Translations under genes and position numbers: made by a program | Shown here: piece after piece, positions 1 to 55,743 of the stretch | How the letters are laid out: each line of letters begins with the position of its first letter | Position numbering within the stretch: the first letter of the stretch is position 1 | The notes under the pieces: model-generated | The model's input: the letters and a program-made list of their open reading frames with translations, nothing else | Databases searched by the model: none | Told to the model about the DNA's origin: nothing | IMG/VR virus record: IMGVR_UViG_3300020201_000023 | Location: 1-55,743 of that record | From: a virus | Lineage: Duplodnaviria > Caudoviricetes | DNA length: 55,743 nt | Direction: 5' to 3' (one strand)

Positions 1-7
1 CTGCGCG

Positions 8-106
8 CCGTGCCCCTCGCGAGCACGGCGCGCAGCACGGCGACGGTCGGCCGCTCCGCGCGTATCTCGTCGGCGATGGCGTCGGCCTGCGCCTGCACTG
101 CGCGGC
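8..106. repeat. Terminal direct repeat, left copy (99 bp); circular assembly overlap
   Basis: ccgtgcccctcgc...gcactgcgcggc is identical to 55634-55732, and an ORF reads through the junction. Confidence 0.93.
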
Positions 107-344
107 TCCATGCGTCGGAGCCGGCCCACCGTTCGGCGGCGGTAGACGCGCCGCGCATCCTCGCGACGGCGGCGGCGATCGGCCAGTCGTCGGCACGCGG
201 ACCGGACCACGGCGCGTCGGACGCCTTGCGCTCGTCGTCGTCGAGGCGCGCTACTCGAGCGACGCGCGCTAGCCACACGCGGTCGAGCATGACGACAGGG
301 CGCGGCGGCGTGGCGAGCGTCGGCGAGAAGGGCGGCGGTGTCAT
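8..344 (-). CDS. Hypothetical protein, 5' part (continues across the circular junction to 55518)
   Basis: ATG at 344 overlaps the MTase stop (ATGA). MTPPPFSPT... runs in frame into VQAQADAIADEIRAERP of ORF 55518-55724. Confidence 0.7.
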
Positions 345-1432
345 TCGAGCCCGTCCACGTATGCGATGCGCTCACCGATCCACCGCAGCACGGGCACGGC
401 GATCGAGTTGCCTAGCGCCGCGTATCGCGGCCCGTCCTTCGCGCCAGGGATCGCCGTGTAGTCGTCGGCGAATCCCATCAGCCGCTCGCACTCGCGCGGC
501 GTCAGTCGCCGGACGCGGGCGGATTCGAACACGCCCATCCCTTCCGTTTTGCGTCCGAGCGCAGGCGAGACCGCGCCCGAAATCGGGTCTTGCTGGCGAT
601 GAAATGCGATCGCAGGTGCGTGCGAGGTTTTGCCGAGGGTGGGTGCAGGGTCGCCCGCCTCCGGTCGCGATCGATTCGTCGCGCTCGTGATCTGCGTCGA
701 GTCGAACGGTATCAGAGTCTCTAGCGATGCGTCGTGGTGTCGGCCCTCGCGCGTAGTCAGCGTTTGCGCGACTATGTGACCTGTTGCGGCTCCATGAGCT
801 CCGGGGTCATGGCCACCGCTTCGAGCGCGGCCATCAAGGCATCCGGCAACGTCCGCCCGCGCCTTTCGGACCGGCGCAGAATCCCGGCGCATGCTCGCGG
901 CGTCAAATAGTACCGCGGCGGCACGCTGCCAGAGTCCTCGATCGTGGCCGACAAGGAACACGCGACGGCGACGCTGGGCGACTCCGAAGTGCTGAGCGTC
1001 CAGCACTCGCCAGGCGAACCCATACCCGAGCTCTGCCAGCCCCCCGGCGAAGGCTCCCAGCGCCCGTCCGCCGTCCGATGACAGGACGCCGGGGACATTC
1101 TCCCAAACGATCCAGCGGGGGCGTGCTCGCGCAGCAAGTCGCAGAAACTCGAGCGATAGAGAGCCGCGATCTCCATCCATGCCAGCTCGAAGGCCGGCGA
1201 CGGAGAAGTCCTGACAGGGCGTTCCGCCCATGAGAAGGTCAATGCCTGCACTCTGTGCCTCCGTGATCTTTGTGAAGTCGCCGAGATTCGGCACGTTGGG
1301 GTAGTGGTGAGCGAGCACGCGCGATGGGAACGGCGCGATCTCCGACTGAAACGCGCACGTCCAGCCGAGCGGATGCCACGCTGCCGCGTCAGCACCGATG
1401 CCGCTGCACACGCTTCCGTAGACGAGCGTCAC
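341..1432 (-). CDS. DNA (cytosine-5)-methyltransferase
   Basis: Motifs SVCSGIG (I), GGTPCQDFS (IV), WENVPG (VI), QRRRRVF (VIII), RRLTPRECERLMGF (IX), LGNS (X). GTG start overlaps the upstream stop. Confidence 0.93.
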   Translation of the reverse strand: MTLVYGSVCSGIGADAAAWHPLGWTCAFQSEIAPFPSRVLAHHYPNVPNLGDFTKITEAQSAGIDLLMGGTPCQDFSVAGLRAGMDGDRGSLSLEFLRLAARARPRWIVWENVPGVLSSDGGRALGAFAGGLAELGYGFAWRVLDAQHFGVAQRRRRVFLVGHDRGLWQRAAAVLFDAASMRRDSAPVRKARADVAGCLDGRARSGGHDPGAHGAATGHIVAQTLTTREGRHHDASLETLIPFDSTQITSATNRSRPEAGDPAPTLGKTSHAPAIAFHRQQDPISGAVSPALGRKTEGMGVFESARVRRLTPRECERLMGFADDYTAIPGAKDGPRYAALGNSIAVPVLRWIGERIAYVDGLE

Positions 1433-1611
1433 GCGCAGCGCTCCGCCCGCAGGATGCGCGCATACGCGGCGCGGCCCCACGCGTCACGCGCCGCCGTCAT
1501 CGCGTCGGCGTCCGCAGCGCACACGGGACCGATGGCGCGCACGCGTAGGATGCGATCCGCGCGGCGGCGCATCTCGACGGCGTAGGCGGCGCGGAGAGCG
1601 GCGGCGGTCAC
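1429..1611 (-). CDS. Small hypothetical protein
   Basis: 4-bp start/stop overlaps at both ends. Confidence 0.55.
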   Translation of the reverse strand: MTAAALRAAYAVEMRRRADRILRVRAIGPVCAADADAMTAARDAWGRAAYARILRAERCA

Positions 1612-2579
1612 GGCAGCACCTCTTGCGCGAGCCGCTTGGCGGCGACCTCGCAGTAGCGTTCTTCACGTTCGATCATAATGCCGCGCCTCCCTAAGTTTTT
1701 GGCGGCACGCATCGCGGTTCCGCTTCCGCCGAACGGGTCGAGAACGACATCGCCAGGCCGAGAACTAACGCGGATAATCTGCGCGAACATCGCCTCCGGC
1801 TTCTGCGTCGGATGTTGCCGTTGCCGTCCCGGAGTCTGGAAGCGCCACACGTCGCCCCACTGCTCGGAAGTGGTTGCAAAGAACGGGCGGCGCAGGTCTT
1901 CGTACTCGCGGCGCAGGTATTCTCCTCCGCCTGCGTTTAGGCAAGCGCGGATCGTGGCGTAGTGCTCGGCGGTAGGAAGCGCCCACTGCACCGACGAGAA
2001 CCAGTGCCCCGCCATATCCGTTGCTGTTGCATCATTGATCTGCTTGCGAGCAACACCGGCGCGTGCCCGTTCGCCGTCGAGGTACGCGCGGATCGGTTCA
2101 AACACAAAGCCGCGCACCTCGTCGCACTTGCTGACGTACCCCGCCTCGCCCTTGGCGAGATTGTCGGCGCCGTAGCACTCAGCGACGACGATGCGCTCGG
2201 TCTGCCCGGTCCAGTAAGTTCGCAGCCCTGGCACCTCGGGCTTGCCGCCGGGCGTCGTCTTGTCCCACACGACCGAAGCGATAACCGCAAGATGCGCTCG
2301 CACCACGCCCTCGACGCGCGCAGACATCTGCGGCGACGAGAAGGCGTAAAGCGTAGCGTTGTCGCGCATGAGCGGGCACGCGAGCGCCACCCAGGAATCA
2401 AACCACGCGAGAAATTCGCCGTCCGTCTCCCACTGGTTGTCCCATTCCGCGTCGATGACCCCGTGGTAGGGCGGGTCAGCGATCACGAGAGACACGGACG
2501 CGGCTGGCAACGCGGGCAGAATCCCCATCGCGTCGCCGTGGTAAATGGTGATTCCGCCGTGGTCGTAGTAGGGAGTCAA
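1608..2579 (-). CDS. DNA methyltransferase (N6-A/N4-C, beta class) with internal insertion
   Basis: IYHGDA...ADPPY, HPTQKP, VLDPFGGSGT, EERYCEVAAKRL. TTG start overlaps the upstream TGA. Confidence 0.9.
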   Translation of the reverse strand: MTPYYDHGGITIYHGDAMGILPALPAASVSLVIADPPYHGVIDAEWDNQWETDGEFLAWFDSWVALACPLMRDNATLYAFSSPQMSARVEGVVRAHLAVIASVVWDKTTPGGKPEVPGLRTYWTGQTERIVVAECYGADNLAKGEAGYVSKCDEVRGFVFEPIRAYLDGERARAGVARKQINDATATDMAGHWFSSVQWALPTAEHYATIRACLNAGGGEYLRREYEDLRRPFFATTSEQWGDVWRFQTPGRQRQHPTQKPEAMFAQIIRVSSRPGDVVLDPFGGSGTAMRAAKNLGRRGIMIEREERYCEVAAKRLAQEVLP

Positions 2580-3214
2580 GACCACGCCCCCGACCAGTGC
2601 TCGAGCTCGACCAGCGGGCGCCGCCCTTGTCGTCGCGCCTGGAACTCGACGACCACGAAATCGCTCTTTGCGCCGCCGGCGGCGAGCTCGCCCTCGAACC
2701 GCGGACGCGTCGACAGGATGACGATGCGCGTCACCTCGACGCACGCCCAGAGCTCCGCCCCGCGGGTTGCGCCGGCGAGCGTGGCGAGCCTCACGAGGGC
2801 AACAACGCGCGGCGCGAACTGGATCGCATGCGCGAGAAACTCGCCGTCGAGGCCGTTCTCGTAGGGTGGATTCTGCACCACGAGATCGGCCGGCATGATG
2901 TCGCCGGGCCGCAGGTCCAGGAACGAGCCCGGGGTCACGCGCCCAAGATTCTCGGCTTCGAGCGCGGCGACGTATCGCGGATCGAGCTCGACGGCGTCGA
3001 CGCGGAAAGCGCCAGCAGCGAGGCACGCGCGACGCAGCGCACCACCGCCCGCCGACGGTTCGAGCACGCGCCGCCCTCGCACGTCCGCCCACTCCGCGAT
3101 GCGCTCAGCGAGCCGCGGCGGGGTGAAGTATTGCGAGAGTCGCTTCGCTCGATCGGTGTCGCCGGGCGCAGCGATCGGGATCAAGGCGTCGAGATCGAAG
3201 AGCGAGAGCGTCAC
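2576..3214 (-). CDS. SAM-dependent DNA (adenine-N6) methyltransferase-like protein
   Basis: QYFTP, VLEPSAGGG, AVELD and QNPPY motifs. Confidence 0.85.
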   Translation of the reverse strand: MTLSLFDLDALIPIAAPGDTDRAKRLSQYFTPPRLAERIAEWADVRGRRVLEPSAGGGALRRACLAAGAFRVDAVELDPRYVAALEAENLGRVTPGSFLDLRPGDIMPADLVVQNPPYENGLDGEFLAHAIQFAPRVVALVRLATLAGATRGAELWACVEVTRIVILSTRPRFEGELAAGGAKSDFVVVEFQARRQGRRPLVELEHWSGAWS

Positions 3215-3507
3215 GGCTCCGCTCCCGCCTCAAGCCGCGCCAGCCGCTCCTCGCGCGCGACAGTGCACGCGCTGCGGTCGCCGAGAGCCGCGAGCAGATC
3301 GCGCAGCACGCGTGCCCTGTCGAGTGCGCGCGCGCGCTGCCGCGAAGGACGCGCCGGCAGCATACTGGCGTCCGCTTCGTCGAGCGCGTGCTCGAACAGC
3401 GACAGCAGCATCGGCACCACGCCGCTGTCGACAGCGCGCGTGTGCAGGTATGCGAGGTCGCCGGTGAGGGCGAGTTGCGACGACGCACCGAAGAGGTCGC
3501 CGGTCAC
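3211..3507 (-). CDS. Hypothetical protein
   Basis: GTGA-coupled ORF starting VTGDLFGASS. Confidence 0.55.
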   Translation of the reverse strand: MTGDLFGASSQLALTGDLAYLHTRAVDSGVVPMLLSLFEHALDEADASMLPARPSRQRARALDRARVLRDLLAALGDRSACTVAREERLARLEAGAEP

Positions 3508-3833
3508 GTCGCCACCTTCGCGCGTGCGATGCGCTTCTCGCTGAACTGCGTTTTGCCGCACATCCGCCGCCGTGCGACTTCGATCGTCGTACGCTGCCGC
3601 CGTGCTTCCCCGGCGCACAGCGTGAGAGCGCGTGCGAGGTGGACGGTCCACGCCATCGGCGGGGCGGCGGTCGGCCGCGCGCTCACCACGGCGTACGCGT
3701 CGGCGAGCGCGATTGCCTCCTGCGCGCGCACGGCCACGCTCCGCGCCGCGAGCGCGTCCGCGGCCATCTCGATGCCGAGGGCGCGTGAGCATATCGCGCA
3801 CGCGTGGCACCACCCGCAGCGCGGCGCGGTCAC
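3504..3833 (-). CDS. Hypothetical protein (CxxCxxC; ends AKVAT)
   Basis: Coupled ORF sharing motifs with its neighbours. Confidence 0.55.
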   Translation of the reverse strand: MTAPRCGWCHACAICSRALGIEMAADALAARSVAVRAQEAIALADAYAVVSARPTAAPPMAWTVHLARALTLCAGEARRQRTTIEVARRRMCGKTQFSEKRIARAKVAT

Positions 3834-4066
3834 GTCGCCACCTTGTCGCGTGCCGTGTTATACGCCGCCAGCGCGTCGACAACCCGCGCTTGACTGTCGT
3901 GCTCGGTCGAAGCGTTGTAGTCCCCCAGCAGTCGCGCGACTGCGACGGCGAGCACATCAGCAGCGCACATCGCGGCGCGCGCATTCGCCGTGGCGCGCGA
4001 CAAACCAGCGTCACGTCGTCGCCCGCATTCGTAGCACGTGCAGGCGGGGCGGTCGGGAAGCGTCAC
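3830..4066 (-). CDS. Hypothetical protein (CxCxxC; ends DKVAT)
   Basis: Coupled ORF. Confidence 0.55.
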   Translation of the reverse strand: MTLPDRPACTCYECGRRRDAGLSRATANARAAMCAADVLAVAVARLLGDYNASTEHDSQARVVDALAAYNTARDKVAT

Positions 4067-4701
4067 AGCAGCACCTCTTGCGCGAGCCGCTTGGCGGCGA
4101 CCTCGCAGTAGCGTTCTTCGATCTCAATCCCCACCGCAAAGCGCCCTAGATCCTTCGCAGCGCGGAGCGTCGAACCGCTCCCAGCAAACGTGTCCAAGAC
4201 CACGCCAGCGGGACACTTGCTGATAAGTGCGTGCATGAGCGCGACCGGCTTTTCGTGCGGATGGACGCGACCGTTTGCGGCCGTCGACTGCACAGGCGCA
4301 AAACACAGAACATCGGAGGTGCGAGCGCCAACAAAGCCGTGCCCGATAACATATATTTCCTGGTGCGACGGCTTCCACGGGATTGCTAGATCCCCCATCC
4401 CAAGGGCTCCTTTCGTGTCCCACACGAGCAGCGCGCGCGTTGCGGACGGGCGAGGAACTCGCCAGGTGCCGAAGAGCAGCGCCGACCACTCCGGCAGCAG
4501 CGCGAGTACGCCATCCCTCGCCGACGTGTCCTTGTCTCCTTGGATCGAGCGAGGCAGCACACCGTAGGCCCCTGATCTGTAGTCGATTCCGTACGGCGGA
4601 TCGCTCACTAGGACGCCCGGAGCGAGCCCGATGGAAGGCAGCACTTCAAGCGCGTCGCCGTGGTAAATGGTGATTCCGCCATGGTCGTAGTAGGGAGTCA
4701 C
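4063..4701 (-). CDS. DNA methyltransferase (N6-A/N4-C, beta class)
   Basis: SDPPY, HPHEKP and VLDTFAGSGST motifs. Termini are near-identical to those of 1608-2579. Confidence 0.9.
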   Translation of the reverse strand: MTPYYDHGGITIYHGDALEVLPSIGLAPGVLVSDPPYGIDYRSGAYGVLPRSIQGDKDTSARDGVLALLPEWSALLFGTWRVPRPSATRALLVWDTKGALGMGDLAIPWKPSHQEIYVIGHGFVGARTSDVLCFAPVQSTAANGRVHPHEKPVALMHALISKCPAGVVLDTFAGSGSTLRAAKDLGRFAVGIEIEERYCEVAAKRLAQEVLL

Positions 4702-4913
4702 GTCGCCACCTTCGCGCGTGCCGCGGCGTACGCGTCAGCGAGTGTGATCGCGACCTCGTCGCACCCGTCGGCGACCCACGCCGCAAGCGCGTCGGCTGCG
4801 ATGACGCACGCGCACAGGTCGGACACGTGCTTGCGCAGGTCGCGCTCCAGGTCGCGCAGTTCTGCGTCGAGTTGCTCGTCGGTCTCGGGCAACGGCGCCT
4901 TGCGCGCGGTCAT
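4698..4913 (-). CDS. Hypothetical protein
   Basis: MTARKAP...AKVAT, coupled to both neighbours. Confidence 0.55.
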   Translation of the reverse strand: MTARKAPLPETDEQLDAELRDLERDLRKHVSDLCACVIAADALAAWVADGCDEVAITLADAYAAARAKVAT

Positions 4914-5815
4914 CGCTTCGCCTCCGCGCGTGCTTCCGCGCATGCGTCGGAGAGGAGCTCTATCATCAGCTTCCCGATGACGGTCAGGTGCGGGTCATAC
5001 CAGTAGTCACCGCCGTGCAGATATTGGAGCAGGTCGCGCGCTTCGTCTGCTCGCACGATAGGCGCCAGTCCTTGCCAGTCTGTGCGGAAGCGTGTGAGCG
5101 CCGCGTCGACGAGCGGCGACACGCCGAGCGCGACCCAGAAGCCGGCCGGGCCGTCCGTGGAGCGTGCCGCGTTGTACGCGTCAGCGAGCCGGCCGCCTTC
5201 CGTGTCTCTCCACTCGCCGTCGTCGGTGTAGAGGTCGCCGGTCTCGCGCGTCCACCCGAGGAACGCATCCGCCGCCGCCACGCATACCCGCATCGCCGTG
5301 AACGCCTCGTGCGCGTCGACTCGCGCTCGCGTCGCGTCGAGCGATATCTGGTCGCGGTCGCGGCGCAGCGTCTCGAGCTCGGCGCGCAGGTCGCGCACCG
5401 TGTCGCGCAGTTCGCACGCCTCGTCGTCGAGGCAGATCCACGCCCACGACCCGCCGCGGCGCTTGATGCGCAGCCCGTCGCCGGGGTCGCCCGGTCCGCC
5501 GCAGTCCGCGCAAACGCCGGGGCACACGGGCACCTCCGGCGCGGGCACAGCGACGAAAGCGTCCGCCGCCGTCGTGGCGGTGAGAGCCGTCATGCATTTC
5601 GCGCACATGCGACCCGGCATCGCCTGGCACGCTGTGCTCGCGCAGCCCACCACCTGCACGGTGCTCACGCGCTCGTCGCCTTCGCACACGGTGATGCGCG
5701 TCGCCGTCAGCGCCCTCGCCATCGCGTGGTACCGCTCCGGCGCAGCGTCGTACGTCGCGCGCGCTACGGCGATGCCGCCGGCTTCGAGTGGCTGGTCTTC
5801 TACGGTCTCAGTCAT
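4910..5815 (-). CDS. Hypothetical protein (Cys clusters and coiled coil)
   Basis: RBS GGAGG before MTETVED; ATGA overlap. Confidence 0.6.
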   Translation of the reverse strand: MTETVEDQPLEAGGIAVARATYDAAPERYHAMARALTATRITVCEGDERVSTVQVVGCASTACQAMPGRMCAKCMTALTATTAADAFVAVPAPEVPVCPGVCADCGGPGDPGDGLRIKRRGGSWAWICLDDEACELRDTVRDLRAELETLRRDRDQISLDATRARVDAHEAFTAMRVCVAAADAFLGWTRETGDLYTDDGEWRDTEGGRLADAYNAARSTDGPAGFWVALGVSPLVDAALTRFRTDWQGLAPIVRADEARDLLQYLHGGDYWYDPHLTVIGKLMIELLSDACAEARAEAKR

Positions 5816-6318
5816 GGTCGCCTCCAGAAAGCATTGCGCCCGCCATCTGCACACTCGACGCGCACCCACTCCGCCCGCACGGCGCGCGCGTAATCCTCGC
5901 CCGTCGGCGCCCCCCAATGTTCCGCCGCGCAAGCGCCGTCGCCGCCGGCCCGTGCCGCCTCAACAGCGCGCCGGTACACGCCCGCCAGTCGCGCCGACGG
6001 GCGCCCGCCGGGAAGCGCGAGGATGCGTGCCTGACGCGCGCTAGGCGAGCGCGATCGGTGAACAGCGCAGTAGACGCGCGCCATCGACGCGACGCGCATC
6101 CCGTGCGCAGCGGCGCGACGCTCGAGCACGTCGAGTATCGCGGACCAATCAACGCCACGCTCGTCTTCGGCGACGAGACATCGCGCGACGTCCGCCACGT
6201 CGGCGACGGTCGGGCGAGATTGAGCGAGCACGCGTTCACCGGTGCAGTCGAGGCAGCTCGCGAGGCCGATGCACACCGCGATCGCCGCGAGGACGAGGTC
6301 GTCGATGCCGCGCGTCAC
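5812..6318 (-). CDS. Exported protein, possibly cell-wall-hydrolase (SleB)-like
   Basis: Hydrophobic N-terminus. DVARCLVAED resembles the SleB LARxIxAE motif, but the match is weak. Confidence 0.35.
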   Translation of the reverse strand: MTRGIDDLVLAAIAVCIGLASCLDCTGERVLAQSRPTVADVADVARCLVAEDERGVDWSAILDVLERRAAAHGMRVASMARVYCAVHRSRSPSARQARILALPGGRPSARLAGVYRRAVEAARAGGDGACAAEHWGAPTGEDYARAVRAEWVRVECADGGRNAFWRRP

Positions 6319-7119
6319 GCCTCGCCTCCCGCGCTCGTGTAGCGGATCGCGCTGTCATCCGCGCGCCGCCGCGGTGCAGGCTGCGCGTCACGGCGCGTCG
6401 CATCGCCAGCGCGGAGAGCGCGCCACAGCGAGACGCCGAGGTCACGCGCGGCGCCAGCGAGGCAGCGTGCGTGGTAGTCGAGCTCGCCGGCATACTCGGC
6501 GGCAGCGGCGAGGTGGACGGCGCGGAGGCGCGTGCGCGTGCGCGTCATCGCAGCATCGCCAGCAGCACGAGCGCCGTCAGAACGAGCACGAGGCCAGCGG
6601 ACGCGACGAACGCGCGACCGTCGGCACGGTGGACCTCACGCGCCAGTTTCGCGCGAGACGAATCGCCAGCGGCGGCGCGCGCGCGCTCGGCGTCGAGCCT
6701 GTCGGTCAGGCCGGTGACATCGGACTCCGCCGCCTCCAGATCCGCAAGCGCCTCGGCGAGTTCCGCCTCGAGTTCGCGCCACTGCCGGCGCGTGCGGCGC
6801 GCGGGCTTCGCTTCGGCGGCGTTCACAGCGGCACCTCGACAAACACGAGTTGCGGCCCCGCCTCGGCGTCAGCAGCGGTCGCGAGGCGCATCGCCAGCAC
6901 ATGCCAGAGCATGACGACGGTGACGAGGCCATGGAGTTCCTGCGCCATGTGCGGCAGGCCGGCGCGCTCGGCGTCAACGACACGCTCTGCCAGCGCGTTC
7001 GCGCTGCGCGCCGCATAACTCGCGATGTCAACAGCGATAGCCGCGCGCACGTCAGGGACGACCTGCGCCCACGCGGCGGCAAAGTCCGCGAGTTCCGCCG
7101 GCAGGTCGGCGGCGGTCAC
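6315..7119 (-). CDS. Three coupled small hypothetical genes (6315-6548; 6545-6826 with coiled coil and TM helix; 6823-7119)
   Basis: Consecutive 4-bp overlaps. Confidence 0.55.
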
Positions 7120-7406
7120 TTCGCCACCGCCTTCCGCGCAGACTTGCCGCCGTGAAGCGCAGCGAGGGCGCGATGCACGTTGGCGCCGTCGGGCGGAAGC
7201 GCCGCCGCGTCGTTGCGCGGAGACGGCAGCAGCCAGACGGCATGGTCGAGGTATCCGGCGATCGTGCCGCCGTAGTCGGCGACGAGTTCCGCGAGGCGGT
7301 CTTTCGTCGACTGCTTGACGAGCGCGTAGATGACAGGGGGACGGTGCCCCACGGTGGACGGTCGCGTATTCGCTCGCGCACTCGGGCGCTTCTTCGGTGT
7401 GCTCAT
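7116..7406 (-). CDS. Small putative DNA-binding protein (ribbon-helix-helix-like), first gene of the leftward operon
   Basis: Basic N-terminus, then VIYALVKQSTKDRLAELVADYGGTIAGYLDHAV. Confidence 0.45.
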   Translation of the reverse strand: MSTPKKRPSARANTRPSTVGHRPPVIYALVKQSTKDRLAELVADYGGTIAGYLDHAVWLLPSPRNDAAALPPDGANVHRALAALHGGKSARKAVAK

Positions 7407-7409
7407 GCG

Positions 7410-7462
7410 TCCACCATCTATCAGACGCACGGCGCATGCGCAAGCGCTATCTTGCGAGTGCC
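7410..7462 (-). promoter_or_regulatory. Putative leftward promoter with overlapping inverted repeat
   Basis: Minus strand TTGCGC-N17-TAGATG. The cgcaag...cttgcg palindrome overlaps the -35 box. Confidence 0.45.
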
Positions 7463-8068
7463 CACGGGCGCTACGCTTGGGAGGGAGCGAGGCGACGGAT
7501 CACCCCCTCTTTCCCCCGAGGCTTCTACGCCTTCGAGAGAAGAGGGTGGATGCGCTGCGCCCGTGTCGGTCGCTCGGCAGACCTGCTGATCACCCGACGC
7601 ACATCCGCAGACGCACGCCGCGCACCACACTCCCTGTCTCACGGCGCCAGCAGATCTAAGCGCGCACGCGAGCGGAGCGCCGAGTCTGATTCAGCGGTCC
7701 GGTGCAGTGGTGACGTCGTGGCTATTCGGCCCGGACGTCTCTCGTCGTCCCTCATCGCTTGCGCGTAGGACGAGCGAGCCCGCGAGAGTGATGCTCCCGT
7801 CGGCTATCGAGGCCGACCCGTCCTCACTACACGACGAGCGCGCACTGCGCAAGTGCGCAGGATACACCTCCGCCGCTGCTCGAACAGCGGAGAGGCTGGC
7901 CACGCGCGGCGGTCGGTACTCCGGGAGGAGAGTTCCGATCGCGATTGCTCGCGGTTGCGTCGACTCTGCTTGCTGCCGGCTAGCAGTCAAGCGCGCGCGC
8001 AAGCGTGAAACAAAATGATACAAAACGTTGCACTTTGTGGCAATCGGCACGCATACGCAAAATAAATC

Positions 8069-8096
8069 TTGCGCGCAGTCGTGGACCTGATAGTGT
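8069..8096 (+). promoter_or_regulatory. Putative rightward early promoter
   Basis: TTGCGC-N16-TAGTGT downstream of an AT-rich tract (8005-8068). It shares CTGATAG with the leftward promoter. Confidence 0.45.
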
Positions 8097-8145
8097 CTCT
8101 CTTGTCAGGCGGACGGGCCGCCGACGCGACGAGAGAGACGACACC

Positions 8146-10741
8146 ATGGCAACCGAGAAAGAGCTGACCGAGAAAGAGACCGCCAGCCACACAAAAAACA
8201 TTACACACAAACTTACAAACAGTCCCGGCTTCGTGCTGCGCCTGCGCGCGCAGTACCTCGACGCGGTGCGCGCGCACGACGTCGCCAACACGACCGAGAG
8301 CTTCCTCGCGATGTGCGCGGCCGGCGCGCTACTGACAAGCGACGAGCGCGACGCGGCGCATTCGGTGTGGCTGTGACCCCGCGCTGCGAAGCGAACGTCG
8401 TCTGGGAACTGGCAACGCAACTGATGTTGGCGACGTCACCGAGCAGCGCGGTCGGTGTGGCGGCGCGTGCGGCGCACCTCGCGGCGATCGAGGCGGAGCG
8501 CGCGTGCGCGTGCGCGGCGCATCCGGCCGGCGAGGCGGCGCCCGTCGATGCGCGTGACCTGCACCAGCGCCGGTACGCCGAACTGCGGGCGGCGAAGGCT
8601 GCGCGTGTCGAGGCGCACGGCGGCGCGTGCTTCGGCGTGTGTTGCCTCGGGCAATCGAAGGCGGCGCGCGCAGCACACCGGGTCGTTGACGCCGCGCAAG
8701 ACGCGGTTGACGAGGTTACACGATGACGATCACCAAGACCGACACCTCGTGCCCATACGGGCACCCGCACACTGCTGGTCCGTGCGACGCGTGCCAGGCA
8801 CGCGCACACCGGGCGGCGGCGGCGCGCGTGGAGACCCGCGCTGAGGTGGTGAGTGGGGCGTCGTGGGACGCACTCGTCGCGGAGTACGGCGGCGACGGGC
8901 GCGGCATCACTCGCGCGGAGTTGGAGGCGAGCGTCGAAGAGCGACGCTCTTCCGCCGTGGCGATGGCCGTCGCCGACCTCGCGCGCGCTCAGTCGCGTAT
9001 CGCGCAGCCGGTGTGCGGTCACTGCCGCGCGGCGTGGTCCGCCGAGTGCGAGTGCCGGCGCGTGGCGGCGCGCGTGGCGGCGACGCCGGACGTCGAGGGG
9101 TACGCGACCGGGCTCGAACGGTTCGCGGCTGCGCTGCGGATGTACGCGCCTCGCGGCGGCGCGCAGGTGATGACGGTGCAGCAGTGCGCGGAACTCGCGA
9201 CCGGGCGCAGCATGGAGGTAGAGGCATGAGCGACGAAGAGCAGCGCATCGAGCACAGCGACCGCGTGGCGGCGCTCGCGGTCGACGCGGAGGAGCGGGCG
9301 ACGGCGCTTGCGTGGGAGATGATGGACGAGCGACGCGAGCGGGTAGCGCTGCTGCTGCGCGACGAGCCGGAGCGCGCGGCGTGGGTCGAGGTGCTCGGCG
9401 ACGACGTGCGCGACCACGCAGCAGACATCGCGCGTAATGCGATTCGCGGCGACACGACGCGCGACGACGATGCGCGTGAGGCGCTCGCGGACTGGCTGCG
9501 GGAAGAGGCGGGGCGAATCGTGGATGAGTGGCTGACGAAGAGGGGAGTGTTCACATGAAGACCGCGAAGCTAATGGGCAAAAAGACGTCGATGGACGGCG
9601 CAGTGCAGCGGCGCCACTACCGCCTATCGGAGCCGATCGCACCGCGCGACTGGCCCGGAGGCGAGTCGTCAGACCATGTCATCGTGTCCGCGTCGGCCGT
9701 CTCGGGCACGCCTGAGACGTACATTTTCACTGCTGACGCGAGTGGCAATATCAAGTCTTGGGTCGAATGCGACGGGTCGTTCCGCGGCGCGCTCGACCAT
9801 GACGAAGCGCTGCGCCGCGCGGGCTACGAGGTGGCGTCGTGAGCGACCACTACGAGGAACGGCGCGCTCGACGCGAGCGCATTGCGACGGCGTGCCTGGC
9901 CGGAATACTGTCGAGCGACGACGACGGCGGCGTAGACGCGGCAGCCGATTGGGCGCTGCGATACGCCGACGCGCTGATCGCCGTGCTCGACGCGCCGCCG
10001 CCGATGCGTCACCTGCCGACCGGCGGTGCCGAATGAACACCGAAGCGCGGCTAAGAACTCGAATCGATGCGCTGCGCTCAGCTCTGCTGCGTGTGGAACT
10101 GGCGCCGCGTGTGCCCGCGGGCGTCGAGCATATCGCGTTCGCTGCGATCGCCGACGACGACGCTGCGATCGTTCGCGACGCCCTCGCCGAGCGTCACCTC
10201 TCGAACGGCGGTGCCGAATGAGCGCGACGCCGGAACAAGAGGCGGAAGAGTGTGTGCTTGTCGAGGCCGCGGTGCACGCATCGCACGCCGCAAGGCGGTC
10301 GCTGGGTGCTTTGCGCGACGCGTTGTTCTCGACGCTTCCCGATCGATTGGAGCGATTGGAGCGCGCGGGTCTCGATTACGCCCGGCTCTCGGACAAATCG
10401 GACGAGGCGCAGGAGGCGTGGCTCGTCGTTCGACGGCGCAACGACGCGCTGCGCACGGTGTCGCGATGACCGCCGAGACGATCGCGCCGGTGATGGTGCT
10501 CGGCGTCGTGTGCGCGCACCGGTCCGACGCGTACGGGACGCGTACGTGGGCGGGCGAATCGGCGGCTGGGCTGACGATGCATCTGACGCGCGATCTCGAC
10601 TACTGCTGGCTGACAGTGTTCCTCGGCGCTCACGTGCTCTCGCAGGGGCGCGGCGCGACCGTCGACGAAGCGGAGGCGGCGTGCGAGCGGCGGGCGATGG
10701 AGCGGCAAGCGCTGCTCGCGCACGTGCGGAGGGTGACGTGA
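8146..10741 (+). CDS. Run of nine coupled small early hypothetical genes (8146-8376, 8373-8726, 8723-9229, 9226-9558, 9555-9842, 9839-10036, 10033-10221, 10218-10469, 10466-10741)
   Basis: Perfect chain of 4-bp start/stop overlaps; no recognisable domains. Confidence 0.65.
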
Positions 10742-11217
10742 TGCGTCCGCTCTACCAGATCGCGCCGGAGTACGCGGCGCTCGCGGAAGCGCTCGACGAC
10801 GGCGAGGACTGCGCGGCGCAACTCGCGGCGGTCACTGGCGATCTCACGCACAAAGTGAACGGCCTTGTCCATGTGCTCGCGGCGCTTGGCGCGGAAGTCG
10901 ACGTCATCCGCGCGGAGGAGCAGCGTCTCGCCGAGCGGCGGCGCGTGCGCGAGTCGCGCGTCGAGTCGTTGCGCGAGTACCTGCGCACGAACATGGACGC
11001 GTCGAACATAGCGAAGATTGCGACGGGCACGCATACGATTACGGTTGCCGATGGCGCGGCGCGCGTCATCATCGAGGACGAGGGGGCGGTGCCGGCGGAG
11101 TACACGCGGACGCGCGTCGAGATCGACAAGCGCGCTATTTTGGCGGCAATGAAGAGTGACGGGGAGTGCGTGCCGGGGACGCGGGTAGAGCGCAGCCGAG
11201 CGCTGCGGATCAAGTGA
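10741..11217 (+). CDS. Siphovirus Gp157-family protein
   Basis: LYQIAPEY...IRAEEQRLAERRR...LREYL...VIIEDEGAVPAEY...IDKRAI...VPGTRVERSRALRIK, next to a recombinase. Confidence 0.85.
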   Translation: MRPLYQIAPEYAALAEALDDGEDCAAQLAAVTGDLTHKVNGLVHVLAALGAEVDVIRAEEQRLAERRRVRESRVESLREYLRTNMDASNIAKIATGTHTITVADGAARVIIEDEGAVPAEYTRTRVEIDKRAILAAMKSDGECVPGTRVERSRALRIK

Positions 11218-11236
11218 TAGCAAAGGGAGATCAGAC

Positions 11237-12118
11237 ATGACGAATGAACTGGCGACGAGAGCGGCTGGATTGGACATGGCGGACACGCTGCCGGACGTGG
11301 AGCGATTGGCGGCTACGCTCATCCGGGCGGGCGGCGGATTCATCCCGGCGCACTTCAAGACCCCGGGGCAGATCGCGGCGGTGATTCTCGCCGGCCGTGA
11401 ACTCGGCGTTCCACCGATGGTGTCGCTCCGGGTGTTCTTCCTGGTCGACGGAAAACTGGGGATGGATGCCGCGTTTGTTCTCGGGCGCATGATTGTCGCC
11501 GGCATCGTGTGCGAGTGGATGCACTCCGACGACACGCGAGCGACGCTGCGTGTAACCCGCGCGGGCACGGCGCCGTACCTGTCGACGTTCACGCGGGAGG
11601 ACGCGCAACGGGCGGGGCTCTGGGGGCGTGGGCCGTGGAGCAAGTACCCGCAGGCGATGTTGCGCGCTCGTGCGGCGACGGCAGCGGCACGCGCCTACGC
11701 GCCTGACGTTTTCAGCGGCGCCGTCTACACCGCGGAGGAGTTGCGCGGCGGCGACGAAGAGCACGCACCGCAGGCGGCTCCGCAGCGCATCGAGAGCGTG
11801 GCGGCGGCGGTCGTCGCGTCGTCGGGCGCTGACGTGCCGGCGCTGCCGAGCGCTACCGAGCGGCTGCTCGAGGCCATCGCGGTTGCCGGCAGCGAAGTCG
11901 AACTCCAGCAGATCAAGGAGCTCGGCGTCAACCCCGCGTGGAAGACCATGACGAGCGACGAACGCGACGACGTCAAGGTGTGGTTCAACAAGGCGCGCGT
12001 TCGCATCGCCGCGATCAATCGCGCGGCCGTCGAGGCGATGGAGCGCGACGCGGCGGACGACGGCGGCGGTTATCTGGCAGGCGACGCAGACAGCGGCGCA
12101 GAGGAGGTAGCGCGATGA
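11237..12118 (+). CDS. RecT-like ssDNA annealing recombinase
   Basis: ILAGRELGVPPM, FTREDAQRAGLW, PWSKYPQAMLRARA, YTAEEL; lies between gp157 and ssb. Confidence 0.8.
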   Translation: MTNELATRAAGLDMADTLPDVERLAATLIRAGGGFIPAHFKTPGQIAAVILAGRELGVPPMVSLRVFFLVDGKLGMDAAFVLGRMIVAGIVCEWMHSDDTRATLRVTRAGTAPYLSTFTREDAQRAGLWGRGPWSKYPQAMLRARAATAAARAYAPDVFSGAVYTAEELRGGDEEHAPQAAPQRIESVAAAVVASSGADVPALPSATERLLEAIAVAGSEVELQQIKELGVNPAWKTMTSDERDDVKVWFNKARVRIAAINRAAVEAMERDAADDGGGYLAGDADSGAEEVAR

Positions 12119-12582
12119 GCGACATGAGCAATTGGAGTGGCACCGGCAGGCTCGGCAAAGACCCCGAAGTGCGCAAACTGCCGAACGGCGACGACGTGTG
12201 CAACTTCAGGATCGCCGTCAACGGCTTCAAGAAGGACGACCCGGCGACGTGGATCGGAGTGTCGCTCTTCGGCAAGAACTGCGCGGTCGCGCGGTATCTG
12301 CACAGGGGCAGTCGCATCGCCGTAACCGGGCGACTGAGCGTGCGGGAGTACGAACGGCGCGACGGCACGAAGGGCACCGACGTCGAGGTGCGCGCGAACG
12401 ACGTGACGCTACTCGACGCCAAGGGCAGCGGCGGCGGCGACACTGGCACGCATCGGCAGCGCGGCGAGGATGCGGGGTTCGCCGACGACTTCCCGCCCGA
12501 CGACTTCTTCGGCAACCGCGGCGGGAGTGGCGGCGCTGGCGCGGACGACGAAATTCCCTTTGCTCCGTGGGATCTGCCGTGA
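12115..12582 (+). CDS. ssb: Single-stranded DNA-binding protein
   Basis: GRLGKDPEVR, NFRIAVN, GSRIAVTGRL, acidic DDEIPF tail. Confidence 0.95.
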   Translation: MSDMSNWSGTGRLGKDPEVRKLPNGDDVCNFRIAVNGFKKDDPATWIGVSLFGKNCAVARYLHRGSRIAVTGRLSVREYERRDGTKGTDVEVRANDVTLLDAKGSGGGDTGTHRQRGEDAGFADDFPPDDFFGNRGGSGGAGADDEIPFAPWDLP

Positions 12583-12688
12583 CCTGACCTCTCGCGCGTC
12601 ACCGACCATAACCCCCCCCTTGGGTGACGCGCAGTCGGCCTTGCTCCCTCGGCCGCAGGTGACGTGTGTCGCCAGAGGGAGCGCTTTT

Positions 12689-12765
12689 GCCCTGAATCGA
12701 ACCGGATGAGAGCCGGCCGGACGCGGTCGGTACGGTAGTGGGTTCGACTCCCACAAGGGGCGCCA
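12689..12765 (+). ncRNA. Degenerate tRNA-like element
   Basis: Perfect T arm gtggGTTCGActcccac, 3' GCCA and a partial acceptor stem. The anticodon arm is non-canonical (8-bp stem, 4-nt loop). Confidence 0.4.
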
Positions 12766-12789
12766 CGGACACCGAAAGAGGAGAACGCG

Positions 12790-13008
12790 ATGGCAAGCAC
12801 GACCGATTACGCGGCAGCGCTGGCGAGGTTGGAGGCGTGGGTGGCGGAGTCCGGCGACCGGAGCGCGACGCTGCGTCAATCCGGCGGCGTGTGCGAATGC
12901 TCGCTCGAGCGCGAGGGATGGCGAACGATATACTGGAGCGCCGTCACGCTCACCGAGGCTATTACGCGCGCGCTCGACGCGATGGCGCAAGAGGTGGCGA
13001 ATGTCTGA
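12790..13008 (+). CDS. Hypothetical protein
   Basis: Strong RBS GAGGAG. Confidence 0.65.
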   Translation: MASTTDYAAALARLEAWVAESGDRSATLRQSGGVCECSLEREGWRTIYWSAVTLTEAITRALDAMAQEVANV

Positions 13009-13978
13009 CGAATCGGAGCCGGTGTGCGCGGGGCTGACGTGCATCCGCCACGAGTTTGCGCTGCGGCAGCGCGTGGACGCGCTCACGGCGAAACTCGCGG
13101 AGGCTGGCGACGTCATCAACAGCGCGCGCGCGGCCTACGAGGACGACCTGCGGAAGCGCGACGAACTCGCCGGAGACCGCGCGCGCCGCATGGACGCGGA
13201 ACTCGAGTCGGCGTATGCCGCTCGCGACGACGCGCGCAGCGACCGCGGCGTGTGGAAGGGGCGCGCGCTCGTGGCGGAGGTGGCCGGAGGCTTCGTCGAC
13301 GCGCGGCGAGTACGCGAGGCGGAGGCGGAGTGTGATGGCTGGCGACTGCGCTGCGAGAGGGCGGAATCGTTGCGCGGCTCGCTCGCTGCGGAACTGGAGG
13401 CGATGCGGGCCGAGCGCGACGAGGCGCGAGCGCCCGGTGTGTCTTTTGAGCGCGAGGGGGACGGGCGCTGGATCGCTGGCGTGGACGCGCTGCCTGGTGT
13501 GCTCGTGTACGGTGCGACGCGTGCGGAAGCGCTCGCGTCGGTCCAAGCGCTTGCGCGCAGCGTCATCGCGGAGCGCGACGAATGGCGAAAGCGCGCTCTC
13601 GCTGCCGAGGCGACTGCGCCGTCAACGGAAGCAACGGCAGCGGCGACAATCTCCGACTCGGTGAGCGCGCGCATCGCAGGATGCCTCAACTCGATGACGC
13701 GGGAGCGCGATGCGTGGAAGGAGCGCGCCGAGGCAGCAGAGGCCGCGATCACGTGGACGAAGCTCGAGCGCGACGATTCCGCCGACCGCGAGCGGCTGGC
13801 CATCGCCGAGTGGCATCGGGTGCGCGACGAGCGCGACGCGCTGGTGCCTCGGGTGCGCGACGGGTGGGACGCGGAGCACACCGCGCTGCGCCGCGAGCTC
13901 GAGCACGTACGCAAGGACCGCGACGCACTGCGAACGCGTTTGACCGCGACGTTCAAGGCGCTGACGGGTGAGCCGTGA
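13001..13978 (+). CDS. Coiled-coil protein with embedded HicB-like domain
   Basis: Heptad-rich. VSFEREGDGRWIAGVDALPGVLVYGATRAEALASVQALA matches the HicB N-terminal pattern. Confidence 0.65.
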   Translation: MSDESEPVCAGLTCIRHEFALRQRVDALTAKLAEAGDVINSARAAYEDDLRKRDELAGDRARRMDAELESAYAARDDARSDRGVWKGRALVAEVAGGFVDARRVREAEAECDGWRLRCERAESLRGSLAAELEAMRAERDEARAPGVSFEREGDGRWIAGVDALPGVLVYGATRAEALASVQALARSVIAERDEWRKRALAAEATAPSTEATAAATISDSVSARIAGCLNSMTRERDAWKERAEAAEAAITWTKLERDDSADRERLAIAEWHRVRDERDALVPRVRDGWDAEHTALRRELEHVRKDRDALRTRLTATFKALTGEP

Positions 13979-14591
13979 TCTGCCCCTGCTATTCGCGTGA
14001 GCGACGGTGTGACGACTGCCAGCGCCATGAGGACGAGCGCGCTGCGGATGAGGCAAAGACCGACCTTGCCGCCGAGGCAGCTTTGTTTGAGGCATCGGCC
14101 GTCATCTTCGACGACCCCCACGACGATTCACCGCAGGATGAGGCTGACCTGCAACGCGAAGAGCGCGCTGCGGATGCGGCAAAGACCGCTGCAGTCGCGT
14201 GCGCTCGCGATAACCCGCGCCTGCCCCGACGCGAGCGCCGACGACTCGACCGGGCGCAGAGGAGATCGTCGTGAAGACAGGCAACCGAGTCTGCGTCGAC
14301 TGCGGCGCCTCGTCAGGACACATGATCAGGTGCGAGCCGTGCTGGGAGAAGGCGCAGGCGCACGCCGTCGTCATCGTCGCTGTCGGCGCATCTGTCACCG
14401 TCTCACGGCGTGAGCGCATCGCGATTGCGGTCCTCGCTCCGGTCGACGCAGACGCGCTCTTCGTGTGCGGTGCGCTCTGCGATCACGGCTCGGAGTGCCT
14501 TCTGCTGCGCGGACACATCCCGCAAGACAGACACGAGACGCAGCATGGATGCGTTTTCTTCGATCCGGCACTGACGGGCGGTGAGTCGTGA
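13975..14591 (+). CDS. Two small Cys-rich hypothetical genes (13975-14274, 14271-14591)
   Basis: Coupled ORFs. The first carries an internal ERAADxAKT duplication. Confidence 0.55.
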
Positions 14592-15202
14592 AAGAGCGCC
14601 CCATTCTGTTTTCCGCGCCGATGGTCCGCGCGATCCTCAGCGACGTGAAGACTCAGACGCGGCGCGTGGTCTCCGCGCGTCACGAAAGCCTGTACGAGTG
14701 CGACGGCAGCGCGCTCTATCGCGACGTGCGCCACGGCGACCCCGTGCCCGTGTCGTGCCCATACGGATCGCCCGGCGACGTGCTGTGGGTGCGGGAGACT
14801 TGGGGCCTATTCGACCGCGAGGCGATCGGCGGAGAGAAGGGCTACGGCGTAGCGTGGCGCGCGACGCACCCGAGCCTCGACGACGGCGCCGAGTGGATCG
14901 ACGGCCCTGTCGACTACCCGGCGACGATCAAGGCGTCCGAGAAGTGGCGCCCGTCGATTCACATGCCGCGGTGGGTCTGCCGTCTGCGACTGCGCGTTAC
15001 GTCGGTGCGCGCCGAGCGGCTGCACGACATCTCGGAGGCGGATGCTCGCGCGGAGGGCGTGGGGCCGCTGGGCGTCGACGAGGACGACTACACGCACGCC
15101 GCGAAGTTCCGCGCGCTGTGGGACTCGATCAACGGCAAGCGCTTCCCGTGGTCGAGCGGACCGCGCGTGTGGGCAATTTCTTTTGAAAGGATTGTGCCGT
15201 GA
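14588..15202 (+). CDS. Conserved phage protein (ASCH/PUA-like)
   Basis: MKERPILFSAPMVRAIL..KTQTRR, CPYG..GDVLWVRETW, WRPSIHMPR, VRAERLHDISEADARAEG. Confidence 0.8.
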   Translation: MKERPILFSAPMVRAILSDVKTQTRRVVSARHESLYECDGSALYRDVRHGDPVPVSCPYGSPGDVLWVRETWGLFDREAIGGEKGYGVAWRATHPSLDDGAEWIDGPVDYPATIKASEKWRPSIHMPRWVCRLRLRVTSVRAERLHDISEADARAEGVGPLGVDEDDYTHAAKFRALWDSINGKRFPWSSGPRVWAISFERIVP

Positions 15203-15768
15203 TGCCGTGGCCAAAAGGAAAGAAACTCTCGCCAGAACAGATCGCAAAGCGAGTCGCCAGCGCGATGGCGTCTGGCAGGAAAAGGCGCAAGCCCGTGGCG
15301 CCAGGGCTTTGGGCTTGTACTGGATGCGGCGGGCATCTCACGCCTGACAGATTCTACCCAACAGAAACCAACACCAGCAAACTGACCTCTCGTTGTCGCG
15401 CCTGCCACGGAAGGCAATCAATCGCCACCCGCGACCCCGACAAGACCAGGAAGAACGGGAGAGAGTCTTCACGCCGCGCTCGGCTGGAGCGGCCGGAAGA
15501 AATCAGACGACGTGAGCGCGCGCGCAGCCTGGCTCGTCCGCGAGGTATTGAAACCGAAGCGCGGCGCCTCCTGAATGTTGCCGTCAAGTCTGGGAAAATG
15601 GCTCGTCCATGCCAGTGCTCTAAGTGCCTTTCGCCGGGCAAGATTCAAGGGCACCATGAGGATTATAGCAGGCCTTTCGACGTAGTATGGTTGTGCGTTC
15701 AATGTCACGCAGATAGGCACCGTGAGATTCGAGCGATTCCGTTCAAGCGGATCGGCGGTGAGGCGTGA
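15199..15768 (+). CDS. HNH-type (homing-endonuclease-like) protein with NUMOD3-like N-terminus
   Basis: KGKKLSPEQIAKR, CxxC motifs, GHHEDYSRPFDVVWLCVQCHADRH. GC is visibly lower than in the flanks. Confidence 0.7.
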   Translation: MMPWPKGKKLSPEQIAKRVASAMASGRKRRKPVAPGLWACTGCGGHLTPDRFYPTETNTSKLTSRCRACHGRQSIATRDPDKTRKNGRESSRRARLERPEEIRRRERARSLARPRGIETEARRLLNVAVKSGKMARPCQCSKCLSPGKIQGHHEDYSRPFDVVWLCVQCHADRHREIRAIPFKRIGGEA

Positions 15769-16405
15769 CCCGCCTGGACCGCGCGCGCATCGCGCTGGCG
15801 TACGAGTACCTGCGTTACCGGTCGCGCTTCGACGGCGACCGCACATGGAGGGCAGTCAGCCACTCCGAAGCCTGGGGAAGTGTCGACAAGTCCGCGGGCG
15901 CGCTGCCGTACCTGCTGCGCAAGATGGTCGCCGCGGAACTCTACGTCGGCGACGCGCGCATCCTCCGCGCACGTCTCGCGCTGTACCTGCGCGCGCTGAT
16001 TCGGGCGTACGCGACTGACGAATGGGGAGACGCTGACCTCGGTCCGCGGCGCCCTGCCGTAGACGTGACCGGCGTCTGCGCGGACTGCGGATGGCGTACC
16101 GGCGACCCGGAGCCGGACCCGCCGTGCAAGGGCGGACCGTCCACGCGCCGCATCCGCCCGCTCTGGGAGAGCGCACCGGCGCACCGGGTGGCGACGTGAC
16201 CTGCGGCGACTGCGGCGCGGCTAGGCCCGAGAAGACGTCCGCGCGCTGCCGTGCGTGCTACCGCGCTAGCGTCGCCAACCCCGCCGCCGCCGCCGTCGCG
16301 GCCCTGCTGGCGAAGATCGACGCGAGCGCGTGCATGGGCGATTGCTGCGACGGCGACGCCGTGCGGCTGCTGGCGCATCGCGTGCGCGAGGCGGTGGCGA
16401 CGTGA
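15765..16405 (+). CDS. Two hypothetical genes (15765-16199, 16196-16405)
   Basis: Coupled ORFs, both ending VAT. Confidence 0.55.
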
Positions 16406-16442
16406 GCGCCTAATCTATTTTCGCGGCGCCTGATAATAATCG

Positions 16443-16474
16443 TTGACGTGCCGATTATTCAAGCGCATATCTAT
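16443..16474 (+). promoter_or_regulatory. Putative sigma70 promoter
   Basis: TTGACG-N17-CATATC(TAT) in an AT-rich gap, followed by CGGACGGGCCG as at 8110. Confidence 0.5.
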
Positions 16475-16514
16475 TGAGTCGGACGGGCCGACCCACTGGC
16501 ACACGGAGAAGACC

Positions 16515-17057
16515 ATGACCAATACCAAGAAGATCCTTTCGACGAACGCCAAGAACGCAGCGCGGCGCGCGGCTCGTGGCGCAGCAAAGCAAAAACGACT
16601 CTCTCAGCAGGAAGAACAGTGGAGGGAAGCGGCTCGACGCCGTGGTGAGCATTTCGTGCTCGTGGCCAATGTCGAGGCCGTGACCGTGACCGAGAAGACC
16701 GTCGCGCCCATGAAGCCGCGGGCGCGGGCAGCGCTGGTCAAAGCGCTGGTGACTGAGACGGCGCACGAACTCGCGCCGGGCGCAACGGCACGCGTGATCG
16801 CGAAGCGGATCGCGAAACAGTCCAGCGCCTTCCGCACGGCCCTCGCCGCCGCGCTGAACATCGCATTGCCCGCGAATGCGACGGCGCGCGCGAACGCCGC
16901 GACGCTGGCTCAGGCAGCGCTCGTCGCTGTCATCGGGGGGCGGAAGAACGCTGACCTCCTCGCGCTGGTGCTGGTGCAGGGCGCGACGCTGGCTCAGCTC
17001 GTCAAGCTGTCGAACGCGACGGCGACACCTATCGGATCGTCAAGCGCTGACCTCTGA
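16515..17057 (+). CDS. Basic Ala-rich hypothetical protein
   Basis: RBS GGAGAAG before MTNTKK. Confidence 0.65.
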   Translation: MTNTKKILSTNAKNAARRAARGAAKQKRLSQQEEQWREAARRRGEHFVLVANVEAVTVTEKTVAPMKPRARAALVKALVTETAHELAPGATARVIAKRIAKQSSAFRTALAAALNIALPANATARANAATLAQAALVAVIGGRKNADLLALVLVQGATLAQLVKLSNATATPIGSSSADL

Positions 17058-17107
17058 CGCAGGCAGGGCGCATCCCACCGGGTGCGCCTATGCGTGCGGC
17101 AGACGGC
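17053..17107 (+). repeat. 55-bp intergenic hairpin repeat, copy 1
   Basis: Identical to 17354-17408; folds as a long imperfect stem-loop. Confidence 0.9.
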
Positions 17108-17137
17108 CCTACGACCACCGAAGAAAGACCAGCCACC

Positions 17138-17350
17138 ATGAGCACGTACACCAAGATCGACGCATCGCAGGTGCCCGGCAGCTTCCGCTTCGACGTATCA
17201 CGCTCCGCCGCCGGGCAGATCGTCGAGGTCGCCTACGGTGGCCCCATGGCGCACCGCGGAGAGCACGACGGCACCGCGTGGAAGCGCGTCACGGACCGCG
17301 GCGAGCCTCTCGGGTCGCCGGCGCGCGTCACCTACTACCGCCGCCGCTGA
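17138..17350 (+). CDS. Small hypothetical protein between the 55-bp repeats
   Basis: ORF exactly fills the gap between the repeats. Confidence 0.7.
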   Translation: MSTYTKIDASQVPGSFRFDVSRSAAGQIVEVAYGGPMAHRGEHDGTAWKRVTDRGEPLGSPARVTYYRRR

Positions 17351-17353
17351 CCA

Positions 17354-17408
17354 TCTGACGCAGGCAGGGCGCATCCCACCGGGTGCGCCTATGCGTGCGG
17401 CAGACGGC
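17354..17408 (+). repeat. 55-bp intergenic hairpin repeat, copy 2
   Basis: Identical to 17053-17107. Confidence 0.9.
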
Positions 17409-17424
17409 ACGAGAGGAGACGACC

Positions 17425-17643
17425 ATGGAGCGACACATCTACATCGTATCGGGCGAGGGCGAGCGCGGCACCGCGACGCTGTGGACCGGCAAGACCGTGC
17501 GCGCACTACGCGCCGCCGTTACCCGCGCACGCGCAGGCGGCGACCGATGGGCGCGCATCGCCGTCCGCGACGGGGTCGACGCTGAACTCGGCGCGTACGA
17601 GTGTCTTTCGGAGGCGGAGGCGCTCGACCTCCGCGGCGCGTGA
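17425..17643 (+). CDS. Small hypothetical protein
   Basis: RBS GAGGAG. Confidence 0.65.
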   Translation: MERHIYIVSGEGERGTATLWTGKTVRALRAAVTRARAGGDRWARIAVRDGVDAELGAYECLSEAEALDLRGA

Positions 17644-17873
17644 CCGCCCCCAAGCGCGGCCGCGGCCGCCCGCAACTCGCCGAGGCGGACCGGCGCACGC
17701 GGCTGCCGGTGCTGCTCACGGCGGCGGAGCGCGCGGAGATCGACGCGGCGGCCGGCGACGCGGGAGCGTCTACGTGGCTGCGCGGCGTCGGGCTGCGGGC
17801 GGCGAGGGCGAGGACGGAGGCGCAATCGGCGCTTGACGCGCTCCTGGCCGCTGCGGTCGAGGCGGCGCGATGA
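17640..17873 (+). CDS. Putative DNA-binding protein (AT-hook-like motif plus RHH-like region)
   Basis: KRGRGRP followed by LPVLLTAAERAEIDAAA...STWLR. Confidence 0.55.
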   Translation: MTAPKRGRGRPQLAEADRRTRLPVLLTAAERAEIDAAAGDAGASTWLRGVGLRAARARTEAQSALDALLAAAVEAAR

Positions 17874-18888
17874 GGACGCGATTCACCGTCGGGCTCGACG
17901 GCACTCCGCACCGGCTCGACTACGACGCGCCCAACGCTCGCACGGCGGCGGAGCGATGCGTCGAGAACCTCGTCGTGGACGGCCATTGGGAAGACGAGGA
18001 ACTCCCGGAACTTGTCTACGTGACTGTCAGCGACGCGCTCACGGGGACGCAGGCGCGATTCTGCGTCGACATCTAGTGGGAGGTGTCCGTGTCGGCGATT
18101 CGAATGGAGCCGCTATGACCGACAGCCGATACGAGAAGATGCGCCACGCGCTCGGCTGCGCGCGGTACAACCAGGGGTGGAAGAAGCCGTACCGCAACCA
18201 CTACGCGGCCGGAGGCGACGACGAGCGGGTGTGGGATGGGCTCGTCGCCGATGGTCTCGCGCGGCGCGTGCGCGAAGGGTGCGACCTCACCGGCGGCTGC
18301 CCGCTCTACGTCGTCACCGCAGACGGCGAGGCGGCGGCGCTCGCGGGGATCGTCTTCAAGCGCCGGTGGGGATACGGGACGCCGGTGAACCCCTGAACGA
18401 CGAAAAGCCCGCCGCCCCTGCCGGTTAGGCAGAGACGACGGGCTGACGGGCGCGTAGAGGATGACGCTGCCGAGGTAGGTCTACGTAGAGGAGCGACGAT
18501 GAAAAAGCCACTCACGATGACGCGCGAGCAAGAGGGACGGATCCGCGACATCGCGGATGACATGGGAATGGAGTACGGCGACGAGATCCGCGACCTGCTG
18601 GCGGAGATCGACGCGCTGCGCGAAGGCGTGCCGCGAACGGACCCGCGCCCGTTGGCGGGCGGGCGCATATCGCGGACGAGTTGCCCGAGCGGGTACGCCT
18701 CGCTGCATGCGGTGGGAGGCGACGTCCGGTACTTGCTCGGCGACGTGAACGTCGGATGCCGCGGCGAACTCGCGGCGCATGGCATGCTGCTGCGTCAAGG
18801 GCAGCGCTGCGACGTGCGGTTCGGCGAGCACGTCGCGCTGGCCTGGCAGGGCAATACGCCGGGCACGATGGTGGAGCACGAAGGCTAA
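17870..18888 (+). CDS. Three hypothetical genes (17870-18076, 18115-18396, 18499-18888)
   Basis: Each has an RBS or an overlap start. Confidence 0.55.
18403..18444 (-). terminator. Putative intrinsic terminator near the convergence of early and late operons
   Basis: agcccgccgcccctgcc...ggcagagacgacgggct stem with a T4 tail on the minus strand. Confidence 0.45.
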
Positions 18889-19580
18889 GCGCCTGACGCG
18901 ATGGCGCTGCGCATGCGCTCCCAGGACCACGCGGCCGGCCCTGGATCCCACGGTGCGCCCCTCGCCGAGCGGCTGGCCGGATGCGCGTCGCTGTGCGTGA
19001 CGACGTGCTCGCGGTCGACGGGGATGCCGTGCCTGTCGGCGATGTCGAGCGTGAGCCGCGCGAGCGTCGCCCAGCACTCCGGCGACCACGGGCCGCGCGC
19101 GCCCGCGAGAGGCGGCACGACCTCCACGCCGATGCTTGAGCGGTTGCACGACCCGTCACGCCACAGCAGCCCGCCAGCGAGCGCGTGCGGCGATTCGAGC
19201 TCGGGCCACCGCTCGCCCCACCAGCGCAGGCCGGCCGTCATCCACCGGGCGCGTGGGCGCGCGTAGACGGCATTGCCGGCGCCGCCGACGTGGCGAGCGC
19301 TGAGCGCTTCGGGCACGACCTGCACGCACTGCCCGAGTTGCCCGACGACGTAGTGCGCCGAGTCCTGCATGATCGTCGCGTAGATGCGGACCGCGGTATC
19401 GAACGGCGAGTCATCGCCCTTGCGCGTGCCCTCGCGAACGAAGCGCGATATCGGTCCGCTGCCCGTCGTGTGGAACACGGTCGCGGCCGGCGGCATCGGG
19501 CGCTCGTCGCAGAGCCCGCGCCGGAAGCCGAGCCCGGCGACGAAGCGCGTGGCGATCGGCGAGTCGACGGCGTGCGTCAT
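18885..19580 (-). CDS. Endolysin, N-acetylmuramoyl-L-alanine amidase (Amidase_2-like)
   Basis: VFHTTG, SAHYVV, ARHVG, NRSSIGVEV, VVTHSDA, DPG. Confidence 0.88.
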   Translation of the reverse strand: MTHAVDSPIATRFVAGLGFRRGLCDERPMPPAATVFHTTGSGPISRFVREGTRKGDDSPFDTAVRIYATIMQDSAHYVVGQLGQCVQVVPEALSARHVGGAGNAVYARPRARWMTAGLRWWGERWPELESPHALAGGLLWRDGSCNRSSIGVEVVPPLAGARGPWSPECWATLARLTLDIADRHGIPVDREHVVTHSDAHPASRSARGAPWDPGPAAWSWERMRSAIASGA

Positions 19581-19747
19581 CGGCTCGCCTCGTACGCAGC
19601 AACAGCCTCGGCCAGCGTCCGCATCGCCGCGCGCTCAGTCGCTCGCGGTACGCCGTCGCGCTCGACGACACGGACGTACGCCTGCGCCGCGCGCACGACC
19701 GGACCCATGCGGGCGACCACGCTACCGCGGACGTCGCCGATGCTCAT
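19577..19747 (-). CDS. Small hypothetical protein
   Basis: Coupled ORF starting MSIGDVRG. Confidence 0.5.
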   Translation of the reverse strand: MSIGDVRGSVVARMGPVVRAAQAYVRVVERDGVPRATERAAMRTLAEAVAAYEASR

Positions 19748-19932
19748 CGGAGCCGCAGTCCGCGCGGGAGGTCGGCGCCGAATACAGTCGCGAGGATCCA
19801 AAGGATCACTGCGGCGATGAGCAGCAACTGCGCCGCGCGCCGGTAGCGAGCGTCGATCGGAATGAGGTCGATGAGCGCAGCGATCACGCCCACGACGATG
19901 ATGACGACGACGATCGTCAGGATGACGGTCAT
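19744..19932 (-). CDS. Small two-TM membrane protein (holin candidate)
   Basis: Two hydrophobic helices, in the lysis cluster. Confidence 0.6.
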   Translation of the reverse strand: MTVILTIVVVIIVVGVIAALIDLIPIDARYRRAAQLLLIAAVILWILATVFGADLPRGLRLR

Positions 19933-20234
19933 CGCTGCGACTCCGGCGGCGTCGTGTCGTGCCGCGCCGTGGACTCGTCATCGCGCGACGGCTTCGCGTC
20001 GACTGCGGCATCGACCGCGGCGTCCTGCGCAGCGACGCGCGAATCGAGTGAGGGCACGCGCCTGATGCGGTCGACGATTTGCTGACGCGTCAGCCCTGCC
20101 TTGGCCATGGTCGCCGAGACGCCAAGCGCCGCCTGCAGGATGGCGACGACGTCGCGCACGGGACCGTGCGGCAGTCCGAGCACGGCAGTGGCGGCAATGT
20201 CTGCGCCCGTGCGCAGTGTGTCGGCGAGGGTCAT
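19929..20234 (-). CDS. Hypothetical lysis-region protein
   Basis: Coupled ORF starting MTLADTLR. Confidence 0.55.
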   Translation of the reverse strand: MTLADTLRTGADIAATAVLGLPHGPVRDVVAILQAALGVSATMAKAGLTRQQIVDRIRRVPSLDSRVAAQDAAVDAAVDAKPSRDDESTARHDTTPPESQR

Positions 20235-20749
20235 GGCGCACCCGCAAAGGATGCGAGCATCGGCGGCGGCGCAGGCACGTCGAGCCCCAGCGCCCGCCCG
20301 ACAGCGGACCACGCGCCCCACGCTGAGACGACGCGACGAGCGAGCACGAGCCAGCGCGGCACGTCGTCGAGGTCGCCGGCGGCCGCGAGAACGAGCACGT
20401 CGACCCAGGCGCCATGCGTGAGCCGCAGCGCCTCGAATGTGGCGAGCGCAGGCTCGTAGCGCAGGCGCACGGCAGCGACGGCGGCTTGCGCGTCCTCGCG
20501 GTACGCGGTGTCTGCGTGCGCCGCGTCGAGGTCGCGCTGCCGCGCGGAGAGCAACTCGCCGCCGCTGGCGGTCACTGCGACGCCGACGGCGTCAGCGGCT
20601 GCCGCGTGTACCTGTAGATCGGACGTGCCGCAGCCGGAGATACACGCCGCGGCCGTGACGATGACCATCGCCAGCAGCCACGCGACGCACGCGCCGATCA
20701 GGGCACGCCGTCGCGTCTGCGCGGAGACGACGCCCACGAGCGATGTCAC
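20231..20749 (-). CDS. Putative lipoprotein (spanin candidate)
   Basis: RRR plus hydrophobic stretch plus ISGC lipobox-like motif; helical body. Confidence 0.5.
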   Translation of the reverse strand: MTSLVGVVSAQTRRRALIGACVAWLLAMVIVTAAACISGCGTSDLQVHAAAADAVGVAVTASGGELLSARQRDLDAAHADTAYREDAQAAVAAVRLRYEPALATFEALRLTHGAWVDVLVLAAAGDLDDVPRWLVLARRVVSAWGAWSAVGRALGLDVPAPPPMLASFAGAP

Positions 20750-21054
20750 TGCGGCTCCGCGGGCGGCAGCGTCTCGCGCGGCACGTCGGGCGTGGTGACG
20801 GTGGACTCGCCGCCGACGCGGACGATCGCGATCGGCGTCGCGCCTTCGAGCACAGCGACGGCCTCGGCCTCGGTCGGCGGCAGCTTGCGAGCGCTCTGGA
20901 GCACGGCGGCGATGATGACGGCGACGATCGCTAGCGTCTGGTGTACCCACGTCGGGGTATCCGGCGGCAGCACGGGCAGCACGGCGGCGATCACCATGCC
21001 GAGCGTCAGCAGCCATCCGGCGATGATGGTCGGCGTCACTTTGATCTTGCTCAT
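20746..21054 (-). CDS. Two-TM membrane protein (holin candidate)
   Basis: RBS AAGGAG; two TM segments. Confidence 0.55.
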   Translation of the reverse strand: MSKIKVTPTIIAGWLLTLGMVIAAVLPVLPPDTPTWVHQTLAIVAVIIAAVLQSARKLPPTEAEAVAVLEGATPIAIVRVGGESTVTTPDVPRETLPPAEPQ

Positions 21055-21097
21055 TCGGTCATCTCCTTCGCGCGCGAGTCCAGCCCGCGCCAATCGG

Positions 21098-21809
21098 TCA
21101 CTTGCTGCCGTGCATCAGCGTCGCGAGAAAGCGCCTCGCCATCGCGAGTTCGCTGCGCGCCATCTCGGCTTCCGCGCGCGCCAACTGTAGCGCGAGCACG
21201 CACTCCGAGCACTCGGTGCGCAGCCGGTCGCGTTCGTCGTCGTCGTCGTCGCGGTCTGCGTCGCGCGCCGACAGCGCCTTGTCACGCGCGGTCTCGGCCT
21301 TGTCAGCGCGCGCGTTGGCGCGGTCAACTTCATCGGCGCGTGTTTTGGCGCGGCCGGTGAGATGCCCCGCGAGCCAGCGCACGACGACGGCGGTGGACGG
21401 TGCGCCCGCGAGCAGCGCGACCAGTTGCCAAATGCTCACGGGGTCAACTCTCCTCGCGGCGTGTGTCCCTCGCCATCGCGAGTTCGCGCCGGCACTCGCG
21501 CAAGTCATGCTCGACGCGCTCGCGCCGCGTTTTCTCGGCGTGCAGCGAATCGGCGAACGACTGGAGCTCTGCATCGCGCCGCTGCCGGTCGAGGCTGCGT
21601 ACGTGCTCGAGTCCCTTGACCAGCACGTCGCGCGTGGCGTCGTCCTCCGGGATGGCGCGCGCGACGGCGGCAGCGAGCGTGATGTCGACGCCGCCGAGGA
21701 TGATGAGGCGGCGCACGCACTCGCCGACCGACACCAGCGCGGCGTCAGCGGCAACGAGCACGGCGACCGATGGCGTCGGGCGGCGCGGTGGCCGTGAGAT
21801 TGGAGACAT
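21098..21809 (-). CDS. Two coiled-coil proteins (21098-21439 with N-terminal TM; 21444-21809)
   Basis: RBS GAGGAG and GGAGG; heptad patterns. Confidence 0.55.
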
Positions 21810-21828
21810 GGCGCCTCCGGTGGTGCGA

Positions 21829-22356
21829 CTACCATCCCGCCGACTCGATGCCGCCCGCGCCCCACCATCCGGCGCGCTTGTGCAGCCGATCGGCGTCGCC
21901 GAGAGACGTGCGGCCGAGCCAGTGCACCGCCTCATGCGCGATGACGCTGCGCTGCACTTCGGGCGTCTCGTACCCGCTGACCCATATCATCACGCGATAC
22001 GTGTTGGTGAGCGACGCCAGCGGATCGACGATGTCGCCCTCCCACGTAGTGACGCCGGCCGCGCAGCCCCATCGGCATCCGCCCGCCGCCTGCCTCTCGG
22101 GCGTGCCGCAGTACGGTCCGCGCGATGTGCAGTACGCGGACATCGTCGGCTCCGTCACGCGCACGACGACCATGCGGCTCGCGCGCTCTTCGCGACTGCG
22201 AGCGGAGTATGGGTGCCCCGCGAGCCGCCACGCTCCGATGACGGCATCGACGATGGCGAGGTCGCTGGCACGCGGTGGGCGCTCGGCTCCAAGCGGCAGA
22301 CTCTGCACGCACGACGATGCGCACAGCAGCGCGAGGATGGCGGCGACGCGGTTCAC
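21829..22356 (-). CDS. Putative lipoprotein with HExxH zincin motif
   Basis: LALLCASSC lipobox-like motif; VIAHEAVHWLG...H. Confidence 0.55.
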   Translation of the reverse strand: MNRVAAILALLCASSCVQSLPLGAERPPRASDLAIVDAVIGAWRLAGHPYSARSREERASRMVVVRVTEPTMSAYCTSRGPYCGTPERQAAGGCRWGCAAGVTTWEGDIVDPLASLTNTYRVMIWVSGYETPEVQRSVIAHEAVHWLGRTSLGDADRLHKRAGWWGAGGIESAGW

Positions 22357-22679
22357 GCCTTGTCGATCGGATTGACGCCCGCCATCACGCTCCAGAGACC
22401 GCCTAGTGACGTTGTGATCTCCGCCTCGGTCGGCGCTGCCACGTCGACGAAGTTGCCGATCAGTGCGATAGCCTGCGCGAACGGCCCCACGTAGCCCGCG
22501 GAGCGATCGGAGAGCACCGAGGTCGCGAGGTTGCTGCGCTTCGCGTCGACGTTCGGCTTCGTCGTTGCGGCCTCGCCCGCGACATTGACCGCCGCCTTGA
22601 CAGCAAGGAGCTGTACGTTGGTCCGGAAAGGGCCGCTTGCAATGAGTGCCTGGGCTTGTGCGAGATTCGGGATTGCCAT
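22353..22679 (-). CDS. Hypothetical tail-associated protein
   Basis: RBS AAAGGT; follows the LamG-like gene. Confidence 0.6.
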   Translation of the reverse strand: MAIPNLAQAQALIASGPFRTNVQLLAVKAAVNVAGEAATTKPNVDAKRSNLATSVLSDRSAGYVGPFAQAIALIGNFVDVAAPTEAEITTSLGGLWSVMAGVNPIDKA

Positions 22680-22697
22680 GGTCTATTACCTTTCGTA

Positions 22698-23504
22698 CTA
22701 CGCGACGGAAATGCTGCTGAGACTGCCGATCAGTCGTTCACACTGTTGCATCTCTCCGGCGGTAAGCGCTCGATTGAAGAGCAAGAACTTCGTGAACCCG
22801 CCAGCCCAGCCCAGCGACGGACCAGCGCGCGCGCCGATGTGCAGATTCAGGTTGCCAAAAGTGTTGCCGTTGTCGTTGTTTGTGATGACCGTTGGCGTGA
22901 CCACAACGCCGTCGCGGCGGATGAGCGACGCTTCACCAGACGCCAGGGATTTGTCGAGCACGGTGGAAAGCACACGCGCGGTCGCCAGCGTTTCGGCTAT
23001 CGAGTAGCTGCTGACCCCGACGTCCCCGCGTAGGTAGTTCGCAAAAATCGTGGCGGTGACATACAGCTCGAACGCGACAGCCGACACGCCGGGGTTGGGG
23101 CCGTAGTCGCAGACGATCGCCGTCCCTGTGTTGGTGTCGATGGCTCCCAGGATCATCGTCACCGCAGACACGCCCGAGATCTGAGACAGCGTCGCGCTGG
23201 AGGAAAGGATTTGCGAGCCGTTCAGCGACACCGTAGGCCGGCCGTTGACCGCCGTGTCTCGCGTCGCGTTGCCGTTGAAAACGTAGCCGTTGACGCGCGA
23301 GGCGATTGACGTGAACGCGCCGGCGGCGACGTCGCGCGCATCGAGGTCGATGACCAGGCCGCTGATAGACGCCGGGTTGAACTCCGGTGTACCACCACCT
23401 CCGCCGCCGCGCCGCACGCTCCCGCGCCCGCCTCCGCGCCGACTCATCGCCGCACGCGCACGCAGCGCCGCAGGCACGTCGGCGTCGAGGTGCACGCGAT
23501 TCAC
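22698..23504 (-). CDS. LamG/concanavalin-A-like domain virion protein (receptor-binding candidate)
   Basis: FNPASISGLVIDLDA, NGRPTVSLNG, LHIGAR, LLFNRALTAGE. The start position is uncertain. Confidence 0.75.
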   Translation of the reverse strand: MNRVHLDADVPAALRARAAMSRRGGGRGSVRRGGGGGGTPEFNPASISGLVIDLDARDVAAGAFTSIASRVNGYVFNGNATRDTAVNGRPTVSLNGSQILSSSATLSQISGVSAVTMILGAIDTNTGTAIVCDYGPNPGVSAVAFELYVTATIFANYLRGDVGVSSYSIAETLATARVLSTVLDKSLASGEASLIRRDGVVVTPTVITNNDNGNTFGNLNLHIGARAGPSLGWAGGFTKFLLFNRALTAGEMQQCERLIGSLSSISVA

Positions 23505-24072
23505 TGCGCCACCGCAACCGCGACGACGAACGCGAACGCGACGAGAGCGAACGCGGCGACGCGCATCGCCGACGAGCGGCGCACGACGTCCCACGCGCAG
23601 TAGACGGTGAGCTCCGCGTGCGCGTCGAACGGCGCGAGCGGAAGCGCGACGGCGAGAGCGGCGAGAGCGCGGAGCGTGCGCATCAGATTACACCGGGGCC
23701 GTTCGAGAGGTACCAGCGGAACGTGCCCGCGCTCGCCGAGATGACCTTGAACGAGCGCCGCAGCGGGCCGGCGCGCAGCGAAATCACGCCCGGCTGATAC
23801 GGCCCCATCGTTCGCGTCGCGCCCGAGACTGCCGCGATCACCGGGTCGGTGACGGTGCCGGGCGACGTCTCCGACCCGTTCGCGCTGAACGTCAGGAAGA
23901 ACACAACGTCGCAGCCGATCGAGATGAACCCCGCCGGCGCGGCCGGAGTGCCGAGAATGCCAGTGGTCTGAATCGCGCTCGCCGTGGCGGCGACGAGTGC
24001 GACGCAGTTGATCGCGGCCTCTGTCGGCGGCGAGTAGTCGCTGTCTTGCTCTACTATCCGGGATGATGTCAT
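23501..24072 (-). CDS. Two hypothetical late genes (23501-23683, 23683-24072)
   Basis: Coupled ORFs in the tail region. Confidence 0.5.
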
Positions 24073-24105
24073 GTCAGCTCCTGCGCCGTGGCGCGGTGGT
24101 GGTGG

Positions 24106-25134
24106 TCACTCTGCGGCGCACGCGCTGGCAACGTAAAACGTGCCGGCTGCGCCCGTGCGCCGAAACTCAATCGTGAAAGTCGAGTTCGCGAACGTGCCGC
24201 CCGGCAGCCCGCTCGCGACCGTGAGGTCTTCGCAAGCGAACGACAGCGACGTCGTGTACCAAGCGAACGTCGTACCGGGGTCCGTGACGGTCAGTGTCAC
24301 GCTAGCCGCAGTCGCGTTGTTCGTGATTCGGATCTCGCCGTCCGTGGTGGCGTTGCTCGCGCGGCACAAAAACGAGAATCCAACGGAGCGAGCCGTGTCC
24401 GCCGCTAGAATCTTGCGCGTGAGGATGTGCCCCTGAATGAGCATCGGGACGAACGACCCGACGGAGTCGCCCCAGCAATCCGTGATGTTGTCCGGGCGCG
24501 CATACCCGAGGTAAGTGCGCCGGAGCAGCGCGCCGGTGCCAGCCATTCGTTCGTGCGCGTCGAAGATGCCGCCGAGCGAATTGTTCTCGCGTGCGTCGAT
24601 TGGCTCGCGCGCCCACGCGCTGGTCATCTCGACGCCGCGGTCGGTGGCGTCGAGCGCCAGCACGGCGCGCGGCGATTCGTGGCACGAGATGCCCGAGATA
24701 CGAGCGCCGCCGGACCCGGCGCCGTTGACGATCGTCAGCGTGAGCGTTTGCAGCGCGCTGCTCTTGGCGGTGAGATCCTCGAGATATTCGATCGGCACGG
24801 CGTCGGACGGCGACGCGGGGACGTCGACAGTTCTGGACGCCATCGCGCCGGCCGATATCGTCGCAGTCCCGCCTCGCGTGTCGCCGATGATGTAGATGCG
24901 CCACACGCGGCGCACCGAGCGCCCGTTCGGCGAGACGCGGTATTGAAAGGTCTTGGTCGCGCCGGCCGCAATCGCCTGGTCTGGGTCGTACGCGGGCACG
25001 AGCACGTCGCCTTGGCCGAGGCACCAGTTGGCGAGCTCTACGCCAGTGAGCCAGGTACGCGAGCGCACCGCGCGACCGCTGACGACGTCGGCCTCGCGCA
25101 CGATGCTGCGGCGGCGTGGGACTGATGCGGTCAC
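24106..25134 (-). CDS. Minor tail protein
   Basis: Beta-rich ORF downstream of the tail tip gene. Confidence 0.6.
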   Translation of the reverse strand: MTASVPRRRSIVREADVVSGRAVRSRTWLTGVELANWCLGQGDVLVPAYDPDQAIAAGATKTFQYRVSPNGRSVRRVWRIYIIGDTRGGTATISAGAMASRTVDVPASPSDAVPIEYLEDLTAKSSALQTLTLTIVNGAGSGGARISGISCHESPRAVLALDATDRGVEMTSAWAREPIDARENNSLGGIFDAHERMAGTGALLRRTYLGYARPDNITDCWGDSVGSFVPMLIQGHILTRKILAADTARSVGFSFLCRASNATTDGEIRITNNATAASVTLTVTDPGTTFAWYTTSLSFACEDLTVASGLPGGTFANSTFTIEFRRTGAAGTFYVASACAAE

Positions 25135-25769
25135 AGCGGCACCTGCTCTGCGGCGTACGCTTGCGTGCAGAACGCGGCGCCTGCGACAGCGGAAAACGCC
25201 CAGACTTCGATCACGACCATCACGGCGGCGACGCTTCCGGGGCTGCCGGAGTTCACACCGTCGACGATGGCGAGCGACGTCGCGAGAAACGACGCATCAA
25301 GCGTCAGCGTGGTCTTCGCCACCGTCGGGTCGCGCCATGCGTTCGTCGCCGACGTGAACGCCGCCGTCTCGAGGATGTTCGCGCCGATCGTCGTCGCCTG
25401 CATCTCGATACTCGCGGACGACGGGAGGCACGCGCCGATGCGCAGTCGGCTGGACGCGACGCCGTCACTTCGTCCGCCGACGCGCGCGCGAATCGGATAC
25501 GGCAGCCCGTCGGAGCCGACGAGCAGCGGGAACGGGCCGAAACTGTAGAGCCGCTGCCACTCGCTCGCGACGCCGACCTTGACGCCGATGCCGCCCGTCG
25601 TCGTGCTCAGCGGAGGGAACGAGACGAGCACGCGCGAGCGCGAATCGGCCAGCGCGTTGAGATTGTTCGCAAGCGTGCGCATGGTGCTCGTCGCGCACGC
25701 AGTGCCGCTAACGGCAGCGGCGCCGGCGGGCACGCCGTCGATCTGACCGAGTTCGGATGCCGTCGCCAA
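25131..25769 (-). CDS. Minor tail protein
   Basis: TTG start with RBS GGAGG; position in the tail module. Confidence 0.6.
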   Translation of the reverse strand: MATASELGQIDGVPAGAAAVSGTACATSTMRTLANNLNALADSRSRVLVSFPPLSTTTGGIGVKVGVASEWQRLYSFGPFPLLVGSDGLPYPIRARVGGRSDGVASSRLRIGACLPSSASIEMQATTIGANILETAAFTSATNAWRDPTVAKTTLTLDASFLATSLAIVDGVNSGSPGSVAAVMVVIEVWAFSAVAGAAFCTQAYAAEQVPL

Positions 25770-25813
25770 AGTGCCTCCGTTGCGCGCTCGCGGCGCCGTG
25801 TCACGATTCGCGG

Positions 25814-26089
25814 ATGAAGACGACGACGTTCGCGATGATGGTACTGGCGGCGGCGATGATGGGTGCGTGCGACGATCGCGTTCGCGTGCCCGTGGAGCGC
25901 GAGGACGCTGGCGCGATGCGAGACGCCGCGCCTCGCCCGTCCTATTGCTGCGACAGCGCGCGCTCGATCTGCCAGCCGATTGAGGGAAGCGTACTGCGCA
26001 CGGACTGCGTCAGCTGCACCCCCGGCGGCGGCTGCAACGGCGGGTGCTACATGGATAGCGGGTCGGCGAAGTGCGCGCTCGCCTACTAG
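25814..26089 (+). CDS. Cys-rich lipoprotein (moron, opposite strand)
   Basis: MKTTTFAMMVLAAAMMGAC lipobox and 8 further Cys. It exactly fills a gap in the minus-strand tail operon. Confidence 0.75.
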   Translation: MKTTTFAMMVLAAAMMGACDDRVRVPVEREDAGAMRDAAPRPSYCCDSARSICQPIEGSVLRTDCVSCTPGGGCNGGCYMDSGSAKCALAY

Positions 26090-28734
26090 CTCGCGAACTG
26101 CCGCGCGGCCTTGTTGCCCGTGCCGAACGCGATTAGCCCGGCGGCAGTGGCGATGTAGCAGTATGCCTGCTGCGACGTCGTCGCTACCGCCGCGACTCCG
26201 TACTCGAGATTGAGCGTGCCGCCCGGCGTGGCGCCCGATATCGTGCCGATCGTGATCGTCCGCGTCGCGACGTTGACGGCCGTAACCGTGGCGGTGATCT
26301 CGCTTGGACCCGTGGTGTTGTATTGCCGCAGGATGACGCGGTCGCCGACGAGCCACGCCGACGCGGTCGCATATCCACCCGGCTGCACCGCATCGAGCAG
26401 CACGTCGCGCGTCACGCCTGCCGACACGCTGGTCACGCGCGAACTCGGAGCGTAGCCGGCGATCCGCAACTGAGTCGCGAAGATGGTGAGCTCGACGCAC
26501 GATTGCGAAGGCTTCACCTGCCGGCCGATGACGAAGCCCGAGACGGCGGAGATGCCGCGCCCGCCGTCCACGGCGTCGGGCAGCTGAGAGATGGTCACGC
26601 TGACCTGCGCGCCGATCGTCGCGTTGATGGCGTCGAGCGGGCACATGACAGTGATCGACGTGTACGCCGCGCCGAGAGAGCCGAGCCATCCTTGCGCGAG
26701 CGCGACGACGTCCGCCGTCGGCATCGTGGAGTCGCCGAGAAACGCCTCGGAGCGCGGCTCGATCTTCATCACGAACGGCAGCGGCTGCCGGCTCAGCGCG
26801 GCCGAGTCGCGCACGTTGAACGAATCGCCAATGTGCTTGCCAGTCAGCACGTCGAAGCCCGACTTGACCGCAATCGTGTTGACGAGTCCGAACGCCGACG
26901 GCTCGTATCCGGGGCGCTGTTTGCCGCTGAGATTCTTGCTCGCGTTGATCGCGTACGTACCCGCTTCGGTCGCCGCGCCGATGCGGAACTCGACAGCGGT
27001 CCAGGCGCCGGTCGTTGTAATCGACGGCACCATGCCGAGCAGTTTCAACTCCTCGGCGATCATCTTGCTCAGCGAGAAGTCGGACGACCCTCCGTAGAAG
27101 CGCTGGTCAACCCACGCACGGCCGAGCGCGACGGCGTCGACGTTGGCGGCCGTCGTGAGGTAGTCGATGTGATTCGTCGTAACCATCGGCGAACGGCCGA
27201 GCGGCGCTTCGTCGGGCGCCTCGAGCGCAAGCGTGGCCATGAAGTCGCCGAAGTTCCCGGCGCTGACGTAGGTGCGGGCGACCTGCACCGTCGGAGCGAT
27301 GTCGCGCGTCCAGATGCGTTGCGAGGCACCGCTGCTGGACTGGGCGATCGTCGCTGCGCGCGTCGTCGAGTTCCACGCGGTCACTCGGTACACCATACCC
27401 CTACTGAACGCGCTGCCGGACCCGTCCGCCCACTCGATGTAGAGCGCATCGCCGACGCGCAAGGACGTAGTGCCGCCCATGTACAGCACGTCAGCACGAC
27501 CAGAGCCGCCGCCGCTGCGCCCTGGAGTCCCGGTAAAGTAGCCGCCGACAAACCCACGCGGCACAGTGCCAGCGCCGACGATAGGGTACGTCGCCGGGAT
27601 CTGATATGTGGTGTTCGCGGCAACGGTGGTCACGGCTGCGCCGGTCGTTGTGTTGTAGTAAAAGTCACGCCCGCTGATCGTCGGGTCAAGCGGACCACCG
27701 CAAACTACGCTGAGCCACAGATTCGACGCCGCGGTGGTGTAGAGCAGCCCCCACGCGCCGTCTACAGTGGGCACCGCGACGAGCCGCGGCGCTGCGCCTC
27801 CAGCCACGTTGAGCGCGTTGGCGCCCCATCCGGCGGTCGCCGTTGTAACCGCTGCGTTGAACGCGGCGCACCACGCGTCTTGCGTCTCGTAGAAGGCTGG
27901 CGGAAACGGGACCGTCGCGGTGTCAGTTGACGGCGCGCTGACGTTTGTGGTGTTGGTGAGCCGGGTAATGCGCAGCGTCGGCGCCGTCGTCGAGTTGTAG
28001 ACGATGCCGCGCAGCGTCGCCGGGTCTTGCAGGTCAGTCGACATCGACTGGTCGAGGATGCTCGTGACGCTGCCGATCGGCAGATCCCACGACGTCAGTC
28101 CGCGGATGCGCGGCTCTCCGCAGATGCCGCGCCACACGAGCGTCCCGTCGCCGGTCTCGCCGTCGCCGTATGCGTAGACCGCCGCGATCAGCCCCTTGAT
28201 CGACGGCCGGCCGTTGAACGCGCCGACGTCCTCGGTCGTCACCTCGGGGCGCGAGAGGTTGAGTCCAGGATTGTAGATGTGCGACTGAGCGAGCGTCTGC
28301 CGGTATCCGCGCGTCACCGTCGGCGCGAAGGTACCGCCGCCGCTCGTGATGAGCATGCACTCTTGACCGACGAAGAGAACATCGCCGTTCGCCGTGTCCG
28401 TGCTGACGAGCGGTATCGCGACGGCCGCCGCGTTGATCGACGACGACAGGTAGTTGACCTTCGTCGGCTGCCTCACGAACGAGTCGCCGACGCGGTGCGC
28501 GCCGTCCTCGACGATCGACGCGGTGAAGCCGGTCCCGGAGAGCTTGCCGACGGCGGGGTCGAGTCGCTCGCCCCATTGAATGCTCTTGGCGTCGAGCCCG
28601 GCGACGCGGATGCGGCCGTCCGTGCTCGCGCCGACGAGCCGCGTGGAGCTCACCACCTCGATCGGGTGCCCGAGTATCATCAGGCGGAACGCGGTCGCGC
28701 CACTGCCCGTCTCGACGACGCGAGCCCAGGTCAC
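26086..28734 (-). CDS. Large tail tip / baseplate-hub-like protein
   Basis: 882 aa, T/G/S-rich, second gene after the tape measure. Confidence 0.7.
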   Translation of the reverse strand: MTWARVVETGSGATAFRLMILGHPIEVVSSTRLVGASTDGRIRVAGLDAKSIQWGERLDPAVGKLSGTGFTASIVEDGAHRVGDSFVRQPTKVNYLSSSINAAAVAIPLVSTDTANGDVLFVGQECMLITSGGGTFAPTVTRGYRQTLAQSHIYNPGLNLSRPEVTTEDVGAFNGRPSIKGLIAAVYAYGDGETGDGTLVWRGICGEPRIRGLTSWDLPIGSVTSILDQSMSTDLQDPATLRGIVYNSTTAPTLRITRLTNTTNVSAPSTDTATVPFPPAFYETQDAWCAAFNAAVTTATAGWGANALNVAGGAAPRLVAVPTVDGAWGLLYTTAASNLWLSVVCGGPLDPTISGRDFYYNTTTGAAVTTVAANTTYQIPATYPIVGAGTVPRGFVGGYFTGTPGRSGGGSGRADVLYMGGTTSLRVGDALYIEWADGSGSAFSRGMVYRVTAWNSTTRAATIAQSSSGASQRIWTRDIAPTVQVARTYVSAGNFGDFMATLALEAPDEAPLGRSPMVTTNHIDYLTTAANVDAVALGRAWVDQRFYGGSSDFSLSKMIAEELKLLGMVPSITTTGAWTAVEFRIGAATEAGTYAINASKNLSGKQRPGYEPSAFGLVNTIAVKSGFDVLTGKHIGDSFNVRDSAALSRQPLPFVMKIEPRSEAFLGDSTMPTADVVALAQGWLGSLGAAYTSITVMCPLDAINATIGAQVSVTISQLPDAVDGGRGISAVSGFVIGRQVKPSQSCVELTIFATQLRIAGYAPSSRVTSVSAGVTRDVLLDAVQPGGYATASAWLVGDRVILRQYNTTGPSEITATVTAVNVATRTITIGTISGATPGGTLNLEYGVAAVATTSQQAYCYIATAAGLIAFGTGNKAARQFAS

Positions 28735-29591
28735 AGCGCCACCGTCGCGTCGATGTATCGCGCCATGAACGGCAGCGTCCAGTGACCGTCAAAGTCGGGC
28801 GTGACGCGCTCCGGCTTCCACGACGCGGTTTCCTCGCGCATCTTGTAGAGGTCGCCTTCGCCCTTCACCGACGCGACGCGGTCGATGAGCAGATACGGCA
28901 GCGAGGCGCGGACGTGCTTGTAGAAGTCCTCCCACGACCACCACACTTTGGTGCTGGCGCCAACGTCGACGCGGCGCACGGGAGCGCCGCCGACAGCCGC
29001 CGCTGCGTTCCACGCCGCGTTCGTCGGCCCGGTGGGCGACTCCATCGGCTGCGACCAATCGCGGTACGTCGCGATCCTGTCGGGATACGTCGAGTAAGCG
29101 CTGCCGTCGTCGGCTTCCGCGTAATCGATCTTGCCGGGCGCCTCGAAGGTGCCGGAGTCGCGCGACTGGCCGCCGATGACGCTGATGCACGTGTACTTCG
29201 GGCGCTTCGTCGAGAGGTAAAAAATCTGACCCGACAGGCTCGCCTCGAAGCCGAAGATGTCGCGCAGTTCGGCGCCGAGGAGCCCGTGCCAGGTGACGGA
29301 AAACGTCGACGCGCACGACAGTAGATATTGGTTGTTTGCCGGCGAATACGTCACGACGAGCCCGCCCGCGACCATCGCCACGACAGCAGCGCGCCACGAC
29401 GCGAGCGCGACGCCGTCGACCGTCTGCGATGACGGCCGCGCGGTGTCGCCGTGTAGATACATGCCAGCCGTGAATCCCGCCGTGCCCGTCAGCGTGCCGC
29501 CGCCGAAGGTCGCACCGTTGACGCCGGCCGTGACGGCGCCGAGGTTCATGCGGCCGAAGTCCCACGCGGCAGAGTAGAGGTCGCGCGGCAT
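28731..29591 (-). CDS. Distal-tail-like minor tail protein
   Basis: Directly follows the tape measure gene. Confidence 0.6.
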   Translation of the reverse strand: MPRDLYSAAWDFGRMNLGAVTAGVNGATFGGGTLTGTAGFTAGMYLHGDTARPSSQTVDGVALASWRAAVVAMVAGGLVVTYSPANNQYLLSCASTFSVTWHGLLGAELRDIFGFEASLSGQIFYLSTKRPKYTCISVIGGQSRDSGTFEAPGKIDYAEADDGSAYSTYPDRIATYRDWSQPMESPTGPTNAAWNAAAAVGGAPVRRVDVGASTKVWWSWEDFYKHVRASLPYLLIDRVASVKGEGDLYKMREETASWKPERVTPDFDGHWTLPFMARYIDATVAL

Positions 29592-30964
29592 CAGGCAGCC
29601 CTCCGAGACGTGGACGCGCCGATGGCGTCAACAAGCATGTCGCCGAGTTGCTCGCGGTCGGCCGCGTAGACCAGCGCCGAGCTGCCCCAATTGATGTTGT
29701 AGACGTCGCCGCCGCGACCGCCGCCGGCGTCCGCTGACGATATCGGCCCTGCGCCCGCGCCCGATGTTGCCGGCGCGCTCGCGCCGCCACCGCCACCGCC
29801 CGCGGCTGCGCCAGCCTTGACGCCTGCGATCACGAACATCGCAGCAGCCGCTGTGTGTGCGATGCCCTGCGGGATGTTGAACGACGCATAGGAAGCGACG
29901 GCCTGCGCGGTCGACAGCGCGGCGCCGATGATCGACTCGATGATCGCGGCCTGCGCCTTGATCTTGACCTTCTCTTTCTCGCTCTTGCGCGAGCCTTCGA
30001 GAGACGCGTCGACCGCCGACGTAACGACGTTCATCGCGCCCATCGTCGCGGACTGGATGTCGGCGACGACTGACGCGGCCTTCTCGCGCGCCTCGACTTC
30101 GCGGTCGATCGCGCGTCGCACACCTTCGACGCGGCGCTCTTCGTCGGCGATCGACTGGTCGACGATGCGCTGATTCTCGACTTCTCCGTCTTGCTTGATC
30201 AGGTCGAGTTTCGCCTGATGTGCGGCGGCGGCCTCTTCGGCGGCGAGTGCGGCCTCGGCCGCTTGCTCCGCTGCCTTGTTCGCCATGTCTTTGCTGGCGT
30301 CGTTTTCGGGCGCGCGAGCCCCGCCACCGCCGCCACCGCGACGACGACTTGGGTCACCGAGCCCGGCCTCTTCCGATAGCAGCGCGATCCGGCGAAGCGT
30401 CGCAGCGTTGCGCTCGGCGTCGGCTCTCGCGAGGTCCGCGCGGACCGTGTCGAGCGCCGCTTGCCGGTTGTCGTACGCCGACCCCGCGCGCTCTTCTGCG
30501 GTCTGCTCCTCGAGGGCTAGCCCGCGCTGCTGGTCGCGATACCGGGCGCTCGCCGCCGTGACAGTGTCCTGCGCTATGGCGGCGCGCTCGAGCGCTGCGG
30601 TGTGCGCGGACCACAGCGCCGTCGCCGCTGTCACTGCCGCCGACACGATGCCGATCGCGATGCCGACCGGGCCGAGCCCCGCGGTGGCGAGCGACTGGAT
30701 TGACCCGAGCGCCTGGCCGACCACGCCGACCGTCTGCCCGAGCCCGGAGTTCATCCGGCCGATCGTGCCGGCGACGAGCCCCACCGTGGAACCGAACTGC
30801 CCGACGCCGGCACCGGCCGTGCGCATCGCCGCGCCGGCCGAAGTCGCCGCCGCCGCCGCCGCCCTTGACGACGCGGCGTTGGCCGTGCTTGCGGCGGTGA
30901 CCGCGTTGAACGCAGCGCTCGCGCCGTCGTCCTTGTAGACAATGCGTCCGACGACGTCGTTCAT
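29591..30964 (-). CDS. Tail tape-measure protein (short, 457 aa)
   Basis: Ala/Gly-rich helical protein with hydrophobic segments; follows the chaperone pair. Confidence 0.75.
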   Translation of the reverse strand: MNDVVGRIVYKDDGASAAFNAVTAASTANAASSRAAAAAATSAGAAMRTAGAGVGQFGSTVGLVAGTIGRMNSGLGQTVGVVGQALGSIQSLATAGLGPVGIAIGIVSAAVTAATALWSAHTAALERAAIAQDTVTAASARYRDQQRGLALEEQTAEERAGSAYDNRQAALDTVRADLARADAERNAATLRRIALLSEEAGLGDPSRRRGGGGGGARAPENDASKDMANKAAEQAAEAALAAEEAAAAHQAKLDLIKQDGEVENQRIVDQSIADEERRVEGVRRAIDREVEAREKAASVVADIQSATMGAMNVVTSAVDASLEGSRKSEKEKVKIKAQAAIIESIIGAALSTAQAVASYASFNIPQGIAHTAAAAMFVIAGVKAGAAAGGGGGGASAPATSGAGAGPISSADAGGGRGGDVYNINWGSSALVYAADREQLGDMLVDAIGASTSRRAA

Positions 30965-31479
30965 CTTGCGCCCTCTCTTACGATACGCGCCAGCCGCTCA
31001 GCTTCGACCTTTGCGCGCAGGTCCACGAGTTCAATGTGCGACTGAACCAATGAGATCATCTCGGCAGCCTCGACGACGACGGCAAGTTGGTCATCGACGT
31101 CCACCGCGCCGGCTAGCACGCGGCGGCGCAGCGTCATGGCCGCTTGGATGACAGGGTCTTCGTACGTGCGCCACGGACACGTCTGCGGCTCCGCGCTAGC
31201 GTCGATGCGGATGCGCGTACGCAGCCTCGGAATCTGCGCGCCGACGCCGGAGAGCGCTGCTACGTGGACAGGGCGCCGCTCTCCGCCGCCGCAGTCGCAT
31301 CCCCAGGCGTCTCGGACGGCTCGAGCACCGTCGGGCTCGATGTTGGCGAAGTCAAGTCCGCGTCGGTGGTCGGCGTGCGTGACACTTCCGCCGCGAGGGT
31401 GCCCGCAAGGTACTGGAGTTGCTGCGCCAGAGCGTGCGTTGAGGTAAGCGGCAGCGGCGCAAAGGCCACGCCGAAAGGG
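30961..31479 (-). CDS. Tail assembly chaperone, GT-like -1 frameshift extension
   Basis: Open -1 frame entered at C CCT TTC (31473-31479), ending at the tape-measure start. Confidence 0.7.
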   Translation of the reverse strand, partial: PFRRGLCAAAAYLNARSGAATPVPCGHPRGGSVTHADHRRGLDFANIEPDGARAVRDAWGCDCGGGERRPVHVAALSGVGAQIPRLRTRIRIDASAEPQTCPWRTYEDPVIQAAMTLRRRVLAGAVDVDDQLAVVVEAAEMISLVQSHIELVDLRAKVEAERLARIVREGAR

Positions 31480-31931
31480 CCGACGCGACTCCGGTTGTAG
31501 GCCACCGCGCCGATCTCGTAGAGCGTCTCGACGCCTACGCGCTCGGCCAGGTAGTCGAGCGCGACGTCGTCGAACGGCTGCCCGTGTGCCGGCGGGAAGA
31601 CCGTCGTCGCATCGGTCGCGAGAGGCGGCGAGAGGTCGGCGCGGACAAGGGCGTACGCGAGCGCATGGAGCCATCGCGCCTCCGCCGTCGGCAGCGAGTC
31701 GCACTGCACGCGCTCGAAGGCGCGCAGTGGGCGCAGCGTGAACGTCGACGCGCGTTTGAGCGGTCGCACTTTGACGAGCGCCGGGTCGCGCGAGCCGTAG
31801 CCGGCGGGCTTGCCGAAGTGCGTGTCGTAGTCGCTGCGCGCGAGTCCGTAGCCCATGGCGACGACGTCGATCGCAGGGTCGAAACTGACGTAGCAGGTGA
31901 GTTGTTTGGCGGGGTCTTGTTCGTGATTCAT
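31260..31931 (-). CDS. Tail assembly chaperone (G-like)
   Basis: Between tail tube and tape measure; S/T/P-rich tail after the slippery site. Confidence 0.7.
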   Translation of the reverse strand: MNHEQDPAKQLTCYVSFDPAIDVVAMGYGLARSDYDTHFGKPAGYGSRDPALVKVRPLKRASTFTLRPLRAFERVQCDSLPTAEARWLHALAYALVRADLSPPLATDATTVFPPAHGQPFDDVALDYLAERVGVETLYEIGAVAYNRSRVGPFGVAFAPLPLTSTHALAQQLQYLAGTLAAEVSRTPTTDADLTSPTSSPTVLEPSETPGDATAAAESGALST

Positions 31932-31970
31932 TCGGTGCGCCTCCTCAAGCGCAGTCGATGTCGGCAGTTC

Positions 31971-33239
31971 TCAGAAGACGTGCATGCGCAGTGCGGAGCG
32001 GCCGAGGTCGGTCGCCACGGCGATGCTCGAGTCGTTGCGGCCGGCCCACGAGACCGTCAGCCCGTAGAGGTCGGCGGCGTCGGTGCGCGTCGGCACCGCC
32101 GAGATCTGCGCTGTCGGCGCGGTGAGCAGCACGATACCGCTCGTGGTCATGCCGATCTGCTGATGGATGAGCAAGTCCGCACGCGCCGCGTCCTGCGTGA
32201 GCCAGTTCAGCGCGTCGTCGCCGTACGCCACAAACTTCCCCGAGACGGCGCGCGAGCGGCTGCGCTTCCACCCGATCAGGTTGCTCGACTGCAGCCCATC
32301 GGGCGACGTGATCGGAGTGACCGCAATGCCCGGCGTCCACGTGCTCGACTGGTGCGGAACGAGCGTGCGCGTCGTGCTGCCGACGACGCCGACGAGGAGC
32401 TCGGAGCCCATGTGGACGATCGGCGAGAATCCGGGAATCGACGCGGGCGCCGCAAGCGTCAGCGTCGACGTGCGCAGCCACGACGCGCCGGTGAGCGTGA
32501 CCGGCAACTTGGCGATCGCGCCGGTCGTGATGTCGATCGCGAACGTGCCTTGCGAGCCGAGCACGACGTATTCATCGCCGGCCTCGACGCCCTCGGTGAG
32601 CCACTGGAGCGTCGTCAGGTTGGACGCGATGCCCTCGATGCAGTGGAACGTCGTCGGCCAAAACACCTGCGCCCCGGTGGCGGGCGCCGTGCTGTGCGCG
32701 ATCTTCGGCACCACCGCCGAGGCCGTGAACGACAGAATCTCGCGCGCCTCGATGGTACCGTTCGGCATCACGACGGCGTAAGCGCCGCCAGCGAGCGCGA
32801 AGTTCGTCCCGTGGTTCGTCGTGATCGGAACGTTCGTTGCCGTCGGCGTGCCCGTCGTCAGCGTCAGCGCGTTCAGCGCCGTCGTGCCCTGATACACGCC
32901 GCCCATCAGCCGAGACAGCAGCCGGTGTAGCCCCCACGTCGAGCTCGTCAGGAAACCCGGCGACGCGAGCCCGTTGCACGCGTTGCCGGTGCCGGCGAGG
33001 TACGCCGTGAATCCAAGCGTGCTCGACTTCTTGCCGAGCAACATCTTGCTGTCGGTGAACGCGTGGACGAACTGCTGCATCACCTCGGGCTCGAGATGGT
33101 CTTGCAGCCCGACGAACGTGCCGGTCCCCTCGACGATCGGGAGGTCGATGAAGTTCGCTTGGGTGCCCGATTCGGACACGCAAAACACGGCCTCGTTGGA
33201 GACGCGGAGTCGGCCAATCTTGCTGATCTCGGTTGCCAT
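31971..33239 (-). CDS. Major tail (tube) protein
   Basis: Position after the head-tail connectors and before the chaperones; strong RBS; T-rich beta protein. Confidence 0.7.
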   Translation of the reverse strand: MATEISKIGRLRVSNEAVFCVSESGTQANFIDLPIVEGTGTFVGLQDHLEPEVMQQFVHAFTDSKMLLGKKSSTLGFTAYLAGTGNACNGLASPGFLTSSTWGLHRLLSRLMGGVYQGTTALNALTLTTGTPTATNVPITTNHGTNFALAGGAYAVVMPNGTIEAREILSFTASAVVPKIAHSTAPATGAQVFWPTTFHCIEGIASNLTTLQWLTEGVEAGDEYVVLGSQGTFAIDITTGAIAKLPVTLTGASWLRTSTLTLAAPASIPGFSPIVHMGSELLVGVVGSTTRTLVPHQSSTWTPGIAVTPITSPDGLQSSNLIGWKRSRSRAVSGKFVAYGDDALNWLTQDAARADLLIHQQIGMTTSGIVLLTAPTAQISAVPTRTDAADLYGLTVSWAGRNDSSIAVATDLGRSALRMHVF

Positions 33240-33249
33240 GCGCGAACTC

Positions 33250-33828
33250 CTACGTCGTCGACTCGGTCGTGACGACCGTGCCTGTAAAGACGTTCTGAAT
33301 TTGGAAGAGACCGCCGCCGGCCGTCTGCCCCGACTGCGGCGCGTCGTCGCGTACGACAGACCACCCGGCGCCGGTCAGATAGCCGCCCACGATGCCGGTC
33401 GAGTCAACGGCTGTCTGCGACGGTGGAGTAACCGTGGCCGCGAGCTTGCCGGGCCAGATGAAAGCGACGGTGATTGCGTGCGCGACGGCATCGGCTCTCT
33501 CTTTCGGCGACGAGTAGGACTCGGCTCCGAGTGCCTGCGTGGTGAGCAAATACGTGAGCGTGATGGTCACGTCGATGCCGATGATGACCATCGGCCCCGG
33601 ACCCATGATCGCGTCAGGCGACGGTGGGTATGCGATGGCGATTAGCGCGAGCCCGTTCGTCAGTCCGCCCACCGCGTGAGCGAGGACTCGCCCCGATATC
33701 GTCTCGTCAGTGGCGCCCTCGGCGATGTCGCACGACAGCAGCCCGACGGGGATTGCGCGGACGCCGGTGATGTCGCCCTCGAGCACTTGCCGGATGCACT
33801 TGCGGATTGCGGAGGATTGCAGCGGCAT
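33250..33828 (-). CDS. Tail terminator/completion-like protein
   Basis: Synteny only. Confidence 0.5.
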   Translation of the reverse strand: MPLQSSAIRKCIRQVLEGDITGVRAIPVGLLSCDIAEGATDETISGRVLAHAVGGLTNGLALIAIAYPPSPDAIMGPGPMVIIGIDVTITLTYLLTTQALGAESYSSPKERADAVAHAITVAFIWPGKLAATVTPPSQTAVDSTGIVGGYLTGAGWSVVRDDAPQSGQTAGGGLFQIQNVFTGTVVTTESTT

Positions 33829-33829
33829 G

Positions 33830-34150
33830 TCAGCGATTGGCGATCGTGATAGACACGCTGCGCTCGTAGATGCGGCCCGGCGCAACGTCGCCCGATGCGC
33901 GGCAGGTAACGAGATAACTCTCGCCCGCGCGGCCGTTCGCTAGCCAGATGGTCGCCGTGGAAATGTTGAACGTCGGCGCGTACGGAGCGCCGAGGGCCAC
34001 GGCGTTGATAAGCGCGGTGCCGGTGGTCCCCGCCGCGCCTTGGAGCGAGATGGTCCACGTGGCGTCGGCCAGGTTCTCCGGCGGCGCGATGTCCTCAAAT
34101 TTGATCGAGTAGTCGAGCACGTCCGCGGGGTCTTTGACTGGCCAGAACAT
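33830..34150 (-). CDS. Small virion adaptor-type protein (KDPxDVLDY family)
   Basis: KDPADVLDYSIKF...TATIWLANGRAGESYLVTC...ERSVSITI. Confidence 0.65.
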   Translation of the reverse strand: MFWPVKDPADVLDYSIKFEDIAPPENLADATWTISLQGAAGTTGTALINAVALGAPYAPTFNISTATIWLANGRAGESYLVTCRASGDVAPGRIYERSVSITIANR

Positions 34151-34151
34151 A

Positions 34152-34319
34152 CTACCCCCTAACCGTACGCGACTGCGCCGCGATGACGACCGCTCGAGAT
34201 GCTGCCGGCGCCGTAGTCGCCCGCGACTGCGCGGCGACTGATGCTGCTCGCGATTCGCCCGGCGACGACACTGCGCGCGACTGGCGCTGCGTGCGCTGCG
34301 TGCGGGACGCATCGGGCAT
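34152..34319 (-). CDS. 55-aa protein built of six 9-aa xSR repeats
   Basis: ASRTQRTQR QSRAVSSPG ESRAASVAA QSRATTAPA ASRAVVIAA QSRTVRG; RBS AAGGGGA. Confidence 0.6.
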   Translation of the reverse strand: MPDASRTQRTQRQSRAVSSPGESRAASVAAQSRATTAPAASRAVVIAAQSRTVRG

Positions 34320-34329
34320 GCTCGTCCCC

Positions 34330-34860
34330 TTACGCCGTGCGGCCGGTCGTGATGTAGGTGCCGACGGCGCGCGCGAGTCGGTCGAACACGAGCGCACTCG
34401 GGCCGATTTCGATCAGCGTGCCGGCGATGGTGAACGGCAAGAACGCGCGCGCCGGAATCTTCGTCGTCCACGGCGTGCCAGCGGGGCGCGTGCCGCTCTT
34501 GCGTTTCAACGTGCCGCTCTTCGTCGCGCCGAAGTTCTGCGCCCCGGCGTATGGCACGTTGGTGCCGATGGTGAGGTCCATCCGACCGGCGGTGACAGAG
34601 TTGCCGTCACGCAGCGCGCCGGTATCTTCGAGCGGCTTGCTGCTGCCGCGCCGCCGCTTGTCGATCGTGCTCTGCGCCAATGGCTTCCACGGCGTGCCGT
34701 CCGGGCCGCGCGAGTTGCGGAACGAATCGCGGATTAGCCGCAGTATCATCTCCGACTGCGCGCGCAGCACGGGGCCGAGATCCTTCGCGCGCGCGGACAT
34801 CTCGCGCAGCGCCTTCGCCGCGTCGTCAGGCGACTGGCCGGGCGCGAAGGTGATCGTCAC
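34330..34860 (-). CDS. Phage virion morphogenesis protein (Mu gpG-like)
   Basis: GPDGTPWKPLAQST, LEDTGALR, IGTNVPYA, IPARAFL. Confidence 0.88.
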   Translation of the reverse strand: MTITFAPGQSPDDAAKALREMSARAKDLGPVLRAQSEMILRLIRDSFRNSRGPDGTPWKPLAQSTIDKRRRGSSKPLEDTGALRDGNSVTAGRMDLTIGTNVPYAGAQNFGATKSGTLKRKSGTRPAGTPWTTKIPARAFLPFTIAGTLIEIGPSALVFDRLARAVGTYITTGRTA

Positions 34861-35339
34861 GAGAAGCCGGCCAGCCCCGCGCGAGTGAACCGCGGCTGCA
34901 AGTCGGTGTTCGTGTCGTCGACCGCGAGCCCGCCGCTGCCGTTGGCGATCTCGCCGCCAGCCGAGCCGCCGAGCGGGTCACGCTCGAGCCCCGGCAAGTT
35001 GATGCGCGGCGCGTTCGGCGCGTCCACATAGAGTTTCTCGCTCGCCTGCCCGACGGTGCGCCCGACGTTGACGTCGCGGCCGTAGCCGAAGGCAAGGATG
35101 GTGAACTCGTCGAAGGCCATCGCGACAAGCGCAACGAACGCCGCGCCGCTCGACGGCTCCGGCCCGGTCGCCGTGACCGTCGAGTAGCCGCCGCGATTCG
35201 CCGCCGCGACGACCTCCGCGTCAGCGCGTGCGATCCACGCGTCGATCGCGGAGGCGTCGCCGAGCGATGCGAGTTTCGCCGCGCCAGTGACCGCGCCGCC
35301 GAACATCGCTGTGATGTGTGCCGGCGTGAGAAATGCCAT
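34857..35339 (-). CDS. Head-tail adaptor (Mu gp36-like)
   Basis: IDAWIARADAEV and C-terminal RFTRAGLAGF; synteny. Confidence 0.6.
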   Translation of the reverse strand: MAFLTPAHITAMFGGAVTGAAKLASLGDASAIDAWIARADAEVVAAANRGGYSTVTATGPEPSSGAAFVALVAMAFDEFTILAFGYGRDVNVGRTVGQASEKLYVDAPNAPRINLPGLERDPLGGSAGGEIANGSGGLAVDDTNTDLQPRFTRAGLAGFS

Positions 35340-35354
35340 GACGCGACCTCCGGG

Positions 35355-36121
35355 TCAGCCGACGAGAGTGAACGTACCCGGTGCGCCGTCTTCGCTGAGA
35401 TCGGCGCCGCAGGTGAACACGATGCCGCTCGGCTTCGTGACCTCGACCGTGCAGCCGCCGTCTGGTCCGGCCCAATCGCCGACGCCGCGCAGGACGCCGG
35501 GATAGGGGCCGTTGCCGGCCGGCCCGGTGTACATGATGGACGCGCCGATCACGAGCTCGGTGACGCCGTGGTGGAGCTTCGATGCGGTCTTGCTCTTGCT
35601 CACTTGCCACCGTCCTTGCGCGCCGCACGCTCTGCTGCGATCGCCTTGGCGACCTCGTCGCGGATGATCGCCGCGACGTCCGGCGTGATGCCGCGCGCCC
35701 CGACAGCCGCAGTCGCAGCCGCCTCCGCGTCTGCGCGCTTGGCTTCCATCGTCGTCGAGTCGAGGCTGCCGATCGGGCGCAGCGACGTGATCGGCAGAAG
35801 CTCGCGGCGCATGTCGTCGCGGAAACTCTGCGACACGCTTCCGGGGTATTGCTCGGGAAGCCGGCCCTTCGCCGCGCCGACCCACTCGGCCATCATGCGC
35901 GCGTGACGATCGACGGCTGCGCGGTGCGCGTCCTCCTGCGTCTCGAGCAGCGCGACGAGCCGCGGGTAGTCGGCCGCGTAGATGCGCACCTCGTGCACGC
36001 CACTCGGGTAGATGACGCCGTCCGGCAGCGCCTGCCCCATGTGACCGGGGCGGATGGTAACTTCCACGAGCATCCGCGGCTCGTTCGCTCGCGGGTCGAC
36101 CTTGATCATTTGCGTCTGCAT
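35355..36121 (-). CDS. Two hypothetical head-region genes (35355-35603, 35600-36121)
   Basis: RBS AGGAG; GTGA overlap. Confidence 0.6.
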
Positions 36122-36254
36122 GTCTCATCTCCTCTTGATGGCGCTGCGAATATCAGCGGGGCCACGTACCGGAATTGCACCGGCGCGCGATTGCTCGCGC
36201 CTTGCGTGGCTTGGAAGGCGACGCGCTCACGCCGAAGCGGAGCGCGTCAGTTGC

Positions 36255-37226
36255 TCAGAGTACGCCCGCGTAGACGCTAGGCCAGCCGTAGCCGCCGATC
36301 TGGCCGTCCGCGAGCAGACCGAACGTGAACGAGTCATTCATGATGACGCTGTCGCTGTTCATGTCCGTGTTGATCTGCGACGTGGGCGCCATGCCCTCGA
36401 GCCACGCCAACGGCTTGACGCCGCCGGGAGCGTCGCCGACGAGGTACCAGTAATCGTCCTGCACACCCGACAAGCGGTTGTCGATGATGAGCGTGACGAC
36501 GCCGTTGTTGATGTTGGTGATGCCCGCCGCCGCGACGATGGTGCCAGTCTCCGCGCCCGCGTTGTTGACGTACGCGCCGCGGATGTCCGTGCCGGTGATC
36601 TCGAGTCCGACCTTGCGCAGTTTCGGCCCGACGACGAGGTAGCGCGGCGTGACGCCGTACGGGTCGCCGCCCTCGCGGACGTACGAGTTCATCGCCAGGT
36701 ACGCGGCGTCGAAGGTCTGCTGCGTCAGCGCCGACGTGGTGAGGTTGCTCTGCGTCGCGCCGGCCAGGCCGTTCGGGTGCGACGCCGAGAACAGCGCCAC
36801 GCCGTCGATGCCAAGCGGGCCAGCACCCGCGTTGCTCACGAGCGCCTGGTGCATGATGACGTCGCGGTAGCTCTGCGCTTGCGTGAGGTAGCGCGACACG
36901 CGGGACGAGATCAGTCCGATGTTGTCATACTGGAAATCGAGCCGCGGGATCTTGAGCAGCGGCGGCGTGTACCGCGTGAGCTCGAGTCGCAGCACGTAGG
37001 CGCGCGAGACGCCCGTCACGCGTGCGCCCTGCCACTCTTCCCACTGCCCGATGAAGTCGTCGGCCGCGAGAATCGCCGACTTGCCACCCGCAGGGATGGT
37101 GTCGGCGAAGATGTTGACCAGCGGGTCGTTGCCCGTGTTCACGAACATCTCGCCCACCTTCGTCTCGAAGGTGGTGACGATCGCGTTGAGCGCGTCCTGA
37201 TTGATTACGTGCGATGATTCGGCCAT
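36255..37226 (-). CDS. Major capsid protein (Mu gpT-like)
   Basis: DGVALFSASHP, GVTPRYLVVGPKL, YWYLV, KPL, GYGWP; RBS AGGAG. Confidence 0.88.
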   Translation of the reverse strand: MAESSHVINQDALNAIVTTFETKVGEMFVNTGNDPLVNIFADTIPAGGKSAILAADDFIGQWEEWQGARVTGVSRAYVLRLELTRYTPPLLKIPRLDFQYDNIGLISSRVSRYLTQAQSYRDVIMHQALVSNAGAGPLGIDGVALFSASHPNGLAGATQSNLTTSALTQQTFDAAYLAMNSYVREGGDPYGVTPRYLVVGPKLRKVGLEITGTDIRGAYVNNAGAETGTIVAAAGITNINNGVVTLIIDNRLSGVQDDYWYLVGDAPGGVKPLAWLEGMAPTSQINTDMNSDSVIMNDSFTFGLLADGQIGGYGWPSVYAGVL

Positions 37227-37262
37227 GTCTGATCTCCTGTTGTTTCTGTGTCAGCGGTCAGA

Positions 37263-37685
37263 TCAGATCGAGGCCGCCACGCGGACGGCGATCCATGCCT
37301 GAGTTGCGCTGACGAATTCGGTCACGTTGCCGACCTTGACGTCGTTCGTCGCGGCCGCAGCCGTGGTGACGCCATCGTTGTCGAAGATGACGGCGGGCGA
37401 GTTGACGACAGCCGCGAGCGTCGCGTTGCACGTCATCAACTCCTCGTGACCCCACTTGAAGTAGACGCGGGTGCCGGCGGGCGCGGCGGTGACGGTCTTG
37501 GTGCAGATTCCGACGAAGCCGCACGAGGCGGTGTCCGCGCCGTTGAGCGCGAGTCCGGTGGCGGTCGTGATCATCACGAGGGCGCCCTCGAAGATGGTCT
37601 GCGAGGTCGTGCACACTGCCGAGCCGTAGCTCGGGAATGCGTCATTGCGGGTGCGTCGTGCGGTGCTGATCGTGAGTACGGCCAT
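37263..37685 (-). CDS. Capsid decoration/cement protein
   Basis: TIFEGALVMI...FVGI...VKVGNV...AWIAV; between scaffold and capsid genes. Confidence 0.7.
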   Translation of the reverse strand: MAVLTISTARRTRNDAFPSYGSAVCTTSQTIFEGALVMITTATGLALNGADTASCGFVGICTKTVTAAPAGTRVYFKWGHEELMTCNATLAAVVNSPAVIFDNDGVTTAAAATNDVKVGNVTEFVSATQAWIAVRVAASI

Positions 37686-37716
37686 GGTCTATCTCCTGGT
37701 GAAATGCCGGCCGCGC

Positions 37717-39180
37717 TCAGGCGTCCGAGGTGCGAGTGGTGTGAGCGGTTTGGAGCGACTCGGCGCGCGCCAGTGCGGCGGCGCCCTTGAAGCCCTCGCC
37801 GCGCGCGATGTCGAGGAACATCGTGGACTGCGGAGTCGACGGCGCCGCGCTCAGCTTCGCGGGCGCTGCGGCCTTGTTGCCGGACGCGACCTGCCCGGCG
37901 GGCGGCAGCACGGGAGTCCGCGTGTCGTACGAGTCGAGCGCGATGGACTCGTCACGCGCCGACAGCGCCGTGAAAGTCGCGCGCTCGGACTCGCCCGCCT
38001 TGCCCTCGCCGAGCAGCCGCGAGAACGAAGCCGCGATGCGCGTCTCAGTCTCCGCTGCCGTGCGCTTGGCCAGGTCGGCCGTGAGCGTCGCAATCTGCGT
38101 CGCCTGCGCGTTGGCGCGGCCGGTGAGCTCCACGATGCGGCTGCGGTCTGCGTCGCGCGCGAGCGCTGCGGCGGCTGCCGGTGCGTCGGACGACGTGCCC
38201 GACGCATCGGTGCCCGACAGCAGCGCGACGAGCGCGTCGCCGTTGGCCTCGACGGCCGCGAGCAGCGCCGGTGCGTCCATGCCCGTCAGCGTCATCAGCT
38301 TGTCGACGAGCATCGCGGCGCCGGTGTCGACCTCTTCGGCGACGTCGTCGTAGACCATGCCGTCCATGAGCGCGAAGTGCTTTTTCACGACCGAGAGCGC
38401 GTGAGACATCTTCGCCTCGTCGCTCGGCGCGTCTGCCGCTGCCATCGCGGGCGGCGCTTCGTCGGCGAGGGCCGATGCGAGCGCAACGAGCGCGTCGAGC
38501 GTCGCCTTGATCTTCTCGGGCGAACTGCCCTTCTTCATGCCGAGCGCGGCGGATACCGCGTCGAGCACCTTGTTCGGATCGTTGGGGTTTGCCATGAGAG
38601 TCCTTTGCGTAGGTCGCGCGGGAGCCCCGACGCGAGAGAGTGTGATCGGCGTCATGCCGGGAAGAAACGGCGACGGCGTCAGGCCGATCTCGAAGATCTC
38701 GCCTCGGCCAGACGGCTCGCCGGTGACGCGGTCGATGGGCGCGAAGTCGATGACGACCGAGCAGAAGCGCTGCTTGCCGGTCTTGATCTTGTCGGCCGCG
38801 TCGTCGGTCCATTCGACCAGCGCCCACAGTTCGGCGCCGCGCACTTCGAACGCCTGAATCCATCCGGCGGCGTCGATCGCGTGGCCCATGTCGTGCCGCG
38901 GATGCCCGTAGAGAAACGGCACCGGCTGCTCGTCGGCGTCGAAGATTCGGATGACGTCCGCGAACACCTCGGCCGTGAACTCGAACGCGCCCATCGGGTG
39001 CCCGTGCCACTCCGACTCATACGCGCACTCGACCCACGACAGCGGCGCGGAGTCGGCGAGCACCTGGCACTTCATGCGCGCGCGGTCCGCGGGCGAGCCG
39101 GTGAACTTCGGGAGCACGCTGCCGCGGAGCGCAACAAGGCGTCGGCCGTCGAATGCGACAGCGGGTGAACGGTTGGCCAT
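37717..39180 (-). CDS. Prohead protease/scaffold (Mu gpI-like)
   Basis: FLYGH, AAGWI, LWALVEWT, RFCS, GLTPSPFLPGMTPI, then an Ala-rich scaffold region. Confidence 0.88.
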   Translation of the reverse strand: MANRSPAVAFDGRRLVALRGSVLPKFTGSPADRARMKCQVLADSAPLSWVECAYESEWHGHPMGAFEFTAEVFADVIRIFDADEQPVPFLYGHPRHDMGHAIDAAGWIQAFEVRGAELWALVEWTDDAADKIKTGKQRFCSVVIDFAPIDRVTGEPSGRGEIFEIGLTPSPFLPGMTPITLSRVGAPARPTQRTLMANPNDPNKVLDAVSAALGMKKGSSPEKIKATLDALVALASALADEAPPAMAAADAPSDEAKMSHALSVVKKHFALMDGMVYDDVAEEVDTGAAMLVDKLMTLTGMDAPALLAAVEANGDALVALLSGTDASGTSSDAPAAAAALARDADRSRIVELTGRANAQATQIATLTADLAKRTAAETETRIAASFSRLLGEGKAGESERATFTALSARDESIALDSYDTRTPVLPPAGQVASGNKAAAPAKLSAAPSTPQSTMFLDIARGEGFKGAAALARAESLQTAHTTRTSDA

Positions 39181-39199
39181 GCGGCCTCCTATCGGGTAG

Positions 39200-40189
39200 T
39201 CAGCGAACGAAGGACGAAGCGCCGAATCCCGGCGTCAGCTCGAAGCCGGCCGGGATGCTCGTCGAGATGACGATGCCCTCTTCGTCGACCTCCTCTTGCG
39301 AGTAGGTCACGACGCTGCACCGGCACTGAAAGCCGCACGGTGGGAACACACCGGCGAAGGTCGTGTCGTCCGCGCGCCACGTCACGCCGTCCATCGGCGC
39401 ATGCGTCGCGCGCACTCGCGTATCCTGCACCGTGCGGTACTGCCGATAAGGTCGCGCCGCGATGACGTCCGGCGACTGCATCTGCGCGTATCGACCGGCG
39501 CCGTACGCGCTCGCGACTTGCGTCCGATACACGTTCTCGAGGTAACTTGGGTCAGCCGGCGAGATGCCGAGCGCGACGGCGTCGGCGACCACCGCGTCGC
39601 GGAACTCGCGCAGAGTGCCGCCCTTCTCGAGCGTGCGTGTCAGTTGGTCGATCGCCGTCTGCGATATCGTGTCGAGTTGGTCGTCGCTGTAGATGGCCGC
39701 GCGCCGGCGGTACGCGCCGAGCACTTCGTCGAGCAGCGCCGGGTCTCCGCCGCGCGTGCGCCAGAACGCAACCGCCTCGGCGAACGACAGCCGCAGGAAC
39801 GCCGGCCGCATGTCGAGCGCGAGGAGCCGCGTACCAGCGTCAGGCGCGAGTTCGACGAGCCGCACGAACATTTGGCCCGCGAGGTCGGCGAGCACCATCG
39901 GCTCGTACGTGAGCGCCTCGATCGCCGCGTCGCCGCGGAACGTCTCGACGGCCGCGCGCACCGCCTCGGGTCCGCCCTCCGCCGCCGCCGCGATAGCCTC
40001 GCGCATCGGCGCGAAGGCGCCCACCGCGGCGATCGTCGTGCGTGCTGCTAGCTCGTAGGGCCGGCCGATCGTGGCACGCGCGCGAACCTGCGCGGGCTCG
40101 TCGGCGAGAGAGAGGACGTCGGCGAAGTCGGGGTGTGCGTCGACAAGGCCGGCATCCCACCCGCCGAGAGAGGCGATGTCGGGAAAGGG
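39200..40189 (-). CDS. Minor head protein (Mu gpF-like); start unclear, possibly reached by -1 frameshift from portal
   Basis: YLENVYRTQVASAYGAGRY, PYRQYRTVQDTRVRATH, FPPCGFQCRCSV. Confidence 0.85.
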   Translation of the reverse strand, partial: PFPDIASLGGWDAGLVDAHPDFADVLSLADEPAQVRARATIGRPYELAARTTIAAVGAFAPMREAIAAAAEGGPEAVRAAVETFRGDAAIEALTYEPMVLADLAGQMFVRLVELAPDAGTRLLALDMRPAFLRLSFAEAVAFWRTRGGDPALLDEVLGAYRRRAAIYSDDQLDTISQTAIDQLTRTLEKGGTLREFRDAVVADAVALGISPADPSYLENVYRTQVASAYGAGRYAQMQSPDVIAARPYRQYRTVQDTRVRATHAPMDGVTWRADDTTFAGVFPPCGFQCRCSVVTYSQEEVDEEGIVISTSIPAGFELTPGFGASSFVR

Positions 40190-41643
40190 GAAGCCGCGGG
40201 CGCCCCCCCGGACGCGGGCGTAGCAGGGGCCGCAGGCGTCGACGCTGCCGGAGTCGGCTCCGATGCGGACAGCGCCGAGAAGCCGTAGGCAGGCGCCGCC
40301 GTGGCGGGTACGTAGAACTGATCGCCGCCCTCGGCGAGAGGCGGGAGTCCGTTGCCCGCGAGCATCTGATCGTAAGTGACGCGGCCCGTCGCCGCGACAT
40401 GCGGCGTCACCGCGACGGCGTTGTCGAACACGCTCGCGATGACCGGCATCGGCACTGCCGGATCGAAGCGATTGTAGACCGCGATCGTGCGCGCGACGTC
40501 GCGAGTGAAACTCCCCCACATCAGCGTCGCGTCGAGCTCCGAGCCTTCGACGCGGATGCCGTCCTTGACCTCGTCGCTCGCGCGTGAGCCGTTCGGCCCG
40601 CTGCGCATCAGGTCGGGAGCGACGCCGATCGCCGTGGTAATCTCTTCGTTCGCCGCGTCACGCAGCGTCGACCAGATAGGCGTGCTGCCGCTGGCCTTCG
40701 GGTCATGCACCGTGAGCGTCGTCGCGCCGCTGAGCACAGCTACGGAGTCGGTCGTGATGCGCTGCGCGTCTTCGAGCAGTTCCTGCCGCTGCCCCTTCGT
40801 CGCGTCGGCGCTCGTCTGCACGACGAGCAGCGGATTACCGAAGCGCTCGGCCCCGATCAACCACATCGCCCAGCCGTTGATCTTGAACGCCCAGTAGTAG
40901 ATCGCCGCCTGGAACTCGCCCTGGTCCTGCGGACGCCCTTGCTCGGTCCACGGGATGTGCACGAGGAACCGCGCGCGCCTCTGCTCGGGCGTGTCGTCGC
41001 GGCAGTACGCCGGATCATCCTTCGAAGTCGTGACGGTGTTGATCCACGCGAGGTCGGCGTTTCTCACCGACAGCGTCCAGTCGCGCTCCCACCGCAGCTC
41101 GCGCGTGAGCACCTGCACAGGCGTCGGCAGCCATGCGCCCTTGCGCCGCTCCCATACGAGCTCGTGCACGGACACGCCCATGCCGACGGCGTCGAGCACG
41201 CGCATGAGCAGCGTCTCGAGGCCGTCGATGCCGACGAGCCAATCGGACATCATCTTCGCCAGGCGCTCGGCCTCCGCCTTGTGGCGCGGGTCCGTGTCCG
41301 GCGGCGCCTTGCACGTCCACGCGCGGCCCGCGACCGCGTTGCGCCGGATGCCGTATGCGCGCCTCACCGTGGGGTCGCGCTTCGCCTGCGTGATGAGGTC
41401 GGACCACATCTCGAGGCGGCCGAACTCGAGGTCACGCAGCGCCGCCGAAATGCGCGCAGGCGTGACGGGCTGTAGCGACTTGTTCGCGAGCTGATACAGG
41501 TCGCGCTGCCGCGTCACTTGACCGCGCGGCGCCTGCGCCTGCGTGACCTGTATGCCAGGCTGCGGCATCGGCTGCGCCTGGACAATGGCGAGCTTTGCCG
41601 GCGCAGTCGTGTGCGCGAGCGAGCGGCGGGCTTTGCGTGACAT
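40048..41643 (-). CDS. Portal protein (DUF935, Mu gp29-like)
   Basis: LDAVGMGVSVHELVW, FLVH, WLIGAERFGNP; follows terL. Confidence 0.88.
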   Translation of the reverse strand: MSRKARRSLAHTTAPAKLAIVQAQPMPQPGIQVTQAQAPRGQVTRQRDLYQLANKSLQPVTPARISAALRDLEFGRLEMWSDLITQAKRDPTVRRAYGIRRNAVAGRAWTCKAPPDTDPRHKAEAERLAKMMSDWLVGIDGLETLLMRVLDAVGMGVSVHELVWERRKGAWLPTPVQVLTRELRWERDWTLSVRNADLAWINTVTTSKDDPAYCRDDTPEQRRARFLVHIPWTEQGRPQDQGEFQAAIYYWAFKINGWAMWLIGAERFGNPLLVVQTSADATKGQRQELLEDAQRITTDSVAVLSGATTLTVHDPKASGSTPIWSTLRDAANEEITTAIGVAPDLMRSGPNGSRASDEVKDGIRVEGSELDATLMWGSFTRDVARTIAVYNRFDPAVPMPVIASVFDNAVAVTPHVAATGRVTYDQMLAGNGLPPLAEGGDQFYVPATAAPAYGFSALSASEPTPAASTPAAPATPASGGAPAASPFPTSPLSAGGMPALSTHTPTSPTSSLSPTSPRRFARVPRSAGPTS

Positions 41644-41654
41644 GAGCCCTCCGG

Positions 41655-43202
41655 CTATCGAGTATTCCAGCCGTGCGCCGATGGTCGGGCGCCGCCGTAC
41701 GTGTCGCGCAGGTCCGCCGTGCTTCGGCGTCCTGCGGTGGCGATCTCTGGCATGCTGTTTCCGGCGAGTTCGTCGTGCCCTGCCGCCGCTGCGTCGATGT
41801 CGTCGTCGTCTTCGTCGCCGCTGCCGGTGAACGAGGTCAGGTGGTCGATGAACTCTGCAAGCCACGGAGCGCCGGCCGGCAGAAGAACTCGACCACCGTT
41901 GTACGACTCGCTGAACGGCAGTGCGCGCACGAGTTTGTCGGCGACGGCTGCCATGATGTTGACGCCCGTGACGCCGGCCCCTTGGGGCGCTGGCGCCGTG
42001 AGGTAGTCAGTCGTTCCGCGTTCCGTGCCGGCGACGTACGCCCGTATGCGAGCCTGCGGGCGAGTCGCCTTCTTGGCGGCGATGCGCGCGCCGAACGCTG
42101 GCGCCGTGACATGCACGCTGATTCGGTCGCGGATGTAGTAACGCGCAGTCGGCCCGCGCCCCTCGCGCGCGAACTCGATCAACACGCTTGCATCGCTCGT
42201 CGTCTTGGCCGTGTAGGCGAAGTCCGCGCCGAATGCGTGCGGCATCTGGTCGAGCCGCTCGCGCATCGTGACAGGGTCGTAGGTGACGTATTCGTCGCGG
42301 AAGACCTGCGAGCCCTCGGGCCTCGGCGACCCCATGTACAGCGACCACCACGCGACGACGTTGGCCTTCTTCGCGGCCAGCAACTCACGCGAGAACTCGG
42401 CCTCCCAGAGCGGGTCGCCGTTGTCGTTCTCCGCGGGGAGGTGTACATGCTGAAAGGCTCGCGAGCCAGACAGCGACGAAGAGAGCTTGCCAGACTTCAG
42501 CAGCCCGATCAGGTCATGGACCATCCACCGTGTGTGCCAGACGAATATCGATGTCGAGTCGCGGGCGCGAGCCTCGACGACGTCAGTCCAGAACTCCGAC
42601 ACCACACGCTGCCACGCCTTGCTTCGCGCGTGCTTGCGGTCTGGGTACGGGTCATCGAGCAGGATGATGTCGGCAGGCCGGCCAGTGAATCCCTGCGCCA
42701 CACCGCATGCGACGACGCCGCCGCCGGCCGTCGTCGACCACTCGCCCTTGGCGTCCGTGTCGTCGCTGATCGCGACCCCTGCGTCGCGCGCCCACTGCCG
42801 CATCTTCGCCGACTTGGTCTCCGCCAGCGTCGCCGAGCTCGACGCGTAGACGATGCGCAGATGCGGGAAGCGCAGAAGCGTCGCGACTACCCACGCGCAA
42901 ACCGTGTCGGTTTTGGCGTGCTGCGGAGGTGCATGGCATGTGGCCCGCGTGGGGCGCACCCATGATTCCTCCAACACCGTGACCATCGGCGCGAGATGAT
43001 CGGGCCTGGTGTATCGGCTGTTTAGCCGAGGGATTAGGTCCATCGTCGACAGCGCAGCGAGCGGGTTCGACTCCGGCTTCGCCGCCGCTGCCGCCGCCTC
43101 CATCGCCGCAAGTTCCGCCCGCGCCATCTGCCGCAAGATGTTGCGCGGCGAGTCCGGCTTGGCGCGCGTCTTCGCGGCGATGCTCCGCGAGACGTAGCCC
43201 AT
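41655..43202 (-). CDS. terL: Terminase large subunit
   Basis: Walker A APPQHAKT, Walker B IILLDDPY, TRW, nuclease GADFA and DDDIDA. Confidence 0.92.
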   Translation of the reverse strand: MGYVSRSIAAKTRAKPDSPRNILRQMARAELAAMEAAAAAAKPESNPLAALSTMDLIPRLNSRYTRPDHLAPMVTVLEESWVRPTRATCHAPPQHAKTDTVCAWVVATLLRFPHLRIVYASSSATLAETKSAKMRQWARDAGVAISDDTDAKGEWSTTAGGGVVACGVAQGFTGRPADIILLDDPYPDRKHARSKAWQRVVSEFWTDVVEARARDSTSIFVWHTRWMVHDLIGLLKSGKLSSSLSGSRAFQHVHLPAENDNGDPLWEAEFSRELLAAKKANVVAWWSLYMGSPRPEGSQVFRDEYVTYDPVTMRERLDQMPHAFGADFAYTAKTTSDASVLIEFAREGRGPTARYYIRDRISVHVTAPAFGARIAAKKATRPQARIRAYVAGTERGTTDYLTAPAPQGAGVTGVNIMAAVADKLVRALPFSESYNGGRVLLPAGAPWLAEFIDHLTSFTGSGDEDDDDIDAAAAGHDELAGNSMPEIATAGRRSTADLRDTYGGARPSAHGWNTR

Positions 43203-43214
43203 GCGGTGACCTCG

Positions 43215-43711
43215 TCAGTCCGTAGTCTCGACGCGGACCTCGACGCGGTCGCAGTCGGTGATCCACATGCACATCACGCGGCCGTCGACCTCGCACTCGG
43301 CGAGGTGCTTCCACCCGTCAGCGCAGGCGACCGTCTCGGTGATGCGCCCGAACAGCGGCGAGAAGTGCTTCTTGTAGCGGACCCACTGGCCGACAGCGAA
43401 GCGCGGCGGCGCGGGTGGCGTTGCGTCGGCGATGGCGATGGCGATGGCGTTCATGGTGTCCGCCAAGCGGCGAACGACTTCGGCCAGTCCGCGCCGTACT
43501 CGATGCCCGCCGGACCGTCACCACCGGACGCCAACATTGGGCGCGGGTCGAACCACTCCGGCAGCCGCGCACGTACCTCGGCGCTCGCGTCGATCGTCAC
43601 CGACAGCGCGCGGATGTCGATCCTGCGGATCTCGCCGGCAAGGTCGTCGCCGTCGATCACCGCGCCTCCGCTGACGCTGTCCCACCTGACGGTCACAGGG
43701 TTCTTGGTCAT
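43215..43711 (-). CDS. Two small hypothetical genes (43215-43454, 43451-43711)
   Basis: Both starts are preceded by the same gcggacaccATG context. Confidence 0.55.
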
Positions 43712-43742
43712 GGTGTCCGCCCTCCTCAAGGCGTATCCCGTC

Positions 43743-43813
43743 GGCACACCATCTAGGAATCGAACCTAGCGAGTCAGGTTTTGGAGGCCCGACAGCGCCC
43801 AGCGCCTGATGTA
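43743..43813 (-). tRNA. Atypical tRNA-Trp(CCA)-like gene
   Basis: Minus strand: TACATCA/TGGTGTG acceptor, shortened D arm gcgc-tgg-gcgc, anticodon loop CT-CCA-AA, T arm ctagGTTCGATTcctag. Confidence 0.6.
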
Positions 43814-43960
43814 AAACTGCCCCAGAAGTATGCGCTGAGGCGCCGCCTTGAAGTCACGACCGTATCACGTCGTGCGATTGCGCGCCCGTCAATGCTGGAC
43901 CCGCCCGCGTCGCCGCGCGCGAATCCGTTACCGTGCCCACGCATGGCGGGTCGGCGTAAG

Positions 43961-44143
43961 TCAGTGCTGCGCCGGCACGTCGTCCGCAGGCGCGTCCAGC
44001 AGTTCGACCGCACGCGCACGCTCATCCGGCGACAGCGCGCGCCACGCGGAGACGTTGGCGGCAGCATCGGCGAGCACCCGCTCAGCGTCGCCACGCTCGC
44101 CGATGTAGCGCACGACTCGCCGCCAGAACGACGCGCGGCGCAT
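43961..44143 (-). CDS. Small hypothetical protein
   Basis: TGATG overlap with the upstream gene. Confidence 0.45.
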   Translation of the reverse strand: MRRASFWRRVVRYIGERGDAERVLADAAANVSAWRALSPDERARAVELLDAPADDVPAQH

Positions 44144-44649
44144 CAGTGCTGGACCTCCGCGCCATCAGCCGGCGCGTCGTCGTCCTCAGACAGCGCCGCC
44201 ATCAGCGCCGCGAAGTGCTCCGGCGGCAGCACGCGGCGGGCGACGACGATGACCGCCTGCGACGCGTCGTGCTGCGCCTTCACGATGACCGTCGTCGACG
44301 GCGCGAACATCTCCGGCGACACGCTCTCCATGAGCCGCACGCGCGCTTTCCAGTCGCGGACCTCGCAGCCCTCGAACCCCGGCTTCGACTCGAGGCGCAC
44401 TTCGTCGAAGAGCGCACCGAGCCCGACAGCCTGTGCGCGCGCGACCTCTTCGCAGAACGTTGCGTAAGGCTCCTGCCCCGTCGCGCCCCACTGCTGCCAC
44501 CGACTCAGGTCCGACGCCGTCACGCCTTCGATTGCCGCCGCGAGCGGAAGCGGCTTGCCGGTGCGCAACTGGACGCACACCGCCTCAATCATCGACGGCG
44601 TGCACTTCGTCGGTCGCCCGATGCGCGGTCGCAGCGCGTCAGCCATCAC
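44143..44649 (-). CDS. Terminase small subunit-like protein
   Basis: GRPTKCTP...HTH-like segment...DWKA..LME..PEMF; upstream of terL. Confidence 0.7.
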   Translation of the reverse strand: MMADALRPRIGRPTKCTPSMIEAVCVQLRTGKPLPLAAAIEGVTASDLSRWQQWGATGQEPYATFCEEVARAQAVGLGALFDEVRLESKPGFEGCEVRDWKARVRLMESVSPEMFAPSTTVIVKAQHDASQAVIVVARRVLPPEHFAALMAALSEDDDAPADGAEVQH

Positions 44650-44650
44650 G

Positions 44651-45192
44651 TCACCTCACAATCGGCTGCGGCTGCTCAAACTCGTTCGCATCGGACCAAT
44701 CCCGCGTCGGGCAGTGCGGCGCAGCGTCGCTTGCTGCGCATGCCGGCGAGTGCCCCGTGTTTTCGTCGCCACGCCGCTCATCGTGTCGGCCGCGGGAAGA
44801 GAGCCACTCCTGCGCATCCATCGGCCGATGGTCGTGCACGTCAGCCACGGTCGCCCGCCTTCGCTCGCAACGCCGCGTCGCGTGCCTCGATGAGCGCCGC
44901 GAACCGCCGCTGTTCCGCTTCCGGCCGCTGCGCCATCGCGCGCTGCACGAACGCGTCGATCTCCGCCGCGAGCGCCTTCACGCCGTCGTCCGGTTCCGCG
45001 TCAGCCATACGTGCCGCACCGGATATGCCGCGCAACCATCCACCGCACCCGCTCGCTCGCCCATCGCGCCGCGAAGTCGTCGCCGGCCTGCGCTGCCGCG
45101 GCGTGCTCACGCGTGAGCGCCGACAGCGCGCCGTAGTAGGACCGCATGCGCGCATCCGCCGCGTTCCAGTCGATCACGTCAGGTGTCGCCAT
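44651..45192 (-). CDS. Three small hypothetical genes (44651-44848, 44841-45008, 45001-45192)
   Basis: 8-bp overlaps; RBS GGAGG before the first gene. Confidence 0.45.
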
Positions 45193-45404
45193 GCTCGCCT
45201 CCACGACGCTGTCAGCGGTTGACGCGCTTGCACGCATCCTCGCCGCTCGGGTCGCCTCCTGCACCGCGTGAGTGCCGGTGGGGTGGTTCGTCGCCCCTCG
45301 CCCGCCGGTCCACCCCCAGGGTAGAGTTATGCCCTAGCCGCGGCGGTATGTCTCGTGTCAGAACGCGCCATCCGTTGCCATCCGTTGCCATCTCATGCCG
45401 CGGG

Positions 45405-45569
45405 CTACTTGCGCGCCTTCCACATCGCGAGCCCCTTTTCGAGCAGATGCCGCACCGCATCCGCCTGCGTGAACTGGATTCCGTGCGCCGACTCCATGCC
45501 GACCCGGTGCGCCTCGATTCGAGAGAGCAGCTCCGCCGATACGCGCACGGTCACTTTTTGGTCGTTCAC
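45405..45569 (-). CDS. Ribbon-helix-helix protein (54 aa, not in the ORF track)
   Basis: Manual translation: MNDQKVTVRVSAELLSRIEAHRVGMESAHGIQFTQADAVRHLLEKGLAMWKARK. Confidence 0.7.
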   Translation of the reverse strand: MNDQKVTVRVSAELLSRIEAHRVGMESAHGIQFTQADAVRHLLEKGLAMWKARK

Positions 45570-45618
45570 TCGCTACCGCCTTTCGCGCATCGTACTACAC
45601 CCGCCGCGCCCGTCCGAT

Positions 45619-45843
45619 TGGTCCGCGCACCCGGTACTTGATCCGGATGCGCGGAGTACTTCCCTTGGTTCGCCTTGCCGCGCCGCGCCTAGCCCGGCCT
45701 TGCCACGCCCAGCCTAGCCCGGCCGCGCCTGGCCATGATTGGTCGCTGGCGGAAGCATTGAACCTCCGCCAGCGGTACTACCCTTGGTTCGCCTTGCCAC
45801 GCCTCGCCAGGCCTCGCCATGCCACACCACGCCAAGCCTCGCC
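45619..45843 (-). ncRNA. Putative guide-RNA block 3: arrays A6 (45789-45843, 11 pentamers) and A7 (45670-45734, 13 pentamers), each followed by a tRNA-like minihelix
   Basis: (GGY-NN)n plus GGCGAACCAAGGG; hairpins at 45740-45774 and 45619-45654. Confidence 0.8.
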
Positions 45844-46346
45844 TAGTCTTTCTTCTCGGGGAGTGCCGCCGGCACATCGACCGCGAGGAATTTGCGCTTG
45901 CGAACGAGCACGCTCAGCGCGCCGATCTTCGCCAACGAGTTCAGTTGCATCGCCGCCGCGCCGGCGTCGAGCTTGCTCCGGTCCACGTTCACGAGCAACG
46001 CCGCGCTCGACTTCATGCCCTTGCGCACGCTGCTCTCGAGTTTGTCGCGCCCGTGCGTGATCTGGTCCACCGGCGACAGGACTTCGTAGCCTTTGCCGGG
46101 CACGCTCTTGATGTCGATGTGGTGCTCGGTGAGCAGCGCGTTGCGCAGCCCGTCCATCTGCGAACAGTAGCGAAGCTCGAGCCGCTGATGGTCGGCTGAC
46201 GTGATGAGCTCGTCCGGCTTGGGCGTCCTGATCCGCAGTTGCGACCTCAGCCATTCGTGCGTGTAGATCGTCCCCGGCGAATGGTCGCCTTCGATGATGA
46301 TCTTCGCCACCGCAAGATAGTCCGGATAGAGTTCTGTGTCTGCCAT
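45843..46346 (-). CDS. Accessory protein of the repeat locus (winged-helix-like)
   Basis: RBS AGGAGG. LRNALLTEHHIDIKSVPGKGYEV resembles a wHTH recognition helix plus wing. Flanked by arrays. Confidence 0.75.
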   Translation of the reverse strand: MADTELYPDYLAVAKIIIEGDHSPGTIYTHEWLRSQLRIRTPKPDELITSADHQRLELRYCSQMDGLRNALLTEHHIDIKSVPGKGYEVLSPVDQITHGRDKLESSVRKGMKSSAALLVNVDRSKLDAGAAAMQLNSLAKIGALSVLVRKRKFLAVDVPAALPEKKD

Positions 46347-46377
46347 TCGCCGCCTCCTGTTGATTCGGACCCGTGTC

Positions 46378-46591
46378 CCCTTGGTTCGCCTCGCCAGGCC
46401 GTGCCACGCCTCGCCGCGCCCCGCCTCGCCCCGCCCTGCCGCGCCGTGCCCGGCCGCGCCTTGGCCGCCAGCGGAGGTATCGAGCCTCCGCTGGCGGGTA
46501 CTGCCCTTGGTTCGCCTTGCCTGTCCGCGCCACGCCAGACCTCGCCATGCCGCGCCTCGCCCCGCCGTGCCGAGCCTCGCCCAGCCTAGTC
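46378..46591 (-). ncRNA. Putative guide-RNA block 2: arrays A4 (46512-46586, 15 pentamers) and A5 (46386-46460, 15 pentamers) separated by a minihelix
   Basis: Same unit structure; hairpin at 46462-46496. Confidence 0.8.
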
Positions 46592-47164
46592 CTAGATCAC
46601 CTCGAACCGTCCGAAGCGCGGACGATACTGGCCGATCCCTTCGTATTGCCCCGCCGACTTCGCGTAGTCTCGGAGCTGCTCTTCACTCACCAGCGCCGGG
46701 TCGAAGAAGAGCGGACACGACACTTCCCACTCGGGGAAGACCGCACGCGTGCGCAGCAACGCACCGCCGCCGTTGTTCTTGATCGCGCGCTTGTCGACGT
46801 AGCGGCCTGACGCCCACATCGCCTCCAGCGTGCGCGGCCCATCGTACTTGATGGCGCACTTGTCATCGACGTTCTGGATCGCGCGGTTGACCGTCATGCC
46901 CATCTTCGTCAGCTTCGCGCCGTTGCGAATGCACCGCGTGATGTTCCACCCAGGGATGAAAGGGCCGACCTTGTCGTCGAAGCTCTGCGCCATCGCCATG
47001 CGCCATTCGATGTGCTGGATCTCGAGCTTCTGGTCGTCCGACTTCTTGCGGACGTCGGTGAGCTTTTTCAGCTCGCGCGAGATGGGGTGGAACGGGTCGA
47101 GTCCCACCGTGCCAGTCGGCATCATCGGCGCAGTCCCGCGAATCTTCAGCTGCATGATTTCCAT
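46592..47164 (-). CDS. RAMP / Cas7-like RNA-binding protein (candidate effector)
   Basis: N-terminal strand LKIRGTAPMM, PFIPGWNITRCIRNGA (cf. RAMP PxIPGSSLKGxLR), thumb region RTRAVFPEWEV, C-terminal G-rich loop GIGQYRPRFGRFEV. Confidence 0.8.
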   Translation of the reverse strand: MEIMQLKIRGTAPMMPTGTVGLDPFHPISRELKKLTDVRKKSDDQKLEIQHIEWRMAMAQSFDDKVGPFIPGWNITRCIRNGAKLTKMGMTVNRAIQNVDDKCAIKYDGPRTLEAMWASGRYVDKRAIKNNGGGALLRTRAVFPEWEVSCPLFFDPALVSEEQLRDYAKSAGQYEGIGQYRPRFGRFEVI

Positions 47165-47227
47165 GTGTCGTCTTCCTGTCCGCCCGTGAGGGCCATTGCG
47201 TTGTCCGTCCTACGTCGGCCCCATGGC

Positions 47228-47549
47228 CCCTTGGTTCGCGTTGCCGGGCCGGGCCCCGCCTCGCCAAGCCCGGCCACGCCGAGCCTCGATTGGCCGACGC
47301 GCGGGGTATTGAGCCCCACGCGCCGGGTGCTTCCCTTGGTTCGCCTGGCCAAGCCCGGCCCCGCCATGCCTCGCCACGCCCCGCTGCGCCAAGCCTCGCC
47401 GTGATTGGTCACCACCGCAGGTATTGAGCCCGCGGTGGCGATACTTCCCTTGCCTTGCCACGCCAGGCCCCGCCCGGCCGAGCCGTGCCCCGCCGTGCCC
47501 AGCCCAGCCCAGCCACGCCTCGCCATGCCACGCCGAGCCCTGCCACGCC
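47228..47549 (-). ncRNA. Putative guide-RNA block 1: arrays A1 (47450-47549, 20 pentamers), A2 (47341-47400, 12), A3 (47236-47285, 10) separated by minihelices
   Basis: Strict 5-nt period GGC-NN; hairpins at 47406-47440 and 47291-47325. Confidence 0.8.
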
Positions 47550-47565
47550 TCACTCCGACTCCAAC

Positions 47566-47594
47566 CATCTAGCGCGTCCGCGATGCGCCGTCAA
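47566..47594 (-). promoter_or_regulatory. sigma70-like promoter of the repeat/RAMP locus
   Basis: TTGACG-N17-TAGATG ending 16 bp upstream of the first pentamer. Confidence 0.6.
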
Positions 47595-47607
47595 GCGCGG
47601 CTGCATC

Positions 47608-48657
47608 TTATTTCGCAGATAGTACGACGCGCGCCCGAGGCACCGTGTCCGCCATCCGCCACGCATCGATCTCCGCGCGCACCGCTTCGACCGTCGAAGT
47701 GTGCCGGCGTTTTCGAACCGGCAGCGGGTCGACTTCCCGATCGGCGAGCCGGATGGCCGTGCGGTGCGATACCCGCGCGTAATCGGCGATTGCCTTCCAT
47801 CCGAAGAGATCCGTGAGCGGTCCATGAGACATCGTCGTGTACCTCCGGTCGAGCGGTACCAGCCCGCGCGAATGCAGCCGTGCAAACATCTCGCGCAGCC
47901 CCGAGCTTTGCAGCTCGGCGACGTGCGGCTCCGACACATGGCGGCCGAACACGCGCGAGGCGTGCGCGGCAACCTGCTCCAGTCCCGGCAGGTCGTACGG
48001 CTTGAACATGTCGCCGGCCTCGCGCGCCGGTCGGCCTCGCACTGACACGCGCGCCGCCGGCTTCTGCCGTGTCGGATCCCAGACGCCGCCGCCTTCGTTG
48101 CGCCCCTTGATCGCCGTGTGCGACTGCAACGGCGCGAAGTCGCCCTCGATGCCGAACACCGCCCAGAGCACGACTCGCCGCGCTTGGTCGCCGGTGAGCT
48201 CGAGCGTGGAAGTCGCGATCGTCGCGCACCAGCCCGAGGCGAACACGAGCGCCCAATCGCGTTCGACGAACACGACGCGTTCAGCCGCGCGCTGCCCTGC
48301 GTCGCCTACCGCCGTCGTCGACACGCAGCCGCCCGTTGCGTCGTCGCCAATCTTCCAGCACGACCTCAGCGGCGCCCCGTCGAGTCGCGTGTCGATGACG
48401 GCTTGGAGCGCCTGCCGCACGCCGCGGAACTCCGGGCGCGTGCTCTCTCCGCGCTGCTCGCGGCGCTTCATTGCGATCGCCTCGACGGTCGCGCGGTAGT
48501 TCTCCGCGTCGCACTCGGCGGCGCTCACCTCGCGATACGGAAGCGGAGCGAGCGACTCGGCGAGACGCGTCTCGAGGATGATGGACTCGACGTCGTCGAG
48601 CGCCGCCCCGTCGGTGAGCAGCGCCCGCACGTCCACGACCCATCGCGAGCGCGTCAC
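47608..48657 (-). CDS. Hypothetical protein with C-terminal HTH (possible late regulator)
   Basis: LFGWKAIADYARVSHRTAIRL...LPV...AEIDAW, an excisionase-like HTH; last gene of the replication operon. Confidence 0.6.
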   Translation of the reverse strand: MTRSRWVVDVRALLTDGAALDDVESIILETRLAESLAPLPYREVSAAECDAENYRATVEAIAMKRREQRGESTRPEFRGVRQALQAVIDTRLDGAPLRSCWKIGDDATGGCVSTTAVGDAGQRAAERVVFVERDWALVFASGWCATIATSTLELTGDQARRVVLWAVFGIEGDFAPLQSHTAIKGRNEGGGVWDPTRQKPAARVSVRGRPAREAGDMFKPYDLPGLEQVAAHASRVFGRHVSEPHVAELQSSGLREMFARLHSRGLVPLDRRYTTMSHGPLTDLFGWKAIADYARVSHRTAIRLADREVDPLPVRKRRHTSTVEAVRAEIDAWRMADTVPRARVVLSAK

Positions 48658-49586
48658 AGGCGCACCCGCTCGATGACGATCACCGGCTCGACGGCGTACG
48701 CCTCGACTCTGAACGCCTGCACGAAGAGCGCCTCTGTGATCACGCTGCTCGCGTAGTTGATGCGCCACGGGCTAGCCCGCCGCGCCCGCCTCCGTTGCCG
48801 CGCGGTCATCGCGTCACCTTCCCGGTAAACGAAGCCATCACGGCGTCGTCCGCAGGCTCGACAGTGACGAACGTCGGCGACCACCGCGGGTCATCGACGT
48901 ACCACACATCCGACGTGGTGCCGCGCGCCGCGAGGCGCTGCTGCGACTCCATCGCGATCTGCTCGTACGCCCGTTCCGCAGTGGCAAACTGGCTGGCCGT
49001 CATCTTCACCGGCGGTCTCTTGCTCTTGCTCATGCGCATCGCTCGCCTCCGTTTCCGCGCCGTCATCACACGCGCACCAGCGCCGAGACCAGCACCAGGC
49101 CACCAGGCTCGTGCTCGACGCTCTCGATCGTGTAGTGAGCGCCGAGATAGTCGAAGCGCATCAGCGCCAGTTGCGTGCGCTCTTTGACGGTTAGATCCCA
49201 CGCGCTGCCGTGCGTGCGTGATCCGGGCTGTGCGGCCCGTGCTCTTGCGATCGCGGCGTCCATCGACTCGCGCGAGAGCGCCGACGACCAGCGGCTTCCG
49301 TACATGTCTTTCGTGGTCGTCCACGGCGCGAGCACGCTTCGCGCGCGCCTTTGCCGTCGTCGCTGCCGCGCGGTCATCGCTGCACCTTCCCGGTAAACGA
49401 CGTGGTGCCGCGCGGGAGGTCACCGGGCCAGCCGGCTCGCACGATCGCGATCGCGGCGTCCATCGACTCACGAGAGAGCACGGACACGGCAAGGTTGGAG
49501 TACGTGTCCGACGAGTTCCGGGCCGGGCGATCGAACTGGAACCACTGCTCCATGCGCTTCGCCTTGCGTCGTTGCCGCGCGGTCAT
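48654..49586 (-). CDS. Four tandem MTAR(Q/K)RR small genes (48654-48809, 48806-49069, 49066-49377, 49374-49586)
   Basis: Shared N-termini and shared internal or C-terminal blocks; all coupled. Confidence 0.65.
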
Positions 49587-50515
49587 CGCTGCACCTCGGT
49601 TGCTTTCATGCTGTCGTCCATCAGCGCCACGCGCCGCGCGCGCCGCTCCTTGTCGAACGTCGCACGGTCGTACGCGAGCCCATTGCAACCGCGATACAAA
49701 GTCCACATGTGAAAGTCGGCGTTGTCGGCGAGACGCCTTGCGCGTGCGGCGACGCGGCGTGCGTGGCGGTTGGGCCAGCGCATCGGGTCGTCGACAATGA
49801 TGCGGCGCCGTTGGTTGGGCGCCGCCGACTGGGCCGCTATCCTCTCAGGCAGAGAAAGGCACGCCCATCTCACGACATCACCCGCTCGCGCTTCAGAGCC
49901 GCTCGATTGACGCGCGACAGCCGCATCGCCGGCACCGTGCGCCCCGCGCAGTTCCCCGGCTCGCGTTGCTCGGCCGCCGAGTTGCACGCTGATTGCGGCG
50001 TCCACTCAGCGCAGCCGACGCATGCCGCCGCGCTCACGACACCACCCAATCACTCGCCGCCGCCAAAACCTGCGCCTCCGCGTAGTCGTACTCTTCGACG
50101 ATGATGTCGCGCCGCCGCATTTCGTCGCGGTGCTCGGCTACGAGTTCCTCCGCCTCGCACGGCGGATACGTCACCCACGCATCGCACGCGACCGGCAGCG
50201 TGCGCACGACTTCGCCGCGTCCGCTCGCGAGCATCTGCACGGCGTCCTCTTCGGTCTCCGCGCGCACTTTGACCTCGACTACCTTGGTCTCGATTCGGTG
50301 CATCGTGTACGTGTTCATCGCGTCGCCTCCCTTCGCAGCGGACATTCTTGCGGCACGCCGCTCTCGGCTTCGGCGGCGTCGAGGAACCACGGCGAGCCGC
50401 AACCATCCATCATCGGGTGCACACACTCGTAATGTGGCGCGGTTCCCCGCCGAGCGCAGTAGTAGCAGCGCGTGCACGACTCGACGATCGGCAGTCTGCG
50501 CGGCGGCGTTGTCAC
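49583..50515 (-). CDS. Three hypothetical genes (49583-50005, 50034-50318, 50315-50515 Cys-rich)
   Basis: Coupled or RBS-supported ORFs. Confidence 0.5.
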
Positions 50516-50955
50516 TTCGTCCTCCGCTTGCTCGCGCGCGCATCCGGCAGCGCGTCGGTCTTCTTCGCGCGCGTGCGCTTCGGTTTGCCGAGCGGCTCGA
50601 ATATCCCGGTGACGTCCAGCACCTCGACGACCACGACAGGCCCGCGCGCATCCACGGGATACGACCTCACGCGGCCATCGCGTATCTGAGAATCGTCGAG
50701 ATACGCAATCCCGTTAATTGCGTCGGATACAATCTTCCCGCCGTTGTCCCAATCCCACCTGCGTGCGTCTGGCACGTAAACGCGCACGTCGAGCGATACC
50801 GCCCCCGTCAACAGCGGCACCCCCGCCGCTCGCGCAGCCGCTTGGACGACGCGCCGATACGCCGCACGGTCCGCGGCCGTGTACGTGTGTCCGCTCGCCG
50901 ATCGCTGCGCGCGCTTCCACGGCACGATGCGGCCCGGTACCGTGAACGTCGTCAC
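50512..50955 (-). CDS. rusA: RusA-family Holliday junction resolvase
   Basis: FTVPGRIVPWKR, DWDNGGKIVSDAINGIAYLDDSQI. Confidence 0.9.
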   Translation of the reverse strand: MTTFTVPGRIVPWKRAQRSASGHTYTAADRAAYRRVVQAAARAAGVPLLTGAVSLDVRVYVPDARRWDWDNGGKIVSDAINGIAYLDDSQIRDGRVRSYPVDARGPVVVVEVLDVTGIFEPLGKPKRTRAKKTDALPDARASKRRTK

Positions 50956-51682
50956 GCCGGCACCGTCTTGCGCGCCGCGTACTCCGCACGTGACCTGCCC
51001 TGCCGCGCCACTCGAGCGCACCGCGGACCGCAGTAGGCCGAGTGCCCCGCGCGCAGCGGGCGCAGGTACATCGTCCGGCAGCGCTTGCACGGCCGCGGCG
51101 GCTCGTCGCGCAGTTTGCCGCGCCACTCCGCCGACAGCGCGCCGACGTCGATCGGCGTCTCGCGCGCGACCGGCAGCGCTTTGCTGCATGTGCGCGACGC
51201 GAGCGGCCACGCCTTCGACGTGCCGCATCCGAGGCAGCGGACGATCGGCGCGCAGTCGTCTTCCGGCCCGAGTCGCCCGCCGTCTACCCACACGTGTCCG
51301 AGCTCGTCGCGTCTCATGTCGCCGCCTCCTTCGCCGCTCGCTTCGCCGCCGTTGCCGCTCGCTCTCGCTCGGCGTGCCTGACGTTCCACGCCTTCCGCGC
51401 GCACTCTGGCGCGCAGTACCGCGACGCGCCGTGCTTCGAATGATACTCCGCCGCGCACACGCCGCATACGCGATTCGGCACCGCGCCGACGACGATCGCC
51501 GCGAACGGCTTCCGCCACCGCGTGCTGCGCACCGCCTCCGCGTCGACTCGCTCTTCCGCCGCGATCGCCCCGCACTTCGCCTCCGCCTCCGGCCACGTCT
51601 TGCCGACGCCGCACGTCGCGCACACGTAGCGGCGCGTGCCGTCGTCCATCGTGCCGGCAGGCTCCCAGATGTGCTTGGTCAC
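50952..51682 (-). CDS. Two paralogous zinc-finger proteins (50952-51317, 51314-51682)
   Basis: Both follow HxW...CxxCGxxKxWPxAxxxC...CxxC...YCxPxCAR. Confidence 0.65.
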
Positions 51683-52217
51683 GACGCTGCCCTTCGCCGC
51701 TCGGCCGCGAGCACTTCGTTCGCGAGCCGCCCCGCGCGCGCGTTCCCCGTTGTCGCCGCAGGCTTCATCCGCAGGCTCGACGGCGCCACCGGCATGTCCA
51801 GCGGATTCGCCGCGACGTGACACGCCGCGCACGGCAGCGGAAAGAGGCGGTGCGCGGCGCAGTGCGGTGGCAGTTGGCCGCGACTCACTGCGACACCAGC
51901 CGCGGCAACAGCGCCGACCGCTGCGCGGTATCGCCTGCGACGTACTCCGCCGCGAGTTTCGCCGGCACGCGCACCCAGCAGCGGGCGGCGAGATACCACG
52001 TGTGCTCCTCAATATAAATGCAGTACAGGGCAGACGCGAGAATCTCGCACTCACCGACGGCGGTGAGTCGCAGTACCGCCACGTGACTATCCTCGAGCCC
52101 CACGATGAGGTCACCGACGCGCCATCGCTTGGCGCGCACGATCTCGGCCGGCTCCTTCGAGTACCAGCCGAGGGTGCAACGGCGCGGCCCCTTGCAGCGC
52201 GGGTGATGGCGGCTCAC
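51679..52217 (-). CDS. Two hypothetical genes (51679-51888, 51885-52217)
   Basis: GTGA-coupled ORFs. Confidence 0.5.
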
Positions 52218-52782
52218 TGCGCGCCTCGCATCGGACACCACGAAGGCGGCGGGCGCGTCGCATCGACAGCGCGGCCCGTCGCGTGATTTTGCGCGGCGTC
52301 CGGATGCTCGCACCAGTCGTCGTCGTCTTCCACGGTCGCGCACCACGCGCAGTGGTTGCACATCGCGATCACCGGCAGGCGGCGCGGCACGACCGTCGCA
52401 GAGATCGCGGCACGCAGCGCGTCGATCACGGCAAACGCTTCGCGCAGCATCGCGCCGTTCGGCCGCATCGCCGCCCGTCGCAAGCACGCCTCGCGGTCCG
52501 GCTTCACTTCGCACCTCGCATCGGGCACCACGAGGGCGGGTCGCCGTCGTCGAGGATGTCCCGCCAGCGAGCGAAGGCGCCGTGGGTGCACATCGCAGGC
52601 GACTCGACGTCGTTGTCCGCCTCGACGAAGTACGCGCAGTCCACGCACGTCGCGATCACCGGCAGGCGGCGCAGCGCGTCGACCTCGTCGAAGACCTCGC
52701 GCAGCATCGCGCCGGTCAGCTGCACCCACGGCCCCGACGGCGCCGAGACTCTGCGCAGATACGCCTCGCGGTCCGGCTTCAT
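52214..52782 (-). CDS. Two paralogous Cys-rich proteins (52214-52507, 52504-52782)
   Basis: KPDREAxLRR, GAMLRE, RRLPVIAxCxxC and PPSWCPMRGA in both. Confidence 0.7.
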
Positions 52783-53006
52783 CGCGCGCCTCGCCACCGA
52801 GCGCACATCGCCGCTTCCGCCGCCCGCATCTGCGCCGCGCTATGTCGTACACGAGCGGACGGCGACGCGATGAGTCGCGCCATGCCAGGCATCTCCACTC
52901 CAGTGGCGCGGTAGTATGCCTCGAGCGCAAGCGCCTGCATCGTGTACACCCCTGGACCATACAGGGCCGCCGGCTCGAACCCGATATATTCGTCGCGCTT
53001 CGTCAT
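52779..53006 (-). CDS. Hypothetical protein
   Basis: Coupled to the dnaB stop. Confidence 0.5.
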   Translation of the reverse strand: MTKRDEYIGFEPAALYGPGVYTMQALALEAYYRATGVEMPGMARLIASPSARVRHSAAQMRAAEAAMCARWRGAR

Positions 53007-54307
53007 CGCTTCCACCCTCCTTGATGCGGGCTCTCCGGCACTTCGCAATCAACCATCATCCCGCCGTAACTCCGAGAGAAAGCCATCCGCAGTCCGTTGC
53101 TTCCGTTCTTCCCCTTGGCGACCTTCGCCGACACAATCGCGTCGTCGCGCTCCTCGGTACGCCACAGCACGATCACGAGGTCCGACATGTTCGCGAGGTC
53201 TTGCGAGTCGCGAAGGTCGTACTTCGTCGGCTCGCGGTTCGCGTTCTTCTCCATCGTGATTTGCGACGCCGCGATGCCGGGCACGCCGAGCCGCCCGATC
53301 GCCGACTTGAACCGCTGCCCGACCGTCGTCACCGCGCCGCGCGCGTTGTCCGTGCGCGTGCTGCACTCGACCGCGCCGACGTAGTCCAGCATCACCACGT
53401 CGCAACCCTCGCTGCGCACCATGCGCGCTACCTCGCGCGTCACGTCCGCGTCAGTCGCGCCAGGGATGTAAGACACCACGATGCCAGACCGCTCCGGCAT
53501 TGCGCGGCGCGCATCGATCGCGCGGCCCATGCGCCCAATCATGTCCGGGTCAGTCGCCGCTTCCTTGCTGCGAATCATCGAGCCAGGCACGCGGGCCTCG
53601 CGCGCAAGGATGCGATCCTCGATGACGCGCCGCGGATCCTCGACCGAGATATATCCGGGGCGGTACCCGAGCGCGGCCTGCCGTAGCGCAATGTCGAGCA
53701 GCAGCGACGACTTGCCCACGTTCGTGGCCGCGCCGACGATCATCAACTCGCCAGGGCCGATGCCGGTGATCGCGCAGTCGAGCGCCTCGATGCCGGTCGG
53801 GATGAGCCCCTCGGTTGCCGTCGGTGTCATCACGCGGATCGTCGCGCTCTCAATCGCCTCGAGCTGCGTGAAACGATCGACTCGGTCCGCCGAGTGCGCC
53901 TCGAGAGCCGCCGCCAGGTGGACCGTCGCCGCCTCGCCGTCCTCGCGCTCGAGCGCCGACATGGCCAGCCGTGCGTGCTCGCGGCGCCTGCGCAGCGTCG
54001 CCAGCGCCATCACGCGCTCGTGCAGCGTCGGCACGTTCACGAGCAGCGCGCCGCCTGTGGCGAGCTCGTAGACGCCGACCTCGCCGCCGCTGACGTCGAG
54101 CCGCCCAACGCGCCGAAGGTGCGCGATGATGCTCGCCTCCGAGACACGCAGGCGCGCGGTGAGCACGTCCCGCATCGCGTCGGCGATGGCCTCATGCGCT
54201 GGCGTCGACCACGCGTCCGGCGGGCACAGGTGCGCGTCAATGCACCGCGGGTCCGCCAGCATCGCCGCGAGCAGCGCCTTCTCCGCCTCGGCGTCAGAGA
54301 GGCTCAC
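53003..54307 (-). CDS. dnaB: Replicative DNA helicase (DnaB-like)
   Basis: EAEKALLAAML, IPTGIEALD, Walker A GAATNVGKS, MLDY, ASQ, DLRDS...DLVIVLWR. Confidence 0.92.
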   Translation of the reverse strand: MSLSDAEAEKALLAAMLADPRCIDAHLCPPDAWSTPAHEAIADAMRDVLTARLRVSEASIIAHLRRVGRLDVSGGEVGVYELATGGALLVNVPTLHERVMALATLRRRREHARLAMSALEREDGEAATVHLAAALEAHSADRVDRFTQLEAIESATIRVMTPTATEGLIPTGIEALDCAITGIGPGELMIVGAATNVGKSSLLLDIALRQAALGYRPGYISVEDPRRVIEDRILAREARVPGSMIRSKEAATDPDMIGRMGRAIDARRAMPERSGIVVSYIPGATDADVTREVARMVRSEGCDVVMLDYVGAVECSTRTDNARGAVTTVGQRFKSAIGRLGVPGIAASQITMEKNANREPTKYDLRDSQDLANMSDLVIVLWRTEERDDAIVSAKVAKGKNGSNGLRMAFSRSYGGMMVDCEVPESPHQGGWKR

Positions 54308-55146
54308 AGGACCACCCGCGGACGCTCGGGAGGCGGCGGAGCGGGCAGCGCTGACGCCCAGTTCGCGCACCACACCATCGGGTCAACCGACTTCTGCGAC
54401 GCGAGCCATCCGGCAAACGCGCGCCGGGCGACCTCGCAAGGGTTCAAGTTTTGAGCAGCCGCGAAGGACATGATATGCGCCGCGGTCTCCGCCGCTTGCC
54501 GCTGGTGATGCCGCGCCGACGGAATGCGCCATTCGGTGCCGCGCACGTCGAGCACGGCGCGCTCGAGGTCGCGGGTGTTGAAGTTGACCGCGCCCGGCTC
54601 CGGGAATCGGAGCGACTCGTCCACCACCAGCGCCAACGGCGCGATCGAAACGAGGGGTTGGGGATTGGGAAGGGAAGGGGAAGGGGAAGGGGAAGGGGAT
54701 CCCAGGGCGCGCGCGCGTGGCGGCGACTCGCGTGCGACATTTGCCGATGTCGAAAGCGAGTCGCACGCGACATCCGGCAGTGTCGCGGCAATGTCGCACG
54801 CGACATCAACATCAAGTGCCGCTCTTTTCGCTGCGATCTTCGTCCTGTCGTTCTCTTTCTTGTGTGCCCGCTGCTCTGGTGTTGGGTTCCACTTGTTGAA
54901 GTTGTGGAACCGGAAACACTCGGCCTCCTGGTGCCACAGCCCGTGCTTCACGAGCAGCGCGGCGCCCTTCATGTCGGCTTCCGGGAACACGTCGAGGGGC
55001 ACCGCGCCGTCGAGTGCCGCGTCGTCCAGGCACCACGACCACCAGTAGACCCAGACGCCAAGCGCTTCTCGGCCAGCCTTCTCTCGACGAAGCGCCCGCA
55101 CCTTTTCGTGCCGGTGAAACTTGTCGTCCATCTTCCCCCAGGGCAT
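54304..55146 (-). CDS. Replication initiator / replisome organiser
   Basis: MPWGKMDDKFHRHEKV, LVKHGLW, FHNFNKWNP, PSPSPS linker; directly upstream of dnaB. Confidence 0.8.
   Translation of the reverse strand: MPWGKMDDKFHRHEKVRALRREKAGREALGVWVYWWSWCLDDAALDGAVPLDVFPEADMKGAALLVKHGLWHQEAECFRFHNFNKWNPTPEQRAHKKENDRTKIAAKRAALDVDVACDIAATLPDVACDSLSTSANVARESPPRARALGSPSPSPSPSLPNPQPLVSIAPLALVVDESLRFPEPGAVNFNTRDLERAVLDVRGTEWRIPSARHHQRQAAETAAHIMSFAAAQNLNPCEVARRAFAGWLASQKSVDPMVWCANWASALPAPPPPERPRVVL
54654..54806. repeat. Putative origin: iteron-like palindromes plus G-rich tract inside the initiator gene
   Basis: TCGCryGCGACAT three times, ending at 54740, 54773 and 54806 (33-bp period); (GGGAAG)n tract at about 54667-54698. 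Confidence 0.6.
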
Positions 55147-55406
55147 CAGCGCGCCTTCGGTGCGCGCGGCACGCGGACGCCTGGCGCGACCACACCTCTC
55201 GCGATCGCACCCTCGGGCGTGATAAGACCCGCGGAAATCAGAGGGTTCACCGCCCGCATTGGCAACTGGAAACCGGACAAGATGCAAACGAAGTTGAGGA
55301 GGTCGTCAGCTCCGACCACCTCATCAGCGCACAGCGACTGCATCGCAGACAGCGCAAGCGGGGTAAGTAGTGGACGCACGCGCGTCATTGGGTCATCATG
55401 AGCCAT
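55146..55406 (-). CDS. Hypothetical protein
   Basis: TGATG overlap with the initiator; first ORF after the promoter. Confidence 0.45.
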   Translation of the reverse strand: MAHDDPMTRVRPLLTPLALSAMQSLCADEVVGADDLLNFVCILSGFQLPMRAVNPLISAGLITPEGAIARGVVAPGVRVPRAPKAR

Positions 55407-55482
55407 CGGAAAGCCTCTATCTTTCTGGTCTAGGCTCGGGCGTTCGCGCGCCGCGAGCCTGCTTTTTTCTGGCGTGGTTTGT

Positions 55483-55511
55483 ACAATACACGCCCATTGT
55501 GAGCGTGTCAA
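55483..55511 (-). promoter_or_regulatory. Strong sigma70 promoter of the replication operon with operator-like palindrome
   Basis: TTGACA-N17-TATTGT; ACACGC-N9-GCGTGT inverted repeat spans the spacer. Confidence 0.7.
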
Positions 55512-55517
55512 CGCGCA

Positions 55518-55732
55518 TCATCCGCGCCCGTGCGCAATCGCCGCCGCGCGCATCGCCAGCCCGGCGACGAGCTCGACGCGCCCGCCTGCCGGCACGCCGC
55601 CTGTCTGCCCCGCGAGCCACGTCAGATCGGCGTCCGTGCCCCTCGCGAGCACGGCGCGCAGCACGGCGACGGTCGGCCGCTCCGCGCGTATCTCGTCGGC
55701 GATGGCGTCGGCCTGCGCCTGCACTGCGCGGC
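55518..55732 (-). CDS. Hypothetical protein, 3' part (starts at 344 across the junction)
   Basis: In frame through the terminal repeat. Confidence 0.7.
55634..55732. repeat. Terminal direct repeat, right copy
   Basis: Identical to 8-106. Confidence 0.93.
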
Positions 55733-55743
55733 GCGTCTACCGC

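What the first reader, a model, noticed from the sequence alone, without database searches (positions are those of the whole stretch)
45619..47594. Candidate non-CRISPR RNA-guided system: solo Cas7/RAMP-like gene embedded in seven (GGC-NN)n pentamer arrays
Seen in sequence, minus strand: promoter TTGACG-N17-TAGATG, arrays A1-A3, a 190-aa gene, arrays A4-A5, a 167-aa gene, arrays A6-A7. There are about 96 pentamers with a nearly invariant GGC/GGT triplet and a free dinucleotide. The arrays share no NN order apart from the 3' constant end. Five end in GGCGAACCAAGGG; A3 has CGCGAACCAAGGG and A1 has GGCAAGGCAAGGG. Slippage microsatellites homogenise, so a fixed 3-of-5 scaffold with 2 variable positions suggests an information carrier. 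Established: the 190-aa protein shows RAMP-superfamily hallmarks (N-terminal strand, PxIPG helix motif, C-terminal G-rich loop), and Cas7-type RAMPs polymerise on guide RNA with a fixed period. I saw no cas1/2/3/5/6/8/10 and no CRISPR array in the genome. Inference: one protomer binds each GGY and displays NN for pairing, giving seven guides, probably for inter-phage competition or gene silencing. From memory this architecture matches the recently reported VIPR (viral interference programmable repeat) systems. I cannot verify that here, so this may be a new member rather than a new class.
Basis: partly seen in the sequence, partly recalled or inferred. Interest (0 to 1): 0.97.

Follow-up and report, generated by a model that had tools for sequence, protein, structure and literature searches.

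The report
Phage VIPR guide-RNA system, seven guides
This phage carries a VIPR system, a CRISPR-like RNA-guided DNA silencer first described in 2026, so it is a new example of a known kind, and its seven guide genes are separated by small hairpins that resemble the top half of a tRNA.

Summary
On the minus strand of 45610-47594 there are seven (GGY-NN)n arrays with 95 units in all (91 GGC, 2 GGT). Each ends in a constant tail. They flank a 190-aa and a 167-aa gene.

It is therefore a new, divergent member of type II-like VIPR, not a new class. This scan has noted VIPR before on other DNA: 536 notes in at least 404 genomes.

I found no natural target and no RNA data.

One feature is not in the main texts I searched. 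Five of the seven tails run into a covarying 12-bp hairpin with an xTCRAxx loop, followed by R-CCA. This looks like a tRNA acceptor/T-arm minihelix. I infer, without showing it, that host RNase P and tRNA 3' enzymes cut the guides out of one long transcript.

The parts
47566..47594 (-). Putative promoter TTGACG-N17-TAGATG upstream of array A1
   Evidence: Read. It is not called by the consensus scan (0 sites). L003 has a TTGACA-type site at the equivalent place. Unverified.
47450..47549 (-). vrRNA array A1: 20 GGC-NN units, the last two being the constant GGCAA GGCAA
47397..47451 (-). A1 tail (AAGGGAAGTAT) plus 12-bp minihelix (stem 47440-47429 / 47421-47410, loop CTCAATA), then A-CCA
   Evidence: Covariance model R1, 68.7 bits. 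Fold z -3.28. Covariation.
47341..47400 (-). vrRNA array A2: 12 units, one of them AGC
47282..47337 (-). A2 tail plus minihelix (loop CTCAATA), then G-CCA
   Evidence: R1, 77.5 bits. z -3.11.
47228..47285 (-). vrRNA array A3 (9 units) plus tail CGCGAACCAAGGG. There is no minihelix; it runs into the vipr leader.
   Evidence: The leader 47165-47240 has no significant fold (z -1.03).
46592..47164 (-). vipr: 190-aa Vipr protein, a lone Cas7-like RAMP
46512..46586 (-). vrRNA array A4: 15 units, starting 6 nt after the vipr stop codon
46452..46508 (-). A4 tail plus minihelix (loop CTCGATA), then G-CCA
   Evidence: R1, 70.2 bits. z -3.47.
46347..46460 (-). vrRNA array A5 (15 units), tail GGCGAACCAAGGGGACACGGGTCC and the vap1 leader. 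No minihelix.
   Evidence: The same short tail occurs in L003. Leader z +0.99.
45843..46346 (-). vap1-like accessory gene, 167 aa
   Evidence: phrog_5926, E 4.8e-16. This is the family of the SUSP1 gene directly after vipr (E 1.1e-75). BLASTP to that gene gives 29% over 52 aa, E 8e-6. The AF2 model (pLDDT 81.9) has only weak winged-helix matches (best E 0.11).
45789..45843 (-). vrRNA array A6: 11 units, overlapping the last base of the vap1 stop codon
45731..45785 (-). A6 tail plus minihelix (loop TTCAATG), then A-CCA
   Evidence: R1, 64.7 bits. z -4.37.
45670..45734 (-). vrRNA array A7: 13 units
   Evidence: In a contig of another sample that shares the identical flank, 17 of 19 variable positions here are NN positions.
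45610..45666 (-). A7 tail plus minihelix (8-nt loop ATCAAGTA), then A-CCA
   Evidence: R1, 62.6 bits. z -4.06. L026 has an identical helix.

Best explanation
The locus is a VIPR (Viral Interference Programmable Repeat) system of the type II kind, meaning a vipr plus vap1 gene pair like that of phage SUSP1. It sits in a complete 55.7-kb, 68.8% G+C phage genome from a metagenome.

Shown here:
- The protein is a Vipr homologue with a Cas7/Csm3-like fold.
- The second gene belongs to the vap1 family.
- Seven same-strand GGY/NN arrays, each with a constant tail, fill the three intergenic spaces.
- A related phage has the same layout with different guides.

Taken from the preprints on SUSP1, not tested here:
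- One Vipr protomer binds each repeat, holds GGY and presents NN.
- The NN dinucleotides pair with double-stranded DNA under a one-base-skip rule (xNN).
- Binding silences transcription of competing mobile elements, and vap1 strengthens the effect.

Inferred here:
- The arrays lie 5-6 nt from the preceding element, with no room for promoters and no terminators. I therefore read them as one long transcript that must be cut.
- The cutting signals would be the five 12-bp hairpins followed by R-CCA. They mimic a tRNA acceptor/T-arm minihelix. RNase P would cut at their 5' side and the tRNA 3'-end enzymes at their 3' side. I put this processing step at about 0.5-0.55.
- The NN composition suggests that the guides match coding sequences in the sense orientation, with the skipped base at the wobble position.
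For: Membership:
- phmmer against the PDB gives 36pp_D 'SUSP1 Vipr protein', E 4.6e-24, over the full length. BLASTP to the SUSP1 gene gives 29% over 190 aa, E 2e-31.
- phrog_4652 matches both proteins.
- The family is large: 1955 representative clusters at E <= 0.001.
- vap1: phrog_5926 matches the window gene (E 4.8e-16) and SUSP1 vap1 (E 1.1e-75).

Arrays:
- 93 of 95 units are GGY, far beyond chance.
- 9 of 9 fetched homologue loci have same-strand arrays next to the gene.
- In the other direction, a scan for the tail motif alone returned 24 loci, and 17 of them encode a Vipr homologue by tblastn.
- L003, whose Vipr is 73% identical, has the same layout of array, vipr, arrays, vap1, array, with the same tails but different NN.

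Guide variability: in a contig from another sample with an identical 82-nt flank, 17 of the 19 variable positions inside A7 are NN positions.

Self-targeting: no match reaches 80% NN identity (best 0.75, not above shuffled guides). The paper reports the same for its systems (section 27).

Context: a phage with small terminase, portal, protease, major head, DnaB and RecT genes. No Cas1, no Pfam RAMPs hit, and no CRISPR-like repeat family.

Minihelix:
- In 11 copies (window 5, L003 2, L026 4) the 12-bp helix is paired in 96.2% of cells, and 10 of 12 pairs change on both sides. 0 of 500 shuffles reach this, and slid controls reach 32-51%.
- R-CCA follows the helix in 10 of 11 copies.
- The folds have z -3.1 to -4.4.
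- L024 has the same tail, followed by elements with the canonical T arm GGTTCGATTCC. One of them is a 7-bp acceptor stem, 5-bp T stem, G and CCA.

Coding signature: the 87 NN fit sense codon positions 1-2 best, +14.8 bits over genome dinucleotides. All other phases score -3 to -54 bits.
Against: - No RNA evidence. No RNA run is listed for this DNA, so transcription, processing and Vipr binding are untested.
- No natural target was found, so the biological role rests on analogy.
- The proposed promoter fails the consensus scan.
- Both SUSP1 residues that contact the first G differ here: H17 becomes T17 and D177 becomes Q179. The preprint reports that D177A abolishes silencing in SUSP1. This T/Q pair occurs in only 3 of 92 aligned family members, all in this clade. 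The arrays are nevertheless intact GGC.
- The type II assignment rests on vap1 homology and similarity to SUSP1, not on the paper's phylogeny, which is in supplements I could not open.
- Against the tRNA-like reading: no Rfam family, tRNA included, matches the window locus at E <= 10, and ARAGORN finds nothing. The first loop position is U in only 1 of 11 copies, where a T-loop needs U54. Loops are 6-8 nt. One copy has CCG in place of CCA. The L024 match to mascRNA-menRNA is below threshold (25.9 bits against 42.5, E 0.17).
Confidence: 0.9

Rival explanations
1. It is the same VIPR system, but the hairpin is not a cutting signal. It stays on the mature vrRNA as a structured 3' cap, the counterpart of the SUSP1 pseudoknot. 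The 3' end is made at or near CCA, and that end protects the RNA from exonucleases.
For: [quoted passage not shown] Here the hairpin sits at the same place after the tail, and its helix is conserved by covariation. Other loci with the same tail carry other hairpins: L018 has a 10-bp stem with a GCAA loop, and L031/L032 have a terminator hairpin.
Against: A3 and A5 have the constant tail but no hairpin. L003 shows the same rule. A cap that two of seven guides lack is unlikely to be essential. A 12-bp helix with R-CCA is, from established knowledge of bacterial RNase P model substrates (recalled, not tested here), a good RNase P substrate, so it would probably be cut off unless protected.
Confidence: 0.3
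2. The arrays are slippage-prone simple repeats, G-quadruplex-prone DNA or a remnant without a guide function, and the RAMP-like gene is unrelated to them.
For: There is no RNA or binding data for this locus. (GGNNN)n could in principle form two-tetrad quadruplexes (inference only).
Against: The scaffold is fixed while NN vary. Arrays co-occur with vipr homologues in 9 of 9 loci, and the tail motif leads back to vipr in 17 of 24 loci. The tails and helices are conserved across three records. The published system with the same parts was shown to work.
Confidence: 0.03
3. It is a degenerate or minimal CRISPR-Cas effector: a solo Cas7 of type III, IV or VII that uses crRNAs from an array elsewhere.
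For: The closest solved folds in the structure library are Csm3, Cmr4 and type VII Cas7.
Against: By sequence it matches the SUSP1 Vipr (E 4.6e-24). It gives no hit to the Pfam RAMPs model or to Cas1, and the complete genome has no CRISPR-like repeat family. It is flanked by GGY/NN arrays instead.
Confidence: 0.01

Closest known systems
Type II VIPR of Escherichia phage SUSP1 (Vipr + vap1 + vrRNAs; bioRxiv 10.64898/2026.04.26.720920 and .720927; PDB 36pp)
   Same: The Vipr protein is homologous over its full length. The second gene is in the same PHROG as vap1. Both have GGY/NN repeats followed by a constant tail that shares a GGG-NAGTA-like motif. Both sit in phage genomes. Neither shows a self-target.
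   Different: Identity is only 29%. GGC replaces GGT as the scaffold (91 of 95 units). There are seven guides against four in SUSP1. Arrays also lie between vipr and vap1, whereas in SUSP1 the two genes are 2 nt apart. Arrays reach 20 units, against the 9-16 reported. The tail ends in a 12-bp hairpin plus R-CCA instead of a pseudoknot. The residues that contact the first G are T and Q instead of H and D.
Ribozyme-interspersed and staggered vrRNA arrays of other VIPR types (paper 720920, Results and legends of figs. S18-S19, seen)
   Same: Several vrRNAs lie head to tail in one transcript, with a built-in device that marks where one ends and the next begins.
   Different: In those arrays the device is a hammerhead ribozyme (types I and V) or overlapping ends. 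Here no Rfam ribozyme matches at E <= 10, and the punctuation is a tRNA-like minihelix that would need host enzymes.
tRNA-like processing signals: the mascRNA/MALAT1 3' element, and synthetic polycistronic tRNA-gRNA arrays (recalled, not from a call)
   Same: A tRNA-shaped element inside a longer RNA recruits RNase P and the tRNA 3' enzymes to release the neighbouring RNAs. The L024 element's best Rfam match is mascRNA-menRNA.
   Different: That match is below threshold. The window's elements are only the acceptor/T-arm half, with an imperfect T loop. Cleavage has not been shown.
CRISPR-Cas class 1 Cas7 backbone (Csm3, Cmr4)
   Different: There is no CRISPR array and no cas1. The period is 5 nt, with three bases sequestered. 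Targets are read by a gapped code.

Membership tests
VIPR system | A Vipr protein: a homologue of described Vipr proteins with a RAMP fold (RRM core, G-rich loop, thumb) | tested here: met
VIPR system | Tandem GGY/NN (YNNGG) repeats, at least 4 units, next to vipr on the same strand | tested here: met
   Seven arrays of 9-20 units; 93 of 95 units are GGY. Chance controls.
VIPR system | An invariant 3' tail after the repeat tract | tested here: met
   GGC(G/A)A(A/G)(C/G)CAAGGG at all seven ends. It is shared with L003, L026 and 22 further loci found by the motif. The structure after it differs from the SUSP1 pseudoknot.
VIPR system | A minimal locus with a vap accessory gene and no cas genes or CRISPR array | tested here: met
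   vap1-family gene (phrog_5926). Cas1 and Pfam RAMPs each give 0 hits, and there is no CRISPR-like repeat family. Other cas families were not searched one by one.
VIPR system | vrRNAs are expressed and co-purify with Vipr | not testable with these tools
   No RNA run is listed for this DNA. This needs small-RNA sequencing and a pull-down.
VIPR system | Guides match natural targets under the one-base-skip rule (at least 80% NN match), with no self-target | tested here: inconclusive
   No self-target at 80% or more. No target found: exact scans of IMG/VR for 6 of 7 guides gave 0 hits. A5 with up to 3 mismatches gave 0 in 4 virus records, 5 genomes and 401 genomes of one phylum. The host is unknown and the searches were narrow.
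VIPR type II (SUSP1 / P. fulva kind) | Position in the Vipr phylogeny, together with vap1 as the accessory gene | tested here: inconclusive
   vap1 homology is met, and SUSP1-clade and Pseudomonas phages are among 130 tblastn hits. I could not reproduce the type tree: the classification data are in supplements that were closed.
tRNA-like minihelix (RNase P model substrate) | A 12-bp coaxial acceptor plus T stem | tested here: met
   The helix is 12 bp in 11 of 11 copies, 96.2% of cells are paired, and 10 of 12 pairs covary.
tRNA-like minihelix (RNase P model substrate) | A 3' R-CCA directly after the helix | tested here: met
   10 of 11 copies have A or G followed by CCA; one (L026d) has CCG.
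tRNA-like minihelix (RNase P model substrate) | A 7-nt T loop, U54-U55-C56-R57-A58 | tested here: inconclusive
   TCRA is kept in 10 of 11 copies, but the first position is U in only 1 of 11, and loops are 6-8 nt. L024 has the canonical TTCGATT.
tRNA-like minihelix (RNase P model substrate) | Recognised by tRNA or tRNA-like covariance models or gene finders | tested here: not met
   No Rfam match at E <= 10 in the window locus. L024 matches mascRNA-menRNA only below threshold (25.9 against 42.5 bits). ARAGORN finds none. I therefore do not file the hairpins as tRNA-like family members; the claim is that they may work like one.
tRNA-like minihelix (RNase P model substrate) | Cleaved by RNase P at the 5' base of the helix | not testable with these tools
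   This needs an in vitro RNase P assay or mapping of RNA ends.
CRISPR-Cas (class 1) | A CRISPR repeat-spacer array and an adaptation module (cas1/cas2) | tested here: not met
   No such repeat family, and Cas1 gives 0 hits in a genome rated 100% complete.

The most novel reading that the evidence does not exclude
In this clade (the window, the 198-kb phage behind L003, and L026), and in a fuller form in L024, VIPR guide arrays are punctuated by tRNA-like elements. The phage would then borrow the host's RNase P and tRNA 3'-end machinery to cut one long transcript into seven guides. That would be a natural counterpart of engineered tRNA-gRNA arrays, and a third way of making vrRNAs beside separate units or staggered ends and hammerhead ribozymes.

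Two further points, both ideas only. The two hairpin-less guides, A3 and A5, sit in the 5' leaders of vipr and vap1, where Vipr binding could feed back on its own translation. The same hairpin type serves two very different Vipr cassettes (28.6% identical) at one genomic site.
Probability: 0.5. Interest if true: 0.6.

Novelty: new member of a known kind. Interest (0 to 1): 0.4.

Why it matters
The class is already published, so there is no new class here. The value lies in three smaller things.

- It is a divergent, high-G+C member whose clade has no NCBI source among its 7 listed relatives. It has seven guides and arrays in every intergenic space, which widens the known layouts.
- The covarying 12-bp hairpin with R-CCA gives a concrete, cheap test of how multi-guide vrRNA transcripts are matured. 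The main texts I searched do not address this for type II. If host tRNA enzymes do the cutting, it is also a compact natural design for multiplexed guides.
- The T17/Q179 pair replaces two residues that contact the first G in SUSP1, one of which is essential there. This is a natural variant for studying how Vipr reads GGY.

Tried and rejected
**Targets**
- Exact one-base-skip scans of IMG/VR gave 0 hits each for A5, A4, A7, the 3' twelve NN of A1, A2 and A6. A3 was not scanned: 16 specified bases are too few.
- A5 with up to 3 mismatches gave 0 hits in four virus records, five genomes and 401 genomes of one phylum. I did not repeat the phylum search for the other guides.
- The window's guides against all held loci gave no match of 80% or more.
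- I ran 78 arrays from other loci against the window. Five short ones reached 0.8, but none of those five exceeded its shuffled guides. Two lower-scoring arrays exceeded all 30 shuffles, which I take as chance.

**Host:** not identified. There is no tRNA gene, no close phage relative, and the portal has only distant hits.

**Expression:** no RNA holder is listed.

**Relatives**
- The first genome-contig scan with the single protein found none.
- Alignments A1 and A2 were too diverse for the search for related loci. A 4-sequence alignment gave 7 loci.

**Pseudoknot:** I looked by eye for pairing between the tail or 3' flank and the hairpin loop, as in SUSP1. No pairing was kept across copies, so I dropped it.

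**Ribozymes:** none at E <= 10.

**vap1 fold:** only weak winged-helix matches (best E 0.11). This is consistent with the paper's 'WH-like' description but is not a result on its own.

**AlaRS-type G3:U70 in the helix:** present in 4 of 11 copies only, so rejected.

**Supplements:** they were closed. The paper's tables of the 667 systems, the type tree and the supplementary figures (beyond their legends) may already hold this clade or its tail structure.

**Literature searches behind 'not in the main texts':** the phrase search; 'vrRNA' plus 'tRNA', which returned one paper without tRNA-like VIPR content; and word finds for tRNA, RNase and minihelix in the three VIPR preprints.
Full report
**What is there**

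Read on the minus strand, window 47594-45610 holds, in order:
- a TTGACG-N17-TAGATG site
- arrays A1, A2 and A3
- a 190-aa gene (47164-46592)
- arrays A4 and A5
- a 167-aa gene (46346-45843)
- arrays A6 and A7

The arrays have 20, 12, 9, 15, 15, 11 and 13 pentamers. That is 95 units: 91 GGC, 2 GGT, 1 AGC and 1 GGA. Every array ends in GGC(G/A)A(A/G)(C/G)CAAGGG, and ACCAAGGG occurs nowhere else in the window.

Elsewhere in the 55.7-kb window only four runs, each with four conforming units, exist. Markov shuffles never exceeded six.

The promoter is the weak point. It is in the sequence, but the consensus scan found no promoter-like or terminator-like site in 45200-47900.

**What it is**

A full-text search found it in 5 papers, 3 of them listed. 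I read:
- the Results and four methods sections of bioRxiv 10.64898/2026.04.26.720920
- sections 5 and 6 of 10.64898/2026.04.26.720927
- one methods section and passages of 10.64898/2026.10.15.759431

Together they define VIPR as a lone RAMP (Vipr), an accessory gene (vap), and vrRNAs made of 9-16 GGY/NN repeats with an invariant 3' tail, mostly in phages. One protomer binds each repeat, and the NN read double-stranded DNA with one skipped base.

The 190-aa protein has no Pfam hit. It does match the solved 'SUSP1 Vipr protein' (36pp_D) at E 4.6e-24 over residues 1-189. It is 29% identical to the SUSP1 gene product (E 2e-31) and falls in phrog_4652 with it.

An exhaustive profile-free search found 1955 representative clusters at E <= 0.001. 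The nearest outside its own cluster is 45% identical.

The 167-aa protein is in phrog_5926 (E 4.8e-16). That is the family of the SUSP1 gene that directly follows vipr (E 1.1e-75), which the paper calls vap1. Direct BLASTP is weak: 29% over 52 aa, E 8e-6. Its model (pLDDT 81.9) gives only weak winged-helix matches, best E 0.11.

**Co-occurrence, tested both ways**

All 9 loci fetched through the protein have GGY/NN arrays on the gene's strand beside it. These are SUSP1, one IMG/VR relative and seven species genomes.

A scan for the tail motif alone returned 8 viral and 16 metagenome loci. Of these 24, 17 encode a Vipr homologue by tblastn. The other 7 are mostly short contigs. One of them, L024, carries a more distant Vipr-like gene seen by eye.

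L003 has a Vipr 73% identical and a vap1 56% identical, and comes from a 198-kb phage record with terminal repeats. It repeats the window's unusual layout: one array before vipr, three between vipr and vap1, and one after. The tails are the same and the NN are unrelated.

**Context**

The window is a whole virus record rated 100% complete, with 68.8% G+C. It carries small terminase, portal, protease, major head, DnaB and RecT genes. It has no tRNA gene and no close relative among deposited phages.

There is no Cas1, no hit to the Pfam RAMPs model, and no CRISPR-like repeat family.

**Guides**

Without the constant last units, the seven guides carry 18, 11, 8, 14, 14, 10 and 12 dinucleotides.

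No guide matches the phage's own genome at 80% (best 0.75, within shuffled-guide nulls). The paper reports the same for its systems.

The first variable base is G in 47 of 95 units, and the second is A or T in 54 of 95. Scored against this phage's own codon statistics, the 87 NN fit sense codon positions 1-2 best, +14.8 bits over genome dinucleotides, while every other phase or strand scores -3 to -54 bits. This agrees with the paper's finding that skipped bases fall on wobble positions. It suggests targets in coding sequence.

Laying contigs of other metagenome runs on the locus showed one contig with an identical 82-nt downstream flank whose A7 differs. Of the 19 variable positions inside A7, 17 are NN positions. 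Any array laid on another array would show this pattern, so only the shared flank makes it evidence of guide turnover.

I could not name a target (see Tried and rejected).

**The hairpins**

After the tails of A1, A2, A4, A6 and A7 comes NAGYAY(N), then a hairpin, then A/G-CCA-A. The next array starts 5-6 nt later.

I aligned these five with two copies from L003 and four from L026. The helix is 12 bp in all 11. It is paired in 96.2% of cells, and 10 of 12 pairs change on both sides. No shuffle in 500 reaches this, and slid controls give 32-51%.

Each window copy folds better than its shuffles, z -3.1 to -4.4.

A covariance model built from the 11 finds only those 11 at 62-78 bits in 231.5 kb of held sequence. 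The next best hit scores 23 bits.

Loops are 6-8 nt. TCRA is kept in 10 of 11 copies, and R-CCA follows in 10 of 11.

A3 and A5 precede the two genes. They keep the tail but have no hairpin and no significant fold. L003 follows the same rule.

L024 has another Vipr subtype with the same tail. There the arrays are separated by fuller tRNA-like elements with GGTTCGATTCC T arms. One has a 7-bp acceptor stem, a 5-bp T stem, G and CCA. Its best Rfam match is mascRNA-menRNA, but below threshold (25.9 against 42.5 bits, E 0.17).

The case against is real:
- The window's hairpins match no Rfam family at E <= 10.
- ARAGORN calls nothing.
- The loop's first base is U in only one copy.

I therefore do not file them as tRNA-like family members. 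I propose only that they work like RNase P minihelix substrates. That 12-bp helices with 3' R-CCA are such substrates is recalled knowledge, not a call.

The word 'tRNA' does not occur in the main text of the three VIPR preprints. The one paper that holds both 'vrRNA' and 'tRNA' does not link them. The supplements were closed.

**How it most likely works**

Shown: the parts and their conservation.

From the literature on SUSP1: Vipr polymerises on the repeats, one protomer each (9-20 per guide here). It hides GGY and presents NN. The complex binds DNA that matches xNN and blocks transcription, and vap1 enhances this.

Inferred: there is one transcript from a site upstream of A1. RNase P cuts at the 5' base of each hairpin, and tRNA 3' processing acts after CCA, releasing the guides (about 0.5-0.55). 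The main alternative is that the hairpin stays on as a 3' cap like the SUSP1 pseudoknot (about 0.3).

**Protein details**

The SUSP1 contacts R138, R179 and K33 correspond to R140, R181 and K33 here. W178 is Y180. The two contacts to the first G, H17 and D177, are T17 and Q179. Among 92 aligned family members the pair is H/D in 60 and T/Q in 3, all of them in this clade.

**Verdict**

This is a genuine VIPR locus of the SUSP1-like (vipr-vap1) kind. It is a new member of a known kind, and this scan has noted the kind many times before on other DNA (536 notes in at least 404 genomes).

The hairpin punctuation, the arrays between the two genes, and the altered G-contact pair are the parts worth a specialist's time.

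Noticed in passing
window 1-117 and 55627-55743: The two ends of the window repeat each other: 8-106 is identical to 55634-55732, offset 55626. The genome is therefore probably circular or terminally redundant, although the record is classed 'linear'.
   Followed up: partly
window 47553-47700 joined to 45551-45734 (contig of run X4): One 360-nt contig, depth 2.8, joins the promoter region to a single A7-like array with 18 nt between, and without vipr, vap1 or the other six arrays. It may be a relative that carries only a solo guide, like the VIPR-null phages of the October 2026 preprint, or it may be an assembly collapse across repeats.
   Followed up: partly
L026 1850-3731 (minus strand): This metagenome contig shares the small ribbon-helix-helix-like gene after the arrays (53% identical) and an A7 hairpin identical to the window's. 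Its Vipr, however, is only 28.6% identical (phrog_4652, E 8e-13) and its second gene has no PHROG. Two different VIPR cassettes appear to sit at one site of related phages, using the same tail and hairpin.
   Followed up: partly
L024 990-1300 (minus strand): Three tRNA-like elements with canonical T arms separate the vrRNA arrays. The best Rfam match is mascRNA-menRNA, below threshold.
   Followed up: partly
window 45405-45569 (minus strand): A 54-aa gene directly after the last hairpin weakly matches a PHROG of transcriptional repressors (phrog_4738, E 2e-4). It is conserved after the arrays in L026. Whether it belongs to the system is unknown.
   Followed up: no
window 45672-45724: A7 contains an imperfect internal duplication of five units: period 25, 89% matches. 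This hints that guides can grow by duplicating blocks of units.
   Followed up: no
window 17053-17107 and 17354-17408: Two identical 55-nt repeats lie 301 nt apart (family D19), as another note of this scan also says.
   Followed up: no

What the first reader, a model, noticed from the sequence alone, without database searches (positions are those of the whole stretch)
45619..47440. Five tRNA 'top-half' minihelices (12-bp stem + T-loop + RCCA) punctuate the arrays: probable host RNase P processing signals
Seen, minus strand: CGCCACCGCGGG-ctcaata-CCTGCGGTGGTG-ACCA (47406-47440); CGGCGCGTGGGG-ctcaata-CCCCGCGCGTCG-GCCA (47291-47325); CGCCAGCGGAGG-ctcgata-CCTCCGCTGGCG-GCCA (46462-46496); CGCTGGCGGAGG-ttcaatg-CTTCCGCCAGCG-ACCA (45740-45774); CCGCGCATCCGG-atcaagta-CCGGGTGCGCGG-ACCA (45619-45654). 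Stem sequences differ but pairing and the 12-bp length are kept, which is covariation within one locus. Each hairpin starts 6-7 nt after the constant AAGGG. Established: 12 bp (7 acceptor + 5 T stem) with a T loop and NCCA is the tRNA minihelix, a minimal bacterial RNase P substrate. Inference: the locus has no Cas6 and instead uses tRNA-maturation enzymes. RNase P would cut 5' of each stem and a 3'-processing nuclease after CCA, releasing unit guides. There are no U tracts, so these are unlikely to be terminators.
Basis: partly seen in the sequence, partly recalled or inferred. Interest (0 to 1): 0.88.

Follow-up and report, generated by a model that had tools for sequence, protein, structure and literature searches.

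The report
tRNA-like hairpins punctuating phage VIPR guides
The five hairpins are real, conserved mimics of the top half of a tRNA that sit between the guide RNAs of a phage VIPR system (a CRISPR-related system described in 2026), and they probably let the host's ordinary tRNA-trimming enzymes cut the guides apart, although no cleavage has been shown.

Summary
Observation confirmed. Five minus-strand hairpins lie at the stated coordinates, each with a 12-bp stem, a T-loop-like loop (NUCRA) and RCCA. They fold far better than shuffles and show strong covariation. One correction: in 4 of 5 the "discriminator" can pair with base -1, giving 13 bp.

The "arrays" are not a new system. Gene 47164-46595 encodes a Vipr protein (profile E 9e-60 to PDB 36pp, SUSP1 Vipr), and the seven GGC-NN arrays are vrRNAs of a VIPR system (bioRxiv 2026). 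The hairpins are the structured modules that follow five of the seven vrRNAs.

The tRNA reading gains comparative support. In other Vipr loci, modules with an acceptor stem, a D-loop-like ATGGT linker and a canonical GGTTCGANTCC T arm sit between arrays (39 model hits in 17 of 91 sources, all on the array strand). Some sit before the first array, which fits processing and not only capping. A relative's genuine tRNA genes mostly end in CCA.

RNase P or 3'-tRNase cleavage remains inferred; no RNA data exist. The four VIPR-related papers I searched do not contain "tRNA" or "tRNA-like". This scan has already noted tRNA-like VIPR tails on other genomes. This locus is a linker-less, CCA-bearing variant.

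The parts
47566..47594 (-). Candidate promoter of the locus: TTGACG, 17 nt, TAGATG
   Evidence: Read. The same layout (TTGACA, 17 nt, TAGATA) lies before the first array of the close relative L064. The consensus scan did not call it. Inference only.
47452..47549 (-). vrRNA array 1 (about 20 GGC-NN units)
   Evidence: Period-5 caller
47406..47440 (-). Minihelix 1: 12-bp stem (13 with base -1), 7-nt loop, ACCA
47343..47400 (-). vrRNA array 2 (12 units)
47291..47325 (-). Minihelix 2, GCCA
47243..47285 (-). vrRNA array 3 (9-10 units). It ends in AACCAAGGG plus a small 4-bp hairpin (about 47228-47217) and has no minihelix. The vipr gene follows.
46595..47164 (-). vipr gene (190 aa, RAMP/Cas7-like Vipr protein)
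   Evidence: Profile A1 against PDB 36pp_D 'SUSP1 Vipr protein' gives E 9.1e-60. The single sequence gives E 4.6e-24 over residues 1-189. phrog_4652 E 7.9e-42. AlphaFold2 model pLDDT 96.3.
46514..46586 (-). vrRNA array 4 (15-16 units)
46462..46496 (-). Minihelix 3, GCCA
46388..46460 (-). vrRNA array 5 (15-16 units). It ends in AACCAAGGG plus a small 4-bp hairpin (about 46378-46367) and has no minihelix. Gene B follows.
   Evidence: The same 20-nt ending occurs in relative L007/L329.
45846..46346 (-). Gene B (167 aa), probable vipr-accessory (vap-like) gene
   Evidence: phrog_5926 E 4.8e-16. Weak similarity to the gene directly after vipr in Gordonia phage MakoManhole (E 0.003) and to LittleE gp33 (E 0.004). 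56% identical and syntenic in L007.
45791..45843 (-). vrRNA array 6 (11-12 units)
45740..45774 (-). Minihelix 4, ACCA (the only copy with U at loop position 54 and an unpaired discriminator)
45672..45734 (-). vrRNA array 7 (13 units)
45619..45654 (-). Minihelix 5, 8-nt loop, ACCA; last element of the locus

Best explanation
The locus (about 47600 to 45600, minus strand) is a phage VIPR system: a Vipr protein, a vap-like gene and seven vrRNAs made of GGC-NN pentamer repeats. Each vrRNA ends in a constant AAGGG-NAGYAY motif.

Five of the seven are followed by a 35-nt hairpin that mimics the coaxial acceptor/T-arm half of a tRNA. It has a 12-13 bp stem, a G:C closing pair, a loop reading NUCRA, and then RCCA-A. 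I read these as a linker-less, CCA-bearing form of the tRNA-like modules that punctuate vrRNA arrays in many other Vipr loci.

The most likely mechanism is as follows. The multi-guide transcript is cut into unit vrRNAs by the host's tRNA-maturation enzymes. RNase P would cut at the 5' base of the stem. A 3' tRNA-processing activity would cut at or just after CCA; in a CCA-encoding host this would be an RNase E-type cut followed by exonuclease trimming. These enzymes would play the role that Cas6 plays in CRISPR, or that hammerhead ribozymes play in other VIPR arrays.

Shown here: the identity of the system, the structure and covariation of the hairpins, and their homology of position with canonical tRNA-like modules. 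Inferred: that any tRNA enzyme acts on them, and where it cuts.
For: Identity of the system:
- The Vipr profile hits PDB 36pp (SUSP1 Vipr) at E 9.1e-60; the single sequence gives E 4.6e-24.
- Seven period-5 arrays of 9-20 units occur only here in the genome.
- The VIPR preprint describes vrRNAs as 9-16 YNNGG repeats plus a structured 3' tail (sections read).

Structure of the hairpins:
- z-scores are -4.6 to -6.7.
- 95.2% of cells pair, 11 of 13 pairs are compensatory, and 0 of 500 shuffles reach this.
- Invariant in the 8 aligned tails are loop U, C and A plus the CCAA trailer. The closing pair is G:C in the five window copies and L064, but not in the two L329 tails (GC 6, AU 1, other 1).

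tRNA theme in relatives:
- A strict 'top-half' scan gave 16 hits in 23,396 nt of array-downstream zones against 6 in 930,154 nt elsewhere.
- Eleven elbow-type modules align with an invariant GG and a near-invariant ATGGT linker context, plus GGTTCGANTCC. They fold as 6+6 coaxial bp, with 11 of 12 pairs compensatory.
- Model R1 finds 39 hits (E up to 1) in 17 of 91 sources, all on the array strand (11 of the hits are training rows).
- 29 of 39 hits lie -1 to 25 nt after an array, and 27 of 39 are followed by the next array within 18 nt.
- In L351 and L371/L372 a module sits directly after a gene's stop and before the first array. There it cannot be a guide's 3' cap.
- L009 carries both the elbow type and the linker-less type in one locus, with the same trailer.
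- One L052 module weakly matches Rfam mascRNA (25.9 bits, E 0.37, below cut-off). mascRNA being an RNase P product is recalled.

CCA: in the 198-kb relative phage that holds L329, 24 of 30 genuine tRNA genes encode CCA, 14 of them followed by A. Its VIPR hairpins end in CCAA too.

No U tracts or terminator-like sites were found.
Against: - No RNA evidence of any kind is available.
- In the published SUSP1 system the structured tail (a pseudoknot) stays on the mature vrRNA and caps the filament (passages). An RNase P cut 5' of the stem would remove the only structured tail from these guides.
- Departures from a tRNA minihelix: base -1 pairs with the 'discriminator' in 4 of 5 window copies (6 of 8 aligned tails). 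The first pair is C:G in all copies. Loop position 54 is U in 1 of 5. One loop has 8 nt.
- The elbow-type model R1 does not hit the window hairpins at E up to 1. Rfam's tRNA model does not hit them either, and ARAGORN finds nothing.
- Relatives with the same AAGGG-NAGYAY motif carry non-T-loop hairpins: L019 has a GCAA tetraloop, L088 a GAGA loop, and L039 a tetraloop followed by CCA. Some end in plain intrinsic terminators. A T loop is therefore not required across the clade.
- Arrays 3 and 5 have only a small 4-bp hairpin.
Confidence: 0.55

Rival explanations
1. Retained 3' tail or cap. The hairpin stays on the mature vrRNA, like the SUSP1 pseudoknot. It protects the 3' end from exonucleases, marks the end of the Vipr filament and perhaps helps assembly. 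The tRNA likeness would then serve at most to set the 3' end at CCA, or be incidental.
For: - The published vrRNAs keep a structured tail that caps the filament. One preprint treats the tail as what makes an RNA competent for Vipr complex formation (passages).
- All seven window vrRNAs would then share one plan, AAGGG plus a hairpin, either small or large.
- Relatives use GNRA or other hairpins at the same place.
- The stem is often 13 bp with no free discriminator.
Against: - The stem sequences differ among the five copies, so a sequence-specific protein handle is unlikely.
- The conserved loop NUCRA and trailer CCAA are exactly the tRNA-like positions.
- In relatives the homologous-position modules are canonical tRNA mimics, and some precede the first array, where no guide can be capped.
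- LittleE-type loci have a separate small hairpin before the tRNA-like module.
Confidence: 0.3
2. Transcription terminators or attenuators that set the relative dosage of guides and genes along the operon.
For: They are stable GC-rich hairpins. In some relatives the last vrRNA is followed by a hairpin with a U tract (L055, L062, L085).
Against: None of the five has a U tract, and the terminator scan found 0 sites. The vipr and vap-like genes lie downstream of hairpins 1-3 with no evident new promoter. The conserved CCAA and loop are left unexplained.
Confidence: 0.04
3. DNA-level elements: cruciform or single-strand hairpins acting as recombination or exchange points for guide cassettes. Alternatively, stems diversified to escape rival vrRNAs that target tail DNA.
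For: The close relative L064 has an identical hairpin 1 but different guide arrays on either side. One preprint reports vrRNAs that target the repeat-tail junction of rival VIPR loci (passage).
Against: G:U pairs occur in the stems (GU or UG at five pair positions), which fits RNA rather than DNA pairing. No recombinase is adjacent. The strand-specific CCAA and T-loop-like motifs match an RNA reading.
Confidence: 0.04

Closest known systems
VIPR systems, type II (Escherichia phage SUSP1, Pseudomonas fulva prophage); bioRxiv 10.64898/2026.04.26.720920 and 10.64898/2026.04.26.720927
   Same: There is a Vipr protein homologue, GGY-NN pentamer vrRNAs placed upstream and downstream of vipr, an adjacent small accessory gene, and a phage carrier. 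Each guide is followed by a constant structured 3' part.
   Different: The 3' part here is a simple 12-13 bp hairpin with a T-loop-like loop and CCA, not the SUSP1 pseudoknot. The stems differ between copies in one genome, whereas the SUSP1 tail is described as invariable. 'tRNA' has 0 occurrences in the three VIPR preprints. 'RNase' has none in the first two and one in the third, an RNase A step in DNA extraction. Figures and supplements were not visible.
Hammerhead-ribozyme-interspersed vrRNA arrays (VIPR types I and V; same preprint, fig. S19 legend read)
   Same: A structured RNA module sits between adjacent vrRNAs, and its evident job is to cut the array into units.
   Different: Those modules cut themselves. 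Here the module would borrow host enzymes. No hammerhead was found in the window.
Elbow-type tRNA-like modules in other Vipr loci (for example Mycobacterium phage LittleE gp34 locus, L350/L409; L351, L354, L371/L372, L052), found here and noted earlier by this scan on other genomes
   Same: They hold the same position (a few nt after an array, with the next array a few nt later), the same 12-bp coaxial helix length and the same strand. L009 mixes both forms.
   Different: Those modules have a 10-13 nt D-loop-like linker (ATGGT) and a canonical TTCGANT loop, and most lack an encoded CCA (trailers like CGC). The window form has no linker, mostly C at position 54, and an encoded CCA.
tRNA acceptor/T-arm minihelix model substrates of bacterial RNase P, and MALAT1/mascRNA-type 3'-end formation (recalled, not read here)
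   Same: A 12-bp helix, T-loop-like loop and RCCA. The tRNA-like element sits at the 3' side of a functional RNA.
   Different: Cleavage is untested. The first pair is C:G, base -1 is often paired, and U54 is mostly absent.
Engineered polycistronic tRNA-gRNA arrays for CRISPR multiplexing (recalled, not read here)
   Same: The logic is the same: guides separated by tRNA-like units and released by RNase P and 3' tRNases.
   Different: That design is man-made and uses full tRNAs. This would be a natural counterpart with a minimal mimic.

Membership tests
VIPR system | Vipr (minimal RAMP) protein | tested here: met
   Profile E 9.1e-60 and single-sequence E 4.6e-24 to PDB 36pp_D 'SUSP1 Vipr protein', full length. 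The family has 1955 representatives at E up to 0.001.
VIPR system | vrRNAs of about 9-16 tandem GGY-NN pentamers in intergenic regions flanking vipr | tested here: met
   Seven arrays of 9-20 units lie on the gene strand, three upstream of vipr and four downstream, and nowhere else in the genome.
VIPR system | Constant structured 3' tail after the repeats | tested here: met
   AAGGG-NAGYAY plus a hairpin after 5 arrays and AAGGGG plus a small hairpin after 2. The fold differs from the SUSP1 pseudoknot.
VIPR system | Adjacent vipr-accessory (vap) gene | tested here: inconclusive
   Gene B is syntenic and shows only weak similarity to the genes after vipr in MakoManhole and LittleE (E 0.003, 0.004). 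There is no Pfam or NCBIfam hit.
VIPR system | vrRNA expression and Vipr-vrRNA complex; DNA targeting by the 1-nt skip rule | not testable with these tools
   No RNA run holds the locus. Targets were not searched here.
tRNA gene | Cloverleaf with D and anticodon arms | tested here: not met
   ARAGORN finds 0. Rfam tRNA gives no hit at gathering score or at E up to 10.
tRNA acceptor/T-arm minihelix (minimal RNase P substrate) | 12-bp coaxial helix (7 + 5) | tested here: met
   All 12 pairs are formed in 5 of 5 window copies. Covariation is shown.
tRNA acceptor/T-arm minihelix (minimal RNase P substrate) | 7-nt T loop U54-U55-C56-R57-A58 closed by G53:C61 | tested here: inconclusive
   U55, C56, R57, A58 and G53:C61 are present in 5 of 5. 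U54 is present in 1 of 5 (C in 3, A in 1). The loop has 7 nt in 4 of 5.
tRNA acceptor/T-arm minihelix (minimal RNase P substrate) | Unpaired discriminator followed by CCA | tested here: inconclusive
   CCA is present in 5 of 5, with A or G before it. That base can pair with base -1 in 4 of 5 window copies and 6 of 8 aligned tails.
tRNA acceptor/T-arm minihelix (minimal RNase P substrate) | G+1:C72 and U-1 preference of bacterial RNase P (recalled) | tested here: not met
   Base +1 is C in 5 of 5. Base -1 is U in 2 and C in 3.
tRNA acceptor/T-arm minihelix (minimal RNase P substrate) | Cleavage by RNase P at the stem base | not testable with these tools
   No RNA-end data; an experiment is needed.
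Intrinsic terminator | GC-rich hairpin followed by a U tract | tested here: not met
   0 terminator-like sites in 45300-47750. The trailers read CCAA.
Hammerhead-interspersed vrRNA array | Hammerhead ribozyme between vrRNAs | tested here: not met
   No Rfam ribozyme hit at gathering score or at E up to 10.

The most novel reading that the evidence does not exclude
A sizeable subset of VIPR systems has no dedicated guide-processing nuclease or ribozyme. These systems instead encode miniature tRNA mimics between guides, so that host RNase P and 3'-tRNA nucleases (plus CCA handling) act as their 'Cas6'. The window would show the most reduced natural form: a 35-nt linker-less minihelix with encoded CCA, matched to a host or phage whose tRNA genes encode CCA. 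This would be a natural counterpart of engineered tRNA-gRNA arrays. It would also make guide biogenesis depend on essential host enzymes that a rival cannot easily switch off. The released CCA-minihelices might have a second life as decoys for tRNA-directed enzymes.
Probability: 0.45. Interest if true: 0.75.

Novelty: new variant of a known kind. Interest (0 to 1): 0.6.

Why it matters
VIPR systems were described only in 2026. The texts I could search do not say how multi-guide vrRNA transcripts are cut into units, apart from hammerhead-interspersed arrays. tRNA-like punctuation gives a concrete and easily tested answer for many loci. It would explain how a two-gene system can do without a processing nuclease, and it ties guide supply to essential host enzymes. 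It also offers a compact natural part (35-48 nt) for multiplexing guides.

The cultured Mycobacterium phage LittleE carries five such modules in an unannotated locus, so a bench test is within reach.

For this window the finding is not a new system. It is a new tail form of a known one.

Tried and rejected
- Similar DNA in cultured phages: blastn of the locus found nothing.
- Pfam and NCBIfam gave nothing for the four and three proteins tested.
- CRISPR-like reading: rejected once the Vipr match appeared.
- TRAP-like RNA-binding ring, R-loop origin, G-quadruplex, partition-site and iteron readings of the pentamers: considered from the sequence and dropped for the same reason.
- Pseudoknot like SUSP1: I looked by eye for pairing between the NAGYAY flank and the loop. 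Only 3-4 nt matches appeared in some copies, with no support in L329. It was not tested formally.
- The genome-contig scan with the tail pattern gave 15 loci. Only L022 and L036 have arrays; the rest look like chance, so there is no host clue.
None of the fetched loci (L091 to L328) had an array upstream, so both scans were wasted.
- Host assignment through a head-morphogenesis-like protein gave only distant hits to phages of many hosts, so there is no conclusion.
- No RNA holder was listed for the locus.
- Laying contigs of four DNA runs gave mostly fragments of unrelated pentamer arrays and a few single-contig differences, including one in the non-conserved loop position of hairpin 4. Nothing there is usable as evidence.
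- The Rfam search at a loose threshold gave three weak hits that I treat as chance: STnc380 E 3.5, sR30 E 4.3, c4-a1b1 E 9.3.
- ARAGORN on 60 related loci found only two ordinary tRNA-Leu genes away from the arrays.
- Supplementary files and figures of the preprints were not seen. They may show tail structures of other VIPR types, including tRNA-like ones.
Full report
**What is there.** The window is a whole 55,743-bp virus record. Between about 47600 and 45600 the minus strand carries seven arrays of period-5 GGC-NN units, with 9 to 20 units each, and none elsewhere in the genome. Six arrays end in the constant GGCGAACCAAGGG or a one-mismatch form of it, and the first ends in a GGCAAGGCAAGGG variant.

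After arrays 1, 2, 4, 6 and 7 come 6-7 nt of the form NAGYAY(N). After arrays 3 and 5 there is only a small 4-bp hairpin, followed by a ribosome-binding site and a gene (47164-46595, 190 aa, and 46346-45846, 167 aa). ARAGORN finds no tRNA, and Rfam finds nothing at gathering score.

**Is the observation more than chance?** Yes.
- Each hairpin folds at -25 to -29.3 kcal/mol, with z-scores of -4.6 to -6.7 and at most 1 of 200 shuffles folding as well.
- I aligned the five window tails with one further tail from the near relative L064 and two from L329 (the same locus as L007). 95.2% of cells form standard pairs, and 11 of 13 pairs show changes on both sides. None of 500 column shuffles reaches the observed values, and sliding the 3' partners drops pairing to 33-50%.
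- Invariant in all 8 aligned tails are AAGGG, AG, the loop U, C and A, and the trailer CCAA. The closing pair is G:C in 6 of 8; the two L329 tails depart.
- A covariance model of these tails finds only the five known sites in the window.
The MFE is 13 bp in all five copies; in four the extra pair joins the base before the stem to the supposed discriminator, and in hairpin 4 it closes the loop instead. The -1/discriminator pair is formed in 6 of 8 aligned tails. Hairpin 5 has an 8-nt loop.

**What the system is.** The 190-aa protein belongs to a large phage family: 1955 representatives at E up to 0.001, phrog_4652, and 130 cultured phage records including Felixounavirus, Gordonia, Mycobacterium and Pseudomonas phages.
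- A profile of 88 members hits one solved structure, PDB 36pp 'SUSP1 Vipr protein', at E 9.1e-60. The window protein alone gives E 4.6e-24 over its full length. The AlphaFold2 model is confident, with pLDDT 96.3.
- The literature search led to three 2026 preprints on VIPR (Viral Interference Programmable Repeat) systems. I read the Results and Discussion of the first. I read passages of the second and third.
- According to these preprints, Vipr is a minimal RAMP protein that polymerises on vrRNAs. A vrRNA consists of 9-16 YNNGG repeats followed by a constant structured 3' tail, which is a pseudoknot in the SUSP1 clade. The NN dinucleotides read DNA with a one-base skip. Loci typically hold vipr plus one vap gene.
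- The preprint names several array architectures: plain arrays, staggered arrays, hammerhead-ribozyme-interspersed arrays and single vrRNAs.

The window locus fits this description point by point. The seven arrays are vrRNAs. Gene B is syntenic with, and weakly similar to, the gene after vipr in two cultured phages (E 0.003 and 0.004).

**What the hairpins are within that system.** They occupy the place of the vrRNA tail.
- The short motif AAGGG-NAGYAY is shared by loci whose Vipr proteins are only 26-29% identical. Vipr homologues lie next to the arrays in 11 of 13 loci found by the DNA pattern. That pattern selected for the motif, so its conservation is partly by ascertainment.
- The structure that follows the motif varies from clade to clade:
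  - T-loop-like 12-bp hairpins plus CCAA in the window, L064 and L329
  - T-loop-like hairpins without CCA in L009
  - a GCAA-tetraloop hairpin in four identical copies in L019
  - a GAGA-loop hairpin in L088
  - a 14-bp tetraloop hairpin followed by CCA in L039
  - intrinsic terminators after last guides (L055, L062, L085)
  - in L052, three modules with an acceptor-like stem, a short linker and a T arm with a canonical T loop, the third ending in G-CCA

**The tRNA theme is general.** I fetched 80 Vipr loci by protein similarity. Together with the window, 74 of these 81 sources hold GGY-NN arrays, 241 in all.
- I ran a strict scan for a 'tRNA top half'. It required a 7-bp acceptor with at least 6 pairs, a linker of 0-20 nt, a perfect 5-bp T stem closed by G:C, a loop reading TTCRANN, and the acceptor 3' strand directly after the T stem. 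It gave 16 hits in the 23,396 nt lying within 100 nt downstream of arrays, against 6 in 930,154 nt elsewhere. With any base at loop position 1 the counts are 22 against 15, and four window hairpins are included.
- Eleven elbow-type modules align with an invariant GG and a near-invariant ATGGT context in the linker, plus GGTTCGANTCC. By recalled tRNA knowledge, these are the nucleotides that make the D-loop/T-loop elbow. RNAalifold gives 6+6 coaxial pairs, the same 12-bp length, and 11 of 12 pairs show compensatory change.
- A covariance model of these modules finds 39 matches (E up to 1) in 17 of 91 sources, all on the array strand. Eleven of the matches are the training rows, and several more are near-identical copies.
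- Of the 39 matches, 29 begin -1 to 25 nt after an array, and 27 are followed by the next array within 18 nt.
- One source is Mycobacterium phage LittleE. Its gp34 is the Vipr protein, and no RNA feature is annotated in the region.
- One L052 module weakly matches Rfam's mascRNA family (25.9 bits, E 0.37, below the cut-off).
- The model does not hit the window hairpins. It does reach the linker-less hairpin of L009, at 18.3 bits. L009 holds an elbow-type and a linker-less module in the same locus with the same trailer. That links the two forms.

**Mechanism.** Two observations favour processing over a mere 3' cap.
- First, in L351 and in L371/L372 a module lies directly after the stop codon of a protein gene and 2-4 nt before the first array. 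No guide precedes it there. Its evident use is to free the 5' end of the following guide.
- Second, in LittleE-type loci a separate small hairpin lies between the repeats and the tRNA-like module. The module is therefore an addition to a tail, not the tail itself.

The encoded CCA of the window clade fits a host or phage in which tRNA genes encode CCA. The 198-kb relative phage that holds L329 has about 30 tRNA genes. Of 30 examined, 24 end in CCA, 14 of them followed by A. Its VIPR hairpins end in CCAA. Most elbow-type modules instead carry trailers such as CGC. They would need cleavage after the discriminator and CCA addition; that step is recalled tRNA biology and was not tested.

I therefore think the five hairpins most likely serve as punctuation read by RNase P at the stem base and by 3' tRNA-processing nucleases at CCA. 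None of this has been shown.

**Against this reading.**
- No RNA data exist.
- The published SUSP1 tail is retained on the mature guide.
- The first stem pair is C:G, position 54 is mostly C, and base -1 is usually paired.
- Close relatives use non-T-loop hairpins.
- Two of the seven guides have no minihelix.

The main rival is that the hairpin is a retained 3' cap, with CCA at most marking the end. I give this about 0.3.

**Novelty.** VIPR is known. Text searches found no occurrence of 'tRNA' in the three VIPR preprints. 'RNase' does not occur in the first two; its single occurrence in the third is an RNase A step in phage DNA extraction. A fourth preprint that mentions VIPR holds neither 'tRNA-like' nor 'minihelix'. 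Six papers hold 'vrRNA' (four listed, copies of one work shown once). In a search for papers holding at least two of vrRNA, RNase P, tRNA-like, minihelix and RNase Z, none of the 15 listed of 85 held vrRNA. Figures and supplements were not visible, so an unlabelled drawing of such modules cannot be excluded.

After I had formed my reading, I looked at this scan's own notes. They already report tRNA-like tails or separators in VIPR arrays of several other genomes. The present case agrees with them and adds a linker-less, CCA-bearing form. I class it as a new variant of a known kind.

Noticed in passing
L350 / L409 (Mycobacterium phage LittleE, NC_042322.1 about 24400-26650): A cultured mycobacteriophage carries an unannotated VIPR locus. 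gp34 is the Vipr protein and gp33 the neighbouring vap-like gene, both annotated as hypothetical. There are at least four arrays and five tRNA-like modules, and no RNA feature is annotated there.
   Followed up: partly
G001 (record behind L329), about 2400-9050 minus strand: The closest relative of the window's VIPR locus sits in a complete 198-kb phage with terminal repeats. About 30 tRNA genes lie in a head-to-tail array some 6.5 kb from the VIPR locus on the same strand. 24 of 30 encode CCA.
   Followed up: partly
L064 1290-1668 versus window 47550-47290: A near relative has an identical hairpin 1 and promoter-like region, but different guide arrays and a different second hairpin stem. Guides and stems appear to turn over faster than the constant motifs.
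   Followed up: partly
window 45736-45835 (-): There is a weak Rfam match to the enterobacterial sRNA family STnc380 (16.9 bits, E 3.5). Its consensus shows a CAAAGGGAAGU-like motif followed by a 13-bp hairpin, reminiscent of a vrRNA tail. It may be chance, but it is worth checking whether STnc380 is a solo vrRNA.
   Followed up: no
window 47228-47217 and 46378-46367 (-): vrRNAs 3 and 5, which precede vipr and gene B, end in AAGGGG plus a 4-bp hairpin instead of a minihelix. The ending of vrRNA 5 is identical over 20 nt in L007/L329. How these two guides are released from the mRNA is unexplained.
   Followed up: no
window about 45566-45405 (-): A small ORF directly after hairpin 5 translates to a ribbon-helix-helix-looking peptide (VTVRVSAELLSRIEAH...). 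It may be a regulator linked to the locus.
   Followed up: no
window 18-42 and 55644-55668: The same 11-12 nt tandem unit (CGCGAGCACGG) is reported at both ends of the record. This suggests terminal redundancy, although the record is classed as linear.
   Followed up: no
L339 3916-3988 (-): A genuine tRNA gene (63.6 bits) lies on the opposite strand, just downstream of a vrRNA array in another Vipr locus.
   Followed up: no

What the first reader, a model, noticed from the sequence alone, without database searches (positions are those of the whole stretch)
45670..47549. Decoded variable dinucleotides give seven testable gapped target patterns
NN strings read 5'->3' on the minus strand, with the terminal AA/GA units belonging to the constant 3' end. 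A1: GT AG TC GT AT GA GT TG TG TG AC GG AC TC CG GG CT GT AA AA. A2: GA TT GC GG GT GA AT GG CG TT CA GA. A3: TC GT CG TT GA GG CC CC AA GA. A4: TG GA TC AC GG GA GC AT GA CT GT GC CA AA GA. A5: GC CG AC GC AG GG GA GG GC GA GT AC CT GA GA. A6: GA TT GT GT AT GA CT GA GT AA GA. A7: CA GC CG TA TG GT AA CG TA GC GC AA GA. Inference: if each NN pairs with two target bases and one base is skipped (my recollection of the VIPR rule), the skip can fall on codon wobble positions. Several then read as plausible peptides, for example A6 DFVVIDLEV, A4 WDSTGEAIELVA, A5 ARTASGDGAEVTL, A7 QARYWVNRYAA. Such guides would resist synonymous escape. I found no full self-match by eye, but the search was not exhaustive.
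Basis: inference. Interest (0 to 1): 0.8.

Follow-up and report, generated by a model that had tools for sequence, protein, structure and literature searches.

The report
Phage VIPR guide RNAs, decoded

Summary
They flank a 190-aa gene homologous over its full length to the solved SUSP1 Vipr protein (E 4.6e-24) and a vap gene of the same PHROG as the SUSP2 gene next to vipr. This is a VIPR locus, a kind published in 2026. The one-base-skip rule and the wobble/synonymous-escape idea are already in print.

The proposed test found no target. There was no match above shuffled controls at gaps 0-3 in the phage itself, in a related VIPR phage or in 69 Vipr loci. Exact one-base-skip scans of IMG/VR and JGI metagenomes gave nothing beyond chance.

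A4's best hits (21-23 of 26, a primase-helicase) and A6's (a DNA polymerase motif) are at chance level for databases of this size. A3 and A6 are too short to test database-wide.

Base composition of the NN units modestly favours codon positions 1-2.

This scan has decoded VIPR arrays before on other DNA.

The parts
47566..47594 (-). Candidate promoter upstream of array A1 (TTGACG, 17 nt, TAGATG), seen by eye only
   Evidence: Read. The consensus scan found no promoter-like site in 45200-48000 because the -10 hexamer lacks the final T. In L070 a TTGACA-17-TATCAT stands at the same relative place. Inference only.
47450..47549 (-). vrRNA A1 repeat tract: 20 GGC-NN units, 18 variable plus AA AA
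47401..47449 (-). A1 tail. The 12-bp hairpin with 7-nt loop plus ACCA lies at 47440-47406.
47341..47400 (-). vrRNA A2 repeat tract: 12 units (the 4th has an AGC scaffold), 10 variable plus CA GA
47286..47340 (-). A2 tail. The hairpin plus GCCA lies at 47325-47291.
47236..47285 (-). vrRNA A3 repeat tract: 10 units (the last has a CGC scaffold), 8 variable plus AA GA. It is followed by a short tail, ACCAAGG plus a 4-bp tetraloop hairpin, and then the vipr ribosome-binding site.
   Evidence: Short-tail hairpins compared by eye with L070.
46592..47164 (-). vipr gene, 190 aa (P0001), a Cas7-like RAMP
   Evidence: phrog_4652 E 7.9e-42. PDB 36pp_D 'SUSP1 Vipr protein' E 4.6e-24 for the single sequence and 4.4e-60 for the family profile. 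AlphaFold2 pLDDT 96.9. Foldseek top hits are Csm3/Cas7 chains. 1955 cluster representatives at E <= 0.001.
46512..46586 (-). vrRNA A4 repeat tract: 15 units (13th GGA, 10th GGT), 13 variable plus AA GA
46461..46511 (-). A4 tail. The hairpin plus GCCA lies at 46496-46462.
46386..46460 (-). vrRNA A5 repeat tract: 15 units, 13 variable plus GA GA. It is followed by a short tail (ACCAAGGGGACACGGGTCC) and the vap ribosome-binding site.
   Evidence: The same short-tail letters follow array B5 in L070.
45843..46346 (-). vap gene, 167 aa (P0002), same family as the gene downstream of vipr in SUSP2 and LESphi2
   Evidence: phrog_5926 E 4.8e-16. The SUSP2 and LESphi2 neighbours are also phrog_5926. BLASTP gives E 8e-15 to LESphi2 and 8e-6 to SUSP2. 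It is 57% identical to the L070 homologue. The fold model was unusable, pLDDT 40.6.
45789..45843 (-). vrRNA A6 repeat tract: 11 units, 9 variable plus AA GA. It starts on the last base of the vap stop codon.
45735..45788 (-). A6 tail. The hairpin plus ACCA lies at 45774-45740.
45670..45734 (-). vrRNA A7 repeat tract: 13 units, 11 variable plus AA GA
45612..45669 (-). A7 tail. The hairpin (8-nt loop) plus ACCA lies at 45654-45619.

Best explanation
The stretch is a VIPR (Viral Interference Programmable Repeat) locus of an uncultured 69% G+C phage from microbial mats. Its gene order is three vrRNAs, vipr, two vrRNAs, vap, two vrRNAs, all on the minus strand.

By homology to the characterised SUSP1 system, one Vipr protomer binds each GGC-NN unit. 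It buries the GGC and presents the NN. The filament pairs the NN with two target-DNA bases, flips out every third target base, and grows the R-loop from the tail towards the 5' end. The result is transcriptional silencing of the bound gene.

Their natural targets are most likely genes of rival phages, satellites or prophages of the same unknown host, read in codon register. Those targets are not in the collections I could search.

Shown here: the arrays, the decoding, the Vipr and vap homology, the conserved structured tails, and the lack of self-targets. Inferred: expression, the one-base-skip rule in this clade, and the kind of target.
For: Arrays and decoding:
- 7 of 7 strict GGY-NN runs lie on one strand around the gene and none elsewhere in the window.

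Vipr:
- Full-length match to PDB 36pp_D 'SUSP1 Vipr protein', E 4.6e-24 single sequence and 4.4e-60 family profile.
- Confident Cas7-like model, pLDDT 96.9; top Foldseek hits are Csm3 chains.
- In the alignment, the SUSP1 residues that cryo-EM and mutagenesis tie to the gapped code are kept: K33, R39, R138 (here R140), R179 (R181), K82 (K84) and G87 (G89). W178 is Tyr here (Y180).

vap:
- Same PHROG as the SUSP2 and LESphi2 neighbours of vipr (BLASTP).

Phage context:
- Portal, large terminase, protease and DnaB-like helicase are present, and the record is a virus record.

Related locus L070 (Vipr 73% identical, in a complete 197,921-bp phage genome):
- It has the same vipr-vap synteny, GGY scaffold and tails.
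- Its NN strings are wholly different.

Tail hairpin:
- 12 pairs, 96.4% of 84 cells paired, 10 of 12 pairs with changes on both sides, 0 of 500 shuffles as high.

No self-target:
- Best one-base-skip matches in the window are 0.56-0.78 of NN positions. 43-100 of 100 shuffles did as well. The same holds inside the locus. This is as the paper reports for its own systems.

NN base composition (82 variable units):
- G is 50% at N1 against 26% at N2 (Fisher p 0.002). G+C is 67% and 50%, against 84% at codon position 3 of this phage's genes.
- The units fit codon positions 1-2 by +10.0 bits over genome dinucleotides. Registers that include the wobble base score -13 to -39.5 bits.
- With the best phase chosen per guide, skip 1 sums to +15.1 bits, against +8.0 (skip 0 or 3) and +7.7 (skip 2).
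Against: - No natural target was found for any of the seven guides at any gap size. The central functional claim therefore rests on homology alone.
- There are no RNA data. The runs that hold this DNA are DNA contigs.
- Two SUSP1 residues that read the first G of GGY, H17 and D177, are Thr17 and Gln179 here and in the two closest relatives.
- The tail is a 12-bp hairpin ending in NCCA, not the SUSP1 pseudoknot. I did not test whether a pseudoknot can form.
- The composition support for skip 1 over other gaps is only about 7 bits in the window. It is absent in L070 (+8.9 against +8.8).
- Vipr is only about 30% identical to SUSP1 Vipr.
Confidence: 0.75

Rival explanations
1. Motif-directed guides. 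The guides do not spell one rival genome. They spell family-wide conserved motifs of replication enzymes. A4 would spell the helix after the zinc ribbon of a Toprim primase-helicase. A6 would spell the metal-binding strand (motif A) of a DNA polymerase. One guide would then silence many diverged rivals.
For: - A4 units 5-13 hit three homologous ORFs of about 680 aa in IMG/VR (L076, L078, L080). The hits are in frame with the skipped base at the wobble position, and the full-guide NN match is 21, 22 and 23 of 26.
- These ORFs carry Toprim_3 plus AAA_25 and match primase/helicase PHROGs.
- The full A6 pattern hits, in frame, the stretch EFVVIDLDVSSYYP of a DNA polymerase (phrog_1252, E 3.1e-110) in L071 and L075.
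- Earlier notes of this scan read other VIPR arrays the same way (e1-5900215, e1-5874057; unchecked by me).
Against: - The hits are at chance level. Four 18-base scans gave 5, 6, 0 and 1 loci. A match of at least 21 of 26 is expected once per 2.6e8 positions.
- The one hit of the shuffled control is also in frame at codon position 1 of a 212-aa ORF. Being in frame is therefore what the codon-like NN composition gives by itself.
- The three primase hits are one family and count as one event. Only 16 proteins share the region in 5.8 billion clusters. The motif varies within them, and the best has 11 of 13 compatible residues.
- The hit contigs have 31-53% G+C, against 69% for this phage.
- No other guide hits those loci.
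- None of the A6 hits continues into the constant units.
- Only 1 of 3 distinct A6 hits has the skip at the wobble position.
Confidence: 0.12
2. Other pairing rule. This Vipr clade reads its targets with a gap other than one base (contiguous, two or three), so the one-base-skip patterns are the wrong queries.
For: - H17 and D177 of SUSP1 Vipr are replaced in this clade.
- No one-base-skip target was found in any collection.
- In L070 the composition test does not separate skip 1 from skip 0.
Against: - The residues that hold the single flipped target base and its backbone in SUSP1 (K33, the thumb R138) are conserved.
- Local scans at gaps 0, 2 and 3 found nothing above shuffles either. The one exception, A5 at gap 3 (21 of 26), lies in G+C-rich portal coding sequence.
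- In the window's guides the composition test favours skip 1 by about 7 bits.
- The N1/N2 asymmetry (G 50% against 26%) is not expected if the NN tile all three codon positions.
Confidence: 0.08
3. The targets are in the host chromosome (defence genes, or repeated decoy sites as described for satellite solo vrRNAs) and not in rival mobile elements.
For: - The paper on SUSP1 satellites reports vrRNAs aimed at host REP elements (abstract; section 8).
- Earlier notes of this scan report guides that match defence genes (e1-5900215; unchecked).
- The host is unknown, so its genome could not be searched.
Against: - For phage-borne type II systems the published natural targets are satellites and prophages: 18 of 20 and 48 of 66.
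- A4 with up to 3 mismatches was found in 0 of 401 genomes of one bacterial class and in 0 of 5 handles. That is a tiny sample, and only one guide was tried.
Confidence: 0.12
4. The arrays are decaying or unused copies, so the NN strings have no targets.
For: - Some scaffolds are degenerate (AGC, CGC, GGA).
- No target was found.
Against: - vipr and vap are intact.
- The tails keep a hairpin through compensatory changes.
- The GGY scaffold is kept in 92 of 96 units.
- The related phage keeps the same layout with different NN.
- The paper notes frequent internal degeneracy in working vrRNAs.
Confidence: 0.04

Closest known systems
Type II VIPR systems of Escherichia phage SUSP1 and the Pseudomonas fulva prophage (bioRxiv 10.64898/2026.04.26.720920; structures in 10.64898/2026.04.26.720927, PDB 36pp)
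   Same: - Homologous Vipr over the full length.
- vap of the same PHROG as in SUSP2.
- GGY-NN arrays both upstream and downstream of the genes, each capped by a constant structured 3' tail.
- Phage-borne.
- No self-target.
   Different: - About 30% protein identity.
- Two extra vrRNAs sit between vipr and vap.
- The scaffold is almost always GGC (GGT in SUSP2).
- Guides have up to 18 variable units, against 9-16 repeats reported.
- The tail is a 12-bp hairpin plus NCCA, or a short tetraloop hairpin, in place of the SUSP1 pseudoknot.
- H17 and D177 are replaced.
- The host is unknown and no target is known.
Cas7-family backbone subunits of class 1 CRISPR effectors (Csm3, Cmr4)
   Same: RRM-based RAMP fold with a glycine-rich loop (GIGQYRPRFGRF at the C-terminus) and a thumb. 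The top 10 Foldseek PDB hits are all chains of type III-A Csm complexes, E 2e-6 to 2e-5.
   Different: - TM-scores are only 0.4-0.58 and identity 9-16%.
- There is no CRISPR array and there are no other cas genes.
- The guide is read two bases in five, not five in six.
Solo vrRNAs and vrRNAs aimed at relatives' VIPR loci (bioRxiv 10.64898/2026.10.15.759431)
   Same: Same guide grammar. I used the same scanning method: identity over informative positions against a shuffled-guide null.
   Different: Here every vrRNA lies beside vipr. None matches its own locus, the vipr, vap or arrays of L070, or 69 other Vipr loci.
Hammerhead-ribozyme-interspersed VIPR arrays (types I and V; fig. S19 legend of 10.64898/2026.04.26.720920, seen as a passage)
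   Same: A structured RNA element between successive guides of one transcript, presumably marking the processing site.
   Different: - Here the element is not a ribozyme known to Rfam (0 matches at E <= 1).
- It looks like a tRNA acceptor/T-arm minihelix with NCCA. That would call for host tRNA-processing enzymes. This is inference and was not tested.

Membership tests
VIPR system | Vipr protein: a minimal RAMP homologous to SUSP1 Vipr, with G-loop and thumb | tested here: met
   PDB 36pp_D E 4.6e-24 over residues 1-189. Family profile E 4.4e-60. pLDDT 96.9. Csm3/Cas7 are the top structural matches. The C-terminal GIGQYRPRFGRF loop is invariant in relatives.
VIPR system | vrRNA genes: tandem GGY-NN pentamers (at least 4 units) with constant GGY and variable NN, next to vipr | tested here: met
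   Seven arrays of 10-20 units. The related locus L070 keeps GGY and changes every NN string.
VIPR system | Invariant structured 3' tail after each repeat tract | tested here: met
   Five long tails plus two from L070 align. The 12-bp helix has 10 of 12 covarying pairs and 0 of 500 shuffles as high. Two arrays (A3, A5) have a short hairpin tail instead. The SUSP1-type pseudoknot was not tested.
VIPR system | GGY-binding and skip-base residues of Vipr as defined by cryo-EM and mutagenesis (H17, D177, R138, W178, R179, K33, R39, K82) | tested here: inconclusive
   From the alignment, read: K33, R39, R140, R181 and K84 are kept. W178 is Tyr180. H17 is Thr17 and D177 is Gln179, also in P0003 and P0004.
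VIPR system | vrRNAs are expressed and co-purify with Vipr | not testable with these tools
   Only DNA contigs hold this stretch.
VIPR system | Guides match natural targets by the one-base-skip rule (at least 80% NN match), mostly coding sequence with the skip at the wobble position | tested here: not met
   No match above chance. The search was exact-match only in the large collections, and the host is unknown, so this is absence of evidence. NN composition modestly fits codon positions 1-2.
VIPR system | No self-targeting on the source contig | tested here: met
VIPR type II | vap1-type accessory gene next to vipr | tested here: met
   P0002, the SUSP2 neighbour and the LESphi2 neighbour are all phrog_5926. 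Pairwise E 8e-6 and 8e-15.
VIPR type II | Position in the Vipr phylogeny used for typing | not tested
I call the locus 'type II-like' by inference only.
tRNA-like minihelix (acceptor stem plus T arm, NCCA end) | 12 stacked pairs, a 7-nt loop with a T-loop-like TCRA, then one unpaired base and CCA | tested here: inconclusive
   The 12-bp helix is supported. The loop has 7 nt in 4 of 5 window tails and 8 in A7. TCRA and NCCA are present in 7 of 7 aligned tails. ARAGORN finds no tRNA in the window and Rfam finds no match. Cleavage by RNase P or RNase Z is not testable here. The T-loop consensus is recalled, not taken from a call.

The most novel reading that the evidence does not exclude
The guides are aimed at family-wide catalytic or zinc-ribbon motifs of replication enzymes, not at one rival genome. 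A4 would target a Toprim primase-helicase and A6 motif A of a DNA polymerase, both read in codon register. A single vrRNA would then silence whole families of rival replicons, however far their synonymous sites have drifted.
Probability: 0.1. Interest if true: 0.6.

Novelty: new member of a known kind. Interest (0 to 1): 0.3.

Why it matters
The locus adds a well-delimited VIPR system from a high-G+C, uncultured microbial-mat phage lineage. Its large terminase is at most 28% identical to that of any deposited phage. Seven guides are defined to the base, and a sister locus carries the same scaffold with other guides.

The locus is useful in three ways:
- It is a test case for whether the one-base-skip code holds in a clade that has replaced two of the guanine-reading residues.
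- It is a worked example of how little a short vrRNA can say in a database-wide search.
- Its tails suggest a guide-processing route through tRNA-like hairpins that the three VIPR preprints do not mention.

It does not change what is known about how VIPR works, and it gives no new target biology.

Tried and rejected
Host identification failed:
- The large terminase and the DnaB-like helicase gave only viral clusters in the ESM Atlas.
- The large terminase is at most 28% identical to any deposited phage.
- No species-representative genome holds a Vipr more than 39% identical.
- The runs only say 'microbial mat metagenome'.

Target searches that found nothing:
- Viral contigs, exact, one-base skip: A7 full, A2 full, A1 units 9-18, A5 units 5-13.
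- Metagenome contigs: A4 full, A1 units 8-18.
- The genome search: A4 with up to 3 mismatches in 0 of 5 handles and 0 of 401 genomes.
- The complete L070 phage genome (G005): A1, A5, A7 and A2 with up to 3 mismatches and A6 with up to 2 gave 0.
- Cross-scans between the window and L070, and against 69 Vipr loci (472,587 bases), at gaps 0-3 stayed at shuffle level.
- The other six guides on the primase loci stayed at shuffle level, except A7 on L076 at 16 of 22, reached by 3 of 100 shuffles.

Searches not run:
- A3 was not searched in any large collection, because 16 informative bases are too few.
- Gaps 0, 2 and 3 were not searched in the large collections.

Hits considered and rejected as chance:
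- A6 hits L071-L075.
- A4 hits L076-L081.
- A5 at gap 3, 21 of 26, at 40232-40293.

Other dead ends:
- There is no primase-type motif in the window's long ORFs, and Pfam names nothing but RusA in ten neighbouring ORFs. A 'recoded own copy' reading, as in earlier notes, finds no support here.
- The vap fold model was unusable (pLDDT 40.6, two-row alignment), so no fold search was made.
- The consensus scan found no promoter or terminator.
- Rfam and ARAGORN found nothing.
- Read laying at 80% likeness mostly laid other GGC-NN arrays of the mats on this one. The fact that differences fall on NN positions is therefore by construction and is not evidence of in-place variation.
Data S3 and S4 and table S3 of 10.64898/2026.04.26.720920 may list this clade or its type.


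Full report
WHAT IS THERE

On the minus strand of window 45612-47594 lies a compact locus. A strict search for four or more GG[CT]NN units finds seven runs in the whole 55,743-base window. All seven are here and on this strand, and there are none on the plus strand. Tandem Repeats Finder reports the same places.

Allowing three degenerate scaffolds, the arrays have 20, 12, 10, 15, 15, 11 and 13 units. No other array or tail motif exists in the window.

The layout is: A1, A2, A3, then a 190-aa gene (47164-46592), A4, A5, then a 167-aa gene (46346-45843), A6, A7. High G+C makes ORF lists noisy. Several listed ORFs simply read through the arrays.

WHAT IT IS

The 190-aa protein (P0001):
- It has no Pfam family but belongs to phrog_4652.
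- It has 1955 cluster representatives at E <= 0.001 among 1.84 billion.
- It matches, end to end, the solved 'SUSP1 Vipr protein' (PDB 36pp_D), at E 4.6e-24 alone and 4.4e-60 as a 78-sequence profile.
- Its AlphaFold2 model is confident (pLDDT 96.9). The nearest solved folds in the Foldseek library are Csm3/Cas7 backbone subunits.

The 167-aa protein (P0002):
- It falls in phrog_5926, as do the genes just downstream of vipr in phage SUSP2 and in Pseudomonas phage LESphi2.
- Pairwise E-values are 8e-6 and 8e-15.

The rest of the window encodes a portal, a large terminase, a head protease, a DnaB-like helicase and a methyltransferase. The record is a virus record.

This is therefore a VIPR locus as defined in bioRxiv 10.64898/2026.04.26.720920. 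For that paper I read the outline, both parts of Results, Methods sections 18, 20, 26 and 27, and passages found by term. I call the locus type II-like because of the vap family. The typing tree is in supplements I could not open.

COMPARATIVE SUPPORT

The closest relative I could fetch is L070, whose Vipr is 73% identical. It sits in a complete 197,921-bp phage genome with terminal repeats.
- It has the same vipr-vap order and five vrRNAs with the same GGY scaffold and the same two kinds of tail.
- Its NN strings are entirely different.
- Two of its arrays carry a one-base register slip.

The five long tails of the window and two of L070 align. They share a 12-bp helix:
- 96.4% of 84 cells are paired.
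- 10 of 12 pairs change on both sides.
- 0 of 500 shuffles reach the covariation score.
- Slid registers drop to 31-48% paired.
- The helix appears in every minimum-energy fold of the five full vrRNAs.

HOW IT MOST LIKELY WORKS

The mechanism is known from SUSP1. I read Results of 10.64898/2026.04.26.720927:
- One Vipr protomer binds per repeat.
- The GGY is flipped into protein pockets and the NN is presented.
- Target DNA is paired two bases in three, with the third base held between thumb and helical bundle.
- The R-loop grows from the tail-proximal units towards the 5' end.
- The outcome is transcriptional repression.

In the alignment, the residues for the skipped base and the second G and Y pockets are kept (K33, R39, R140, Y180 for W178, R181, K84, G89). 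The two residues that read the first G (H17, D177) are Thr17 and Gln179, as in the two closest relatives. The scaffold is nevertheless still GGC. The rule is thus inferred for this clade, not shown.

(a) Own genome
With the locus masked, the best one-base-skip matches cover 0.56-0.78 of NN positions. They are equalled by 43-100 of 100 shuffled-order guides. Of 28 guide-by-gap tests, only A5 at gap 3 beat all shuffles (21 of 26), and it lies in G+C-rich portal coding sequence. Inside the locus nothing stands out either.

(b) Relatives
Window guides against L070, L070 guides against the window, and window guides against 69 Vipr-bearing genome loci (472,587 bases) at gaps 0-3 were all at shuffle level. 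None of A1, A2, A4, A5 or A7 (up to 3 mismatches) or A6 (up to 2) occurs in the complete L070 genome.

(c) IMG/VR (exact, one-base skip)

| Query | Result |
|---|---|
| A6 full (18 bases) | 5 loci, 3 distinct sequences |
| A7 full (22 bases) | 0 |
| A2 full (20 bases) | 0 |
| A1 units 9-18 | 0 |
| A4 units 5-13 | 6 loci |
| A5 units 5-13 | 0 |
| Shuffled A4 seed | 1 locus |

(d) JGI metagenomes
A4 full gave 0. A1 units 8-18 gave 0.

(e) Bacterial genomes
A4 with up to 3 mismatches was found in 0 of 401 genomes of one bacterial class.

I chose tail-proximal seeds because pairing starts there.

ARE THE A6 AND A4 HITS REAL?

The A6 hits:
- The contigs have 31-49% G+C.
- None continues into the constant units.
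- Only one of the three distinct sequences has the skipped base at the wobble position. That one is the motif EFVVIDLDVSSYYP of a DNA polymerase.

The A4 hits:
- Three are homologous Toprim_3 plus AAA_25 primase-helicases. The motif GDAIDLVAQ is in frame, and the full-guide match is 21-23 of 26.
- The other three hits are unrelated.

This looks attractive, but it is what chance gives:
- The four 18-base scans returned 5, 6, 0 and 1 loci. The collection therefore behaves like roughly 2e11 positions. This is my arithmetic's 6.9e10 positions per chance hit.
- A match of at least 21 of 26 is expected once per 2.6e8 positions.
- The shuffled control's only hit is also in frame at codon position 1.
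- The primase family is small (16 proteins), varies at the motif, and reaches at most 11 of 13 compatible residues.
- No perfect A4 site exists in the metagenome collection.

I keep the motif reading as a 10-12% possibility.

INFORMATION CONTENT

Information per guide is 72 (A1), 52 (A4, A5), 44 (A7), 40 (A2), 36 (A6) and 32 bits (A3). In half a megabase, A2 and A3 already reach 80% and 88% by chance. Only A1, A4 and A5, and marginally A7 and A2, can be tested database-wide. 'Seven testable patterns' is too generous.

AN INDEPENDENT LOOK AT THE WOBBLE IDEA

The 82 variable units are G-rich at N1 (50%) and not at N2 (26%; Fisher p 0.002). G+C is 67% at N1 and 50% at N2. This phage's genes have 67%, 56% and 84% G+C at codon positions 1, 2 and 3.

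Against codon-position dinucleotide tables from nine of its genes:
- The units fit positions 1-2 in sense by +10.0 bits over genome dinucleotides.
- Registers that include the wobble base score -13 to -39.5 bits.
- L070's 64 units give +9.0 (sense) and +5.2 (antisense), against about -20 for the other registers.

Letting every guide choose its best phase and strand at each gap:
- Skip 1 sums to +15.1 bits, against +8.0 for skip 0 or 3 and +7.7 for skip 2, in the window.
- It gives +8.9 against +8.8 in L070.

The support is therefore real but modest. It could also reflect constraints on the RNA itself. A2, A4, A5, A6 and A7 read best in sense, and A1 and A3 in antisense.

COMPARISON WITH WHAT IS KNOWN

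Everything central is already published: the pentamer grammar, the one-base skip, wobble skipping as a bar to synonymous escape, rival elements as targets, and no self-targets. The third preprint, 10.64898/2026.10.15.759431 (abstract and sections 8 and 17 read), uses the same scan and nulls that I used.

What differs here:
- The lineage.
- vrRNAs between vipr and vap.
- Long guides.
- The replaced G1-reading residues.
- The tails.

The long tails look like a tRNA acceptor/T-arm minihelix: 12 pairs, a loop containing TCRA, then N-CCA in 7 of 7. The words tRNA, RNase P and minihelix occur 0 times in the held text of all three VIPR preprints. The first of these describes hammerhead-interspersed arrays as another architecture. 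I did not run a library-wide search for this, and processing cannot be tested here.

VERDICT

This is a new member of a known kind. That coverage is partial: exact matches only in the large collections, one gap size there, and an unknown host.

This scan has decoded VIPR arrays before in other genomes.

Noticed in passing
window 47440-47406, 47325-47291, 46496-46462, 45774-45740, 45654-45619 (minus strand): Five of the seven vrRNA tails are 12-bp hairpins with a loop containing TCRA. One unpaired base and CCA follow, like a tRNA acceptor/T-arm minihelix, and the next guide starts 1-5 bases later. This suggests processing by host tRNA-maturation enzymes. The three VIPR preprints never mention tRNA, RNase P or minihelix in their held text.
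   Followed up: partly
window 47235-47200 and 46385-46360; L070 9968-9990, 10940-10960, 11534-11555: There is a second, short tail class on vrRNAs that directly precede a gene...AAGG followed by a 4-bp stem with a tetraloop. The stems are GGCC/GGCC, GGAC/GTCC and GTCC/GGAC, so they covary by eye. The A5 tail letters recur after L070 array B5.
   Followed up: no
P0001 residues 17 and 179 (window 47116-47114 and 46630-46628): The two SUSP1 Vipr residues that hydrogen-bond the first G of GGY (H17, D177) are Thr and Gln in P0001, P0003 and P0004. More distant relatives keep His and Asp or Glu. The scaffold is still GGC.
   Followed up: partly
window 45300-45820, runs X2 and X4: One contig in X4 (record 24) matches the downstream flank 45300-45595 with 4 differences. 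One contig in X2 (record 9) matches 45514-45595 with none. Both carry other GCC-NN letters where A7 and A6 lie. X2 also holds pieces identical to A1-A3. This hints at strains of one phage with exchanged guides. It comes from contigs at 80% likeness, so it is a hint only.
   Followed up: partly
runs X1-X4: Many short contigs of the same mats lay on the arrays at under 90% likeness and run on into other GCC-NN repeats. These communities therefore hold many different GGC-NN arrays.
   Followed up: no
L070 10798-10800 and 11512-11514: Two arrays of the related phage carry one extra base inside the repeat tract (GGCGG-C-GGCCA and GGCTG-T-GGCTA). This shifts the pentamer register mid-guide.
   Followed up: no
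L070 9875-10000; window 45778-46548 and 47146-47568: Gene callers read through the arrays. The database protein P0003 has a 42-residue N-terminal extension that is the upstream vrRNA. The window's ORF list has 256-aa and 140-aa ORFs that run across arrays.
   Followed up: no
window 50512-51291 (minus strand): There is a RusA-family Holliday-junction resolvase domain (PF05866, E 1.7e-14) upstream of the locus. The nine other neighbouring ORFs tested have no Pfam family.
   Followed up: no
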